Source: Candidatus Saccharimonadota bacterium
Lineage (GTDB): Bacteria > Patescibacteriota > Saccharimonadia > Saccharimonadales > UBA4665
Length of the DNA: 32,000 nt
Assembly (NCBI GenBank): GCA_016700375.1
Contig: CP065016.1
Location: 990,001 to 1,022,000 of the forward strand
Direction of reading: 5' to 3'
Shown: positions 1 through 32,000 of the stretch, in pieces
Position numbering within the stretch: position 1 is the stretch's first letter
How the letters are laid out: the number at the start of each line of letters is the position of its first letter
Program-made: the position numbers and the translations under genes
The notes under the pieces: model-generated
Database searches by the model: none
The model's input: the letters and a program-made list of their open reading frames with translations, nothing else
What the model was told of the DNA's origin: nothing

Positions 1-1
1 A

Positions 2-3000
2 TCCAGTGGCAATACCGCCGACCTTGGAAGCCTGCTCGATAACACCGACGCCCAGGCTATCTCTCGCACAGGCAACACTATTTCGATTACCGGTAGTGCA
101 AGCACGATTGACCTCAGCCCGTACCTGGACAATACCGACGCCCAAGCAATCTCAAGGACCGGTAATACCCTTAGCATTACAGGCAACGCCAGTACTGTCG
201 ACTTAGCCAGTTACCTGGATAACACAGACGCCCAGACACTTAGCCTCGCTGGCACAACGCTCACGGTATCTGGCGGTAACAGCATTGACCTTGCCCCCAT
301 AAACACCGACGCCCAGACACTTAGCCTCGCTGGCACAAACCTCTCGGTAAGCGGCGGTAACACAATCAATATTGCGAGCATAAATACCGATGTCCTGGCC
401 GGTCTCAGCTGCGCAACCAACCAAATTGCCAAGTGGAACGGTAGTGCCTGGGCGTGTGCCGCGGATGTGGACACCGTGCTCAATGAGGCTCAAGTGGATG
501 CCTACGCAAACAACAACGGCTACCTGACGAGCGAAGTCGACGGCAGTATTACAAACGAAATTCAATCTCTCTCGCTGGTTGCGGATGTCTTGAGTGTGTC
601 TGGCGGAAATTCCGTGAACCTCGCTTCCTACCTCGACAACACCGACGCACAGACTTTAAGCTGGAACAGTGGTGCTGCCATTTTAACTATTGCCGGAGGT
701 AATACGGCAAACCTAAGCAGCCTACTCGACAACACCGACGCACAAGCTATATCCAAAACAGGCAACACCTTGAGCATTACGGGTAATGCCAGTACCGTTG
801 ACCTGAGCGGCTACCTAGACAACACCGACACACTGGCAAGCCTGAGCTGTAGTAATGGCCAGGTCGCGCAGTGGAACGGCAGTGCCTGGGTGTGTGCGAA
901 TGCCGCGGTCGATACTGACCAGCAAACTCTGTCGCTTGCCAGCAATAATCTAAGTATATCTGGCGGCAATTCGGTTTCGCTCGCCAGCTACCTCGACAAC
1001 ACTGATGCCCAGGCCATCTCGAAAGCGGGTAACGTTCTTTCCATATCTGGTAATGCCAGCACCGTTGATCTTTCGGGCTACCTAGACAACACCGACAGTC
1101 AGGCCCTTTCACTTGGTGGCAACACGCTCTCTCTGGTAAATGGCGGTTCGGTTAACTTGGCAGCTTATCTCGACAACACCGATGTGCTTGCTGGCCTCAG
1201 CTGTTCCAATAACCAAATACCAAAATGGAACGGCAGCGCTTGGACATGTGCCGCCGACGTAGACACGGTGCTCAACGAAGCTCAAGTGGACGCGTACGCT
1301 AACAACAACGGCTACCTCACCAGCGAAGTCGACGGCAGCACGAGTAACGAGCTACAAACGCTTACCTGGAACAGCGGGACGCACATTTTGACTATTAGCA
1401 GCGGCAACACGGCTGACCTTGGAAGTCTGCTCGACAACACCGACGCCCAGGCCATCAGCAAGACGGGTAACACTCTGAGTATCACGGGTAACGCGAGCAC
1501 CGTGGACCTCGCGAGCTACCTCGATAACACAGACTCCCAGACACTTGGCCTCGCTGGTACAACACTTACGGTGTCGGGTGGCAACAGCATTGACCTCGCA
1601 CCTATCAACACCGACAGTCAAAACCTGAGCCTTACGGGGACTACCCTGAATATTTCAGGCGGAACGGGCGTAGATATTGCCAGTATAAACACGGATGTCT
1701 TGGCAGGCCTCAGCTGTAGCACAAACCAAATTGCCAAGTGGAACGGCAGCGCCTGGACCTGCGCGGCAGATGTCGATACGAACACTGATGCTCAAACTCT
1801 CTCGCTTGCCAGCAATAATCTCAGCATACTAAACGGCAACAGCGTTTCACTGGCTGGCTACCTCGACAACACCGATAGTCAAACGCTTAGCTACAACACC
1901 GGCACGCATGTACTGAGCATTTCTGGCGGTAACACACAAGACCTCAGCAATCTGCTAGACAACACCGACGCCCAGGCCATTTCGCGCACCGGCAACACGG
2001 TATCAATCACGGGTAACGCCAGTACCGTAGACCTTACACCGTACCTAGACAACACCGATGTTCTGGCGAGCCTGAGCTGCTCCAACACGCAAATTGCTAA
2101 ATGGAACGGCAGTGCTTGGGCCTGCGCGGCCGATGTTGACACCGTACTCACGGAAGGTCAGGTTGACACCTATGTCAGTAACAATGGCTACCTCACCAGC
2201 GAGGTCGATGGTTCAACATCAAACGAGCTGCAAGACCTGAACCTCAGCAGCAATATCCTCACCATAACCAGTCTTGGTAGCCCGACTAACATCGACCTTG
2301 CTGGATACCTTGATAACACCGATGCCCTGGCGGCTCTCAGCTGCGTAGACGGCAAGATTGTGAAGCGTGTTGCCGGGGTATGGGCCTGCGGCGACGACAC
2401 TGACACTGTGCTGAGCGAAGCCCAGGTCGATACCTATGTGAGTAACAATGGCTACCTCACGAGCGAAGTCGATGGCAGCACGACGAACGAGCTGCAAAAC
2501 GTATTTCAGGCTGTCGTCACGCCTGATGCGAACAATCCGGCTGCCGATAGCACTACCGATAGCCTGACGTTAGCAAATGGCAGTGGTGTGAACATTACGA
2601 GCAACGGCACAACCGATACTATCACCATCGCTGCAACACTTGGTACTTCAATCAGCAACGCGGAAATCGATGACGCAACTTTGACTTTTTCAAAACTCGC
2701 TGCCAATTCCTGCAACAACGGAGAAATCGTCAAGTTCAACGGCTCTGCCTGGGTCTGTGGTACCGACAGTGACACCACTCTTTCAGAGGCGGCAGTTGAA
2801 GCCTATATCTTTGATGCCGACAATACTGGTACGCTCAGCAGTGGGACACTTGCTCTTGGCAGCTTGAGCTACACCGGCACGCTCGGCGACGCAAATATAG
2901 CCGATGCGCTCACCATTAGTTCTGCCGGTTCGGTTGACGACGCCGCATTAAGCAGCAATGTCACAAAACTCGGGCAGACAATTGAGTCCGGCGAAATAAC

Positions 3001-4942
3001 GAACGGTACGATTACTGGTACAGACCTTGCCAGTGCCACAATCCAATTCAGCAACATCGCGCAAAACGGTTGCTCAAGTAACCAAATCATGAAGTGGAAC
3101 GGTAGCGCTTGGGCTTGTGCGGCAGACGCAACTGGGGGGTCTATAAATTCGTTTGAAACCTTTGCAGCCTCTTCAGGTACAAGTCCGGTCGCAGACAGTG
3201 CGACCGATACACTCACCCTTAGCGGAGGCAGCGGCGTCACTATTACCGGAGATGGTACCACCGATACCATTACGGTGGCAGCCACGCTCGGTACTAGCAT
3301 AGACTCTGCCGAAATAGTCGACGGCACTATTGTGAGTGCCGACATTGCAGACGGCACAATCGCTAACACTGACCTAGCAAATTCGAGCGTCACAGTTAGC
3401 GCCGGCACAGGGCTAACAGGCGGTGGCGCGGTATCGCTTGGTGGCACTATCACGCTCAACCTTGCGAACGACTTTGGTGCCAGCATAGACAGCAGTGAAA
3501 TCACCAACGGTACAATTGTGTTTGCCGATGTCGCGGCCAATGGCTGTCTGAACGGCGAAATCTTCAAATACAATGGCAGCGCGTGGATGTGTGGCAGCGA
3601 CTTAGGGCTGACCAGCGAAGTCGATGGCAGCACGACTAACGAGCTGCAAAACCTCTTCCTTACTATTGCGACGCCCGATGCTGGCAACCCTGCAGCCGAC
3701 TCTACTACCGATACATTGACATTTGCCAACGGTAGCGGTGTGAGCATTACCAGTAACGGTACAACCGACACTATTACCGTTGCTGCCACGCTCGGCACCG
3801 ACATAACGAGCAGCGAGATTGCAGACGGAACAATTGCTGCAATAGATCTGGGCAGTGATAGTGTTACGGGTATAAAAATTCTGGATGGCGCAGTGGCGCT
3901 GGCTAAGCTTGCGACCGATAGCGTGAATGGCACGAAGATTGTTGATGGCACGGTCGCCAACGCCGACCTTGCATTTTCGAATGTGACCGTCAGCGCTGGC
4001 ACGGGTCTGACTGGTGGTGGGGCAATAAATTTGGGCGGTACAGTGACGCTCAATTCCAGCATTGGCACCAGCGTCGAAACAGGCGAAATAACCGATGGCA
4101 CCATTGCGGCCGCAGACATAAGTCCAGACGTCCTCGACTTTACCGAATTCAAAGACAGTATGGCCCTTGACGCGACAACAACTATTGCGCTTGGTGCCAA
4201 TGCTTTCAACATCAATCTTGATAGCACGGGTGATTTCGTGGTGCAGGATGCAGGTATTGCTGTCCTGACAGTAAACGATAGCGGCACTCTACTCTTCAAA
4301 AACTCCGCCGACAATGCCAATGCGTTTGTTGTTCAAGATGCCGCAAACTTGCCTATGTTCACGGTTGATACTATCTCGAATACAGTTGAGGTTGGGACAC
4401 TCGTCGATGATGCAGCCGATGTACTGCTTGTACTCGACGGAGTAAGCGGCTCGGATCCAACAGGCATAGCTGGCAGTATATATTACAATATAACAAATAA
4501 TAAATTCCGGTGCTATCAGGGGACCGCATGGGTTGATTGTGTGCCTGCCGCCTATAACGAATACGCATTTGCGGCAGGTCTAGAGACGTGGACCAATATG
4601 CCCGCAGCGGAGACACAGTTCTTGAATACACCTATACGATTACAAGTAGATTTAACTCGTGCCAGTGAGTTTCGGTTCGGCATAAGTCGCATGGCGGGGG
4701 CAGTAACGGCAGGAGCCGATTGTCGCGTCCAATATGCTACGACCCAAACAGGCACGTATGCTAACTTAGACGGAGCTACCGGTCCAGAAGTGGATGTAAG
4801 CGGTACGGCTGAATTGAAAAGTTCAGCCTGGACAGCCGTAACGGGCGCTGCCAAGTCAGACGTATATCTTCGCATAATGTGCAAACAGGGTAACGGCGTA
4901 GATGACCCACAGTTTAGAAATGCCTACATTCAGGTCCGATAA
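2..4942 (+). CDS. Giant repetitive cell-surface protein, C-terminal 1,646 aa (5' end lies outside the window)
   Basis: Frame 2 is open from nt 2. Hand translation of nt 2-466 gives SSGNTADLGSLLDNTDAQAISRTGNTISITG... with no stop, so the GTG listed at 467 is internal. The body is built from reiterated modules: YLDNTD(A/S)Q..(I/L)S..GNTLSI(T/S)G strands, 9 copies of a Cys-pair motif (LSCSxxQIxKWNGSAWxCAxD) and 5 copies of (NGY)LTSEVDGSTxNELQ. A unique Cys-containing C-terminal domain spans nt ~4454-4942. No function can be assigned from sequence alone. Confidence 0.85.
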   Translation, partial: SSGNTADLGSLLDNTDAQAISRTGNTISITGSASTIDLSPYLDNTDAQAISRTGNTLSITGNASTVDLASYLDNTDAQTLSLAGTTLTVSGGNSIDLAPINTDAQTLSLAGTNLSVSGGNTINIASINTDVLAGLSCATNQIAKWNGSAWACAADVDTVLNEAQVDAYANNNGYLTSEVDGSITNEIQSLSLVADVLSVSGGNSVNLASYLDNTDAQTLSWNSGAAILTIAGGNTANLSSLLDNTDAQAISKTGNTLSITGNASTVDLSGYLDNTDTLASLSCSNGQVAQWNGSAWVCANAAVDTDQQTLSLASNNLSISGGNSVSLASYLDNTDAQAISKAGNVLSISGNASTVDLSGYLDNTDSQALSLGGNTLSLVNGGSVNLAAYLDNTDVLAGLSCSNNQIPKWNGSAWTCAADVDTVLNEAQVDAYANNNGYLTSEVDGSTSNELQTLTWNSGTHILTISSGNTADLGSLLDNTDAQAISKTGNTLSITGNASTVDLASYLDNTDSQTLGLAGTTLTVSGGNSIDLAPINTDSQNLSLTGTTLNISGGTGVDIASINTDVLAGLSCSTNQIAKWNGSAWTCAADVDTNTDAQTLSLASNNLSILNGNSVSLAGYLDNTDSQTLSYNTGTHVLSISGGNTQDLSNLLDNTDAQAISRTGNTVSITGNASTVDLTPYLDNTDVLASLSCSNTQIAKWNGSAWACAADVDTVLTEGQVDTYVSNNGYLTSEVDGSTSNELQDLNLSSNILTITSLGSPTNIDLAGYLDNTDALAALSCVDGKIVKRVAGVWACGDDTDTVLSEAQVDTYVSNNGYLTSEVDGSTTNELQNVFQAVVTPDANNPAADSTTDSLTLANGSGVNITSNGTTDTITIAATLGTSISNAEIDDATLTFSKLAANSCNNGEIVKFNGSAWVCGTDSDTTLSEAAVEAYIFDADNTGTLSSGTLALGSLSYTGTLGDANIADALTISSAGSVDDAALSSNVTKLGQTIESGEITNGTITGTDLASATIQFSNIAQNGCSSNQIMKWNGSAWACAADATGGSINSFETFAASSGTSPVADSATDTLTLSGGSGVTITGDGTTDTITVAATLGTSIDSAEIVDGTIVSADIADGTIANTDLANSSVTVSAGTGLTGGGAVSLGGTITLNLANDFGASIDSSEITNGTIVFADVAANGCLNGEIFKYNGSAWMCGSDLGLTSEVDGSTTNELQNLFLTIATPDAGNPAADSTTDTLTFANGSGVSITSNGTTDTITVAATLGTDITSSEIADGTIAAIDLGSDSVTGIKILDGAVALAKLATDSVNGTKIVDGTVANADLAFSNVTVSAGTGLTGGGAINLGGTVTLNSSIGTSVETGEITDGTIAAADISPDVLDFTEFKDSMALDATTTIALGANAFNINLDSTGDFVVQDAGIAVLTVNDSGTLLFKNSADNANAFVVQDAANLPMFTVDTISNTVEVGTLVDDAADVLLVLDGVSGSDPTGIAGSIYYNITNNKFRCYQGTAWVDCVPAAYNEYAFAAGLETWTNMPAAETQFLNTPIRLQVDLTRASEFRFGISRMAGAVTAGADCRVQYATTQTGTYANLDGATGPEVDVSGTAELKSSAWTAVTGAAKSDVYLRIMCKQGNGVDDPQFRNAYIQVR

Positions 4943-5009
4943 CATTGAATTCACCTAGACCATTGCAGTCAATCGCGCTACAATTAACGTAAAGAAAAGT
5001 GAGGAGTAT

Positions 5010-5531
5010 ATGGCAGATACAATGGTAAAAGATGAAGACGAAAATACGAACGAAGTTAAATCAAACAGGGGTCGTTTTAGTATATCAGGTAAAAATGGTC
5101 TTGTAGCGGCTGCGGTAGGCCTTGCGCTTGTAGGGCTGGTAGGTACATTTGTGTTTTACCAGAAGTACCAAGATGTAAAAAGTGATCCGTCAAGCGCGCA
5201 GAAAGCGCAAAACAGTGCAGAAACGAAGCGAGTTCTGGACAAGCTCAAGCAAGTATTACGAATAGACGAGACAGAAGCACCGACCGTTGCACGGGTCGAA
5301 GACCCAGCCAAACTGCAAAAGGCAAACGCCGAGTTTTACAAAAACGTCCAGAAGGGCGACTACCTCGTCATTTTCCCCAAGCGCGCCATCATTTACCGTG
5401 AGTCAAACAACCAGCTCATTAATATCGCGCCCATCATAAACACGAACGGTACCACCACAGAAAACAAGGCGCCAGAAGCCAGCACGAAGACGCCAGCGAC
5501 GACAACCCCCACCAAGACCACCACCCGCTAG
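5010..5531 (+). CDS. Membrane-anchored hypothetical protein with a Thr/Pro-rich C-terminal tail
   Basis: ATG is preceded by GTGAGGAG (SD) at about -10. There is one N-terminal TM segment (LVAAAVGLALVGLVGTFVFY). The C-terminus is TKTPATTTPTKTTTR. Confidence 0.6.
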   Translation: MADTMVKDEDENTNEVKSNRGRFSISGKNGLVAAAVGLALVGLVGTFVFYQKYQDVKSDPSSAQKAQNSAETKRVLDKLKQVLRIDETEAPTVARVEDPAKLQKANAEFYKNVQKGDYLVIFPKRAIIYRESNNQLINIAPIINTNGTTTENKAPEASTKTPATTTPTKTTTR

Positions 5532-5578
5532 GGTTTCCCCTTCATCGTGAGTCAAGTGAGGGATTGCTCCTCAACGGT

Positions 5579-5603
5579 GTCATTCCCGCGTACGCGGGAA
5601 TCC
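5579..5603 (+). repeat. GTCATTCC-type palindromic hairpin repeat
   Basis: gtcATTCCCGCGtaCGCGGGAATcc forms a 9-bp perfect stem. It belongs to the same family as 5676, 22039, 29093 and 29156. Confidence 0.8.
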
Positions 5604-5675
5604 ATGCGCTTGTTCGGTTTTGTCATCCTCAACCTTATCTCGGGCCTGATTGAAAGACATACGCCTTTATGCTCC

Positions 5676-5701
5676 GTCATGCTGAACTAGTTTCAGCATC
5701 C
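5676..5701 (+). repeat. GTCAT-type palindromic hairpin repeat
   Basis: gtcATGCTGAActagtTTCAGCATcc forms an 8-bp stem with the same GTCAT...ATCC frame. Confidence 0.8.
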
Positions 5702-6029
5702 ATACGTCTCTACTATCGTCTGTGTTTTCACTAATCTTCACAGTCTCACTAAACTTTACTTCACATGGCAGTTCTCGGACTGCCAGCCGACTTCCTCTTT
5801 TGCCGGAAAAGAGGAAGCGAGAAACCTCGGCCAGAGCTTCAGCATCTTGGCAGTCAGTTGTTCGTTTCTACAACCAACTCGACAACTCCTCTCAGCTAGT
5901 ATGCCACCGGCATACTAGCTGCTCGTCAAACAAGTCTCGTTGCCTTTCGGAAGTTGTAGAAGCCGACAACAGTCTGGTCAGGAGCTTCCGCATGGCCAAC
6001 ACTAGTTGTATCGCTGGCGCGACAATTTC

Positions 6030-7130
6030 GGCTTAAGTCACATTTCGGGTTGCTGCTAATGCTTACTTTCAACTAAAACGGACAGGCTCGCTGTTCATAG
6101 TATCCTAAGGTTGCAAAACTAATTAGGAGAAAAACTATGAGAGCGAAACGCTGTCCGTTTTTTCATTGTACCAACGTAAAGAAGAATGGTATACGCCGTG
6201 GCTTACAACGCTATGTTTGTGAAGATTGCGGTGCATCATGGCAAAGTAAACCACGACCAGACAGACGTCTAAAAAAACTCTGGCATCAGTATGCATTTGA
6301 TGGCCGAACAGTCCGTGATCTCGCCCGTTCGCATAAGGTCGGTGAGACACGTATACGATCATGTCTCGCTGCATATGTGCCACCAGCTATTGTCCACAAG
6401 CCTCGTGTGGTTGCCGTCGTCATGGATGTCACCTACTTTGATGGCTGGGGTATGTTAGTCGTTATTGACCCTACTGCGAATACAGCCCTGGGCGAGAACA
6501 CTGTCCTCTACTATGCCGTTCTGGAGGGGACAGAGCGAACCAGGGATTATGAGGTCGCAACAGATACACTTGAGTCCTTAGGCTACTGCATCATCATGGC
6601 AACCATTGACGGGCGTAGAGGCGTGAAGACAATGCTAGAAGATCATGCCATACCTGTACAGTACTGTCAGTTTCATCAACTCATGGCTATGACCAGATGC
6701 CTCACTCGTCGACCCAGGCTTGCGCAGAACGTTGCACTGAGACACATAGCACTTACCCTCACGAGAACTGACATCACCACGTTTGCAGCTGCCTTGGCGG
6801 ATTGGTACGAACAGTACGGCTCATGGCTCAAAGAGCGAGATGACATAACAGGAAGATACGCTCATGAACGTACCAGGCGAGCCTACTTCAGCCTCGTCCG
6901 CAACCTGGACAATTTGTTTACCTACCAGCACGACTACATGCAAGCGTACCAACGAGATACTGGCAAGAACCCAGCCAATACCACCAACGCATTAGAAGGT
7001 AGATTTGGTGTCTGGAAAGACAGGCTAACCGCACACAGAGGAACCTCAAAACAGCGTACAATTACAATCCTCCGTAGTTTCTTCTCTGAGAGAACAGATT
7101 AACTGAGCCACCCGAAATGTGACTTAAGCC
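6030..7130 (+). mobile_element. Intact insertion sequence, IS1/IS1595-like (1,101 bp)
   Basis: Perfect 21-bp terminal inverted repeats: GGCTTAAGTCACATTTCGGGT at 6030-6050 and its reverse complement at 7110-7130. These are flanked by an 8-bp direct repeat ACAATTTC (6022-6029 and 7131-7138). A single transposase ORF lies inside. Confidence 0.9.
6137..7102 (+). CDS. DDE transposase with N-terminal zinc ribbon (IS1/IS1595-like)
   Basis: SD AGGAG lies upstream. The N-terminus CPFFHCTNVKKNGIRRGLQRYVCEDCGASW matches the CxxC...NG...QRYxCxxC zinc-ribbon pattern of IS1 InsA and IS1595-type transposases. Candidate catalytic residues are D in VVMDVTYF, D in ATIDGRRG and E in TNALEGRFGVWK (E-x6-K). Family placement between IS1 and IS1595 is not resolved. 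Confidence 0.8.
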   Translation: MRAKRCPFFHCTNVKKNGIRRGLQRYVCEDCGASWQSKPRPDRRLKKLWHQYAFDGRTVRDLARSHKVGETRIRSCLAAYVPPAIVHKPRVVAVVMDVTYFDGWGMLVVIDPTANTALGENTVLYYAVLEGTERTRDYEVATDTLESLGYCIIMATIDGRRGVKTMLEDHAIPVQYCQFHQLMAMTRCLTRRPRLAQNVALRHIALTLTRTDITTFAAALADWYEQYGSWLKERDDITGRYAHERTRRAYFSLVRNLDNLFTYQHDYMQAYQRDTGKNPANTTNALEGRFGVWKDRLTAHRGTSKQRTITILRSFFSERTD

Positions 7131-7228
7131 ACAATTTCTATGCGGCCTGCGGCCGCATTCTTATTTCGTATCTCTTAACTCTGACCTCTCTCCTTAACTC
7201 AAACTCCCCAAACAGGTATACTGTAAGC

Positions 7229-8026
7229 ATGAAAATCCTCTACGTGGGCGATGTTATGGCCGAAATGGGTATGCGGGCAGTTGAGAAAATGTTGCCGGGT
7301 TTGGTACGTAGTGAGGGCATAGACTTTGTGGTGGCGCAGGCAGAAAACGTTACAGAGGGGAAGGGCATGTCGCCAGAAGACATGGCGCGCCTGCAAGCTG
7401 CTGGCGTGCAGGCATTTTCGGGCGGGAACCATTCATTTACAGATGAGCGTTTAACTTCATTTCTCGAAGACCCGCAGCAGCCAGTGGTCGGTCCGGCCAA
7501 TATGGTTGGTTGCCCAGGGCCGGGCTATAAGCTCGTTGATTCGCCCAAAAGTATAGTTCTGGTGGTGAGTATACTTGGTAGCATAGTCGGTAAGCAGGCC
7601 GAAGTAGAGACAGAAAATCCGTTGAAGAAAATCGACGAAATCCTCGCGGCTGTTCCCCGCGAATCATACGCCGCCAGCGTTGTGAACCTACACGGTGATT
7701 TTAGTAGCGAGAAAATTGTGTTTGGCCACTACCTCGATGGCCGCGTGAGCATGGTGGTTGGTGACCACTGGCATGTGCCGACGGCGGACGCACAGGTGCT
7801 CCCGAAGGGCACGGCACACATAACCGACGTTGGTATGTGTGGCTCGCTGGACTCTTCCCTGGGCGTAACATTCGACAGCATAATACCGCGTTGGCGCGAC
7901 GGCTACCAAACGCGAAATGAACTTGAGACATCCGGCCGTATGCAGTTCTGCGCCCTGCTCGCCGAAATAGACGATTCCACCGGTCGCGCTGTACACGTCC
8001 GCCACATTCGCGAGGTGTGGGAATAA
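7229..8026 (+). CDS. ymdB: YmdB-like metallophosphoesterase (2',3'-cyclic-nucleotide phosphodiesterase family)
   Basis: MKILYVGDV..., AENVTEGKG, GGNH and HGDFSSEKIVFGHYLDGRVSMVVGDHWHVPTADAQVLPKGTAHITDVGMCG closely parallel the B. subtilis YmdB motifs as recalled from memory. TATACT at 7217-7222 lies 6 nt before the ATG, so the gene is probably leaderless. Confidence 0.8.
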   Translation: MKILYVGDVMAEMGMRAVEKMLPGLVRSEGIDFVVAQAENVTEGKGMSPEDMARLQAAGVQAFSGGNHSFTDERLTSFLEDPQQPVVGPANMVGCPGPGYKLVDSPKSIVLVVSILGSIVGKQAEVETENPLKKIDEILAAVPRESYAASVVNLHGDFSSEKIVFGHYLDGRVSMVVGDHWHVPTADAQVLPKGTAHITDVGMCGSLDSSLGVTFDSIIPRWRDGYQTRNELETSGRMQFCALLAEIDDSTGRAVHVRHIREVWE

Positions 8027-8643
8027 TGAAGCAAAAGAAAAAGGTGCATAATTCAATCCTGAAAATCCTGGGCGGAACAGGCTATTTTACTGTGTTTATG
8101 GAATGGTTTTGGCTGCTTGCGCTGTATTTACCGGGATTTTTTGACTCTGAGCTTGGCAAGACAATCTTTCCAAAGAATGTACCGGTAGAAGAGCTTCGTC
8201 CTGTTACGACAGTAGCGGCGCAAGAGCCATCCATACTTTTATTGATTGGAACCATATTATTGGCAGCGGTTATTATAGGTGCAGTTTTCTATGTGGTGTT
8301 TGCCAAATACATCCCCGCCGCAGCAAAAGTTACCAATAAAGTAGTGCATGTGGCCGCAGAAAGGGCGGTTCCTGTGGTTGCTCATAAACCAGTTGAAAAA
8401 ATCCCTGCCCGTAAACGAAAACTGCTCACCGAACGTGTGTTGTTTTGGGTGAAAATGATATTAGCGCTGACGCCGCTCGGCATAGTGTTTATTGCTCGCA
8501 TAAACCAGAATAACGTCGAGACCCAAATAATTATTCTTGGCTTTGCCTTCCTCTCTGTGGCGGCTCTCATGTGTTTTGTGTGCCAAACCTGGTTGTTGCG
8601 CAGATGGCGAATCCCCGAAAAAGGCCGTCTCTCTAAACGTTAA
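8026..8643 (+). CDS. Polytopic membrane protein, unknown function
   Basis: The ATG at 8026 overlaps the ymdB stop (TAATG). The GTG at 8017 given in the ORF track is less likely. There are 4-5 predicted hydrophobic helices. Confidence 0.6.
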   Translation: MKQKKKVHNSILKILGGTGYFTVFMEWFWLLALYLPGFFDSELGKTIFPKNVPVEELRPVTTVAAQEPSILLLIGTILLAAVIIGAVFYVVFAKYIPAAAKVTNKVVHVAAERAVPVVAHKPVEKIPARKRKLLTERVLFWVKMILALTPLGIVFIARINQNNVETQIIILGFAFLSVAALMCFVCQTWLLRRWRIPEKGRLSKR

Positions 8644-8657
8644 ATCTACGTCTTACA

Positions 8658-9977
8658 TTCTAGTTCTCAATGCTATGGCCTCATGACAAAATAATCCCCA
8701 CATCCTAAGCCGACACCCCAATCGTATAGTTCCACTCACCATGAAAGTCTTCTTGCCGCACGTTTAGTGCGGCGAGCTCTTTGTCAGATATCTTGATGCC
8801 TTTTTCATAGATATTCGTATCGGCTACGGCTGTGACTGTCAGCCCTGATGTGGTGGTTGTGCTGGAGATAAGTCGGATTATAGTTTCTAGACTAGTCAAT
8901 GGCTTCGCTCTCCAATTGATGGATATGTATGAGAAGAGCTTATGCTCTATGGCATTCCACTTGCTCGTAGCTGGAGGGTAATGCCTGATGGTAATCGGTA
9001 TACCTATCTCATCGACCAACTCCTGTAATTCCTTCTTCCACAACCTGTTCCGTGAACCATTACTCCCGCCACCGTCACAAGTGATCAGGAGACGCTTTGC
9101 ATTGGGATACAGTTTACGACCATGTTCCTTCCACCACCGTCGGATACTTTCAACAGCAAAGGCTGAGGTATCGGCACTGGTGCCGACATTCACGAACCCG
9201 GTGTTTGTGAGTCGATCATAGATGCCGTACGGCACCGCCTTGCCGTCGGCGAGAGATGGAAAGTCGTAGACATTGACGACTTCTGCGCTACCTTTTGGCT
9301 GCCATTCCCGGCCATTGTTCTTGAAGTTGCCGAGGAGTTCTTTTTTCTTACAATCAACTGAGATAACAGGGTCGCCGGTTGCTAGAAAGTCTTTGATGGT
9401 AGTATTGATCAATTGAAACTGACCGTCCCGGTCAGGGTGTGAAACACCCTCAACGTTCTTCTTATTTGCCTGTAGGGAGAAGCCTTTTGCTTTGAGGATA
9501 CGGCCAATTGTACGGTAGCTGACTGCATGACCGGCTTTGTTGAGAGTGCTCTCAAGCCTACTGAGTGATTTGGTAGTCCACTGTATTGGGCTCATTGGAT
9601 CCCCCTTGGGATCGAGTAGTGCTTCAAGATCAGTTTCCAGGGTTGGGTCAGTATCCGTCAGTGTCTTTCTGCCGCCACCAGGTAGACGGATACGGTCAAG
9701 GAGTGGTGGGGCTTTACTGTCAGCTATCCCTCTGGAGACCGTCTCACGATCTACGCTGGCAACCCTGGCAACCTGTGAGATACCACCGAGCCCTAGCTTA
9801 CGAGCTTCTGTCCCGAGATATATACGCCATTGGCGTTCATTGAGAACAGGGCGTAGTAGTTCATATTGGTTTTCTTGGGTGATCGTATTTGTTTCTGTCA
9901 TACCTAACAGTATGGCAGATTGAGGCTATGTTGTGGTGATTATTTTGTCAGGAGGCCTATAGCATGAAGAACTAGAA
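8658..9977 (-). mobile_element. ISAzo13-family insertion sequence (about 1.3 kb)
   Basis: Imperfect ~47-bp terminal inverted repeats: 8658 ttctagttctcaatgctatggcctcatgacaaaataatc... versus the reverse complement of 9931-9977, ttctagttcttcatgctataggcctcctgacaaaataatc... An intact transposase lies inside. The outer boundaries could extend a few bp (cttacatt / cttcacatt). No clear target duplication was seen. Confidence 0.8.
8705..9901 (-). CDS. ISAzo13-family DDE transposase
   Basis: The 398-aa ORF carries hallmark blocks of the ISAzo13 / Rhodopirellula-type DDE transposase: LPGGGRK, PIQWTTKS, HPDRDGQF, ISVDCKKKELLGNFKNNGREW, AVPYGIYD, LITCDGGGSNGSR, YPPATSKWNAIEHKLFS and GEWNYTI. Confidence 0.9.
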   Translation of the reverse strand: MTETNTITQENQYELLRPVLNERQWRIYLGTEARKLGLGGISQVARVASVDRETVSRGIADSKAPPLLDRIRLPGGGRKTLTDTDPTLETDLEALLDPKGDPMSPIQWTTKSLSRLESTLNKAGHAVSYRTIGRILKAKGFSLQANKKNVEGVSHPDRDGQFQLINTTIKDFLATGDPVISVDCKKKELLGNFKNNGREWQPKGSAEVVNVYDFPSLADGKAVPYGIYDRLTNTGFVNVGTSADTSAFAVESIRRWWKEHGRKLYPNAKRLLITCDGGGSNGSRNRLWKKELQELVDEIGIPITIRHYPPATSKWNAIEHKLFSYISINWRAKPLTSLETIIRLISSTTTTSGLTVTAVADTNIYEKGIKISDKELAALNVRQEDFHGEWNYTIGVSA

Positions 9978-10037
9978 CAGGTAATGTGAAGCTGTGTACA
10001 TCCGAAGGTATATCTGTTAAAATCGTGCTGTGACCTT

Positions 10038-10170
10038 CGGGGAGTGGCTTGAGTCCGGTAGCGTGAGATCCGCCAGTGGCGGACCGCAAGGGAGTCCACT
10101 CTTGAAAGCTGTGCTTTCAAAGATGTGGCGACGGGGTCGCCGAAAGTGACCGCGGTTTGGTTCTACCGCG
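10038..10170 (+). repeat. tRNA-derived three-hairpin module, copy A (pseudo 5' half of tRNA-Pro plus hp1-hp2-hp3)
   Basis: CGGGGAGTGGCttgAGTCCGGTAGCGt matches 23 of 27 nt of the acceptor/D-arm of tRNA-Pro(UGG), which lies 174 nt downstream. It is followed by hp1 GATCCGCC-agt-GGCGGACC (10067-10085), GCAAG, hp2 TTGAAAGC-tgt-GCTTTCAA, hp3 GGTCGC-cgaaa-GTGACC, and a final hairpin CGCGGT-n8-ACCGCG. Confidence 0.75.
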
Positions 10171-10211
10171 TTCATAGAATAGGGTACAATACATTTACGT
10201 CGTCAATTTGT

Positions 10212-10288
10212 CGGGGAGTGGCGCAGTCCGGTAGCGCACTCGGTTTGGGACCGAGGGGTCGCAGGTTCAAATCCTGTCTCCCCGACCA
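10212..10288 (+). tRNA. tRNA-Pro (anticodon UGG), CCA encoded
   Basis: Hand-folded cloverleaf: CGGGGAG/CTCCCCG acceptor, GCGC/GCGC D-stem, CTCGG-TTTGGGA-CCGAG anticodon arm, GCAGG-TTCAAAT-CCTGT T-arm, A73, CCA. Confidence 0.9.
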
Positions 10289-10327
10289 TAAGAAAATACC
10301 TCAGCAGAGCTGGGGTGTTTTCTTATG
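10289..10327 (+). terminator. Intrinsic terminator-like hairpin after tRNA-Pro(UGG)
   Basis: ataAGAAAAtaCCTCAGCagaGCTGGGGtgTTTTCTTat has a GC core stem extended by A-tract/U-tract pairing. Confidence 0.7.
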
Positions 10328-10417
10328 TCAGTGAGATGTGGTGCGAGCTTGCGCGCAGGTTCGTGGACGAGGAACGGAGCAAAAAACGAAAGTTTACTTT
10401 TGTTTTTAGCGAGTACC

Positions 10418-10456
10418 GCAGGGAAGAGGGCGAAGCCCGATAATCCTGTCCCCTCG
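10418..10456 (+). repeat. Degenerate copy of the tRNA-Pro(UGG) T-arm/acceptor 3' strand with a hairpin inserted in the T-loop
   Basis: GCAGG-gaagaGGGCgaaGCCCgatAAT-CCTGT-CCCCTCG compares with the tRNA GCAGG-TTCAAAT-CCTGT-CTCCCCG. Confidence 0.65.
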
Positions 10457-10520
10457 TGGGATACTACGCCGCATCTTCCCTCATGCAATACAGGTGTTAT
10501 TTACGGCTTTTCACCCAGGG

Positions 10521-10529
10521 TGCTATAAT
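10521..10529 (+). promoter_or_regulatory. Extended -10 promoter element (TGCTATAAT) for tRNA-Pro(CGG)
   Basis: TGnTATAAT lies 18 nt upstream of the tRNA. The following leader ACCTCTGTT is shared with the tRNA-His promoter region (16214-16229). Confidence 0.6.
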
Positions 10530-10547
10530 TACCTCTGTTAATTTCAC

Positions 10548-10624
10548 CGGGGTGTAGCGCAGCTTGGTAGCGCGCGTCGTTCGGGACGACGAGGTCGTGG
10601 GTTCAAATCCCGCCACCCCGACCA
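10548..10624 (+). tRNA. tRNA-Pro (anticodon CGG), CCA encoded
   Basis: CGGGGTG/CACCCCG acceptor, CGTCG-TTCGGGA-CGACG anticodon arm, GTGGG-TTCAAAT-CCCGC T-arm, A73, CCA. Confidence 0.9.
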
Positions 10625-10661
10625 TACAAAAGACTCGGCACGTGCCGAGTCTTTTGTATGG
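10622..10661 (+). terminator. Perfect 40-nt palindromic terminator-like hairpin after tRNA-Pro(CGG)
   Basis: CCATACAAAAGACTCGGCAC|GTGCCGAGTCTTTTGTATGG overlaps the encoded CCA. Confidence 0.75.
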
Positions 10662-10780
10662 CATAGCCGGGTTTGGACCCACGACCAGAGATTCGCGCAG
10701 CAAAGATCGTAGGTCGTGAAGGTCGCGTAGCGGAGAAAGGAAACGGAAGCTTGCTCACGTCCCTTTCGGAGTGGAGGAGC

Positions 10781-10805
10781 GCAGCGATAATCCTGCCACC
10801 CCAAC
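10781..10805 (+). repeat. Degenerate copy of a tRNA-Pro T-arm plus the tRNA-Pro(CGG) acceptor 3' strand
   Basis: GCAGcgatAATCCTGC-CACCCCaac. The acceptor strand CACCCC matches the adjacent CGG tRNA. The AATCCTG T-loop/stem matches the UGG tRNA. Confidence 0.55.
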
Positions 10806-10871
10806 TACGCTAGTGCTTATTGCAAAATTCCCCATGCACTGTAGTATGAAGCATATAACACGGAGGGTACT

Positions 10872-11705
10872 ATGTCGCCAGAAACGAATAACGATACTCA
10901 GAAAAACGATGAAGCCGAGGTAGCGGCGGTCGCAAAAACAAAACGCCTGCCCAGGAAGGTGCTCTATGCTTCGGTCGCGCTCATAGTAGTAGGGCTAGCA
11001 GTACTGGTTGGGTTTTTGCTGGGCGGCAAGGCTACTGCACCGGCAAAAACAGCACAAAATAAGATAACCGCTTCGGAAAAGAAACAACCAGCTCAAACGA
11101 CCACAGAAAAAAAGATTGAAGAGACAACATCATCTAGCTGTGGGAGTGAAAAGACAGCATTCAGGAACGAATCTTTTGGCGTACAGTTCTGCTATCCAAC
11201 CAGCTGGGGAACGGCGAGCGTACAAGATGCAAAAGTTGCGGCTGCAGACACTGGCCATCGTGAGGTTGTGCGCTTTTCGTCAAACCCATATGTTATTGTG
11301 GGGGGCATGAGCGATGACTGGTCTACCTCTGTCGGTCGCGGTGTTGGCTGTTTGGAGCCGGACAATGTTGTCCCCCCGCTTAGCGCATACGACACGAGCT
11401 GGCATGGCATAGAAGGCTCCGGCGCCGATGTTTCGTACGCAGTCCGAAGCCTACCTTCTTCCGCCGGAGGCTACAGTGTTCAAGAATCAGTTTCTAACTT
11501 GCTCGTCTCTGGCGTATGTGTCCAGGGACATAAAGTTATTAGCGGTTCGCGCTACCGCGTTGTTGCCGTAAATTATGCTCGTGACTTTGCGCCAGCGTCG
11601 GGCATAACCACCCCCGCCCAGCACATGGCAGAGCCAAACGTCTTGTTCTCTACAGAACTGCGCACCCAGTACGACGCGCTTCTTGCCAGCCTTGCTGCCT
11701 ACTAG
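10872..11705 (+). CDS. Membrane-anchored extracytoplasmic hypothetical protein
   Basis: SD GGAGGG lies upstream. There is a single TM (VLYASVALIVVGLAVLVGFLL) followed by a Cys-containing globular region. No family was recognised. Confidence 0.6.
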   Translation: MSPETNNDTQKNDEAEVAAVAKTKRLPRKVLYASVALIVVGLAVLVGFLLGGKATAPAKTAQNKITASEKKQPAQTTTEKKIEETTSSSCGSEKTAFRNESFGVQFCYPTSWGTASVQDAKVAAADTGHREVVRFSSNPYVIVGGMSDDWSTSVGRGVGCLEPDNVVPPLSAYDTSWHGIEGSGADVSYAVRSLPSSAGGYSVQESVSNLLVSGVCVQGHKVISGSRYRVVAVNYARDFAPASGITTPAQHMAEPNVLFSTELRTQYDALLASLAAY

Positions 11706-11728
11706 GCTCAAGCGTACAATATTTGGTG

Positions 11729-12373
11729 ATGAATCTAATAAACATGGGCCTTGCGGTTGGCATTGTGTTTGGGCTCCTGCTTCTTAGCGAATGGGGTTGG
11801 CGAAAGCATTGGTTGCACGGGGAAGTCGGACGCAAATTTGTGCATGTCACGGTCGGTACGTTCGTGGCATTTTGGCCGTATTTCCTTGACTGGACGGAAA
11901 TACGCCTCCTCAGCCTCGCGTTTTTTGTAGTGGTTTTGGCGAGTATGCACCTGGGCGTGTTTAAGGCTATTGGCAGTGTGCAGCGCCCAACGTACGGTGA
12001 AATATTCTTTGCGCTTAGCGTCGGTCTGCTTACTATCATTACCACGTCAAAAGGAATTTATGCTGCGGCTATTTTGCAAATGGCGCTGGCCGATGGATTT
12101 GCCGCTATCATCGGCGGGCGGTTTGGTACCGAAAACAAATATCATCTCTATGGCCGCACCAAAAGTCTTGCCGGTAGCACCACCTTTTTTGTCATATCGC
12201 TGGCATTACTCATCGGCTACAGCGCATTATCAGATAACGGACTGGCCTGGCCGTATATAATCGGTGGGGCGTTTGCCGCGACGCTGCTTGAGAACATTGC
12301 TGCGCTTGGCTTTGATAACCTCATTGTCCCTCTTGCAGTCGGCATACTACTTCAACTGCTGAGTACCCCGTAG
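11729..12373 (+). CDS. Polytopic membrane protein of the CdsA / polyprenol (dolichol/phytol) kinase superfamily
   Basis: There are multiple TM helices. The C-terminal block LADGFAAIIGGRFG...RTKSLAGS resembles the CTP-transferase-1 family signature. TACAAT at 11715-11720 lies just upstream. The start could be TTG 11723, GTG 11726 or ATG 11729. Confidence 0.5.
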   Translation: MNLINMGLAVGIVFGLLLLSEWGWRKHWLHGEVGRKFVHVTVGTFVAFWPYFLDWTEIRLLSLAFFVVVLASMHLGVFKAIGSVQRPTYGEIFFALSVGLLTIITTSKGIYAAAILQMALADGFAAIIGGRFGTENKYHLYGRTKSLAGSTTFFVISLALLIGYSALSDNGLAWPYIIGGAFAATLLENIAALGFDNLIVPLAVGILLQLLSTP

Positions 12374-12381
12374 TTCGACGG

Positions 12382-13110
12382 CTATGGTCGCCCGATTCCT
12401 TGAAAACCGTACGAATCGAGGTAGGGATAGTTTGCACGGTATGAAATGGCATTCCCGACATTGCCACCGACGAGATCAGCCGTACCGTTCGGGTTTAACT
12501 TCACAATAATATCGACGTGACCGAGCTTTTCTGCATAGTTACCACGCCAAGATATAACAAAGTCACCAATCTGAGGAGTTGTTTTCTTGTCGATTAAATC
12601 TTGTTTTGAGTAGAAAGCATGGTTTGCCTGGAGGATGGCCATAAATTTTTGGGAATTGAATATTCGCCAGCCGTGGGTATCCGGGTTGCGCACTGGAGTA
12701 CCGGCTTGCTGGGCTACCCAGCTTGCAAAGGCGGTGCACCACTGGACGGGGTTACCTCCGGTGTAAACATCAACTGCCTGGCCACAGTTGCACCCAGGGA
12801 CTCGTTCTTTTACTCCTTTACCGTACTCAGCGAGCGCAATCCTTGCTCGTTTCAGTCCATTACTCTCGGTATTTGGAGTCGAAGGTGATACCGAGGTGGT
12901 CGTGTTCGCCGGCGTGACCTGGTTGAGGCTGAGCGCCGTAGGCTTGGTGGCTGAATGCTGCGCGAGGGCAACCCCACTAAAGAAGACGATGAGGGATAGC
13001 GTGTGAAGACTTTGTGTTACAAAGCGTCTTGGCGTCCGATCACCGGTAAAGAAGGTACGCAAGGTTTCTCTAAGGAAACGAGGTAACTTTGTCAGTCTGC
13101 GTGTGATCAT
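12382..13110 (-). CDS. Secreted CHAP-type Cys/His amidohydrolase (candidate gamma-glutamyl polymer hydrolase)
   Basis: I chose the ATG at 13110, which forms an ATGA overlap with the capB stop. The longer ORF to 13185 would overlap capB by 79 nt. There is an N-terminal signal/anchor (SLIVFFSGVALAQ). The CHAP-like catalytic motifs are PVQWCTAFASWV (Cys) and GHVDIIV...LVGGNVGN (His). Confidence 0.65.
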   Translation of the reverse strand: MITRRLTKLPRFLRETLRTFFTGDRTPRRFVTQSLHTLSLIVFFSGVALAQHSATKPTALSLNQVTPANTTTSVSPSTPNTESNGLKRARIALAEYGKGVKERVPGCNCGQAVDVYTGGNPVQWCTAFASWVAQQAGTPVRNPDTHGWRIFNSQKFMAILQANHAFYSKQDLIDKKTTPQIGDFVISWRGNYAEKLGHVDIIVKLNPNGTADLVGGNVGNAISYRANYPYLDSYGFQGIGRP

Positions 13111-14327
13111 ACGGCTGGCTCCAAAACATGCAACAGGGCTTCGGCTTGCTTCGTGTGGATATTGACCGTTCCATACAGCACGCATCGTTTGGCGCGAATC
13201 TTTTTCGTAATGGCACGTAACAATGTCTCGCCATCAGCATTCTTGTACGCAGTCGAGTTTCCTAGGTAAAGGACTTTTGCCCTATGTTTGGTGTGCCGTG
13301 CCAATTCTTTTTTGATCTGCGGCTCGTAGTCACCAAACGTAATAATGTAGTCTGCTTTAATGTCGTCAAGACAAATGTTTACGAACTGGAGGACTCGTTC
13401 AGGGCGATCGAGACGGTTGTTCAAGATAACAGCCTTTTTCGTCTTCGGCCCGACTTTTTCGTGTAAGACATTGGCTGTATAGATAAAACTCTCGCGGTCG
13501 TTAATAGCAAAGAGGTTCGCCCAAAACAGGGTTCGATTGGGGACAGCTAGCTCTTGCAGGACAAATGCCCCAGGGTCTGGATTCGCCTTGTGCATCCCAC
13601 TCAGGGCGGTTTGTCGATTGATCCCGATGAGCTCGGCAACCTTAATGGCGATGGCGACATTGCTGGCATATTCAAAATGGGCAAACTTGGCCATCTGCCT
13701 ACTGCTGACGCGGTGGGTACCAACCGGATGGAGTTTACTACCTCGTTTCTCACACTCTTCTCGAAGAATGGCGAGAATTGCAGGGTCGGTTTCGGCAGTC
13801 ACCAAGTGGCCGTTTATTGGTATCGTTGAAGCAAGGCTACGAGCAATATCTGCCAAGGTATGTCCAAGCAGATCCATGTGGTCTTCACGGACGTTGGTGA
13901 TAACTCCGATCGTAGAACGCATAATTTTTCGTTCGAGATAGCGCTGGTACAGTGGGTTAATCGCCATACACTCGAATACAATTGCCTGGTATGGCCGACT
14001 GGTGTACATGCTATGCTTGCTTCCAAGATATGCACTAATCATGCGCCGTTGTTCGGCAATGTCGGCTTCTTTGCGCGGCACCGGAATGTCTGTGTCGTGA
14101 TCAATAATAACCCGTGCGGCTGTTCCGGTAGTCTTGGCGGCCGTTTGTAGCCCACCTTCGCGTAACGAGGCAGCAATCAGGCGGGTCACCGAAGATTTAC
14201 CCCGGATACCATTAACGTGAATACGATGAGGAATCTGATTTAACTGACGGTGATATCTCCGCGTGTCATAGGCTGAAAATACGAGATAGATCGCGTACAG
14301 CAAGCCGACAAACAAGGGGATAATCAT
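13107..14327 (-). CDS. capB: Poly-gamma-glutamate synthase PgsB/CapB-like amide ligase
   Basis: Collinear similarity to B. subtilis PgsB, recalled from memory: N-terminal TM, NGIRGKSSVTRL (P-loop), KTTGTAARVI, ECMAINP, GVITNVREDHMD, TIPINGHLV and PDPGA. Confidence 0.85.
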   Translation of the reverse strand: MIIPLFVGLLYAIYLVFSAYDTRRYHRQLNQIPHRIHVNGIRGKSSVTRLIAASLREGGLQTAAKTTGTAARVIIDHDTDIPVPRKEADIAEQRRMISAYLGSKHSMYTSRPYQAIVFECMAINPLYQRYLERKIMRSTIGVITNVREDHMDLLGHTLADIARSLASTIPINGHLVTAETDPAILAILREECEKRGSKLHPVGTHRVSSRQMAKFAHFEYASNVAIAIKVAELIGINRQTALSGMHKANPDPGAFVLQELAVPNRTLFWANLFAINDRESFIYTANVLHEKVGPKTKKAVILNNRLDRPERVLQFVNICLDDIKADYIITFGDYEPQIKKELARHTKHRAKVLYLGNSTAYKNADGETLLRAITKKIRAKRCVLYGTVNIHTKQAEALLHVLEPAV

Positions 14328-15430
14328 AGCTGCTCCTTGAGCCAGGCTGGACGCCTCAGATGTAGGGATTGTTTTGTCGTCACGCTGAGACGGTGCGACA
14401 GGGATGCCCAGTTTGCAGCGTTCCAGCGGCTGAGACCATTGGCTGCAGCCCGTCTAATGTACGCTGCCACTGTGCCGGTGCTCATCTGCAACATCTTCTG
14501 AGCAATCGAAAAATCGGCGCGCCGCAGGTGTAAACGAGGAATGGACAGGACAAGGCTATTGGTTGCAACCGTAACGACTACCAGAGCAGCCAGCGGCGAT
14601 GGCCGGTAACCATGAACTTTCGTCTGAATCGCGATCCAGTCAATCAGGGAAATAAAGAAGTAACTTCCGAACAAGCTAATGACGAATCGCTCGAGTCCAA
14701 TAATGAGGGTTCGTTCCATGACATACTTCACGAAGTAGTAGTTAACGTAGATGGCTGCTGAGATGAGGGCGGCCTGTAGTAATGAGCTCGTCAGCATCAC
14801 GACGATATAGGGGAGCAGGAGGTATCCAAATAGCTTGGTGTTCATCTTTCGGTAGATAGTGTAGGAAGCGAGTAGGCTGAGCGGGAAGAAAATGGCAGCG
14901 TGCAAGAAACCGAGTCTGACGTAGCTGCTGAGCTGAATCGTCGTTTGGGAAAGTAAGTGGAAAGGAACGAAACTGGCGAGAGTCAGACCAACCAGGTACG
15001 TGAGTGCCGTGACGCTCAGTGTTCCTCTGAGGACGGTGCCAAGACGGTATTTGTGAGCTGAAATGGCAATCAGGCCAGATGAGATAAGGCTAATCGTGCC
15101 AATTTCCGTCGATATCCAATGGCGTTTTCCGAGCAGGAGGGTCAACGCAATGTTGATACAGACGCTATATGCAATAAAGATATAGTTGGATTGGCGTTTT
15201 GATAGTGCGTACTTACCAAAGGTGTATTTATGCAGAAAATAACAGATAACGGCTGTTAAGATTGAGATTGAGAATGCCTTCAAACTGCTCCCAAGCTCAA
15301 TCGCAAGTGTCCCCGGCACAATGATGCCGCCAGGTGTCACGCCGTATCGTTTTTTATACAGCAAACCAAAGACTGCTCCACTCAGGAAGAGCAAGCGCAT
15401 CAGTTCGTACGAATAATCTAAGACATCCAT
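14324..15430 (-). CDS. capC: PgsC/CapC-like membrane protein, enlarged (368 aa versus ~150 aa canonical)
   Basis: The N-terminal third resembles PgsC (GVTPGGIIVPGTLA compared with GIVPAGLVVPGYLG; SSGLIAISAHKYRLG compared with VPGLIANTIQKQG). The C-terminal 200 aa adds further TM helices, possibly a second degenerate CapC repeat (GYLLLPYIVVML), and a basic cytoplasmic tail. The stop overlaps the capB ATG (ATGA). Confidence 0.65.
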   Translation of the reverse strand: MDVLDYSYELMRLLFLSGAVFGLLYKKRYGVTPGGIIVPGTLAIELGSSLKAFSISILTAVICYFLHKYTFGKYALSKRQSNYIFIAYSVCINIALTLLLGKRHWISTEIGTISLISSGLIAISAHKYRLGTVLRGTLSVTALTYLVGLTLASFVPFHLLSQTTIQLSSYVRLGFLHAAIFFPLSLLASYTIYRKMNTKLFGYLLLPYIVVMLTSSLLQAALISAAIYVNYYFVKYVMERTLIIGLERFVISLFGSYFFISLIDWIAIQTKVHGYRPSPLAALVVVTVATNSLVLSIPRLHLRRADFSIAQKMLQMSTGTVAAYIRRAAANGLSRWNAANWASLSHRLSVTTKQSLHLRRPAWLKEQL

Positions 15431-15702
15431 CTCATAGCTCCGGAATTTAATATAACATAAAATTTACGAAAATACAATAAAATTGTAGTAAAAATAGATT
15501 CTTGGTTTTATAAAGTTTTTTACAGAAAAATAAACAAAGCTGGCGTATAACAACAACAGAATAAACAGCTTTGGGAAACAATCAATACCACTCACGCTTT
15601 CAATTGCGAGATAAGGGGCGTATAGTGCGGAATATACGGGTGGCTAGGGTGTTGGAATAGAGGAGGTGCACGGACTATGAGACGATTTAGCAACCTAACA
15701 TC

Positions 15703-16056
15703 TTGGGTGACGCGCCTGAAAAATGCGACGGTGGCGGCGATGAAGAGACTAGCTTTAGTCTGACTGACGATGGCGTGAACGGTTGGACACTGAACGGCGC
15801 TACGTGTACTGGGGCTGAGATAACTCGTGAAGGCAGTTCGGTAACCATGGAAGTCGTGCCGGGTGCGGATGTGAAGTGTACATTCGTAAACCAAAAGAAC
15901 ACCATTCCGCAAGTGCTCGGCGCAGTTGACCCGCCAAAGCTAGAAAATACCGGCGGTAGTGTGTGGGTGGCGGTGAGTATGAGTCTGACAGTTATGGGGC
16001 TAGCCATTCTGACTGCGTTAAGCGACCGACGTCGTAACCAAACGATGGCCGCGTAG
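15703..16056 (+). pseudogene. C-terminal remnant of a sortase-anchored surface protein (LENTG sorting signal)
   Basis: It ends with PPKLENTGG, a hydrophobic stretch (SVWVAVSMSLTVMGLAILTAL) and a basic tail (SDRRRNQ), which is a classical cell-wall sorting signal. No signal peptide is present. The strong SD GAGGAGG (15659-15665) serves an ATG at 15677 in a different frame that stops after 28 codons. The gene is therefore probably frameshifted or truncated. Confidence 0.45.
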
Positions 16057-16100
16057 TCACCCCAGACGAAATAAACAGAGAAGAAATAGCATTCCCAAGT

Positions 16101-16126
16101 AAAAAAGCCGATTTTTCGGCTTTTTT
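16101..16126. terminator. Bidirectional intrinsic terminator
   Basis: AAAAAAGCCGAtttttCGGCTTTTTT. Confidence 0.75.
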
Positions 16127-16213
16127 ACGTATAAAACGGCATGTAAAAAGCTATTTGAGTGTGCTGTTTCACGTAAGATTTTTCGCATGATTGAAATTTT
16201 GTCATATTTCGAC

Positions 16214-16219
16214 TATAAT
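16214..16219 (+). promoter_or_regulatory. -10 element (TATAAT) for tRNA-His
   Basis: TATAAT lies 14 nt upstream of G-1. The leader cACCTCTGTT is shared with the tRNA-Pro(CGG) promoter. Confidence 0.55.
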
Positions 16220-16233
16220 CACCTCTGTTTTAT

Positions 16234-16311
16234 GGCGGATGTAGCTCAGTTGGTTAGAGCGCCAGTTTGTGGCACTGGAGGCCGTGGGTTCAAGCCCCAT
16301 CATTCGCCCCA
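16234..16311 (+). tRNA. tRNA-His (anticodon GUG) with genome-encoded G-1 and CCA
   Basis: G-1 precedes the GCGGATG/CATTCGC acceptor. There is a CCAGT-TTGTGGC-ACTGG anticodon arm, a GTGGG-TTCAAGC-CCCAT T-arm and C73 opposite G-1. Confidence 0.9.
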
Positions 16312-16493
16312 AGATAAAGCCCCTGCGAAAGCGGGGGTTTTATCTTGGCGGCGTGGTGGCTTGAACACACGCCCAAGGCCGTGGGTGAGACCCGCCAGTG
16401 GCGGGTCGCAAGACAATCTTCTCTTGAAAGCTACGCTTTCAAAGATGAAGTTGTGGGGTCGCCGAAGGTGACCAAGCCCCATCATTCGCCCCA
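16312..16493 (+). repeat. tRNA-His-linked unit 1 (182 bp): terminator hairpin + three-hairpin module + copy of the tRNA-His 3' end
   Basis: The terminator is AAGATAAAGCCCCTGCgaaaGCGGGGGTTTTATCTT. The module runs 16347-16472, with hp1 GACCCGCC-agt-GGCGGGTC, hp2 TTGAAAGC-tac-GCTTTCAA and hp3 GGTCGCC-gaa-GGTGACC. This is followed by an exact copy of CAAGCCCCATCATTCGCCCCA (16473-16493 matches 16291-16311). Confidence 0.85.
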
Positions 16494-16847
16494 AGATAAA
16501 GCCCCTGCGAAAGCGGGGGTTTTATCTTGGCGGCGTGGCGGCTTGAACACACGCCCAAGGCCGTGGGTGAGACCCGCCAGTGGCGGGTCGCAAGACAATC
16601 TTCTCTTGAAAGCTATGCTTTCACGCATTTCGCACTTTGAGCTCATGTGCATTTTCTCCTTGAAGCACGGAAGGAGCCGTACTAGGGTACGGCGAGTGAG
16701 TACTGGAAAGGAAAAATGTGCAGGAGTCAAAGAAGCAAGCGGTGCAACCAGCTTTGCTGGTTGGCAGGCTGGCTGGTGTGAAATACGTGGCTTTCAAAGA
16801 TGAAGTTGTGGGGTCGCCGAAGGTGACCAAGCCCCATTATTCGCTCC
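16494..16847 (+). repeat. tRNA-His-linked unit 2 (unit 1 sequence interrupted by a 166-bp MITE), ending in a degenerate tRNA-His 3' copy
   Basis: Near-identical to unit 1 apart from the insertion at 16624-16789. It ends in CAAGCCCCATtATTCGCtCC (16828-16847), followed by a third, degenerate terminator hairpin. Confidence 0.85.
16624..16789. mobile_element. MITE-like insertion (166 bp) with imperfect TIRs and a 7-bp target duplication
   Basis: The termini are CGCATTTCGCAC and, at the other end, the reverse complement of CGTATTTCACAC (10 of 12 match). It is flanked by the direct repeat GCTTTCA (16617-16623 and 16790-16796). Unit 1 provides the uninterrupted empty site. Confidence 0.75.
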
Positions 16848-16933
16848 TGTAAAGCCCCTGCGAAAGCGGGGACTTTATCTTGGGAAAAGATGGGCCGCGT
16901 AAGGTATCAACATATACTGCGGAGGTGTAGTTT

Positions 16934-17914
16934 TTAGTGTCCAACGGGCTTGTCATCGGTGAAAGTTTCGCGGTGTCTATATAGGTCGTAGGCTTTGTGG
17001 TCGGCGGGTAGCGGCGGCTGAGGGGTAATGCTACGTGGCCACAGGCGATGAAATCGCACACTTGCGAGCTCTGCTCCAAGCAAAAATACCTGTGCTTGCA
17101 GGTAGAGCCAAAACAATATAGCAAGTACCACTGCAAACTGGGCCGTTAGGCCAGTCTGCGATTTCAACTGGTTGGCAATAATATAGCTACCGAGCGTCTG
17201 CAGAACGAGGAACCCTACGGCGGCAAAAAGTGCACCGTACACATTTACCACAGGATGCCGTCGCGCCGATGACCCAAATGTATACACCCCCCAAAACACA
17301 CTAAAGAGCGCAATGAACCCGCCCGTGCCTAGCAACATGCGTGCCCATAGCTCATGCTCTGCTGCCGTGGTATACCCGATGAGTGTGGCTGCGGCAATGA
17401 ACCCTACTCCGGCAAAAGCGATTATCCCAAAGCTCTTGAACGTTGAGTTAGGGAAGCCGGCTCTGCGGTTTCGCGGTACGGACCATACGTGGTTGAGGGC
17501 GTGTTGCACTGCGTGTGCTACGCCTTTGGTGCCGTACAGTGCAATCAGTAAGCCCAGGAAAACGGCTAGGCCACTTTTGCTTGGAGTTTTGATACTGTCT
17601 GCAAGGGTATTGCCTATGGCCGGAAAATAGCTCGTAGCGTTACGCAAAAAAGTTTCACGAAGCGTTGGGTCATTTTGGGATAATATTTGCACAATGCCGG
17701 TGCCGACTATAAGGAGTGGGAATATAGATAAAAACCCATAGTAGGCAATAAGAGTGGCCTGGTAGCCAGCTTCATCATCACTATGTTTTTTGAGTACGGC
17801 GTAGGGAAACGAGAACAAAGATTTTTGCTGAAAGTGGTCAAGCCAGTCTATTTTTCGTTCTATGAAATTTCTTTTTTTCACCGCGGATGCCATGGTTACA
17901 GAGTACAACTTCAC
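16934..17914 (-). CDS. YihY/BrkB-family inner-membrane protein
   Basis: A six-helix membrane protein with family-typical blocks YYGFLSIFPLLIV and LFWLYLQAQVFLLGAE. The start may be the internal ATG at 17893 (MASAVKK). Confidence 0.75.
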   Translation of the reverse strand: MKLYSVTMASAVKKRNFIERKIDWLDHFQQKSLFSFPYAVLKKHSDDEAGYQATLIAYYGFLSIFPLLIVGTGIVQILSQNDPTLRETFLRNATSYFPAIGNTLADSIKTPSKSGLAVFLGLLIALYGTKGVAHAVQHALNHVWSVPRNRRAGFPNSTFKSFGIIAFAGVGFIAAATLIGYTTAAEHELWARMLLGTGGFIALFSVFWGVYTFGSSARRHPVVNVYGALFAAVGFLVLQTLGSYIIANQLKSQTGLTAQFAVVLAILFWLYLQAQVFLLGAELASVRFHRLWPRSITPQPPLPADHKAYDLYRHRETFTDDKPVGH

Positions 17915-17943
17915 TTGGGATTATCAAAATGAAGAATCAATTG

Positions 17944-18020
17944 TGGCGCCCCGGGCAGGACTCGAACCTGCGACCTTAGGCTTAGAAGTCCTCTGCTCTA
18001 TCCAGCTGAGCTACCAGGGC
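17944..18020 (-). tRNA. tRNA-Arg (anticodon UCU), CCA encoded
   Basis: The reverse complement folds as a GCCCTGG/CCGGGGC acceptor, GCTC/GAGC D-stem, CTTCTAA anticodon loop and GCAGG-TTCGAGT-CCTGC T-arm. The anticodon stem is atypical: only three Watson-Crick pairs, flanked by G:A and A:G. Confidence 0.75.
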
Positions 18021-18115
18021 ATACAAGCGCCACTTGAGAGTATAGCGAAATCATGTAGAAAGTTAAAACCCAGTTGGCTAGAATAGATGCCGCATACGTC
18101 TTTTACTCAAAGCTT

Positions 18116-18139
18116 CCCAACTAAGCTACCAGGGAGCGC
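18116..18139 (-). pseudogene. Fragment resembling the 5' acceptor/D-arm of the tRNA-Arg gene
   Basis: The minus strand reads GCGCTCCCTGGTAGCTTAGTTGGG, compared with the tRNA 5' end GCCCTGGTAGCTCAGCTGGATAG. It lies ~95 nt upstream in the same orientation, and no complete cloverleaf follows. Confidence 0.55.
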
Positions 18140-18198
18140 TGCACTTCTAATAGCCTTCACATTTCGAATATATGAATTAGATATACTATACTAATATT

Positions 18199-18861
18199 AT
18201 GGTAAACAAAAAATCAAAAGCTTTATCGCTGAGGCGGCAGGGTTATTCCTATGTACTAATACATGAAAAGACAGGCGTTCCGTTAAGCACAATGAGCTAT
18301 TGGTTTCGGAATATGCAGTTCACGCCAAATGCTCAGGTGCGGGAAAGGATGCAAAATGGCTCAAAAAGAGCTGGATTAGTTCGTCGCAGACAAAGGATTG
18401 CAGATACAGCCGCACAAATAGGAAGAGGCATCACAGATATAGGCACATTGACGGAAAGGGATCTTTGGATGCTGGGTCTCGGGTTGTATATTGGGGAAGG
18501 AGCTAAAACTACTGAACAAGTAAGAGTAGCAAATTCAGACCCCGAGGTCATACGTTTGATAATGGCCTGGTTGCGTGGGCTTGGTGTTCCAGACAAAAAT
18601 ATAAATTTGGCTATACACATTTATCCCGATACTAGCCCGGAGCTTAGTAAGGACTTCTGGCTGAAGACAACTGGCCTATCTGAGAGCAATTTTGGCTGGG
18701 TTAGTATAGATAAGCGGGAAAATAAAAGCCGAAAGGCTGCCGGGAAACTACCATATGGCACTGCCCACATTATTTTGCGCGCAAGAGGGGAGCAGAAATA
18801 CGGAGTGCAGTTTTTTCGACGTCTAAAAGGATGGATGCAAGGAGTCTATAATCAGGTATAA
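18199..18861 (+). CDS. Free-standing LAGLIDADG-like (single-motif) homing-endonuclease-like protein with N-terminal HTH
   Basis: The N-terminal HTH-like segment is RRQGYSYVLIHEKTGVPLSTMSYWF. The central block DLWMLGLGLYIGEGAK fits the LAGLIDADG dodecapeptide, with an acidic residue in the GEG position. TATACT lies 6 nt before the ATG. The assignment rests on the motif only. Confidence 0.5.
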   Translation: MVNKKSKALSLRRQGYSYVLIHEKTGVPLSTMSYWFRNMQFTPNAQVRERMQNGSKRAGLVRRRQRIADTAAQIGRGITDIGTLTERDLWMLGLGLYIGEGAKTTEQVRVANSDPEVIRLIMAWLRGLGVPDKNINLAIHIYPDTSPELSKDFWLKTTGLSESNFGWVSIDKRENKSRKAAGKLPYGTAHIILRARGEQKYGVQFFRRLKGWMQGVYNQV

Positions 18862-18871
18862 TGAGAAACAA

Positions 18872-18946
18872 GCGGGTGTCGTATAACGGCTATTATAGGG
18901 GCTTTCCAAGCCCGGGACGGGGGTTCGACTCCCCCCACCCGCACCA
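18872..18946 (+). tRNA. tRNA-Gly (anticodon UCC), CCA encoded
   Basis: GCGGGTG/CACCCGC acceptor, TTTCCAA anticodon loop on a GGGC/GCCC stem, GGGGG-TTCGACT-CCCCC T-arm. The D-stem is short (3 bp). The discriminator is A rather than the U recalled for B. subtilis tRNA-Gly. Confidence 0.8.
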
Positions 18947-19100
18947 TGCAAAAGGCCTTTCCGAAAGGAAAGGTTTTTTGCATGGTTCTGGGCTGGGTGA
19001 GGCGAACGCGAGCGCCAGTGGCGCTCAGCCGCCCTTGCCCTGCGACCATGGGAGCAGGGTTTCACCGAAGGTGAAAGGTCGACTCCCCCCACCCGCACCA
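18947..19100 (+). repeat. tRNA-Gly-linked unit 1 (154 bp): terminator hairpin + divergent three-hairpin module + exact copy of the tRNA-Gly 3' end
   Basis: The terminator hairpin is CCATGCAAAAGGCCTTTCCgaaaGGAAAGGTTTTTTGCATGG. It is followed by GGGTGAG, hp1 GAGCGCC-agt-GGCGCTC, hp2' CCCTGC-n10-GCAGGG, hp3 TTTCACC-gaa-GGTGAAA, and then GGTCGACTCCCCCCACCCGCACCA (the tRNA reads GGTTCGACTCCCCCCACCCGCACCA). Confidence 0.85.
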
Positions 19101-19248
19101 TGCAAAAGGCCTTTCCGAAAGGAAAGGTTTTTTGCATGGTTCTGGGCTGGGTGAGGCGAACGCGAGCGCCAGTGGCGCTCAGCCGCCCTTGCCCTGCGAC
19201 CATGGGAGCAGGGTTTCACCGAAGGTGAAAGGTCGACTCCCCCCACCA
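19101..19248 (+). repeat. tRNA-Gly-linked unit 2, identical by eye to unit 1 and truncated within the acceptor copy
   Basis: Identical by eye to unit 1 over its whole length. It ends ...GGTCGACTCCCCCCACC followed by unrelated sequence (aaatatatg). Confidence 0.85.
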
Positions 19249-19502
19249 AATATATGAGGGGCTCGCCACATTCTGCGGTCCCGCTTCTGCGTGTGGTTAG
19301 GCATAGCCTAACCGGCAGAGAGCCTTGCGGTTTGCCGCTGGCAAACTTCACCCTCAACGGCTCGTATTCGGAATAAATCCGAATACGGCCTACTCCCCCT
19401 GAAGCTCGGACGAACGCCTCGTAACCGGTCAATAAGGTCCTACCTTTGTTTAAAATGTTGTACCAGTAACATATTTTGTATAAATTATGATATAATATAC
19501 CT

Positions 19503-20099
19503 ATGACACCGCAGAAAAGGCGTTTTGGGTTTACCACGAAAGCAGCACTGTATATCCTGACCATGGGCATATTGCTTTGCGCATCTGTTTACCCGCTTGC
19601 GTTGCGTGAGTATGACAAACAGTTTAAGGCCTATGCTGCAGCCCTGCCTGACTATACAAAAATAACTCCACCGGTCCCGTTTGCCATTGGTCGACCAATC
19701 AAGATAGAAGTTCCTAGTGTTGGAATCAGCCTACCGGTGGTAGACGGCTCATACGATACTGTTTCGAGAACCTGGACACTTCATAACGACAAAGTTCAGT
19801 TTGACACAGCATCAAAGTTGGCAAATTCACGCGAGGGCAATACTTTTATATACGGTCATGCCACCTCGTGGGTCTTTGGCCCGCTACTAGGAATTCAGCC
19901 CGGTGCTGAAGCTATCATAACGACAGACAAAGGATTTGTTTTTGTATATAAACTGGTCAGTCACGAGGTGGTTGACCCAACAAATGTCGGCGTTCTGAAC
20001 TACAGCGGACCTCCGCGGCTCATGCTACAAACTTGCACTGGCCCAACGCTCAGCGAATTCCGCCAGCTTTTTTACTTTACCTACAGCGGACGCAAGTAA
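19503..20099 (+). CDS. Sortase-family transpeptidase
   Basis: There is an N-terminal TM anchor. The catalytic-type motifs are FIYGH (His), MLQTCTG (TLxTC-type Cys) and a downstream Arg (SEFRQ). TGATATAAT lies 6 nt before the ATG, so the gene is probably leaderless. Confidence 0.75.
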   Translation: MTPQKRRFGFTTKAALYILTMGILLCASVYPLALREYDKQFKAYAAALPDYTKITPPVPFAIGRPIKIEVPSVGISLPVVDGSYDTVSRTWTLHNDKVQFDTASKLANSREGNTFIYGHATSWVFGPLLGIQPGAEAIITTDKGFVFVYKLVSHEVVDPTNVGVLNYSGPPRLMLQTCTGPTLSEFRQLFYFTYSGRK

Positions 20100-20169
20100 T
20101 TCATTTGTACAGGCTCCGAGTGCGTTCGAGACGCCGAATTCGTTATTCTATGGCCCGTCCCGACATCTT

Positions 20170-21693
20170 CTACAAATCTTGAAATACTTCTATACGAGCG
20201 CCAAGGCTATTTAGGCGTTCGGCCAAGTCTTCGTAGCCGCGCTGAATGGTGTATATGTTGCGTAGTGTCGAAACGCCATCCGCAGCGAGCATACCTATGA
20301 GCAGGAGGCTGGCTGGACGAAGGGCGGGCGGGCAAAATACGTCTGCGCGGGTGAACTTGGTTGGGCCGGTTATGTAAACGCGATGCGGGTCAGCCAGCTC
20401 CACCGTTGCACCGATTTTTGTGACCTCTGTGTAGTAAATGGCGCGGTTTTCATACATCCAGTCATGAATGAGTGTGCGACCTTTGGTGACGGCGCACATA
20501 GGAACAAAGTAGGGCAAGTTGTCGGTGTTTATGCCGGGGTAGGGGAGTGAATGAATTTTATCTATGAGTGCGCGTAGTTCGCCGTTGTGTTTTTGGATGT
20601 GAAGATTAACCAGCTCGGTTTTGCCATTTGTAGCATGGTATCGCTCGGTTATATCGTATCTCAGGCCCATTTTTTTGAGCTTTAGGAGCTCAAGTGTTAC
20701 GAACGCTATCGGCACGCGTTCAATGGTGATTTCCGAGTTTGTGGTCACGGCTGCAGCTATGAAGAACATGGCTTCTATAGGGTCTTCGGCTGGTGCGTAA
20801 ACTACATTTTTCTTGATGTTTTTGACGCCACGAACGCGCAGAGTACTTGTCCCTACGCCGTCTATTTTGACACCAAGCTTCTGTAGGAAAAAGCACACAT
20901 CTTGCACCATGTAATTTGCGCTGGCAAACTCTATGGTGGTTTCCTCTTCGCGCCCAGCGGCAGCCATGAGGGCGTTTTCAGTAACGGTATCACCCATTTC
21001 GTACAGCGCAAACCTGCCAGCGGGCCTTGGCTTCACGGATACTTGGTAGTGGCCGCTGGTTGCTTTAACGTCGAGGCCAAATTCTTGCAGGGCAAAGAGG
21101 TGTGGCTCCACCGTGCGTTCGCCCAACTTGCAACCCCCCGCATAGGGGATTTTAAACTCTTTATGCTCATGCATGAGCGAGCCCATCATCATTATTACCG
21201 TGCGGGTTTTTCGGGCAGCCTCTTTGTTCATGTTGCCCAGATTTAGTTTGGCGGGCCGGCGTAGCTCCAGGTCGCTCCCGTTTGTCCACTTGGCCTGCAC
21301 TCCAATGCTTTCCAGCACTTCGAGTATCCGGAACACTTCCTCGATACGAGGGAAATTTACAAACTTAGTTGTACCATGGTTTAGCAGCGCAGCGCACAGG
21401 AGGCCAACTGCTGCATTTTTGCTGGTTTTGAGTTGAATGGAGCCATGGAGTTCGTGCCCACCTGCTATGCGTAGATTAACCGAACCACTACCCAAGGAAA
21501 TTATTTGTTTATTGAGTGCTTCGCTCAGTCGTCCGAGTGTTTCTAGGCTGAGGTTTTGCCGCCCCTTCTCTATTCTGTTGATGGCAGATTGGCTCGTACC
21601 AAGCCGCTTAGCGAGTTCAGTCTGAGTCATGCCACGTTCTTGGCGCACACGCGCCACAAAATCACCAATTCGTTCGTTTGTTTGCGTTGTCAT
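20170..21693 (-). CDS. murA: XRE-family HTH domain fused to UDP-N-acetylglucosamine 1-carboxyvinyltransferase (MurA)
   Basis: Residues ~8-68 (IGDFVARVRQERGMTQTELAKRLGTSQSAINRIEKGRQNLSLETLGRLSEAL) form a Cro/C1-type HTH. The remaining ~435 aa is collinear with MurA: SKNAAVGLLCAALL, the active-site loop YAGGCKLGERTVEPH compared with E. coli PGGCTIGARPVDLH, and the C-terminal RGYEDLAERLNSLGARI. Confidence 0.85.
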   Translation of the reverse strand: MTTQTNERIGDFVARVRQERGMTQTELAKRLGTSQSAINRIEKGRQNLSLETLGRLSEALNKQIISLGSGSVNLRIAGGHELHGSIQLKTSKNAAVGLLCAALLNHGTTKFVNFPRIEEVFRILEVLESIGVQAKWTNGSDLELRRPAKLNLGNMNKEAARKTRTVIMMMGSLMHEHKEFKIPYAGGCKLGERTVEPHLFALQEFGLDVKATSGHYQVSVKPRPAGRFALYEMGDTVTENALMAAAGREEETTIEFASANYMVQDVCFFLQKLGVKIDGVGTSTLRVRGVKNIKKNVVYAPAEDPIEAMFFIAAAVTTNSEITIERVPIAFVTLELLKLKKMGLRYDITERYHATNGKTELVNLHIQKHNGELRALIDKIHSLPYPGINTDNLPYFVPMCAVTKGRTLIHDWMYENRAIYYTEVTKIGATVELADPHRVYITGPTKFTRADVFCPPALRPASLLLIGMLAADGVSTLRNIYTIQRGYEDLAERLNSLGARIEVFQDL

Positions 21694-21766
21694 GGAGGCT
21701 TATTATATCACTAGTGGTATATTACACTCAATTCCGACAAGCAATCAAGCAATGGGCAAAGCGAAA

Positions 21767-21859
21767 GACTTGCCAGGGGCGAGTCGCAAGGCAACCTTCC
21801 GGGCAAGCTATGCTTGCCGCAGTGAAGTTGCGGGGTCGCAGGATGCGACAAGGTCCTCC
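21767..21859 (+). repeat. Orphan copy of the three-hairpin module (no adjacent tRNA)
   Basis: hp1 GACTTGCC-agg-GGCGAGTC, then GCAAG, hp2 GGCAAGC-tat-GCTTGCC, GTGAAGTTGCGGG, hp3 GTCGCA-gga-TGCGAC, and CAAGGTCCTCC. The terminal GACAAGGTCCTCC is repeated at 21948-21960. Confidence 0.75.
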
Positions 21860-22038
21860 ATTTTGTGTCAGCGAAGCGACGGAGCCGACAGGCGAGCTTT
21901 AGGGCAGGAGGAGAGCTTATGCGGATTCATTCCGAATAAGCGAGGAGGACAAGGTCCTCCTAAACAGTTCCGCAGACAAAATTACTATATGCTGCTCATT
22001 CGCTACGGGTTACACTATAGGTAGCAATAAGGGGTTAC

Positions 22039-22064
22039 GTCATTCCGACCGTAGTGGAGGAATC
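22039..22064 (+). repeat. GTCATTCC-type hairpin repeat (imperfect)
   Basis: gtcATTCCgaccgtagtggaGGAATc. Confidence 0.6.
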
Positions 22065-22128
22065 TTCTTGTTTCAGAAGGTATTTCGACTTCGCTCAAGA
22101 TGACAATTCCAAATAAGGAGGGTATGCA

Positions 22129-23538
22129 ATGGTAGATACGCAAGTGGCTGATTTGATTGCTGCTGAAGACAATCGCGAACACGAAGGGCTAGAACTTATC
22201 CCGAGCGAAAACTACGTCTCGGCCGATGTGCTTGAAGCAAACGGCAGTATTTTTACGAACAAATACAGCGAAGGCTACCCGGGTAAGCGCTACTATGGTG
22301 GCCAAGATTTCACCGACCCGCTCGAGCAACTCGCCATAGACCGCGCGAAAAAACTCTTTAAGGCAGACCATGCCAATGTGCAGCCGCATTCGGGCGTTCC
22401 CGCAAACGAAGCCGTGTACTATGCTTGGCTCGAACCAGGTGACACCGTGCTTGGAATGGACCTTGGTCACGGTGGTCACTTGAGCCACGGTAACCCCATG
22501 ACCCGTTCGGCGCACATATACAACTTTGTCGGCTACAAGGTGAAAGATGTTACGACTGGCGAGATAGATTACGAAGAACTGCGCGAGTTGGCGCTTAAAC
22601 ACAAGCCAAAGATTTTGCTTGCAGGCTTTAGTGCCTACCCGCGCGAACTCGACTATGCCAAATTCGCGGCCATTGCCAAAGAGGTTGGTCCCGACTGTTT
22701 GCTTATGGCCGACATGGCGCATATAGCCGGGCTGATTGTGGCGGGTGAAGCGAAGAACCCGTTTGATTATGGCTTCCATGTCATAACCACTACCACCCAC
22801 AAAACGCTGCGTGGCCCGCGTGGCGGCCTCATTCTTTCTAAAGGCACGGTGTCGACCCCGCTCAAGGCACCAGAAAAGACCATTCAAAACATCCCTACAC
22901 TCATAGACCGCGCCATCTTCCCTGGCACGCAAGGCGGCCCGCACATGCATACCATTGCCGCAAAAGCCGTGGCGTTTGGTGAAGCCCTCCGCCCAGAATT
23001 CAAAACGTATGCGAAGCAGGTCGTGAAGAATGCGGCGGTACTGGCAGAAGAACTGAAAAAGCGCGGCTTTGTGCTGGTGGCCGGCGGTACGAGCAACCAC
23101 CTTATACTGGCAGATGTGCACCAGAGCTTCGGTATAGACGGTGGTGTTGCCGAAAAAGCGCTCGATAAAGTAGGCCTAAACCTCAACAAAAACTCCGTAC
23201 CAAACGACACGCTCCCGCCATTCCGCCCCAGTGGCATACGCCTTGGTACCCCGGCAATTACTACGCGCGGGCTGAAAGAAAAAGATATGGTGAAGATTGC
23301 TGAGTGGATGAAGCAGGCAATTGATGCCCGCGAAGACGACGCAAAACTCGCTGCCATTCACGAAGAAGTAAAAGCATTCTCTCGCCAGTTCCCTCTCCCA
23401 AGCGATACGAAAAAATGCGGCGACTGTAGTGGCAAAAAAGATTGTACGGACTGCAAAGATTGCAAATGCGGTGAAACTCACCCCAGTAAAACCTGCAAAT
23501 GCGGTGAAACCTGTTCTTGCGACCCCTGCAAGTGCTAG
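22129..23538 (+). CDS. glyA: Serine hydroxymethyltransferase with a ~45-aa Cys-rich metallothionein-like C-terminal extension
   Basis: SD AAGGAGG lies upstream. SHMT blocks are LELIPSENY, YSEGYPGKRYYGG and the PLP-lysine block VITTTTHKTLRGPRGG. The tail is KKCGDCSGKKDCTDCKDCKCGETHPSKTCKCGETCSCDPCKC, with 13 Cys. Confidence 0.9.
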   Translation: MVDTQVADLIAAEDNREHEGLELIPSENYVSADVLEANGSIFTNKYSEGYPGKRYYGGQDFTDPLEQLAIDRAKKLFKADHANVQPHSGVPANEAVYYAWLEPGDTVLGMDLGHGGHLSHGNPMTRSAHIYNFVGYKVKDVTTGEIDYEELRELALKHKPKILLAGFSAYPRELDYAKFAAIAKEVGPDCLLMADMAHIAGLIVAGEAKNPFDYGFHVITTTTHKTLRGPRGGLILSKGTVSTPLKAPEKTIQNIPTLIDRAIFPGTQGGPHMHTIAAKAVAFGEALRPEFKTYAKQVVKNAAVLAEELKKRGFVLVAGGTSNHLILADVHQSFGIDGGVAEKALDKVGLNLNKNSVPNDTLPPFRPSGIRLGTPAITTRGLKEKDMVKIAEWMKQAIDAREDDAKLAAIHEEVKAFSRQFPLPSDTKKCGDCSGKKDCTDCKDCKCGETHPSKTCKCGETCSCDPCKC

Positions 23539-23582
23539 TCTAACCTCTTGTGTCCAAAAAATGTAGAAGCCACATGAACTGA

Positions 23583-23610
23583 TTGCATTTTTTAAAAAAA
23601 GTGCTATAAT
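23583..23610 (+). promoter_or_regulatory. Sigma70-type promoter (TTGCAT-N16-TGCTATAAT) driving a leaderless mRNA
   Basis: The -35 element TTGCAT is at 23583-23588 and the extended -10 TGCTATAAT at 23602-23610. The ATG at 23618 lies 7 nt after the -10, with no SD. Confidence 0.6.
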
Positions 23611-23617
23611 TTCTTTT

Positions 23618-24328
23618 ATGTCAGAACGGTTAGTTGTTCTACGGCCGCCCGAGCCAAGCTATTCTTTGCGACAAGGTGGTGCTGTTTGTGCTTCGCGGCC
23701 AGATATTACCGGCATGACTAACACAGGGCATGCCCATGGCGCGGACTATTATGCGACGGATGAGCTCATCGCAGAGCTTGCGGGCCTAGGATTTCCTCCG
23801 CTTAAAGCACTAGGCAATTATTTTCATGTTACAAATGCAAGGGCATTGGTCGGTATTGCGCGCCGCGGTGCAATTGTAAGCGCCAAACAGCTCCACGATG
23901 AAGGTGAAGAAATCCGTACAGGGGAGTACGGTGAGCATCTGCGCCAGCATAAAGCGCTAGAAAATCCGCATCTGCACTATCCACCTCGTGCATTGTCCGA
24001 AGTATATGGTGCAAGAAGCCCCAACACAAGCTACACATTTGAAAGAGGAAGTTATGGCGTCTGGTTTGGTATAGATGGTAGTGCGGTAGAGGCAGTTGTC
24101 TCTGGCCGACCACTGAGTGATTATGGTGACGGCATTGCACTTGGGCCGGAAGTTAAGTTGCCTCACGTCTCAAGCATAACCGTGCCTTACGAACAAATGG
24201 ACGATATGAGTCAGTGGGCTAATGAGCACTCTCCCGGTGCCAGGGTACTCTCCTCAGATGCATGCTGGGTTATTATGATGGGTGCGCTTCAGCACGTTCG
24301 CGGCGCTGAAAGTCTCGCTGCTAACTGA
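23618..24328 (+). CDS. Hypothetical protein (weak resemblance to H-x-T ... E ADP-ribosyltransferase-fold proteins)
   Basis: The 236-aa ORF sits behind a good promoter. The segment NYFHVTNARALVGIARRGAIVSAKQL resembles the N-terminal [YF]H[IVF]T...G.[IL].S motif of DarT/DUF4433-type enzymes. No partner macrodomain gene is present. The functional call has very low confidence. Confidence 0.5.
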   Translation: MSERLVVLRPPEPSYSLRQGGAVCASRPDITGMTNTGHAHGADYYATDELIAELAGLGFPPLKALGNYFHVTNARALVGIARRGAIVSAKQLHDEGEEIRTGEYGEHLRQHKALENPHLHYPPRALSEVYGARSPNTSYTFERGSYGVWFGIDGSAVEAVVSGRPLSDYGDGIALGPEVKLPHVSSITVPYEQMDDMSQWANEHSPGARVLSSDACWVIMMGALQHVRGAESLAAN

Positions 24329-24598
24329 GAAAGTAGCCGACAGGTTTCGGTACAGCTCTAGCTTCTCGCCGGCTGCTAAATGGTAAACACAACCCAATAA
24401 TTCTGCTGCGTCACATTTTTACGAAAATCTAGAGTCCGATAACACCTGAGCCAGGAGCTTCCGCGCGGTCGTCTTAGTCGCATCGCTTATGCGATGATTC
24501 AACGGGCGGCCTTTGTCTACAGCTATGCTCTGAGCTAGCCACCGAAAGCCCCCTGCCGACTACCCGCCTATTAGCTAGACTTACTGTACAATCAAACT

Positions 24599-24814
24599 AT
24601 GGCTCAAAATCAAAAGTTGAAAAAGCCGTGGTACAAATCTACCGAAAAAGGACCGCTGGTGGTGGCGTGGGTGCAACTCGCTGGTGTTTGGGTGCTCGCA
24701 TTTTTTGCGTCGTTCATCCCGAAATCACAGCAAGCTGGTCACGACCAACTCGAACGTATTGGTGATACCGTCGCCCTTATATCCTTCGTGCAGTTTTTCA
24801 CCGGCGTTTTGTAA
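24599..24814 (+). CDS. Small (71 aa) two-TM membrane protein
   Basis: TACAAT at 24587-24592 lies 6 nt before the ATG (leaderless). There are two hydrophobic segments. Coding status is not independently supported. Confidence 0.4.
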   Translation: MAQNQKLKKPWYKSTEKGPLVVAWVQLAGVWVLAFFASFIPKSQQAGHDQLERIGDTVALISFVQFFTGVL

Positions 24815-24884
24815 CTGCTTCTATATCCACACACTTCGTTGAAAAAAGATTCCTAATTTGTCTAGCACTATTCTTTAGTCTAGT

Positions 24885-25260
24885 TGTTATTATAGCTACA
24901 AAACAGGGAGTAGTGACTCCGAGATAGACATGCGAGCCATGGGCAGGGTGCTCGTAACTGCTCGCTACCTCCCAATATCTGTTAATTCGTTCGACAATGG
25001 TAAGACGACAAAACCCTTAACAGATGAGGCAGTCGTCGAGATGGGTCTTATCGAGCTAATCCTGGCTTCTGTTTTTCGGCGCAGTGAGCAGTTAGGGGTG
25101 CTACTATTGTGTCAGACTCAAAATTCTGTTATTGTACATGTATGAAATGTGAATACTACATGCAAAACCGTCGTGACTCTCGTATGAATGGGAGTGGTCC
25201 TCGCGCATAAAAAAATCAGACTCCGAGACGACTCCCATAGTACCGGGAGTCTTTTTATTT
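24885..25260 (+). promoter_or_regulatory. argGH leader: T-box-like transcription attenuator
   Basis: The extended -10 is TGTTATTAT (24885-24893). The T-box-like sequence AATGGGAGTGGTCCTCGCG (25187-25205) can pair GGGAG/CTCCC and CTCG/CGAG around a UGGU-containing bulge to form an antiterminator. This competes with the terminator GACTCCC-n8-GGGAGTC-TTTTT (25230-25256), which lies just before the argG SD. Stem I and the specifier were not resolved. Confidence 0.45.
25230..25260 (+). terminator. Intrinsic terminator of the argGH leader
   Basis: GACTCCCatagtaccGGGAGTCTTTTTATTT ends 11 nt before the argG ATG. Confidence 0.7.
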
Positions 25261-25271
25261 GGAGGATATTT

Positions 25272-26570
25272 ATGAGTTACATACACACACAAACAAATGC
25301 AAAGCAGTTGGTTTGGAATGCCCCTGCCTATAAGAAGGTAGCCTCGTATGAGGCAATAAAAGGCAATTTTGGCAGATGCCTATTACTTTATTCGGGTGGG
25401 CTAGATACATCGGTGATGCTGAAGTGGCTTCAGGAGGAATATGGGTGCGAGGTAGTGGCGCTGACAGTCGACATTGGCCAGCGAGCAGATGACCTAGAGG
25501 CAATCCGGCAAAAGGCGCTTGATCTTGGTGCCGTAGAGGCGCTGGTATATGATGCAAAAACGGAGTTCGCAGAATCAATACTTAGCCTAGCCATACAAGC
25601 AAACGCCGACTATCAGGGCGGGTACACTCTTCATACGCCGCTTGGAAGAGTCATGATATCGAAAATTGCGGTACAAATTGCCGAGAAGTCGAATTGTGAG
25701 GTAGTGGCGCATGGCTGCACAGGCAAAGGTAATGACCAAGTGCGATTTGAATCGTATATCACTACTCTTGCGCCGCATTTGAAAATCATTGCACCCGTAA
25801 GGGAATGGGCAATGGGCAGAGCAGAGGAACTGGCATATGCGAAGAAACACGGTATTAATGTGATACAAACTGAGGCTAGCCTCTATTCATATGATGAAAA
25901 CATGTGGGGCAACTCTGCTGAAGGTGGTGAAATAGAAAAGCCATCTCTTGAAGCGCCTCTCGAGAAGATATTGCGGTGGTGCAACCCTATTGCTAGCACG
26001 CCAATTGAGCCTGCATACATTACCATTGAGTTCGCGCACGGCGTGCCAGTGGGAGTGCAGGATAAGAAGATGCCATTAGTAGATATTATTTCACACTGCA
26101 ACCTGCTTGGTGCTCGACATGGTGTAGGAGTAGTTCATCTTATTGAAGATAGGCTCGTCGGACTTAAAGTAAGAGGAATTTTTGAAAACCCTGGCGGCAC
26201 TATTTTGACACAGGCACATAAAAAGCTAGAGATGCTGGTTTCGACCCGAGTGGAAAATGAAATGAAATCATTCATTGACCAGAAATGGGCGTATTTGCTC
26301 TATGCGGCTCAATGGTTTGAGCCGACCATGGCACATCTACACGCCTATATAAAAAACCAAAATAAAAAAGTCTCAGGAAGTGTCACAGTAAAATTACATC
26401 AAGGAAGTGTGGTAGTAGTATCGCTCGATTCCCCCTACTCATTATTTAATGAAAATCTCGCTACATTTGAGAGGAATCCGGCGTTCAACCAAAATGCGTC
26501 ACCAGGATTCATAGAAATATATAACCTGTCACAACAAACCTCGTACGGAGTATATAACTATGAGCAATAA
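25272..26570 (+). CDS. argG: Argininosuccinate synthase
   Basis: The start was moved to the ATG at 25272, behind SD GGAGGA; the upstream part of the track ORF covers the terminator. The ATP-binding block is LLYSGGLDTS. Other matching blocks are AHGCTGKGNDQVRFE and a collinear ArgG-like C-terminus. Confidence 0.9.
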   Translation: MSYIHTQTNAKQLVWNAPAYKKVASYEAIKGNFGRCLLLYSGGLDTSVMLKWLQEEYGCEVVALTVDIGQRADDLEAIRQKALDLGAVEALVYDAKTEFAESILSLAIQANADYQGGYTLHTPLGRVMISKIAVQIAEKSNCEVVAHGCTGKGNDQVRFESYITTLAPHLKIIAPVREWAMGRAEELAYAKKHGINVIQTEASLYSYDENMWGNSAEGGEIEKPSLEAPLEKILRWCNPIASTPIEPAYITIEFAHGVPVGVQDKKMPLVDIISHCNLLGARHGVGVVHLIEDRLVGLKVRGIFENPGGTILTQAHKKLEMLVSTRVENEMKSFIDQKWAYLLYAAQWFEPTMAHLHAYIKNQNKKVSGSVTVKLHQGSVVVVSLDSPYSLFNENLATFERNPAFNQNASPGFIEIYNLSQQTSYGVYNYEQ

Positions 26571-27750
26571 ACTTTGGGAAAGCGCATCAGGCCCAGAACT
26601 TAATCCCATAGTCGAAAAGTATACGGTCGGGGATGACGTCTGGCTAGACGCAGTACTGCTCGGCTGGGATATAAAGGCGTCGATTGCCCATGCAAAAATG
26701 CTTGGCCAGTGCGGCCTTCTGAGCAAGAGTGAAACGACAGCATTGGTTGCAGCACTCAAGCAGCTTAAAGCAGAGTGGAAAAAGGGCTCATTTGTCATAA
26801 AGCCTGGTGTAGAGGACGGGCACAGTGCGATTGAAGCGTATGTAATTGAGCAAGTTGGTGACGCGGGTAAGAAAATACATACTGCGAGAAGTCGAAATGA
26901 TCAATCTCTCGTGATGATGCGACTCTACATGAAAGATAGCCTCGAGCTTGTGCAACGCGGTCTCGCGAGTGTGGCATACCAGTTGCAACAAAAATCGCGA
27001 GCCACTAGTGCAGTGCCGATGCCAGGGTACACACATACCCAAAAGGCGATGCCATCTACCGTCTCAGCATGGCTAATGAGCTATCATGACGCATTCACTG
27101 ACATCCAGCTGCTCCTAGAGGCAACACATCACTATATTGACCAGAATCCTCTTGGGTCAGCTGCTGGCTATGGGGTTGATTTGCCAATACGGCGCGACCT
27201 CACGACGAAAGCATTAGGATTTGGAAAAACTCAACAGAATCCCCTCTACTGTGGTATGTCGAGAGGCTTATTTGAGCAATCGGTTGTTCAGGCGTATGCA
27301 CTATTGATGACGGTTGCGGGAAAATTTGCAAATGACATGATTTTGTTCACGACAGAAGAATTTAATTTTATGAGTTTGCCAGATGAATACACAACTGGTT
27401 CGTCCATAATGCCACATAAAAGAAACTACGATGTGTTTGAGGTGATGAGAGCCCATGCACACATGTATTCGACATACACAGGACAGATTGCAGCCGTGGC
27501 AACAGGCGTTGGGAGCGGTTATCACAGAGACTACCAGCTAATGAAAAAGCCGCTTTACATGGCGACAACTATTTTAATTGAAACTCTCGACGTGTTAACT
27601 GCGACAATCCCTGAAATAATTATGCATTCAGCAGCGCTCAAAAAAGCGATAACTTCTGACATGCAAAGCGTGAGTGAGGTTAATCGTTTAGTGCGACAGG
27701 GGGTAGCATTTCGCGACGCGTATCAGAAGGTAAAGGAGCGATACCAATAG
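26560..27750 (+). CDS. argH: Argininosuccinate lyase (short form, 396 aa)
   Basis: It overlaps the argG end by 11 nt. It has the fumarate-lyase superfamily signature GSSIMPHKRN and ArgH-like N-terminal blocks (DIKASIAHAKML, HTARSRNDQ). Confidence 0.85.
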   Translation: MSNKLWESASGPELNPIVEKYTVGDDVWLDAVLLGWDIKASIAHAKMLGQCGLLSKSETTALVAALKQLKAEWKKGSFVIKPGVEDGHSAIEAYVIEQVGDAGKKIHTARSRNDQSLVMMRLYMKDSLELVQRGLASVAYQLQQKSRATSAVPMPGYTHTQKAMPSTVSAWLMSYHDAFTDIQLLLEATHHYIDQNPLGSAAGYGVDLPIRRDLTTKALGFGKTQQNPLYCGMSRGLFEQSVVQAYALLMTVAGKFANDMILFTTEEFNFMSLPDEYTTGSSIMPHKRNYDVFEVMRAHAHMYSTYTGQIAAVATGVGSGYHRDYQLMKKPLYMATTILIETLDVLTATIPEIIMHSAALKKAITSDMQSVSEVNRLVRQGVAFRDAYQKVKERYQ

Positions 27751-27768
27751 GAAGTGCGCGGTATGTGA

Positions 27769-29075
27769 TTACGAACCGAGGGCGCGCCAGGCGATGTCGG
27801 GGCGGTACTGCATGCCGGGGAAGTGAATGGCATTTTCGCCAATGGCCGCGTTAGCGGCAGCTGAAGCGGCTTCAAGGTTCACGCCTAGGCCGGTGACAAA
27901 GAGGACACGACCACCTGAAGAAACAGTGGCGCCGTTTTCGAGCTTTGTTCCACCGTGAAAAACACTAACATCTCGGTACTCTTCGCTAAGCCCGCTAATC
28001 TCTGCGCCAGTTTTGGGTGCTTCGGGGTAGCCCTCGGCGGCGAGGCAAATGGTTAGTGCGGCAGCATTGTAATTTTCTGGTAGTGCAAATTCTGCTATGG
28101 CACCTGTGGCAGTGGCATACAGCATATCGTATATATCGACACCGTTGCCGTGTAGGAGCGGGATTATAACCTCTGTCTCTGGGTCGCCAAAACGGGCATT
28201 ATACTCAATAACCAGCGGGTCACCACCCAATTCTTCGGCAAGCATGAGGCCCATGTATAGTACTCCCTGATACGGCGCTTCATCTGTAGCCATGCCTGTG
28301 ACGGTTTTTTGCGCAATTGTCGCAATTTTGTTCCATTGTGCAGCCGAAAGCATCCAGTCGGGCAGGGGGGCGTACACACCCATGCCCCCAGTATTCGGTC
28401 CTTTGTCGCCCGCAAGAAGTCGTTTGTGATCCTGAGAGGCGAGCGGAATTATCTGGTAGTTTTCGCCGTCACTCAGCACAAACACAGAAACCTCCGGGCC
28501 GTGGTTCCTAGCCTGTATAACAAACCGGCTACCGTCGCCGTCTACTTTGCCGCTCACAATCTTTTTTATGGCATCGGACGCCTCAGCATCAGTATCTGGC
28601 AAGAACACGCCTTTGCCCCCGGCTAAACCATCGGCTTTTATGACGCTTTTTGCTGCCCCACCAAACTTTGCAATTGCTGCCTGAGCTTTGTCCGCAGAAT
28701 CCACGATGACAGATTCAGGAATAGTAATACTGTGGCGCTGCATGAACTCGGTGGCAAACGCCTTGCTGCCCTCGAGCCGCGCAGCGGCTTTGCTAGCGCC
28801 GAAAACCGTGATACCTGCAGCGCGTAGTATATCGCTCAGACCAGCTACCAGAGGTGCCTCAGGACCAATAACCACAAGATCAACACTGTGATCTTTACAA
28901 AACGCAACCACTTCAGTATCACCAGAAATTGCGATATTTTCGCATTTAGTTTCCGTGGCCGTACCGGCATTCCCGGGCGAAACAAACACTTTTTCAACCG
29001 TGGGCGATTGTGCCATGCCCCACGCCAGCGCGTGTTCTCGCCCGCCACTCCCGATGATTAGTACAGTTGCCATAG
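27769..29075 (-). CDS. purD: Phosphoribosylamine-glycine ligase
   Basis: The start was set at the ATG at 29075, behind a strong SD AAGGAGG ([18 protein letters not shown]). ATP-grasp blocks run throughout, and the C-terminal block is GGRVL. Confidence 0.9.
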
Positions 29076-29092
29076 AACCTCCTTTTCCTTGT

Positions 29093-29117
29093 GTCATTCC
29101 GAACTGGTTTCGGAATC
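29093..29117 (+). repeat. GTCATTCC-type hairpin repeat
   Basis: gtcATTCCGAActggtTTCGGAATc, in the purN-purD spacer. Confidence 0.8.
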
Positions 29118-29155
29118 TATGCAATCTGAGCGGTTCTGTATCTGATCAGAGGCAT

Positions 29156-29181
29156 GGATCCTGAAACAAGTTCAGGATGAC
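29156..29181 (-). repeat. GTCAT-type hairpin repeat (opposite orientation)
   Basis: The plus strand reads ggATCCTGAAacaagTTCAGGATgac, which is GTCATCCTGAA...TTCAGGATCC on the minus strand. Confidence 0.8.
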
Positions 29182-29185
29182 AACG

Positions 29186-29881
29186 TTACGTTACTGTTGA
29201 GTCGTGGGTGCTGTGGTACTCCTCCTGTGCAGTTAGAAACGTCATGATGTCGCTAGCGATATGCTCCTTTTCTGCGGTCTGTACGCGGGCAAAGAGTGTC
29301 TCTGCTGTGTCGTCGGGTTCAACCACAACGCGATGTTCGGCCACAGTCGGCCCTGTGTCGTACTCGTGAGCGACTGCATGGAGGGTTTGTCCGGCCTCTG
29401 TCATACCTTGTGCCAGCGTGTATTCTTGGGTGCCCAGACCGTGGGTTCCAATGGTTTGAGGCAGCAAACCAGGGTGCGTATTAAACATACGGCACTGGTA
29501 TATGCTTGTGTGCTCTGGTAGACATCCATAGCGACTGATTAGCCGTGTACCCACACGCTTCATGTAACCCAGTAGCAGAACGCAGTCAATGTTATGTTTT
29601 TGGAGGAGTTCCAAAATTGCCATTTGCTCTTCGTCCGTTTGTTGCCCATGCAAAGGGGGTTTTTCTGCTGCCTGCGTGTGACCGTTCACGACCACAGAGG
29701 TAATATTGAGGTTCAGCTCACTATTCAAATGTTTGATGCGTTCAAAAACAAACGCATCTGGATTATTGCATATGACCAGACGGACATTGAGCGGGTAGTT
29801 TTGTGTCTGTACGTTACGGATGAATGCTTCTGCCGTGCTGCCACTGCCCGATGCCAGTATGGCGATGGCGGCACGCTTCAT
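29186..29881 (-). CDS. purN: Phosphoribosylglycinamide formyltransferase
   Basis: The start was set at the ATG at 29881 (MKRAAIAILASGSGS), which forms an ATGA overlap with the purF stop. The formyltransferase block is FNTHPGLLP. Confidence 0.8.
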   Translation of the reverse strand: MKRAAIAILASGSGSTAEAFIRNVQTQNYPLNVRLVICNNPDAFVFERIKHLNSELNLNITSVVVNGHTQAAEKPPLHGQQTDEEQMAILELLQKHNIDCVLLLGYMKRVGTRLISRYGCLPEHTSIYQCRMFNTHPGLLPQTIGTHGLGTQEYTLAQGMTEAGQTLHAVAHEYDTGPTVAEHRVVVEPDDTAETLFARVQTAEKEHIASDIMTFLTAQEEYHSTHDSTVT

Positions 29882-31329
29882 GCCGCAGTTTGCTCCGGTA
29901 CGAGCCGGTCGGTGATGTTTATGTGGGTAATTTCCTTCGCGCGCTTTCCGATGGGTGTGGGGTATATGCCCGTAAAGCAACTAGCCGAAAAAAAGTGTTC
30001 GGGGAGGTCAGTTGCCTCTATCATGCCGTCGTAACTCAGGAAATACAGCGAGTCGGCACCCACGTATGCACGTATTTCTGGCACGGTCATTTCCGAGGCA
30101 ACGAGTTCTTTTTGTGTCGGAGTATTTATACCGTAGTAGTCGGGGTAGAGCACGGGTGGTGAGCTTATCATGAGGTGAACTTCAGTGGCGCCAGCGTCGC
30201 GAAGCATTTGCACGGTTTTACGCATGGTGGTACCGCGCACAATTGAGTCGTCCACCAGGACAACGCGTCGACCGGATATGGCATCTACCAGCGGGTTAAG
30301 TTTCATTTTGAGGTCGTGCTCGCGAAGTTCGGCCGTGGGGCGAATGAACGTGCGGTGTATGTAGCGGTTTTTTATAAGGTTCATTTCAAACGGTATACCG
30401 CTAGCTTCGGCGTAACCGAGTGCGGCAGGAATAGCCGAGTCTGGAACGGGGATAACAACATCTGCTGCCACCGGTGACTCGTGTGCCATGATACGTCCGA
30501 AATTCATTCGCACTTCATTGACACTTTTGCCGAGGATGATGCTATCGGGGCGTGCAAAGTAGACAAACTCGAAGATATCGAGCTTCTGTTCGCCTGGGAT
30601 TACCTGACGAGACTCAATACCATCTGTTGTGATGACAACCATTTCACCTGGGGCAATTTCGCGCTCTACGGTTGCTCCTATGGTGTCGAGGGCGCACGTC
30701 TCGCTAGCAACGATGTGGCTGCCATCTTCGAGTTTGCCGAGAGAAAGCGGCCGTATGCCGTGCTGGTCGCGGAAGGCAATTAGTGTATCTTGGTTCATGG
30801 CCACGGCCGAAAACACGCCAGTGAAGAGTGGGTAGCATGCGGCTATTGCATCGGGCAGCGACAGACCCTGTTCGAGCTGGCAGGCGATTGCCGCTGCCAT
30901 CATGCCGGAATCATTCAGCTTGCGCGTAGAGATATGGTGGCCCTTGAGGAACTCCTGAAGCTTGGTGGTGTCGGGGATGTTCCCGTTGTGCGCAAAGGCT
31001 AAGTCGTGCTTGTCGTCTAAGAATGGCTGGTTAAAACAGTCGTCGGTGCCACCAGAGGTAGAATAGCGGTTGTGACCGATGGCAATATGGCCAGGAAGCT
31101 TCACCAGGTCATCTTCGCGGTAGACAGTTGTCACGAGTCCAAAGTCACTGTGCAAGTGCAAGTTTTTGCCATCGCTGCTCGCTATACCCGAGCTTTCTTG
31201 CCCGCGATGTTGGAGTGCACATAGCCCATAAAACGACAAACGAGCCGCTTCTACTTCTGGGCTCGCTCCAAATATGCCAAAAACGGCACATTTTTCTTTT
31301 GGACGCATATAAGACTGGTTAATAACCAT
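29878..31329 (-). CDS. purF: Amidophosphoribosyltransferase
   Basis: The start was set at the ATG at 31329, behind SD GGAGGA. A short propeptide precedes the nucleophile Cys (KEKCAVFGIFG). The PRPP-binding block is VVLVDDSIVRGTT. Confidence 0.9.
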   Translation of the reverse strand: MVINQSYMRPKEKCAVFGIFGASPEVEAARLSFYGLCALQHRGQESSGIASSDGKNLHLHSDFGLVTTVYREDDLVKLPGHIAIGHNRYSTSGGTDDCFNQPFLDDKHDLAFAHNGNIPDTTKLQEFLKGHHISTRKLNDSGMMAAAIACQLEQGLSLPDAIAACYPLFTGVFSAVAMNQDTLIAFRDQHGIRPLSLGKLEDGSHIVASETCALDTIGATVEREIAPGEMVVITTDGIESRQVIPGEQKLDIFEFVYFARPDSIILGKSVNEVRMNFGRIMAHESPVAADVVIPVPDSAIPAALGYAEASGIPFEMNLIKNRYIHRTFIRPTAELREHDLKMKLNPLVDAISGRRVVLVDDSIVRGTTMRKTVQMLRDAGATEVHLMISSPPVLYPDYYGINTPTQKELVASEMTVPEIRAYVGADSLYFLSYDGMIEATDLPEHFFSASCFTGIYPTPIGKRAKEITHINITDRLVPEQTAA

Positions 31330-31442
31330 GTGTCGGAAATCCTCCGGGAGTAAACGCCAAACAGACAGCCCTACCATTATCTGTCCATTACATTCGCTCC
31401 GTACTTCCTATATAGTACCGCTTTTGTATAGTTGTACGCAAG

Positions 31443-32000
31443 CTACGGGAGGAGTTCGGGTTCTTGACAGAGGGTGATACCAAAGCGAGATTGGACGGCT
31501 TGGGTAATTTCATCGCGGAATTTCAGGAGGTCAGCGGTGCTTTTGGCGTGTTCGTTGACGAGTACAAGTGGTTGGGCGGGCCATGTTGCCATGCCAGTCC
31601 TGCTATCGTGCACGTCTTTGTAGCCCACTTGTTCAATCAGCCAGGCAGCGGGGATTTTGACGCCACCGCCTTCGCTTGGGTAGTTGGGCATGGTGGGGTA
31701 GGTTTCTATGAGTTCAATGAATGTTTTTCCGTCTACGATTGGGTTTGCGAAAAACGAGCCGTTATTTGCGACGAGCGCTGGGTCTGGTAGCTTGGTGCTG
31801 CGAATGTCAATGACGGCATCGCGAATGACCCTTGGGGTCACAGGCCCATTCACTGGGTGCTCGGCGAGGTACTTCTCGACAGCACTGTAGTAAGGCGGGA
31901 AGGGGTTTCCGGCTGTGAGGTGAAGTGTAATGGCAGTTATGAAAAACCGCTCGCGGTATTCGGTCTGAAACAGGCTATGGCGGTAGGAGAACCCGCAGGC
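31443..32000 (-). CDS. murB: UDP-N-acetylenolpyruvoylglucosamine reductase, C-terminal part (gene continues beyond the window)
   Basis: The reading frame is open to nt 32000; the listed start is an internal GTG. Hand translation upstream gives ...CGFSYRHSLFQTEYRERFFITAITLHL.... The C-terminal blocks KLPDPALVANNGSFFANP and KIPAAWLIEQVG match MurB. Confidence 0.8.
   Translation of the reverse strand, partial: ACGFSYRHSLFQTEYRERFFITAITLHLTAGNPFPPYYSAVEKYLAEHPVNGPVTPRVIRDAVIDIRSTKLPDPALVANNGSFFANPIVDGKTFIELIETYPTMPNYPSEGGGVKIPAAWLIEQVGYKDVHDSRTGMATWPAQPLVLVNEHAKSTADLLKFRDEITQAVQSRFGITLCQEPELLP

Follow-up and report, generated by a model that had tools for sequence, protein, structure and literature searches.

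Genomic context of the module copies

The DNA analysed here (the window) is a stretch of 32,000 nucleotides of contig CP065016.1 from a Candidatus Saccharimonadota bacterium. Its open reading frames correspond to housekeeping genes and one insertion sequence (IS) of the ISAzo13 family, and five ordinary tRNA genes were annotated with ARAGORN and Rfam, namely tRNA-Pro(UGG) at 10212–10288, tRNA-Pro(CGG) at 10548–10624, tRNA-His at 16235–16311, tRNA-Arg at 17944–18020 on the minus strand, and tRNA-Gly at 18872–18946. In addition, the window carries a module of approximately 88 nt in five copies, together with two divergent ones after tRNA-Gly, all within 12 kb. The copies were scored with R1, a covariance model obtained from 44 homologues of other genomes. 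Those listed in the earlier note, which had been made from the letters of the DNA, were recovered by a repeat finder at, or a few bases from, the positions given there, and one further copy on the minus strand had been overlooked. The four locus types distinguished in that note reduce to orphan copies and two layouts that recur, one on the upstream and one on the downstream side of an intact tRNA gene. Features described below are on the forward strand unless stated otherwise.

Copy A exhibits the upstream layout (type U). A promoter-like site recognised from its sequence, TGTACA-17-TAAAAT (9995–10023), is situated ahead of a pseudo-tRNA-Pro fragment (10037–10062), which corresponds to positions 1–25 of a decayed tRNA-Pro(UGG), i.e., the 5' strand of the acceptor and the D arm, and forms the left flank of the module. 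The resemblance of the start of copy A to tRNA-Pro had already been noticed and is confirmed (24/27 identity to the intact gene), but the match is flank and lies outside the module. The module itself (10063–10151; R1 score of 91 bits) is composed of the hairpins P1 (10067–10085), P2 (about 10091–10133), and P3 (10137–10150). It shows two pairing defects, an A.C in P1 and a C.A in P3, and the orthologous copy at locus L005 has neither of them. The right flank (10152–10170) is the decayed anticodon arm of tRNA-Pro, followed by a promoter and the intact tRNA-Pro(UGG) gene.

The downstream layout (type D) is found behind tRNA-His. The gene is followed by a terminator-like hairpin (16312–16345), around which a long imperfect palindrome is centred, and by an antisense copy of the 3' third of tRNA-His (16346–16374; TGG, acceptor 3' strand, and T arm) with 76% identity (E 3e-9; p = 0.005). 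A sense copy of the variable loop and the 5' strand of the T stem (AGGCCGTGGGT, 16376–16386) touches the module of the first His unit (16385–16473; 104 bits), which interrupts the partial tRNA copy between T54 and C56. Downstream, a direct repeat of the tRNA-His 3' end (CAAGCCCCATCATTCGCCCCA) with its terminator (16473–16527) is 100% identical. The second His unit (16528–16883) consists of an antisense arm, a module (16567–16828), a decayed tRNA 3' end, and a terminator. The P2 of this module is split by an unrelated MITE (16622–16789) with 14-nt terminal inverted repeats (TIR) and a 5-bp target-site duplication (TSD), GCTTT, and the two halves scored 39 bits (16567 to about 16621) and 34 bits (about 16790 to 16828).

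Behind tRNA-Gly, the repeat finder identified two identical units of 154 nt (18947–19247). Each combines a terminator and an antisense arm from the 3' part of tRNA-Gly with a divergent module of three hairpins and a tRNA-Gly 3' end. These modules (19008–19076 and 19162–19230) scored weakly, with 27 bits each, and the GTGAG that had been listed ahead of their first hairpin belongs to the antisense tRNA-Gly 3' end instead. The overlooked minus-strand copy (19264–19351; 61.5 bits, E = 7e-13) has an orthologue at locus L006 and a 3' flank, AGCCCCTCAT, that resembles a T loop plus T stem, with no intact tRNA nearby. Finally, the orphan module (21763–21850; 75 bits) bears the loops AGG and GGA and is followed by AAGGTCCTCC, which occurs a second time inside a hairpin at 21940–21958.

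Fold and covariation of the module

From 5' to 3', the fold of the module comprises a GUGA joint, P1, a GCAAG-type joint, P2, a GGG joint, and P3. P1 is an 8-bp hairpin with an A-R-N triloop, the P2 hairpin is long and bulged and its tip is free, and the P3 hairpin has 6 bp, a GAA triloop, and a G.U pair that is conserved, being retained in 79/94 copies. The sequences that had been described as a separate second hairpin and as a constant GAAGUUG linker are present, but the former is the tip of the long P2 and the latter is the 3' strand of P2, which pairs with CAAUCUUC.

The proposal of a recurrent, ordered three-hairpin module under selection for structure was borne out by the alignments. In the 44 genome copies, 96.1% of the cells were paired and double changes were present at 20 of the 31 pairs, compared with 78.7% of cells paired in shuffled controls (none of 500 as high) and 27–49% in slid controls. 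Among the 111 metagenome copies, in an alignment fitted to the model, 95.5% of the cells were paired, 753 cells were compensated, and all 31 pairs showed double changes. Because GTGAG and the P1 loop were invariant in the seed patterns used for detection, as was the P3 loop in one scan, the conservation of these three elements is partly a detection effect. The module stems contained 59 G.T pairs versus 7 A.C pairs, which confines the folding to the tRNA-sense strand. The module family is defined by the fold of one strand and not by its sequence, and the covariation would reflect a constraint on the lineage that keeps being copied rather than on individual copies. Triloops closed by C-G throughout were considered as proof of a DNA-level structure, and this was rejected because the wider set closes the P3 loop with G-C as often as with C-G. 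The P3 G.U pair, the purine-rich joints, and the promoters ahead of the upstream copies would be equally apt for a functional RNA.

Distribution across genomes and metagenomes

A pattern derived from the window, GTGAG..GCCAGTGGC..CCGAARGTGA, was run on representatives of 185,579 species and yielded 53 matches, 46 of which bear the module, the remaining seven being chance matches inside genes of other phyla. The module-bearing records comprise 43 labelled as Saccharibacteria or Saccharimonadales and three unlabelled ones ("uncultured bacterium"). R1 identified 59 modules on the genome loci and 111 on 80 metagenome loci that had been collected with a different seed. Several metagenome-assembled genomes (MAGs) carried two to four modules over one or two fetched contigs each, and in many contigs the module was the contig breakpoint. 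Loci L005, L006, and L024 are 95–97% identical to the window, which places the latter in a Saccharimonadales genome. The possibility that the copies are assembly artefacts, which had been raised before, is excluded by about 46 independent MAGs, one closed chromosome among them, and over 80 metagenome contigs.

The impression that no described family shares this architecture was upheld as well. Rfam 15, searched at gathering thresholds and at E ≤ 10 with tRNA-like RNAs, tmRNA, and small self-cleaving ribozymes included, returned only the five genuine tRNAs in the window and left the modules unmatched. Viral contigs searched with three patterns and R1 contained no true module, plasmid and phage records did not match it, and a description of the element was not found by full-text searching of the published literature. 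The module family is specific to Saccharibacteria, small (about 88 nt), and non-coding.

tRNA-like flanks and layouts

In the genome loci, nearly every module with sufficient flank was located approximately 20–250 nt from an intact same-strand tRNA gene whose identity matched that flank. For the metagenome copies, an intact same-strand tRNA was present within 450 nt in 75 of 111 cases, 19 copies were near the end of the fetched stretch, and 17 had none nearby. The intact copy of the tRNA represented in the flank was nearly always no more than about 300 nt away. At least 18 tRNA identities were found in the flanks, among them Pro, His, Gly, Glu, Gln, Lys, Val, Thr, Leu, Arg, Ser, Tyr, Met, Ile, Trp, and Phe.

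The type U layout, seen in copy A, is composed of a promoter, the tRNA from position 1 to a variable point, the module, a few tRNA bases, a short promoter-bearing spacer, and the intact tRNA, with the module at tRNA position 17, 23–26, 29, 37, 46, or 50–55. The type D layout, seen in the His and Gly arrays, starts with the intact tRNA and its terminator hairpin, followed by about 30 nt, about 10 nt of the variable loop and T-stem 5' strand, the module, and a tRNA 3' end that runs from the T loop to CCA, often with a second terminator behind it; tandem units are possible. Most of the interrupted tRNA copies were truncated. Depending on the lineage, a given tRNA was invaded at different positions (15, 23, 29, and 50 for tRNA-Gln), and this variation of the entry points indicates independent insertions. 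Two modules were found in one pseudo-tRNA at L009 and L129; a spurious 95-nt "tRNA-Thr" is annotated in L129.

The tRNA-like sequence is flank from the adjacent tRNA gene and not part of the module. A derivation of the module from tRNA-Pro, with the anticodon arm replaced by the first hairpin, does not stand, as the tRNA part changes with the neighbour and the position of the module varies. Likewise, the analogy with SINEs had to be abandoned, the tRNA head not being part of the element and the flank following the adjacent gene. The segment GGGGTCGCAGG occurs in both the orphan copy and tRNA-Pro, as reported. In copies next to tRNA genes of all types, however, GGGGTCGC corresponds to the consensus of the module (joint plus P3), and its likeness to tRNA-Pro is therefore not evidence of descent.

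Insertion junctions and targets

The left flank of the module ends in GG, its final two positions being 75% and 85% G. When the initial G or GT of the module is allowed to overlap the target, the target lacked 1 nt in 16 cases and 2 nt in 21 others. The commonest target was the T loop, where insertions are situated between T54 and C56, and the D, anticodon, and variable loops were also invaded; the orientation of the module was constant and equal to that of the host tRNA gene. Neither terminal inverted repeats nor a target-site duplication were found at the module ends; GTGAG... and ...GGTGAC are not inverted repeats. The module thus lacks the TIR and fixed-length TSD of classical MITEs, and target bases are lost, not duplicated.

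Insertions were not restricted to tRNA sequences. At L119 the module is simply inserted in a non-tRNA hairpin, without duplication, and at L091, L102, and L103 it is located inside the loop of a conserved non-tRNA hairpin, these target loci being unmatched in Rfam. At L142 and L165 one module is nested in another, at the joint between GGG and P3. Locus L024 bears a full-length tRNA-His with a T-loop module, and its contig ends before any intact copy appears.

Antisense arms and partial duplications

In type D units, the antisense copy of the tRNA 3' third is located directly after the terminator, starts with TGG (the complement of CCA), and reaches the variable region. Together with the terminator and the tRNA 3' part, this arm makes up a single extended, imperfect palindrome whose centre is the terminator loop, at 16312–16374 for His (identity and E value as above) and at 18947–19007 for Gly (E 3e-10). 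A second turn, in the variable region, leads to the sense segment bearing the module. The upstream T-loop copies are the mirror image, with about 10 nt of inner flank followed by the reverse complement of that flank; at L015, for instance, ATTTGAACCC comes directly after TCAAATCCC and represents an uninterrupted T arm in reverse complement. In most units the antisense arm pairs with the 3' repeat (median of 7 bp versus 3 bp in shuffles), and RNAfold gave z = -4.9 for the His unit. The same arrangement is seen in an unrelated insert class that follows both tRNA-Pro genes in the window. The regularity of these partial target duplications, direct and inverted, goes beyond mere survivorship, and we know of no transposition chemistry that accounts for them.

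Three explanations of the antisense arm were considered and rejected. The antisense TTCGAACC cannot serve as a -35 box with only 11–12 nt to the -10 box. A retroviral-type primer-binding site is at odds with an arm that is only about 77% complementary and has indels, and a cDNA of mature tRNA with an inverted copy that runs beyond CCA into the trailer and terminator.

Turnover and age of the copies

The syntenic complete genome CP064993 contains the same Gly, Arg, His, Pro, and Pro tRNA genes, tightly packed and with zero modules. Strains sharing 95–97% identity with the window differ from it in the elements present at a given tRNA. After tRNA-Pro(UGG), for example, L005 bears an R1 unit and the window a different insert, while in L024 one module is located upstream of tRNA-Pro(CGG) and another inside the first tRNA-His copy. 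At L035, the outer pseudo-halves represent one tRNA-Pro(GGG) allele (CGGGGTG/CACCCCG) and the inner intact gene another (CGGGGAT/ATCCCCG), and the presence of two alleles implies horizontal input. At L053, the terminator beside the live gene is unlike the terminator after the pseudo 3' end, indicating that the inner segment was imported and not copied on the spot. Judging from these sequence comparisons, the units appear to move between lineages. An exact pair of empty and filled sites for a single module was not recovered, and no excised, circular, or "in transit" form of the module was seen.

The pseudo-tRNA flanks showed 3.4% divergence from the live gene, and 4.9% of the pairs in the modules were broken, compared with about 6.6% expected under neutrality. 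Judged by both values, the copies look young and unselected in place, in the manner of dead copies left by an active element. Selection on each copy in place was rejected, as the frequency of broken pairs is close to that predicted from neutral decay.

Search for a mobilising gene

The clustering of 377 ORFs from about 47 loci revealed syntenic housekeeping families only, and among about 50 loci no protein family recurred beside modules over different tRNA contexts. No transposase, recombinase, or reverse transcriptase was tied to the module in the window and the fetched loci; the sole transposase near modules belongs to the ISAzo13-family IS, which is unrelated and has its own inverted repeats. 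An integrase was neither encoded in the window, nor recurrent in the loci, nor adjoining any of about 170 copies.

Discussion

The pattern of occurrence suggests that the module is probably, though far from certainly, a copy of a Saccharibacteria-specific, fold-defined, non-autonomous small mobile insertion element, whose mobility we infer from comparison of the loci. The earlier note had left the choice between a mobile element and a structured ncRNA; a non-autonomous mobile element fits better than a dedicated ncRNA. The selfish-element reading is favoured because it covers the many targets, the G-run junctions, the nesting, the harmless simple insertions, the rapid turnover, and the lack of a linked gene. 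Such an element would insert 3' of a G-run (directly after ..GG), oriented like the host gene, and would enter a loop or joint that is left unpaired in a hairpin-forming sequence. Its hits would fall mainly on tRNA loops, plus other hairpins and the joints between GGG and P3, with the loss of 1–2 target bases. If each tRNA gene is single-copy and essential in genomes of approximately 1 Mb, an insertion would survive only in a redundant partial copy. Mobilisation may occur in trans via a single-stranded intermediate, either ssDNA or RNA, and the duplications could originate from fold-back or template-switch copying, or from small-circle integration. A more far-reaching version, which we put forward tentatively, is that of a new class of hairpin-loop-targeting elements, present in CPR bacteria and travelling as a folded single strand, with the intact tRNA regenerated at each insertion by fold-back or template-switch copying, which would make the element harmless, and with either an enzyme outside the known transposon families or an RNA-level reverse-insertion by the module itself. 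It would parallel, in bacteria, the transposition of archaeal tRNA introns, but splicing would play no part. There is likewise a modest but genuine chance that the mechanism is categorically new.

The units could alternatively be miniature integrative elements, i.e., att-only, CIME-like relics or satellites of tRNA-targeting elements with an integrase acting in trans, a reading that we consider rather unlikely. A small circle with a partial tRNA and its own terminator or promoter would recombine with the resident gene, rebuild it, and displace a fragment, and the module with the antisense and sense tRNA arms would constitute a folded single-strand attachment site, like CTX-phi attP or integron attC. 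This would agree with the tRNA 3'-end direct repeats that bound type D units, starting from the T loop and extending over 21–22 nt (up to 58 nt with the terminator), with the intact gene always at one end of a tandem array, and with the more decayed state of the distal unit of the His array. The element-specific terminators in L053, and in L005 versus the window, the foreign allele in the inner tRNA of L035, the pairing of the antisense arm with the 3' repeat together with the stable fold of the His unit, and the second, unrelated insert class that shares the layout after both tRNA-Pro genes point in the same direction. However, none of the approximately 170 copies has an integrase beside it, and the viral contigs as well as the phage and plasmid records searched are devoid of the module. 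Nor does recombination of this type explain the insertions in D, anticodon, and variable loops, the simple non-tRNA insertion, the nesting, or the uniform junction after GG, and motifs resembling integron R/L boxes are absent from the sequence. Still less probable is a functional structured ncRNA, such as a protein-binding RNA or a ribozyme, which would use tRNA scaffolds and promoters to be expressed and processed, the tRNA fragments acting as its expression cassette. The strong covariation confined to the transcribed-sense strand would suit it, as would the P3 G.U pair, the conserved purine-rich joints, the constant orientation with the tRNA, and the promoter retained by upstream copies, from which transcription as a tRNA leader is expected. 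Against it, copy number, position, and presence differ among near-identical strains and a syntenic relative has none, downstream copies stand behind terminator hairpins, and copies are nested in each other and also in unrelated hairpins; selection in place does not exceed the neutral expectation, and Rfam, known small ribozymes included, gave no match.

Two further readings have very little probability. If the modules were tRNA introns or remnants thereof, a bacterial counterpart of the archaeal non-canonical introns, which seems highly improbable, their positions would agree with the archaeal intron sites 25/26, 37/38, 45/46, and 53–56, the presence of up to two modules per tRNA copy would be accounted for, and so would the full-length tRNA-His of L024. 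Nevertheless, 1–2 nt are missing (e.g., U55), so that removal of the module cannot restore the tRNA, an intact copy adjoins the interrupted one wherever flank is available, and most interrupted copies are truncated. Three simple hairpins in 88 nt also fall well short of the size of a group I or II core, and no such core was detected by Rfam. Imprecise excision and the intact neighbour largely refute an intron. The tRNA-Pro-derived, SINE-like element of the earlier note, with the tRNA head included, is even harder to credit. It had in its favour the start of copy A and the occurrence of GGGGTCGCAGG in both the orphan copy and tRNA-Pro, but the flank always matches the adjacent tRNA and GGGGTCGC is module consensus everywhere; the agreement of flanks with the adjacent tRNA across at least 18 identities refutes this origin.

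Saccharibacteria have genomes of approximately 1 Mb with few recognised mobile elements, and cultivated members are reportedly naturally transformable. A mobile element of the kind favoured here would be a rare case of a dedicated selfish element in minimal genomes, one that has remodelled many tRNA loci. The module probably accounts for assembly fragmentation at tRNA loci and could mislead tRNA annotation. If insertion itself makes the regular duplications, this would imply an unusual insertion chemistry or a replication-coupled mechanism, and if the RNA reading were true, a large and strongly covarying RNA class would be absent from every database. The target rule, a G-run in an unpaired loop with an intact target copy alongside, may be testable, for which natural transformability would help.

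Comparison with known systems

When compared to other small repeated elements, the module resembles REP/REPIN sequences with their RAYT and the PATEs of IS200/IS605 in being short, non-coding, multi-copy, and non-autonomous, with hairpins on one strand and no TSD. The strand-specific hairpin ends, absence of TSD, and multiple copies by which REPINs and PATEs are recognised are all found in it. Those elements are mobilised in trans, and their stem covariation is kept by the needs of transposition. In contrast to them, the module has three hairpins with fixed joints instead of one or two hairpins, enters tRNA or hairpin loops after a G-run with the loss of 1–2 nt, and comes with partial copies of the target, both direct and inverted. 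Its target is a G-run (GG) and not a fixed tetranucleotide, and no linked Y1/HUH transposase was present in about 50 loci.

In Dehalococcoides, tandem direct-repeat arrays at ssrA and tRNA genes have been reported (PMC3146451). The module units share with tRNA-targeting integrative elements and CIMEs the tRNA 3' direct repeats that start in the T loop, the intact gene at one end, the tandem arrays, and the strain-specific occupancy. Direct repeats of tRNA segments surround the insert and the tRNA is regenerated, as in CIMEs, but traces of an integrase or of island genes between the repeats are absent from these units of 150–180 bp. Unlike CIMEs, they also occur in 5'-side versions, can interrupt the D, anticodon, or variable loop, and carry an antisense tRNA arm, and a structured module is conserved where integrative elements have protein-binding arm sites. 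Integron attC and CTX-phi attP(+) are similar in that structure and not sequence is conserved, one strand folds, and imperfect, bulged inverted arms pair, which in the module units would likewise mimic the target duplex; there, too, the target is regenerated and arrays are possible. Unlike these sites, the module has no R/L boxes or dif-like core, and it is a three-way branched insert with tRNA targets.

The non-canonical tRNA introns of archaea (Thermoproteales), located at positions 25/26, 37/38, 45/46, and 53–59, have been proposed to transpose among tRNA genes, and they resemble the module as related short inserts in many tRNA genes, sometimes several per gene. They differ in that the present host is bacterial, excision would not restore the tRNA, and what is interrupted is a redundant, truncated pseudogene. 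Among the small palindromic elements that enter genes for structural RNAs and proteins, Rickettsia palindromic elements, mitochondrial double-hairpin elements, and GC clusters are tiny selfish hairpin inserts in RNA genes of reduced genomes, and the Rickettsia and mitochondrial inserts are tolerated within functional genes. Here, by contrast, the invaded copy is non-functional with an intact copy alongside, and fold and sequences are unrelated. While it presents the complete defining features of none of these systems, the module is most similar to REPINs and PATEs in its working and shares its layout with tRNA-integrating elements and att sites.

Mobile elements and partial tRNA copies in the window

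The second module-bearing unit after tRNA-His (His unit 2) carries a classical MITE of 168 nt (16622-16789) within its P2 helix. The terminal inverted repeats of the MITE are 14 nt long (CACGCATTTCGCAC and CACGTATTTCACAC), its target-site duplication is 5 bp (GCTTT), and the MITE accounts for the '~170-nt extension' described for the second copy after tRNA-His. An ISAzo13-family insertion sequence was identified at 8658-9977, encoding a DDE transposase on the minus strand (8705-9901; PF07592, E 3.5e-131) and ending in imperfect terminal inverted repeats of ~50 nt (8658-8707 and 9927-9977). The promoter of copy A, the module upstream of tRNA-Pro(UGG), is situated directly downstream of this insertion sequence, which is unrelated to the three-hairpin module and was not seen at the matching position in L005, a related strain.

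Each of the two tRNA-Pro genes is followed by an insert of a second class, unrelated to the module (10289-10456 and 10625-10805). Both inserts contain a terminator and a decayed 3′ end of tRNA-Pro, together with ~70-115 nt of other sequence, and the insert after tRNA-Pro(CGG) also contains an antisense T-arm segment. Since this unrelated class shares the layout of the module-bearing units, the layout is not specific to the module. The tRNA-Arg gene also has a partial copy: a 5′ fragment of it (18117-18134, minus strand, 16/18 identity), with no module, lies ~100 nt upstream of the intact gene. In the syntenic genome L055, tRNA-Arg has the opposite orientation.

The two orphan modules (19264-19351, minus strand, and 21763-21850) each adjoin a palindromic hairpin (~19355-19390 and ~21917-21943), and the two hairpins resemble each other (TATTCGGA.TTATTCCGAATA). 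Among the other protein-coding genes of the window, one at 20170-21693 (minus strand) encodes a 507-aa fusion of an N-terminal Xre-type helix-turn-helix to EPSP synthase, which is also kept in L055, and a 1491-aa ORF (467-4942) showed no significant domain in Pfam.

Variants and targets outside the window

A longer form of the module, 'type B', was found at L009 324-405, L102 723-804, L135 11258-11359, and as the inner copy of L142. It has P1 and the CGCAAGG joint in common with the module but differs from it in its GC-rich middle (CCGGAGCC..CGACGG..) and its 3′ hairpin. The module also has a repeated non-tRNA target (L091, L102/L124, L103): a conserved hairpin (..CAGAGGGGGTGGGCACCGCTG..), downstream of which a second segment (..CCACCCTTCAACCCACC..) is conserved as well. 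The hairpin matched no Rfam family and bears partial-duplication arrays like those at tRNA targets.

At 1-180 (minus strand) of L024, a strain with 97% identity to the window, the tRNA-His copy that comes first behind the conserved promoter is full-length but has the module in its T loop; the contig ends 36 nt farther on. In L129, ARAGORN called a spurious 95-nt 'tRNA-Thr(AGT)' (169-263) spanning a pseudo-tRNA-Pro and a module; modules can thus corrupt automatic tRNA annotation.

Follow-up and report, generated by a model that had tools for sequence, protein, structure and literature searches.

The window analysed here is a 32,000-nucleotide stretch of the genome of a Candidatus Saccharimonadota bacterium, and within it two intact tRNA genes, tRNA-Pro(UGG) and tRNA-Pro(CGG), lie close to each other on the same strand (Table 1). 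Each of the two genes is followed by a terminator and then by a non-coding unit of 130-180 nt, at the end of which stands a degenerate copy of its own tRNA end; we refer to the units behind tRNA-Pro(UGG) and tRNA-Pro(CGG) as unit 1 and unit 2, respectively. A third Pro unit (10038-10170) is located upstream of tRNA-Pro(UGG) and consists of a 5' pseudo-copy of the tRNA that is split by an 88-nt element, module A. The Rfam search at gathering score returned the five tRNAs as the only matches in the window, and neither module A nor the element found in unit 1, module B, is present in Rfam 15. Orthologs of the terminator after tRNA-Pro(UGG) keep its structure but not its sequence. The host genome (G000) has been detected in wastewater and activated-sludge runs.

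Table 1. Features at the two tRNA-Pro loci, with positions in the window.
Feature	Position	Strand	Basis
Promoter-like site before the upstream pseudo-tRNA-Pro unit	9995..10023	+	9/12 consensus positions, TG extension
Degenerate 5' part of tRNA-Pro(UGG) (acceptor 5' strand and D-arm)	10038..10062	+	Orthologous in G002, G008 and G021
Module A, 88-nt three-hairpin element, between D-arm and anticodon arm of the pseudo-copy	10062..10149	+	Covariance model R1, 87 bits
Anticodon-arm remnant of tRNA-Pro(UGG), genus-typical stem kept	10152..10170	+	Sequence and ortholog comparison
tRNA-Pro(UGG), intact	10212..10288	+	ARAGORN, Rfam
Terminator-type hairpin and T-run, 3' of tRNA-Pro(UGG)	10289..10328	+	Read off the sequence
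Unit 1, left arm: GTGAGAT motif and hairpin	10329..10354	+	Motif common to Ser units and class-wide left arms
Unit 1, copy of T-stem 5' strand and TTCG	10355..10363	+	Sequence, ortholog and unit comparison
Module B	10358..10444	+	Model R2, 92.7 bits; folds
Unit 1, decayed T-loop 3' half, T-stem 3' and acceptor 3' strands of tRNA-Pro(UGG)	10442..10456	+	Perfect in G011 and G020
Promoter-like site of tRNA-Pro(CGG)	10500..10529	+	10/12 consensus positions
tRNA-Pro(CGG), intact	10548..10624	+	ARAGORN, Rfam
Terminator-type hairpin 3' of tRNA-Pro(CGG)	10625..10661	+	Sequence and ortholog comparison
Left arm of unit 2: tRNA-Pro(CGG) variable region and T-arm, inverted (as reverse complement)	10666..10686	+	Score 28, z 5.7
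Small hairpin between inverted and direct copy, common to the tRNA-Lys(UUU) unit	10687..10711	+	Unit and ortholog comparison
Unit 2, direct copy: variable region, T-stem 5' strand, start of T-loop	10712..10725	+	Unit and ortholog comparison
Unit 2 insert, diverged relative of module B	10726..10788	+	Alignment z 5.3-5.8 against module B
Unit 2, decayed T-loop 3' half, T-stem 3' and acceptor 3' strands of tRNA-Pro(CGG)	10789..10805	+	Perfect with CCA in G002

The sequence-only reading had proposed that both Pro tRNAs are followed by units ending in a mimic of the T-arm and acceptor, with a GAA-loop hairpin inserted in the T-loop; the mimics are real, whereas the anatomy of the T-loop insert had been misread. 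Both strings on which the proposal was built are present, at 10418-10456 and 10781-10805. The tRNA parts copied in the two units are the 3' half of the T-loop, the T-stem 3' strand and the acceptor 3' strand, and both units are devoid of an anticodon arm. With the CCA excluded, the mimic of unit 1 agrees with the 3' end of tRNA-Pro(UGG) at 13 of 17 bases and that of unit 2 with the 3' end of tRNA-Pro(CGG) at 14 of 17, matches that would appear weak if taken alone. Orthologous units carry a perfect 19-nt copy of the tRNA tail including CCA, in G011 and G020 for unit 1 and in G002 for unit 2, and the Pro mimics are therefore real and have decayed in the genome studied here.

In unit 1 a second T-stem 5' strand with TTCG is found about 80 nt upstream (Table 1), and the insert in the T-loop is therefore the whole module of 78 nt with its three helices, the GAA-loop hairpin (10428-10438) being merely the last of these. 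The GCAGG at 10418, which had been read as the T-stem 5' strand, is an intrinsic part of module B in every context. In module B a helix, P1, encloses the long hairpin P2, and after these come, in order, a purine-rich strand, the short hairpin P3 and GAT; P3 is the GAA-loop hairpin and is a variable helix. Since tRNA-Pro(UGG) has TTCA where unit 1 has TTCG, the G belongs to module B. Elsewhere in the genome, module B is found behind tRNA-Ser(UGA) and tRNA-Ser(GCU) and upstream of tRNA-Asp and tRNA-Arg(CCU). P2 is visible in the single-sequence folds of all nine copies of module B (9/9); RNAalifold on a MAFFT alignment of the module missed this helix owing to misplaced gaps. The GTGAGAT that had been pointed out in unit 1 is a genuine motif of the family, common to the Ser units and to left arms across the class; the inverted copy of the T-arm is weak in unit 1 of this genome, and the GTGAGAT motif and TTCG are both present. 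Orthologs of unit 1 were found in G011, G010, G012, G003 and G020, all of the same genus. A sub-threshold similarity of unit 1 to the Clostridiales-1 RNA (22 bits, loose Rfam search) recurred neither genome-wide nor on pristine units of other orders, so it was treated as noise.

Unit 2 consists of an inverted copy, a small hairpin, a direct copy, an insert and the decayed tail (Table 1). Alignment places its insert as a diverged relative of module B, and the search with model R2 gave no match to it. The GAA-loop hairpin that had been assigned to this unit as well is absent, and the copy of the T-stem 5' strand lies further upstream, within the direct copy. The T-stem of unit 2 had also been likened to that of the other Pro tRNA; the resemblance comes down to one C-to-T change, and G002 has the exact Pro(CGG) sequence at this point. 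The G002 ortholog shares 92% identity with unit 2 and ends in the perfect 19-nt copy, and decayed forms of the unit occur in G014 and G016.

The genome contains 25 copies of module A, the module that splits the upstream pseudo-copy. When 19 of the copies were aligned, compensatory changes appeared at 24 of the 30 predicted pairs, and one G-U pair proved conserved. Among 141 sampled genomes of the class, 22 contain module A, at 1 to 24 copies each, and every copy inspected in other genomes is located within a partial tRNA copy that adjoins the intact cognate tRNA. The points of insertion are the D-loop, the D-stem, the junction of D and anticodon arms, the anticodon loop, the variable region or the T-loop. 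Two copies in G127, one in a Leu unit and the other in a Val unit, are 100% identical, and this pair fixes the boundaries of the module.

In a scan of the whole genome, 12 of 42 tRNAs were followed, inside the next 400 nt, by a copy of their own 17-nt 3' end; shuffled flanks would be expected to give 0.015, and a control with non-cognate ends gave 12 matches in 1638 pairs. A scan by local alignment placed direct copies at +132 to +180 behind 15 tRNAs; for 5 of these an inverted copy, at +42 to +66, was significant as well. The tRNAs with downstream 3' copies are Glu (two), Ile, Gly (three), Asp, Ser (three), Met, Lys, His and Pro (two), and six tRNAs, Gln, Gly (two), Asp and Arg (two), have copies of their 5' part upstream; the 5' fragment that had been reported upstream of tRNA-Arg(UCU) is present. 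Partial tRNA copies devoid of a module occur at Ile and Arg(UCU). The sequence-only reading had suggested repeated, tRNA-specific capture of 3' ends as a property of this genome region, to be checked by a scan of all tRNA genes against shuffled flanks and by the same scan in related genomes. The copies are far above chance and extend beyond the window, the same units are found across the class, and every unit carries the end of the tRNA that it follows; the property is thus one of the whole genome and of the clade, not of the region. Capture correctly describes the outcome, and as a mechanism it is putative.

Module B was found in 41 of the 141 genomes of the class, with 1 to 7 copies each and mostly in other orders. 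We inspected 12 copies sampled from other families and orders, next to tRNAs for Ala, Arg, Asn, Gly, Met, Thr and Val, and all 12 closely follow a tRNA of the same orientation and its terminator; in 10 of the 12 the module is followed by an exact copy, of at least 13 nt, of the T-stem 3' and acceptor 3' strands of that tRNA, whereas the Ala copy and one Met copy are degenerate. Units with module A have the same build as those with module B. From 5' to 3', a unit comprises the terminator, an inverted acceptor 3' strand and T-arm, GGTTCG, the module, (N)AT, and the T-stem 3' strand, acceptor 3' strand and CCA. The inverted T-arm copy had been missed in the first reading; in this arm the complement of the T-loop is altered to a motif of the GTGAGA type. 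The predicted fold of the unit contains a closing helix, three hairpins, of which the middle one is long, and a free NCCA end. A literature search for tRNA repeats or T-loop insertions in Saccharibacteria or Patescibacteria gave nothing relevant.

The distribution of the units is patchy, with copy numbers between 1 and 25: the tRNAs that bear them differ between genomes, many genomes have none, and within the genus the Pro units are present or absent depending on the species. The module A copy upstream of tRNA-Pro(UGG) clusters with the Gly and Gln copies of the same genome and not with its orthologs in G002, G008 and G021, and the third His unit carries a nested insertion. For another repeat, a filled and an empty site were found, and there is no target duplication there. 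Parts have been lost from the copies in G000, G003, G014 and G016. Wherever a copy was seen beside a tRNA, the two had the same orientation, and the core of module B is kept across the class. For unit 1, the mean pairwise identity over six species is 95% in the tRNA, 85% in the 3' mimic and 79-83% in the junction strands of module B; it is 55% in the left arm, 48% in the terminator and 23% in the downstream flank.

Enzyme searches of this and related genomes found no mobilising enzyme. Y1_Tnp is absent from 14 of the 22 genomes with module A, including G083 with its 15 copies, and we rejected Y1/RAYT proteins as mobilisers since their presence does not track module A and the three RAYT-like genes of the present genome are flanked by other hairpins. 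A recombinase or a reverse transcriptase was likewise rejected, as the genome has one tyrosine recombinase and one reverse transcriptase and neither lies beside units. The units were also considered for a relation to tmRNA, which was dismissed, a normal tmRNA gene being located elsewhere in the genome.

Expression was examined in contigs from four metatranscriptome libraries; contigs cannot prove transcription, and parts that they leave uncovered do not indicate its absence. Unit 1 is covered by two contigs, one of 227 nt and one of 318 nt that extends over both tRNAs, and unit 2 by one of 207 nt; all three may be DNA carry-over. Among the contigs of the four RNA libraries, none skips a module or joins the T-loop halves. 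One contig of low depth joins 10036 to 10211 and corresponds to an allele devoid of the upstream unit. The promoter scan gave no promoter-like site belonging to the downstream Pro units themselves.

Repeats of 178 bp behind the tyrT gene of E. coli have been known for decades, and the build of the Saccharibacteria units resembles that of these RtT repeats. We put at about even the chance that the Pro units are old and partly decayed members of a class-wide set of RtT-type cassettes that have spread by copy-and-paste at the DNA level between tRNA loci. Such cassettes would arise by template switching or recombination of DNA at a hairpin-forming T-arm and terminator, a step to which the arrangement of inverted plus direct copies points, the module would carry the halves of the T-loop at its ends, and modules could later move or be converted between tRNA loci. 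The event is proposed to duplicate part of the tRNA without breaking it, so that an intact cognate tRNA always adjoins the unit. RNA of the Pro units would be made only by read-through of the terminator and is predicted to fold into the closing helix, three hairpins and a tRNA-like 3' end. The cognate-specific excess of copies over the genome, their uniform architecture, the signs of spreading, the TTCG borne by the module, the decay, the parallel in E. coli and the fold all appear to favour copy-and-paste; against it stands that no mobilising enzyme has been identified. Neutral relics should be less conserved than module B and the mimic are, which points to constraint at the level of the host or to gene conversion, and the strict co-orientation and the conserved G-U pair of module A fit selection on one strand or on RNA.

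The units could instead be host genes for small RNAs that mimic tRNA ends, one for each tRNA species, an explanation that we regard as possible but rather unlikely. The closing helix copies the minihelix of acceptor and T-arm and ends in NCCA, therefore enzymes of tRNA processing would trim the RNA, which could then bind the partners of the acceptor end of the cognate tRNA. The class-wide retention of the module cores with covarying stems, conservation among orthologs far above that of the flanks, the strict co-orientation with the tRNA, the stable four-way fold predicted with its free 3' NCCA and the RNA-library contigs over units 1 and 2 all speak for such genes, and in E. coli rtT is described as an RNA processed from the tyrT transcript (bioRxiv 10.1101/2024.07.17.603846). 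The contigs may however be DNA carry-over, and the units sit behind terminators without a promoter. The supposed mimic is inconsistent, as units of the upstream type retain the 5' and not the 3' portion of the tRNA; moreover, the set of unit-bearing tRNAs varies by genome, many genomes have none, and the Pro units are visibly decaying in G000, G003, G014 and G016. A broader version, in which RtT-type units are a universal bacterial device, seems to us improbable: a small RNA whose closing helix and NCCA copy the acceptor end of the upstream tRNA would, by terminator read-through, report transcription of that tRNA to partners of this end, for example its synthetase, the CCA-adding enzyme, EF-Tu or the stringent factor, with the modules as effector or binding domains.

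Direct repeats of the 3' end of a tRNA downstream of its intact gene are also what an integrative element leaves behind, and the units might be scars of the attL/attR type, left by elements that inserted at the tRNA 3' end through site-specific recombination and whose cargo was later lost. A 3.8-kb island with a large serine recombinase does lie between tRNA-Pro(GGG) and its displaced unit, and in G020 there is a 3.3-kb insert at tRNA-Pro(UGG), but in both cases the unit is outside the island and older than it. Merely 130-170 nt separate the repeats, the same conserved non-coding module is met in distant lineages, and the units come with neither integrase nor cargo, the single tyrosine recombinase being elsewhere. 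As scars of this kind would leave unexplained the T-stem 5' copy before the module that splits the T-arm copy, the inverted copy and the upstream 5'-type units, we consider this origin very improbable. Even less credence can be given to the units being working tRNA genes with a removable insert, or intron, in the T-loop, a reading that for the Pro units is close to refuted. Introns of tRNAs include group I introns in bacteria and bulge-helix-bulge introns in archaea, the latter also in T-loops. The inserts described here do occupy loop positions of tRNA-like sequence, and excision of module A from one stand-alone locus gave a tRNA-Val(CAC) by ARAGORN with a perfect acceptor stem, although the D and anticodon arms of this Val(CAC)-like copy are degenerate. 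Excision, which was run on 22 module A loci, gave no tRNA at the other 21; the downstream Pro units have no anticodon arm, and the hosts of the inserts are truncated pseudo-tRNAs beside an intact gene. The inserts themselves, of 60-90 nt, have no intron core, Rfam found no intron family, and spliced joints were not seen, no contig in the RNA libraries (contigs only) skipping a module.

Whichever explanation is preferred, the RtT-like build is common and diverse in Saccharibacteria, where it involves many tRNAs and at least two module families conserved in the class. These units provide a basis for comparison that the lone E. coli locus could not offer, so that ideas on where RtT-type units come from and what they do can now be tested. 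Should the units be mobile, they would represent movement without any recognisable enzyme; should they be functional, they would form a new family of RNAs that mimic tRNA ends; and if the reading as a universal device were true, E. coli rtT and the CPR units would have one shared function.

We compared the Pro units with RtT (RF00391) by using the tyrT-tyrV-rttR locus of E. coli K-12 as a reference. The units have the same build, while membership fails at the sequence level: the RF00391 model (gathering score 45 bits) had no match in our genome at E values up to 10, and model R2 had none on the E. coli RtT locus. The E. coli repeats, of about 178 nt, follow immediately on a tRNA gene and share its strand, and the Pro units are likewise downstream and co-oriented; the last 19 nt of each repeat reproduce the tRNA tail exactly, from within the T-loop onwards, as the Pro units end in tail copies of 17-19 nt. 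E. coli also has an inverted copy of the tRNA-Tyr T-arm in which the complement of the loop is changed to ATGAGAAG, of the same type as GTGAGA here, and the inverted copy is followed by GGTTCGA, a GC-rich structured insert and the 19-nt tail, three times over. The E. coli fold again comprises a closing helix and hairpins, and the RtT insert is weakly similar to the insert of the tRNA-Lys(UUU) unit of our genome (z 4.0). In the annotated E. coli locus, however, one tRNA is followed by a single tandem array and no terminator separates the two, whereas the units described here have a terminator before them, occur at many tRNAs, fall into several module families and include an upstream version of the 5' type. 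E. coli rtT has been proposed to affect the stringent response, in a manner comparable to that considered above for RNAs that mimic tRNA ends. Its mode of action was still called unknown in a 2024 preprint (bioRxiv 10.1101/2024.07.17.603846).

With REP/REPIN-RAYT systems and other bacterial MITEs the units share that they are short, non-coding, rich in hairpins and dispersed, with a variable copy number and near-identical copies in some genomes. Unlike in those elements, the arms of a unit copy the local tRNA and not the element, target-site duplication is absent and the contexts are exclusively tRNA-derived; the presence of a Y1 transposase does not follow the modules. Template switching alone does not explain a conserved module that is common to loci and lineages. 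Template switching at quasi-palindromes during replication (PMC8794818) and tandem inversion duplications resemble the units in the direct-inverted-direct order centred on a hairpin-forming sequence, with stems that are perfected or extended.

Module A is an 88-nt three-hairpin element, and module B is a second conserved three-helix insert, which splits the T-loop in the tRNA-trailing units. Upstream of tRNA-Pro(UGG), where the window carries a pseudo-copy and module A, a wastewater RNA library yielded one contig of low depth in which 80 nt of upstream flank, with zero differences, run straight into the tRNA, window 10036 being joined to 10211; this contig is an allele lacking both the pseudo-copy and module A. 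Module A also occurs outside any tRNA copy, within another dispersed repeat, X, that contains a T-loop-like palindrome; the hairpin of X is also found empty close by, which provides a filled and empty pair for module A. In the tandem array behind tRNA-His, the first and second units are near-identical, including their terminators, and in the last unit the long hairpin of module A has its apical loop interrupted by a nested insertion of ~165 nt (16627-16790).

Coordinates of the features discussed (window positions, or genome:contig:positions; G000, genome under study; G020, related species of the same genus; L057 and L058, locus handles)
Feature	Position	Strand	Remark
ISAzo13-family DDE transposase gene	window 8705-9901	-	intact; 437 bits
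Tandem array of three units behind tRNA-His	window 16312-16860		
220-aa ORF between tRNA-Arg(UCU) and tRNA-Gly(UCC)	window 18199-18861	+	
Module A in repeat X	window 19266-19352	-	outside any tRNA copy
Module A in repeat X	window 21762-21848	+	outside any tRNA copy
tRNA-Ile	G000:C1:638830-638906		rRNA operon spacer
Island between tRNA-Pro(GGG) and displaced module-B unit	G000:C1:659000-662880		3.8 kb; L057
Locus with insert between tRNA-Pro(UGG) and tRNA-tail remnant, terminator and unit 1	G020:C32:17900-21700		insert of 3.3 kb; L058
Stand-alone tRNA-like gene with module A in T-loop	G000:C1:1029050-1029225		outside window
RAYT-like Y1 transposase genes (three different)	G000:C1:973847-974491, 957549-958298, 1156366-1157055		

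At the stand-alone tRNA-like locus the acceptor stem, T-stem and CCA are perfect, the D arm and the anticodon arm degenerate; upon excision of module A in silico, ARAGORN calls a tRNA-Val(CAC), an anticodon for which the genome has no other gene. No tRNA-Asn gene was detected by ARAGORN or by the Rfam tRNA model in the whole genome, which is 98.5% complete. The start of its single contig falls within a repeated copy of tRNA-Gln(CUG), where the assembly is consequently not closed. In the rRNA operon spacer, tRNA-Ile is trailed, ~37 nt past the gene, by an exact copy of its own 3' part that is at least 31 nt long and reaches from the anticodon-stem region to CCA. This copy contains no module and shows that part of a tRNA can be duplicated without an insert.

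Larger insertions are found behind tRNA-Pro genes. The island at tRNA-Pro(GGG) codes for a large serine recombinase of 551 aa as well as for a gp3-like DNA-packaging protein, and the module-B unit displaced beyond it still retains a perfect copy of the tRNA-Pro(GGG) tail at its end. In the related species, the insert at tRNA-Pro(UGG), ahead of the module-B unit of that tRNA (unit 1), bears genes for a SET-domain protein and for a LigT/2'-5' RNA ligase-like protein.

The 220-aa ORF has a LAGLIDADG-looking motif but gave no Pfam match at E 0.001. The ISAzo13-family gene is immediately upstream of the tRNA-Pro cluster. Elsewhere in the genome there are three identical copies of an IS200-type element, apart from the RAYT-like genes, each of which is flanked on both sides by its own REP-type hairpin.

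Follow-up and report, generated by a model that had tools for sequence, protein, structure and literature searches.

The locus considered here raises the question of why a bacterial tRNA gene should be followed, in tandem, by partial copies of itself. Behind the tRNA-His gene of a member of the Saccharibacteria, the 3' end of the tRNA recurs together with its terminator, an arrangement that an earlier note on the same DNA had attributed to successive integrations at an att-type site. The analysis reported here, which covers the 32 kb stretch of DNA around the gene (the window) and the corresponding loci of relatives, points elsewhere. With moderate confidence, the arrays are best explained as trailer repeats of the RtT type, built of pseudo-tRNA sequence, which harbour a non-coding insertion element, termed E, and have been amplified by unequal recombination. 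The last alternative offered in the earlier note, a structured element with a captured tRNA 3' end, comes close to what was observed.

The tRNA-His gene and the array behind it

The intact tRNA-His(gtg) gene is called at 16235-16311 by both ARAGORN and Rfam, G-1 being position 16234, and downstream of it lie two units of 182 bp, after which the 3' end and terminator appear once more in degenerate form (Table 1). Repeat matches bear out the threefold occurrence reported before (16291, 16473 and, in degenerate form, 16828), with its spacings of 182 and 355 bp. The segment 16291-16441 recurs at 16473-16623 (151 nt, 99 % identity, period 182), 16435-16492 recurs at 16790-16847 (97 %, spacing 355), and a 34-nt terminator block is present at 16315, 16497 and 16850; the 21 nt at the 3' end of the tRNA are repeated exactly at 16473 and with three mismatches at 16828. 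Each unit passes from the terminator to an inverted repeat of the last third of the tRNA, which extends the terminator palindrome. Next come the variable loop and the 5' strand of the T-stem in direct orientation, then E, and finally the tRNA segment C56 through CCA. Within each 182-bp unit, the 3' third of tRNA-His is thus present as a pseudo-copy, the whole 87-nt E taking the place of T54-T55. The view that a T-stem strand GTGGG had been retained and only the TT of the loop replaced by a hairpin has to be given up, since the G-run belongs to E and the real T-stem copy, AGGCCGTGGG, lies upstream of it. The inverted copy at 16346-16374, like the tRNA-Gly and tRNA-Pro arrays described below, had been missed in the earlier note.

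The spacing of 355 bp had been read as 182 bp plus an insertion event of 173 bp, and so it is: the extra sequence consists of a 166-bp insert and a 7-bp target duplication (GCTTTCA, at 16617-16623 and 16790-16796). By its terminal inverted repeats, its target duplication, its other copies and its presence/absence polymorphism (it is missing from the sister strain L113), this insert is a MITE. A pattern search with its left end found no further copy in the window.

Table 1. Positions of tRNA-associated repeats, E copies and related features in the window
Feature	Position	Strand	Evidence
Pseudo-tRNA-Pro 5' part (positions 1-25), E (10064-10150) and decayed anticodon arm, upstream of intact tRNA-Pro(tgg)	10039-10170	+	R1, 95 bits
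Type-2 (RtT-related) unit behind tRNA-Pro(tgg); its end is a degenerate copy of the tRNA 3' end	10289-10460	+	z 6.6 vs E. coli RtT; weak Clostridiales-1 match
Type-2 (RtT-related) unit behind tRNA-Pro(cgg): antisense 66 to 46, then GAGGAGCGCAGCGAT/AATCCTGCCACCCC	10625-10806	+	z 6.3 vs E. coli RtT
tRNA-His promoter, sigma-70-type, TTGAAA-17-TATAAT	16191-16219	+	11/12 matches
tRNA-His(gtg), intact, with encoded G-1 and CCA	16234-16311	+	67 bits
Quasi-palindrome: tRNA 3' third, terminator hairpin and inverted tRNA copy, ~37 bp stem	16288-16366	+	-59.6 kcal/mol, z -11.7
Terminator-like hairpin 1, starting with CCA and followed by TTTTATCTT	16309-16348	+	Repeat and hairpin analysis
Unit 1, antisense copy of tRNA-His 78 to 47	16346-16374	+	GGCTTGAAC, exact antisense T-loop
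Unit 1, variable loop and 5' strand of T-stem in direct orientation (tRNA positions 46-55)	16376-16385	+	Unit mapping
E copy 1, replacing T54-T55: hairpins P1 (CCGCC-AGT-GGCGG), P2 and P3 (GTCGCC-GAA-GGTGAC)	16386-16472	+	Model R1, 109 bits; covariation
tRNA 3' end copy 2 (C56-CCA, exact) and terminator	16473-16530	+	Repeat match
Unit 2, antisense copy and direct T-stem copy	16528-16567	+	Unit mapping
E copy 2, interrupted, 5' part	16568-16623	+	Model R1; strain comparison
MITE-like insertion, 166 bp, imperfect terminal inverted repeats	16624-16789	+	Absent in L113; L115 has another, diverged copy
E copy 2, 3' part	16797-16827	+	Repeats; model R1
tRNA 3' end copy 3, degenerate, and terminator; no antisense copy after it	16828-16884	+	Repeat match
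tRNA-Arg(tct), partial 5' copy, then short antisense copy, no E	18118-18135	-	Repeat match
tRNA-Gly(tcc) array: two 154-bp units with E variant and truncated third 3' end (19233-19247)	18872-19247	+	Repeats, R1, unit mapping
E in T-loop of decayed pseudo-tRNA	19265-19352	-	R1, 61 bits
E (21762-21850) in decayed tRNA-Gln-like flanks, and type-2 unit, upstream of glyA	21762-21960	+	R1, 63 bits

Structure and conservation of element E

About 25 copies of E are in hand, and a covariance model (R1) gives 23 strong matches. Alignment and RNAalifold place compensatory changes in 17 of the 30 pairs. In a covariation test, 21 of the 30 pairs have double changes; 96.2 % of cells are paired, as against 34-44 % with the partner slid, and none of 500 shuffles reached such values. 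Every copy keeps 27-30 of the 30 pairs, even at 57 % identity, and G-U pairs outnumber A-C mismatches by 36 to 10 when counted on the tRNA-sense strand. The hairpins are maintained by selection on that strand, whether the beneficiary is the element or the host. Beyond E itself, the outer helix of the tRNA-His unit co-varies in L116 and L117, where GUGAGG faces CUUCAC or CCUCAC. The G-run beside P3, GTGGGG here, reads CGGGG or ACGGG in other copies. Subfamily clusters are independent of both the identity of the tRNA and the position of insertion.

Rfam searches of the tRNA-His and tRNA-Pro regions and of L080, at the gathering score and at an E-value of ≤10, returned only tRNAs and sub-threshold noise. 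E is a new covarying structured element, matched by no Rfam family in the stretches searched. A metagenome scan with a strict E pattern yielded four loci only, and three pattern matches among viral contigs were all due to chance, so that none of these contigs carries E. By-eye comparison with the ends of the window's two IS copies revealed no relation.

Two other identities were considered and rejected. The hammerhead motif CUGAUGA occurs in the E copy of L023 and is not conserved in the others. A TnpB/IscB-type scaffold with a flanking guide (E plus the 21-nt tRNA tail) has no nuclease gene nearby and is at odds with the replacement of two nucleotides described in the next section.

Distribution in the window, in relatives and in Clostridia

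Four of the five tRNAs in the window carry E or a related unit, and the search for the same module beside other tRNA genes that the earlier note had proposed thus succeeded, behind tRNA-Gly and behind both tRNA-Pro genes. The two tRNA-Gly units, 18925-19078 and 19079-19232, are 100 % identical, and a single unit is found at this place in L017 and L113. Within the Saccharibacteria, every E lies in a partial and redundant tRNA copy that has its intact counterpart next to it, and is inserted there in the D-arm, the anticodon arm or the T-loop; one incompletely assembled case, L055, is taken up further on. Its orientation is always that of the tRNA, and it lies within the tRNA transcription unit as leader or trailer.

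An exact look-up of the BrkB-like neighbour found no record of this protein, and homologues of it were searched for in its place. A unit stands behind tRNA-His at all syntenic loci, including genera in which the neighbouring protein is 65 % identical; it is present in L113, L115, L116 and L117, and is missing from L114, where the locus is rearranged beside a transposase. Copy number and arrangement vary among L113, L115, L055, L116, L117 and L017, and the third copy of the tRNA-His 3' end is equally degenerate in L113 and non-degenerate in L115. The earlier note held that an array fixed and invariant, with no empty sites, would speak for a structural role over mobility; the array proves to be fixed at the locus, whereas its copy number is not. 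In L107 and L077, duplications of the upstream type take in promoter sequence.

E-like copies were also encountered in Clostridia, among matches pre-selected by the search pattern: the parA gene of Anaerotruncus is filled and that of Subdoligranulum is empty. From such filled and empty sites, together with pairs of pseudo-copy and intact tRNA, E is a discrete insert with conserved ends. Where E can be compared with an intact tRNA copy, about two nucleotides of the target are replaced and none duplicated, a pattern that fits no standard transposition scheme.

Likeness to the tyrT repeats and to other known systems

The tyrosine tRNA genes of Escherichia coli have long been known to be followed by an unexplained repeat layout. 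In the 178-bp repeats of tyrT/tyrV (RtT RNA, RF00391; rttR), as here, tandem units of about 180 bp lie behind a tRNA gene, and each closes by repeating the 3' end of that tRNA, T-loop to CCA. Again as here, an antisense T arm comes first; behind it lie a short stretch of T-stem in direct orientation and a structured insert, around which the antisense T-arm copy pairs with the 3' strand of the sense T arm as a closing helix. The type-2 units of the window also have a significant local match to the 3' part of RtT, sharing GAGGAGCGNAGCGA..TAATCC with it (z 6.3-6.6). The E core differs in sequence (z about 0), and RtT copies score only 9.5-13 bits with model R1. RF00391 itself has no match in the window at the gathering score, nor at an E-value of ≤10 in 16000-17100, 9900-10900 and L080; the four E. 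coli copies, as positive control, score 133-137 bits. Further differences are that each unit here has its own intrinsic terminator with the antisense copy in register with it, whereas in E. coli that copy does not adjoin a terminator; that insertions of E extend to the D-arm, to anticodon positions and to sites upstream of tRNA genes; and that the phylum is another one. The layout is probably of a known kind, RtT-type. The tyrT architecture is no enterobacterial curiosity: antisense tRNA arm, split T arm, structured insert and tRNA-like 3' end are put together in the same way in a phylum that is far removed from it and has very small genomes.

Other families offer partial parallels. Clostridiales-1 RNA (RF01699) shares a closing helix and a model end ..AAUCC.., and has a weak match to the tRNA-Pro(tgg) unit, scoring 22 bits where the gathering threshold is 48; the paper describing this RNA does not record an association with tRNAs (PMC2864571). 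E also invites comparison with small interspersed repeats. REP/BIME sequences, the Rickettsia palindromic elements and MITE-like repeats are small, palindromic, non-coding and hairpin-rich, and they occur in many copies between genes or within them. E resembles them in being multi-copy and hairpin-rich, in its filled and empty sites and in having subfamilies common to several loci. It differs in having neither terminal inverted repeats nor a target duplication, about two nucleotides being replaced instead, in its strictly tRNA-derived context in the Saccharibacteria, and in that no RAYT or transposase partner has been identified.

Origin and persistence of the arrays

Under the preferred reading, of trailer repeats with E, partial tRNA copies would originate when replication switches templates, by fold-back or in tandem, at the hairpins of tRNA genes and of their terminators. 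In E. coli the antisense copy stands apart from a terminator, so a fold-back at the terminator is not a general origin of such units. An origin of the units as snap-back cDNA of a reverse transcriptase is disfavoured by the promoter sequence contained in the upstream-type duplications of L107 and L077. E would then insert 3' of a G-run, and would persist only where it has entered a redundant copy, since insertion into the functional gene would abolish the tRNA. Units may expand and contract by unequal homologous recombination or slippage, at first between the 58-bp blocks of 3' end plus terminator and later between whole units. Read-through from the tRNA-His promoter would yield an RNA closed by antisense/sense pairing and ending in its own terminator. 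As formulated, read-through RNA, unequal recombination and insertion beside G-runs are all testable.

Several findings weigh against this preferred reading, among them the replacement of target nucleotides noted above and the L055 case described below. Near-perfect pairing in old copies with decayed flanks, such as 21762-21850, fits a function for the host at least as well, and the conservation of the tRNA-His unit across genera fits such a function at least as well as it fits selfish persistence. It is possible, if rather doubtful, that the units are a host-functional trailer RNA, an rtT-like small RNA domain from the tRNA-His transcript with E at its functional centre; the antisense arm would then, like the tRNA-like 3' end, serve processing and stability, and the arrays would be kept or dosed by selection. 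The strand bias of the G-U pairs, the constant orientation of E within the tRNA transcription unit, the outer helix changing in step in L116 and L117, and the small genome (~1.2 Mb in a complete relative) are in keeping with this, as is the fact that rtT RNA is expressed in E. coli and is a genuine product of processing there (PMC3318445, PMC4147364). However, a promoter search found none inside the units, each of which is preceded by a terminator, copy number and position differ between close relatives, and a MITE splits one of the E copies. In addition, the E-like copies of Clostridia disrupt a parA gene, and E subfamilies shift between tRNA contexts.

The case of L055 bears on two further proposals. 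There, E lies inside the promoter-proximal tRNA-His, the exons of which are otherwise those of an intact gene; in silico removal of 85 nt restores a cloverleaf that ARAGORN calls as tRNA-His, and introns have been reported in tRNAs of CPR bacteria (PMC8172020, PMC8694215). On the broader of the two, which is unlikely, E and the RtT-type units would record an RNA-level tRNA hitch-hiker common to Patescibacteria, Clostridia and Enterobacteria; in some strains (L055) E would interrupt the working tRNA-His and be excised from its T-loop or tolerated there, with the antisense and sense arms as a processing or guide helix. If this were true, E would represent a bacterial tRNA intervening sequence of a new class, and the 45-year-old tyrT puzzle would be given a function. 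The narrower one, that E interrupts functional tRNAs as an intervening sequence, excised or tolerated in the T-loop, and that the arrays are fossil intron-containing genes, is quite improbable. Two nucleotides are replaced, and hence clean removal does not restore T54-Psi55; the other E-bearing copies are all visibly decayed and have an intact neighbour; and the L055 contig, in which no intact copy is visible, ends within the repeat 35 nt past CCA, where an intact copy may follow. E shares with the group I introns of CPR tRNAs (PMC8172020) an insertion within a CPR bacterial tRNA gene, but at 87 nt it is too small for a group I or group II intron, it lacks a group I core and matches neither Intron_gpI nor any other group I, group II or ribozyme model in Rfam, and its carriers are pseudogenes in which the insertion positions extend beyond the anticodon loop to the D-arm and T-loop.

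The reading as miniature integrative elements, in which a trans-acting tyrosine integrase integrated successively with the tRNA 3' end as att core and recombination would be expected at the CAAGCCCC core, is very improbable and largely refuted. The array does share with classical tRNA att sites a direct repeat whose identity starts within the T-loop and whose distal copy has decayed. Yet tRNA-derived sequence flanks E on both sides and includes an antisense copy, which is not how attL/attR junctions look, and the identity extends through the whole terminator. There is no cargo, and when the larger ORFs of the 32 kb were scanned with Pfam and NCBIfam no tyrosine or serine recombinase was detected, the only recombinases being IS256-variant and ISAzo13-family transposases. 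The array is fixed at its locus across genera, with no empty site among the syntenic loci of the relatives examined, the insertion positions of E outside the T-loop and upstream of tRNA genes are foreign to such a model, no viral contig carries E, and the E. coli tyrT locus has the same architecture.

Chance does not account for the repeats, and it is scarcely conceivable that the array stems from metagenome assembly, through the collapse or duplication of a repeat, for even if contigs of relatives break at the repeats (L055, L113 and L115), the units are told apart by SNPs and by the MITE with its target duplication, the independent assemblies L113 and L115 hold the same units, and the tRNA-Gly array is an independent case.

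Consequences for genome interpretation

Modules of E and pseudo-tRNA mimic att sites and the borders of genomic islands, they break short-read assemblies of Saccharibacteria, and the pseudo-tRNAs they contain may be miscalled by annotation pipelines. In one contig, L110, E adjoins DNA of 70 % GC, and this contig was handled as a probable chimera.

The repeat array behind tRNA-His

The tandem repetition downstream of tRNA-His(gtg) is real, and the earlier note described it correctly: a 151-nt repeat (16291-16441 = 16473-16623, 99 % identity) recurs with a period of 182 bp, the terminator block occurs three times, and the 21-nt tRNA tail has an exact copy at 16473 and another, differing at three positions, at 16828; a second repeat pair joins 16435-16492 to 16790-16847. 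As to the source group, the best homologues of the neighbouring YihY/BrkB-like protein all belong to Saccharibacteria (Saccharimonadales), and related loci come from Saccharimonadales MAGs. When every flank was mapped onto the tRNA in both orientations, the unit was found to run from a terminator hairpin through an antisense tRNA copy, an apex, a direct copy, an insert and the tRNA 3' end to the next terminator. In the first unit, the antisense copy, which contains a perfect antisense T-loop (GGCTTGAAC), is separated by a 3-nt apex from the direct copy, and the 87-nt insert, here called element E, is followed by tRNA-His positions 58-78 (C56 to CCA) and the next terminator; the former local reading as GTGGG, a hairpin (hp3) and CAAGC does not survive this mapping. 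Since the antisense copy prolongs the terminator palindrome in register, 16288-16366 folds into a predicted hairpin of about 37 bp (-59.6 kcal/mol, z -11.7), which in a read-through transcript would trap the 3' third of the genuine tRNA-His in base pairing. In an alternative predicted fold, pairing between the antisense copy and the pseudo-3' end downstream of it would close the unit as a multi-hairpin domain.

The additional 173 bp of the second unit consist of a 166-bp element and a 7-bp target duplication (GCTTTCA). Because of this duplication, its imperfect terminal inverted repeats (CACGCATTTCGCAC / GTGTGAAATACGTG), its absence from the corresponding unit of a near-identical strain (L113) and a diverged second copy elsewhere in L115 (238-474, approximately 79 % identical, near tRNA-Arg), the element is an ordinary MITE inserted into unit 2. 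At tRNA-Gly, each unit comprises a terminator, an antisense tRNA-Gly 3' end, an E variant and an exact tRNA tail copy, with a third tail truncated at TCGACTCCCCCCACC; the window has two units, L017 and L113 a single one. In L116 and L117, the diverged unit keeps the antisense T-loop, the CCAGUGG-tipped hairpin and CAAGCCCCAT, and its outer helix differs between the two with pairing kept (GUGAGG with CUUCAC or CCUCAC). Together, the His and Gly series indicate that a unit has long been fixed at the locus, whereas closely related genomes differ in copy number and arrangement.

Features of the window and of the loci compared with it (plain numbers are window positions; L-numbers are loci or contigs from other genomes or metagenomes)
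Feature	Location	Description
IS256-variant transposase	6137-7102	IS256-family Zn-binding variant (NF048019)
ISAzo13-family DDE transposase	8705-9901	PF07592
Type-2 units	10289-10460, 10625-10806	behind both tRNA-Pro genes
Type-2 unit	21851-21960	upstream of glyA
Type-2 unit	L080, ~6700-6850	
tRNA-His promoter	16191-16219	near-consensus
G-1 of tRNA-His	16234	encoded in DNA
tRNA-His(gtg)	16235-16311	ARAGORN and Rfam
Antisense tRNA-His copy	16346-16374	positions 78 to 47; flank mapping
Direct tRNA-His copy	16376-16385	positions 46-55, AGGCCGTGGG; flank mapping
E, first unit	16386-16472	87 nt
MITE	16624-16789	166 bp, imperfect terminal inverted repeats, strong fold
tRNA-Gly(tcc) array	18872-19247	two 154-bp units, 100 % identical
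E in decayed pseudo-tRNA	19265-19352	minus strand
E in decayed pseudo-tRNA	21762-21850	
E hairpin P1		CCGCC-AGU-GGCGG, extended, closed by UG..CA
E hairpin P2		long, variable
E hairpin P3		GUCGCC-GAA-GGUGAC; G-U pair conserved
Downstream-type E	window	His and Gly
Downstream-type E	L063	Leu
Downstream-type E	L080, L023	Lys
Downstream-type E	L112	Arg
Upstream-type E	window, L111	Pro(tgg), position 25/26
Upstream-type E	L023	Lys(ctt), position 25/26
Upstream-type E	L112	Arg(tct), 25/26 on 5' side; tRNA resumes in T-loop
Upstream-type E	L018, L053	Pro(ggg), anticodon loop
Upstream-type E	L055	Pro(cgg), anticodon loop
Upstream-type E	L077	Gln(ctg), anticodon stem
Upstream-type E	L107	Glu(ttc), T arm
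His locus, near-identical strain	L113	at least two units, no MITE, same degenerate terminal copy
His locus, neighbour 89 % identical	L115	intact tRNA tail still in terminal copy
His locus, related MAG	L055	E in T-loop of promoter-proximal, otherwise perfect tRNA-His
His locus, neighbour 65 % identical	L116 (complete genome CP064993), L117	intact tRNA-His, terminator, one diverged unit
His locus, rearranged	L114	adjoining transposase; tRNA-His with different terminator, no unit
E-like copy	L050, Lachnospiraceae MAG	49.8 bits, all three hairpins
E-like copies	L041, L061, L062 (three contigs, another Lachnospiraceae MAG)	intergenic, e.g. between infB and rbfA
E-like copies	L009, L020, Anaerotruncus sp. 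G3	two copies

Element E in Saccharibacteria

Within the window, the motif pair of E is also present upstream of tRNA-Pro and downstream of tRNA-Gly. When 185,579 species genomes were scanned with a pattern, 109 loci were returned, mostly chance matches; about ten Saccharibacteria MAGs and four metagenome contigs contain homologous elements. Among the chance matches, that in a Planctomycetaceae MAG (L016, 1325-5444) falls where 22 tRNA genes are packed into 4 kb, and scores 16.8 bits across tRNA-His with R1, the covariance model built for E. Alignment of 12 copies resolves three hairpins, with compensatory changes in 17 of 30 pairs (RNAalifold). In the alignment of the 23 strong copies found with R1, 96.2 % of cells are paired versus 34-44 % with partners slid, and double changes affect 21 of 30 pairs, a level reached by 0 of 500 shuffles; every copy, down to 57 % identity with the His copy, keeps 27-30 of the 30 pairs. 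The excess of G-U pairs over A-C mismatches (36 versus 10) indicates that the structure belongs to the tRNA-sense strand, in the form of RNA or single-stranded DNA. No Rfam family matched E in the stretches searched; E is a new insertion element with strong secondary structure.

In Saccharibacteria, E is always oriented like the tRNA and is in every case embedded in an incomplete, decayed tRNA copy adjoining an intact gene for the same tRNA, in one of two arrangements. In the downstream type, the intact tRNA is followed by a terminator, an antisense copy, a short sense copy, E in the T-loop and the tRNA remainder. The upstream type begins with an E-interrupted tRNA copy having its own promoter-like sequence, and continues with a few sense nucleotides, a short antisense copy that spans the E site without interruption, and then the promoter and intact gene. 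At sites comparable with an intact copy, E replaces approximately 2 nt (TT, CG, CA, GC, GT) and is directly preceded on its left side by G or a G-run. Its subfamilies are independent of tRNA identity and insertion position, which implies movement of E between contexts. Of the window's five tRNA genes, four carry E or a related unit.

E-like copies in Clostridia

R1 also scores E-like copies in Clostridia, at pattern loci initially taken for chance matches; these scores are somewhat inflated by the pre-selection of loci by pattern, although the extended helices lie outside it. The copies have no tRNA gene nearby and no Rfam match. In Anaerotruncus sp. G3, an E-like element lies antisense in the 3' part of parA (L009 6321-7259; L020) and shifts the frame over the last 30 or so codons, and the sequence that bears this parA occurs at least twice in the genome. 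A homologous parA on a Subdoligranulum variabile plasmid is free of the element. Comparison of the filled site (...CCCTGG|GGTGCGGGTCGCCAGTGGCGACC...GCCGAAGGTGAGAC|CATGGGC), where the left flank again ends in a G-run, with the empty one (...GCCAT|TAGGAT|CATGGGC) establishes E as an insertion element.

Relation to the tyrT/RtT repeats

The E. coli tyrT locus contains about three repeats of a 178-bp unit, and every repeat includes the final 19 nt of tRNA-Tyr. In the locus sequence, Rfam identifies four RtT copies (RF00391) behind tyrT and tyrV with a 178-bp period. One tyrT repeat unit yields rtT RNA (cited in PMC3318445), and Klebsiella expresses RtT RNAs (PMC4147364). By the flank mapping used for the window, each E. 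coli unit starts with antisense tRNA-Tyr 77 to 56 (GGGGAAGGATGAGAAGCTTCGA) and a short sense T-stem/loop copy (GGTTCGA), and ends with a structured insert and sense AATCCTTCCCCCACCACCA; the closing helix of the Rfam consensus pairs GGGGAAGG with CCUUCCCC. The downstream-type units of Saccharibacteria follow the same plan. Type-2 units, the RtT-related repeats behind both tRNA-Pro genes, upstream of glyA and in L080, end in ..GAGGAGCG[ACT]AGCGA(T) plus AATCC.., and have in common with the RtT 3' part the sequence GAGGAGCG[A/C/T]AGCGA..TAATCC (z 6.3-6.6, 0 of 200 shuffles). Neither the E-bearing nor the type-2 units fall within RF00391, which gives no match at the gathering score or at E<=10; one type-2 unit shows a sub-threshold match to Clostridiales-1 RNA (RF01699; 22 bits versus a gathering score of 48). 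The core of E does not resemble RtT in primary sequence; in an R1 search run with filters off, the four RtT copies come out on top, yet with only 9.5-13 bits. The tRNA-His feature is the Saccharibacteria counterpart of the classical tyrT/RtT repeats, a known and itself unexplained kind; what is new is a variant built around E.

Origin and alternative explanations

The analysis shows the unit anatomy, the E family and its structural constraint, the restriction of E to redundant tRNA copies in Saccharibacteria, its insertion nature, the variation in copy number and the plan in common with RtT. The account that we consider probable as a whole is as follows. Partial tRNA copies would originate when the hairpins of tRNA genes and terminators provoke fold-back and tandem template switching, as supported by terminator palindromes in register, by antisense copies that always lie towards the intact gene and by one fold-back copy, at tRNA-Arg, that has no E. 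E would insert adjoining G-runs, of which the T-stem 5' strand may be the commonest conserved example, and would persist only where an intact tRNA gene remains. The resulting A-B-A structure may then grow and shrink by unequal recombination or slippage, which would explain both the 99-100 % identical units and the one- versus two-unit alleles. The units would be transcribed only by read-through or as leaders. A cDNA origin of the upstream-type duplications is disfavoured, since they include promoter sequence (L107, L077), indicating DNA-level events.

The main rival, that the unit is a host-functional rtT-like RNA, is rather unlikely: the near-perfect structure of old E copies and the conserved unit behind tRNA-His speak for it, and the terminators, the polymorphism of units, the MITE within one of them and the disruption of parA against it. 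That E is an intervening sequence of tRNA is suggested by L055, where in silico removal of 85 nt gives a callable tRNA-His with a UCCAAGC T-loop; however, that contig ends inside a repeat, 35 nt past the CCA of the interrupted gene, and we regard this reading as improbable. Still less credence attaches to integrase att sites at tRNA-His, the interpretation first proposed and here judged wrong: Pfam and NCBIfam scans of the larger window ORFs found housekeeping genes, a sortase, surface proteins and two transposases and no tyrosine or serine recombinase, none of the viral contigs searched carries E, and fixation of the unit at the locus is the outcome that the earlier note itself had set against mobility by integration. 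An assembly artefact is poorly supported and scarcely credible.

Neighbouring genes and further loci

The tRNA-Arg(tct) locus (17944-18198, minus strand) has a partial 5' copy upstream (18118-18135) beside its short antisense fold-back copy, and is followed directly, with no terminator between, by the YihY/BrkB-like gene. A 220-aa ORF (18199-18861) between tRNA-Arg and tRNA-Gly extends at its 3' end into the promoter region of tRNA-Gly. Its product resembles an HTH over an N-terminal stretch, contains a LAGLIDADG-like motif (LGLGLYIGEGAK) and has no Pfam or NCBIfam match; the ORF occupies the same place in L017 and L113 (98 %), with a 43 %-identical copy in L117. A distance of 160 bp separates the start of the ISAzo13-family gene from the E copy that precedes tRNA-Pro, and in L114 a related IS256-type gene adjoins tRNA-His. 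A 1491-aa ORF (467-4942) with many diverged internal repeats (families of 56-219 nt) and conserved ..KWNGSAW.C.. blocks is probably a repetitive surface protein. In L110, E and a degenerate tRNA-His tail (1143-1260) lie downstream of a YhhQ-like gene, after which GC jumps abruptly from approximately 50 % to 70 %, so that the metagenome contig either is chimeric or spans a transfer junction. The 6.9-kb L055 contig (JBASZU010000145.1) extends from the E-interrupted tRNA-His to tRNA-Pro(cgg), itself preceded by an E-bearing pseudo-copy; both contig ends fall within E/tRNA repeats, which indicates that these modules fragment short-read assemblies of the Saccharibacteria group.

Follow-up and report, generated by a model that had tools for sequence, protein, structure and literature searches.

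The tRNA-Gly(UCC) gene at positions 18872 to 18946 (plus strand) is followed by two copies of a 154-bp unit, each of which ends in all or part of a copy of the tRNA 3' end, and this raises the question of what such a unit is and how it came to be doubled. Coordinates are those of the window, the 32,000-nt stretch of a Candidatus Saccharimonadota bacterium genome that we analyzed (contig CP065016.1, positions 990,001 to 1,022,000).

Structure and copy number of the tRNA-Gly units

The tRNA-Gly gene is intact (ARAGORN; Rfam tRNA model, 54.7 bits). Tandem Repeats Finder places a repeat at 18925 to 19247 with a period of 154, 2.1 copies, 100% matches, and 0 indels, and a repeat search finds 100% identity between 18925 to 19078 and 19079 to 19232. 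The perfect 154-bp duplication reported downstream of tRNA-Gly in the initial annotation is therefore real. The 132 nt between the tRNA-end direct repeats contain no gene, and the neighbors of the array are an unannotated 220-aa open reading frame (ORF) and a sortase gene.

All parts of the array lie on the plus strand. The first copy of the direct repeat is the last 22 nt of tRNA-Gly itself (18925 to 18946). Unit 1 begins with a terminator palindrome at 18947 to 18982 (16-bp stem, GAAA loop, and T-run, identified by folding and as inverted repeat I6), which is also a terminator-like site on the minus strand and in which G:C, A.C, and A:T compensatory states occur among assemblies. With CCA..TGG included, the inverted repeat of this palindrome reaches into the tRNA-Gly acceptor. 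The TGG and a short spacer (18983 to 18994) are the left flank of the element described below; next to TGG, this flank resembles the acceptor 3' strand in antisense, in degenerate form, as seen both in inverted repeat I6 and in the alignment to antisense tRNA positions 75 to 63. The element copy itself, at 18995 to 19076, consists of GGGTGAG (18995 to 19001), hp1 (GAGCGCC-AGT-GGCGCTC, 19010 to 19026, seen in the sequence and in the model alignment), a CCCTGC/GCAGGG hairpin that replaces hp2 (19038 to 19059), and hp3 (TTTCACC-GAA-GGTGAAA, 19060 to 19076). It is followed by GG and by the second direct repeat (19079 to 19100), 22 nt that are identical to 18925 to 18946 and comprise the remainder of the T-loop, the T-stem 3' strand, the acceptor 3' strand, and CCA. 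Unit 2 (19101 to 19232) is identical to unit 1 at +154, with its terminator at 19101 to 19136, its flank at 19137 to 19148, its element copy at 19149 to 19230, and then GG; the third direct repeat is only 15 nt long (TCGACTCCCCCCACC, 19233 to 19247).

These are the parts listed in the initial annotation (terminator hairpin, GGGTGAG, hp1, CCCTGC/GCAGGG, hp3, and tRNA end), and all of them are borne out by the sequence, as is the claim that the second unit breaks off inside the acceptor copy, since it stops after TCGACTCCCCCCACC at 19247. The initial annotation also proposed that the TT of the T-loop is replaced by hp3. Across the family, 2 nt of the T-arm are indeed replaced, but the replacing block consists of all three hairpins, of which hp3 is just the last helix. 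We think it somewhat more probable than any other description that the Gly unit is a composite of a terminator palindrome, a degenerate element copy, and a displaced tRNA-Gly 3' end.

Homologous units are present at tRNA-Gly in related genomes, so that their absence, which the initial annotation named as part of a refuting outcome, does not apply. The species-level ortholog L010, which is 95 to 96% identical, has one Gly unit, 6 other independent assemblies (L219 to L222, L224, and L225) also have a single unit, and the independent assembly L223 has at least 2 units that differ by 1 base. This agrees with the earlier suggestion that the duplication is recent. The single unit of the orthologs ends in the same shortened 15-nt tRNA-end copy as the array in the window, and within the array the middle direct repeat is full length and the last one is truncated, exactly the arrangement expected from a crossover within the 15-nt repeat. 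The direct repeats flanking a Gly unit may have mispaired, after which a one-unit locus would have become a two-unit array through a single unequal crossover, or a slip in replication, between the 15-nt repeats. A single event of this kind between TCGACTCCCCCCACC repeats explains the exact form of the Gly array. The alternative that the second unit is an assembly artefact and that the true locus has one unit is consistent with the single unit found in most independent assemblies and with the several contigs that end within the repeat. However, perfect tandem repeats are usually collapsed rather than expanded by short-read assemblers, the units of L223 differ at one base and so are not a simple graph loop, and a biological unequal crossover fits the repeat structure exactly; we consider an artefact improbable. 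The Gly duplication is a recent copy-number variant, and the copy number of the unit is polymorphic at this locus.

The conserved element and its tRNA context

The Gly units belong to a larger family, whose conserved part is an apparently undescribed element of ~89 nt with three hairpins. Its layout is GGGUGAG, hp1 (GCC-AGU-GGC), a GNRA-like junction, a long hp2, GGGG, and hp3, which has a G.U pair and a GNA triloop. GGGUGAG is invariant and stands directly before hp1, and the outer two hairpins have a common GCC-NNN-GGY top. Covariation supports this fold: 96.1% of alignment cells are paired, with double changes at 21 of the 32 pairs, a level that was reached by none of 500 shuffles (slid controls gave 32 to 47%), and 18 of 28 pairs have compensatory changes according to RNAalifold. 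Non-canonical pairs are predominantly G.U/U.G (74, versus 7 A.C/C.A), and the fold therefore lies on the tRNA-sense strand. No Rfam 15 family corresponds to the element: searches of the window and of 11 metagenome loci at gathering thresholds, and of 15900 to 19600 at E values up to 10, returned only tRNAs, one RNase P, and noise. [quoted passage not shown]

Two covariance models built in this analysis, R1 and R2, were used to search for the family. They find at least 7 element copies in the window, and the family is present at 3 of its 5 tRNA genes. The best match is in unit 1 of tRNA-His (16383 to 16472, plus strand; R1, 105.7 bits), where the flank alignment shows tRNA-His positions 44 to 53 on the left and 56 to 76 on the right. 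The second His copy (16565 to 16827, plus strand) has its hp2 tip split by a 165-nt insertion (16626 to 16790) and is followed by a diverged tRNA-His 3' end at 16828 to 16847. BLAST searches among all collected loci found no relatives of this insert or of the spacers after two tRNA-Pro genes. Upstream of tRNA-Pro(UGG), a copy at 10061 to 10150 (plus strand; R1, 86.7 bits; sequence and flank alignment) is joined at the D-arm to a partial copy of the tRNA-Pro 5' part, and a decayed anticodon arm follows. A subtype copy at 21761 to 21849 (plus strand; R1, 72 bits; sequence; homolog in L002), with an AGG loop in hp1 and an AGGAT loop in hp3, adjoins an uninterrupted copy of its target, a hairpin that is not part of a tRNA (GGAGGAC-AAG-GTCCTCC). 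The Gly array itself is adjoined by a canonical copy on the minus strand (19265 to 19353; R1, 61.5 bits, E = 4e-12; R2, 64.3 bits; ortholog at 2307 to 2395 of L010), whose 5' flank (19354 to ~19425, minus strand) contains a conserved long hairpin and has homology to L002 and to window positions 21882 to 21948. The counterpart of this canonical copy in L220 has two substitutions that disrupt pairs at the hp2 tip; some element copies, of which this is one, decay.

The initial annotation described the Gly units as having the same design as the His units, and by motif and covariance model the two are indeed homologous and contain the same conserved element. The motif GGGTGAG..CCAGTGG occurs 4 times in the window (2 His and 2 Gly), versus 0 expected from 100 shuffles. 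The Gly hp1 has the invariant GCC-AGU-GGC top of the family, and the Gly hp3 (GGG-TTTCACC-GAA-GGTGAAA) has a GNA triloop preceded by a G-run, as in the family. The usual G.U position of hp3 is A:U in the Gly units, as in rare family members, and a variant of the hp3 loop, GAA to GTA, is present in the population at the Gly locus. Like the family, the Gly units adjoin an intact tRNA on the same strand, and the sequence that flanks them is copied from that very tRNA. In other respects they are divergent. GGGTGAG (18995 to 19001 and 19149 to 19155) is followed by 8 extra nt (GCGAACGC) before hp1, unlike in the family, and the GNRA-like junction (CGCAAGG) and long hp2 are absent; instead, there are AGCCGCCCTTG and a different 22-nt hairpin, a region that the covariance model skips. 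The same junction/hp2 variant is present in a related copy in L024, and a BLAST search with the Gly core found no further copies of this subtype among the metagenome loci. The family models match the Gly units weakly: R1 gives 24.6 bits (E = 5e-4 over the window) and R2 gives 19.4 bits (E = 0.007), compared with 60 to 106 bits for canonical copies. The assignment of the Gly units to the family rests partly on motif and context.

Beyond the window, exact-motif copies are found in ~35 Saccharibacteria species and on at least 120 metagenome contigs. Of the 131 metagenome copies among the matches listed, 85 have an intact tRNA no more than 200 nt away; 84 of these 85 are on the same strand as the tRNA, 28 anticodon types are represented, and 34 of the 85 are upstream of the tRNA. 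Interruption of a single-copy tRNA would be expected to kill the cell; the copies that survive would therefore be those in partial tRNA duplicates beside an intact gene, and a partial copy downstream of the gene would keep the tRNA 3' end, while one upstream would keep the 5' part. The upstream copies that we read as examples are without the acceptor 3' strand or CCA, and upstream copies follow promoter-like -10 boxes. Downstream units each have a different terminator immediately 3' of CCA, and no promoter is visible between the tRNA terminator and the element in downstream copies. Some copies are located in an anticodon loop, a D-arm, or a non-tRNA hairpin rather than in the T-loop.

Insertion, host function, and other readings of the element

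The junctions of the element are precise. It follows GGG and takes the place of the next 2 nt, and in all 54 cases in which both flanks match the neighboring tRNA, exactly 2 nt (GT, TT, GC, or CA) are missing. Copies are also nested inside other copies at the internal GGGG before hp3, and the same loss of GT is found in three of these (L155, L150, and L192). Closely related copies occur at unrelated sites: elements that are 100% identical are found at the tRNA-Lys of one species and the tRNA-Thr of another, and 93 to 97% identical copies at Glu, Gln, Arg, and Gly. Two species have 98% identical copies at tRNA-Gln, on the upstream side of the gene in one and on the downstream side in the other. 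The reading that we favor, by a modest degree, is that the element is a non-autonomous, site-specific insertion element. Its landing site would be beside GGG at the base of a hairpin, most often in the T-arm of tRNA genes. We infer that it is or was mobile by way of a single-stranded intermediate (RNA or ssDNA), that its movement relies on a factor encoded at another site or on template switching, and that it has no required host function. Clustering of the ORFs of ~160 loci revealed no protein family that recurs near copies, only local synteny groups and one spurious cluster, apparently of translated tRNA genes, and no transposase, reverse transcriptase, or recombinase is tied to the element in windows of up to ~15 kb around each of these loci. 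All 13 motif matches in viral contigs are chance matches in GC-rich coding sequence, and a phage or plasmid source is not supported.

Several observations do not sit easily with insertion, among them the negative enzyme search and the weak model scores of the Gly units given above. No transposition chemistry that we can name removes exactly 2 nt of target, and simple insertion does not explain why tRNA segments recur as tight inverted copies at the junctions; both count against it. In addition, canonical copies are near-perfect in structure beside badly decayed tRNA-derived flanks (e.g., in L020 and L068), which points to selection in place, that is, host function, or to gene conversion between copies. 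A target-site duplication in the T-stem, with the inner CGGGG as a copy of the outer flank, was rejected, as by alignment it fits tRNA-His by coincidence and fails for Glu and Arg.

Selection in place would be expected if the element were a functional non-coding RNA gene or module that the host keeps at tRNA loci, for example as a processing, stability, or protein-binding element that is cotranscribed with tRNAs, with the tRNA-derived flanks as leftover or helper sequence and a tRNA-like minihelix as a special case. The strong covariation and the RNA-like, strand-specific G.U pairs are consistent with such a role, as are the tRNA-strand orientation of 84 of the 85 tRNA-adjacent copies among the matches listed, the -10 boxes ahead of upstream copies, and the upkeep of element structure beside heavily decayed flanks. 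None of the 3 substitutions between the His copies of the window and L037 disturbs the structure: one turns G:C into G.U, one turns U:A into U.G, and one falls in a loop. An acceptor-like helix closes the minimum-free-energy fold for the Gly unit alone, and to this extent the minihelix fold raised in the initial annotation is predicted. However, the closing helix is not conserved and the minihelix is not supported across the family: best-window pairing between the left flank and the unit 3' end averages 8.2 of 12 over 44 comparable units at all sliding offsets, which is no better than the best-of-window background, and we rejected the minihelix on this basis. The lack of an acceptor 3' strand or CCA in the upstream copies read as examples, and the copies that sit outside the T-loop, also speak against it. 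The related suggestion that GGGTGAG could act as an acceptor 5' strand does not hold, as the motif is an invariant part of the element and its match to CACCC in tRNA-Gly is a coincidence. Further evidence against host function is that downstream copies have no visible promoter, that insertion points vary (T-loop, anticodon loop, D-arm, non-tRNA hairpin, and other copies), that identical copies at unrelated tRNAs of different species resemble spread rather than orthology, and that at least one copy is decaying. We regard a host-maintained RNA as a possible but rather unlikely explanation.

It is quite improbable that the units are what remains after an integrase inserted DNA at tRNA genes, either attL/attR scars of decayed islands or minimal att-only elements, with the conserved block as an attP arm. 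Direct repeats of the tRNA 3' end do bound each unit (at Gly, 18925 to 18946, 19079 to 19100, and 19233 to 19247), the tRNA is reconstituted, each downstream unit has its own terminator just 3' of CCA, and the junctions are in the T-loop and anticodon loop, which are classic integrase sublocations. However, none of ~160 loci has an integrase or cargo between or beside the repeats, the units are only 130 to 180 bp long, there is no true copy in viral contigs, compensatory changes that preserve hairpins are not expected of double-stranded protein-binding arms, and conservative site-specific recombination would not delete 2 nt. A new type of tRNA intervening sequence, removed from or tolerated in functional tRNAs, is more improbable still: the L037 tRNA-His is complete, interrupted by the element, and behind its native promoter, and its contig shows no intact copy, but L037 equals the window minus 16290 to 16375, a deletion that recombination between two 11-nt repeats would produce, the contig stops 35 nt beyond it, nearly all other copies have a truncated tRNA part and an adjacent intact gene, and no known ribozyme or intron model matches (Rfam 15, E values up to 10). 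We rejected a spliced tRNA intron on account of the truncated tRNA halves and of the 2 nt of the T-arm or anticodon arm that are always missing, so that removal of the element cannot restore the tRNA.

Comparison with known systems

The insertion element that we favor can be compared with REP/BIME elements and with IS200/IS605-derived palindrome-associated elements, which are moved by HUH (Y1) transposases or RAYTs. Like these, it is short, non-coding, multi-copy, and strand specific, has hairpins with compensatory changes, lacks terminal inverted repeats and target duplication, carries a conserved short motif 5' of the first hairpin, and inserts beside a fixed short sequence; the common top of its outer hairpins is a further likeness. 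In contrast to them, it has three hairpins and a GNRA-like junction, it occupies partial copies of tRNA genes and not the positions after stop codons, and no RAYT or TnpA gene was found near any copy in windows of up to ~15 kb per locus. They also insert without loss of target bases, whereas this element removes exactly 2 nt despite its fixed left GGG.

With integrative elements of tRNA genes, it shares tRNA 3'-end direct repeats, a reconstituted tRNA, T-loop and anticodon-loop junctions, and the possibility of arrays at one tRNA, but it differs in its lack of integrase and cargo, its 130- to 180-bp units, its one-strand fold, its 2-nt target loss, and the existence of mirror-image copies in which the 5' part of the tRNA is retained. 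Rickettsia palindromic elements, ERIC, and Correia-type repeats, which are small mobile repeats that can land inside genes, are likewise small structured repeats that spread in compact genomes; these show inverted-repeat symmetry or duplicate their target and do not favor tRNAs, whereas the present element is asymmetric and linked to tRNA hairpins. The Gly and His units, like tRNA-like structures (viral tRNA-like 3' ends, mascRNA, and the tmRNA domain), end in a T-stem 3' strand, an acceptor 3' strand, and CCA and can fold a closing helix with upstream sequence. Unlike in those structures, the tRNA part repeats the neighboring gene letter for letter, is absent in a third of copies, and has no conserved pairing partner, and the conserved part is a non-tRNA block. 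A MITE was rejected, since the ends of the element (GGGTGAG and GGTGAS) are direct rather than inverted and the target loses 2 nt with no duplication, and type III toxin-antitoxin RNA repeats were rejected, since the next downstream gene encodes a sortase and not an endoribonuclease toxin.

The unit matters more than its duplication. Saccharibacteria are ultrasmall episymbionts with ~1-Mb genomes that are thought to carry little mobile DNA. Tentatively, the element could represent a new class of site-specific mobile sequence that targets GGG at the base of hairpins, both in tRNA genes and within its own copies, replaces exactly 2 nt, and moves by an ssRNA or ssDNA route with a host or unlinked enzyme outside known pathways, or else a domesticated RNA module that marks most tRNA loci of these reduced genomes. 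The 2-nt replacement, GGG target, self-nesting, and inverted tRNA segments provide a precise signature for finding the responsible enzyme or replication error. The elements break short-read assemblies at tRNA genes and yield pseudo-tRNA fragments that can mislead annotation, and the R1 and R2 models would enable others to annotate them. A structured family present at 3 of the 5 tRNA genes in the window and at 28 anticodon types among the matches listed would be a major, overlooked shaper of tRNA loci.

Tandem units downstream of tRNA-Gly(UCC)

The initial annotation described a perfect 154-bp tandem duplication after tRNA-Gly, and two repeat searches bear this out: Tandem Repeats Finder reports positions 18925 to 19247 as a repeat with a period of 154 bp (2.1 copies, 100% matches, 0 indels), and a separate search of the window found two 154-nt copies with 100% identity. 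The unit begins with a 36-nt terminator palindrome immediately 3' of the CCA of tRNA-Gly(UCC) (18872 to 18946) and continues through TGG and a short spacer, GGGTGAG, three hairpins (hp1 to hp3), and a 22-nt copy of the tRNA 3' end. A third copy of the tRNA end has only 15 nt and stops at 19247, which is the early break-off already noted. The surrounding genes, which encode sortase, a BrkB-family protein, a MurA-like enzyme, and SHMT, are ordinary for a chromosome. The MurA-like EPSP-synthase-fold enzyme (20170 to 21693, minus strand) has an N-terminal XRE-type helix-turn-helix domain, an unusual fusion. Directly 5' of tRNA-Gly is a 220-aa ORF (18199 to 18861) with no Pfam family above threshold; its LGLGLYIGEGAK stretch is, by eye, reminiscent of LAGLIDADG homing endonucleases.

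Among the comparison contigs whose flanking proteins are exactly the same (L219 to L225), L219 to L222 and L225 have a 488-bp gap between the flanking genes and a single unit. L224 also has a single unit, as does L010, the 95 to 96% identical species-level ortholog. The gap in the window is 642 bp, which is 154 bp more than in the one-unit contigs. L223 has at least two units, which differ in the hp3 loop (GAA versus GTA), and one terminator-stem pair varies across assemblies (G:C, A.C, or A:T). The one-unit locus consists of 132 nt bounded by a 22-nt repeat and a 15-nt repeat, and a crossover inside the 15 nt common to both repeats would generate a two-unit array. After such a crossover, the middle copy should be complete and the last copy cut short, which matches the observed array.

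A family of three-hairpin elements

The suggestion that the Gly and His units are of one design also holds: both carry GGGTGAG, a hairpin topped by GCC-AGT-GGC, and the hairpin CCGAAGGTGA, and both contain a conserved element. The joint motif GGGTGAG..CCAGTGG is found 4 times in the window versus 0 expected. A 23-base pattern, searched against species-representative genomes, matched 82 loci, of which ~38, from ~35 species, are from Saccharibacteria or Saccharimonadales and have in common a highly similar ~89-nt block; the others are chance matches in GC-rich genomes. The block starts with GGGUGAG, followed by hp1 (7 to 8 bp, AGU loop), the junction CGCAAGG, hp2 (~18 bp with small bulges and a variable tip), CGGGG, and hp3 (6 bp with a conserved G.U and a GAA loop). 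In an alignment of 37 sequences, 96.1% of cells are paired and 21 of 32 pairs have changes on both sides, a pairing level reached by none of 500 shuffles; slid controls pair at 32 to 47%. Based on the excess of G.U/U.G over A.C/C.A in these pairs (74 versus 7), we infer that the folded strand is the tRNA-sense strand. Rfam 15 has no family matching the element, and we found no description of it in the literature on Saccharibacteria/Patescibacteria tRNA introns, insertions, small RNAs, repeats, and MITEs. In larger variants (L096 1164 to 1330, L117 6400 to 6570, L132 11256 to 11400, L105 721 to 900, L122, L125, and L130), GGCCGGA(A)G..GAGGC modules that may adopt a kink-turn-like internal loop take the place of hp2. 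Some larger variants have an additional hairpin within hp3, and others are tandem arrays with ~45-nt spacers that are not near tRNAs (L098, L105, and L106).

Two covariance models of the element (R1 and R2) located copies in the window on the plus strand in tRNA-His unit 1 (16383 to 16472; R1, 105.7 bits), 5' of tRNA-Pro(UGG) (10061 to 10150; R1, 86.7 bits), and adjoining a non-tRNA hairpin (21761 to 21849; R1, 72 bits), and on the minus strand abutting the Gly array (19265 to 19353; R1, 61.5 bits). A second plus-strand His copy (16565 to 16827) is divided at the tip of hp2 by a 165-nt insert and scores as two halves (R1, 37.4 and 30.6 bits). The plus-strand Gly elements (19004 to 19075 and 19158 to 19229) each score 24.6 bits with R1 and 19.4 bits with R2. 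Since the Gly units retain hp1, hp3, and GGGUGAG while the junction and hp2 are replaced, they appear to be family members that have diverged and are probably decaying. Another species has a relative of this subtype 3' of tRNA-Arg(CCG).

Three element copies are accompanied by a conserved ~65-nt piece (window 21850 to 21965 and, on the minus strand, 19354 to 19425; comparison locus L002, 3164 to 3233) consisting of GAGCTTYAGGGSAGGAGGAGA, a 10-bp hairpin with a TTYAT loop, and GAGGAGG; an uninterrupted occurrence is also present at window 21890 to 21960. An ISAzo13-family DDE transposase gene (8705 to 9901, minus strand; Pfam E value, 3.5e-131) starts ~160 bp from the copy at 10061; another ORF (6137 to 7102) is possibly transposase-like but has no Pfam match. 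Each tRNA-Pro gene is followed (10289 to 10480; 10625 to 10810) by a terminator, ~110 to 130 purine-rich nt, and a decayed copy of its own 3' end (GATAATCCTGTCCCC and GATAATCCTGCCACCCC), with the three-hairpin element absent from both units. Similar element-free units occur at loci L074 and L065, and such units may be a second cargo family. A partial tRNA-Arg(UCU) 5'-end copy (acceptor strand plus D-arm; 18117 to 18142, minus strand), also without the element, lies ~90 nt 5' of the intact gene. An 81-bp tandem repeat (221 to 390; 2.1 copies, 80% matches) is at the start of a 1491-aa ORF (467 to 4942), with overlap from 467.

Insertion sites and probable mobility

Searching metagenomes with the 5' half of the motif gave at least 120 contigs, the first 100 of which contain 131 copies according to R1. 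An intact tRNA lies within 200 nt of 85 of these copies, on the same strand in 84 of the 85, and 28 anticodon types are represented; 50 copies are downstream of the tRNA and 34 are upstream. A further 28 of the 131 are internal to their contig with no tRNA within 200 nt. In the downstream arrangement, a terminator palindrome spanning CCA to TGG comes after the intact tRNA. Next is an antisense, decayed version of the 3' half of the tRNA and, past a tight turn, sense positions ~42 to 53; then come the element, positions 55 to 76 plus CCA, and a second terminator. The upstream arrangement runs from a promoter through tRNA positions 1 to 53, the element, positions 55 to 63, their inverted copy, and a promoter-like -10 box to the intact tRNA. 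In other cases the junction involves tRNA-Pro(GGG) at the anticodon loop, tRNA-Gly(GCC) or tRNA-Pro(UGG) at the D-arm, tRNA-Phe on its antisense side, or a non-tRNA hairpin. The tight inverted copies of tRNA sequence found at junctions look like fold-back synthesis.

Where both flanks uniquely match the neighboring tRNA, exactly 2 nt are missing at the junction in 54 of 54 cases (GT in 31, TT in 16, GC in 5, and GT or CA at other sites), and a G-run is always directly 5' of the element. A second copy interrupts seven elements; in six, the interruption falls precisely at the internal G-run that precedes hp3. Three of these (L155, L150, and L192) have the same GT loss. A tRNA-Lys of one species and a tRNA-Thr of a different species have 100% identical elements, 93 to 97% identical copies are found at Glu, Gln, Arg, and Gly tRNAs, and 98% identical copies are upstream of tRNA-Gln in one species and downstream in another. 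No protein family recurs among the neighboring genes at ~160 loci, and viral contigs contain no true copy. Taken together, the 2-nt loss, the nesting, the near-identical copies at different tRNAs, and the lack of a recurrent protein or viral copy point to a non-autonomous element that has spread among loci and across species.

Two observations argue against a purely selfish element. The fold is retained in canonical copies whose flanks have dropped to about half identity (a by-eye estimate at locus L020; L068 is similar), and the three differences between the His copies of the window and of L037, a close relative, all spare the structure; a host function would fit, as would gene conversion among copies. 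A host function is in turn disfavored by the minus-strand copy adjoining the Gly array, in which two changes in the L220 assembly break pairs. The Gly unit is predicted to fold with an acceptor-like closing helix, but the proposed tRNA minihelix is not supported across the family: this helix is not conserved, and the upstream copies examined lack the 3' end. Integrase scars would account for the flanking direct repeats but not for the size, the absence of an integrase, the covariation, or the 2-nt loss. A tRNA intron is rejected since, with 2 nt missing at the junction, excision cannot restore the tRNA, and the sole complete interrupted tRNA-His, in L037, matches a recombination product near a contig end.

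The tRNA-His locus

The His array (16291 to 16623; period 182, 98% matches by Tandem Repeats Finder) is similar to the Gly array. The locus (16235 to 16900) has two element units, the second with the 165-nt insertion (16626 to 16790) in the hp2 tip; this insertion is bounded by repeated GCTTTCA and has no relative among the collected comparison loci. L037 1 to 570, compared with window 15841 to 16507, contains a complete tRNA-His interrupted by the element, with the native promoter in front, and corresponds to the window minus 16290 to 16375; the contig ends shortly afterward. Such a deletion is what recombination between two 11-nt repeats would produce. If the interrupted gene is the only tRNA-His gene of that genome, the insertion must be either tolerated or removed.
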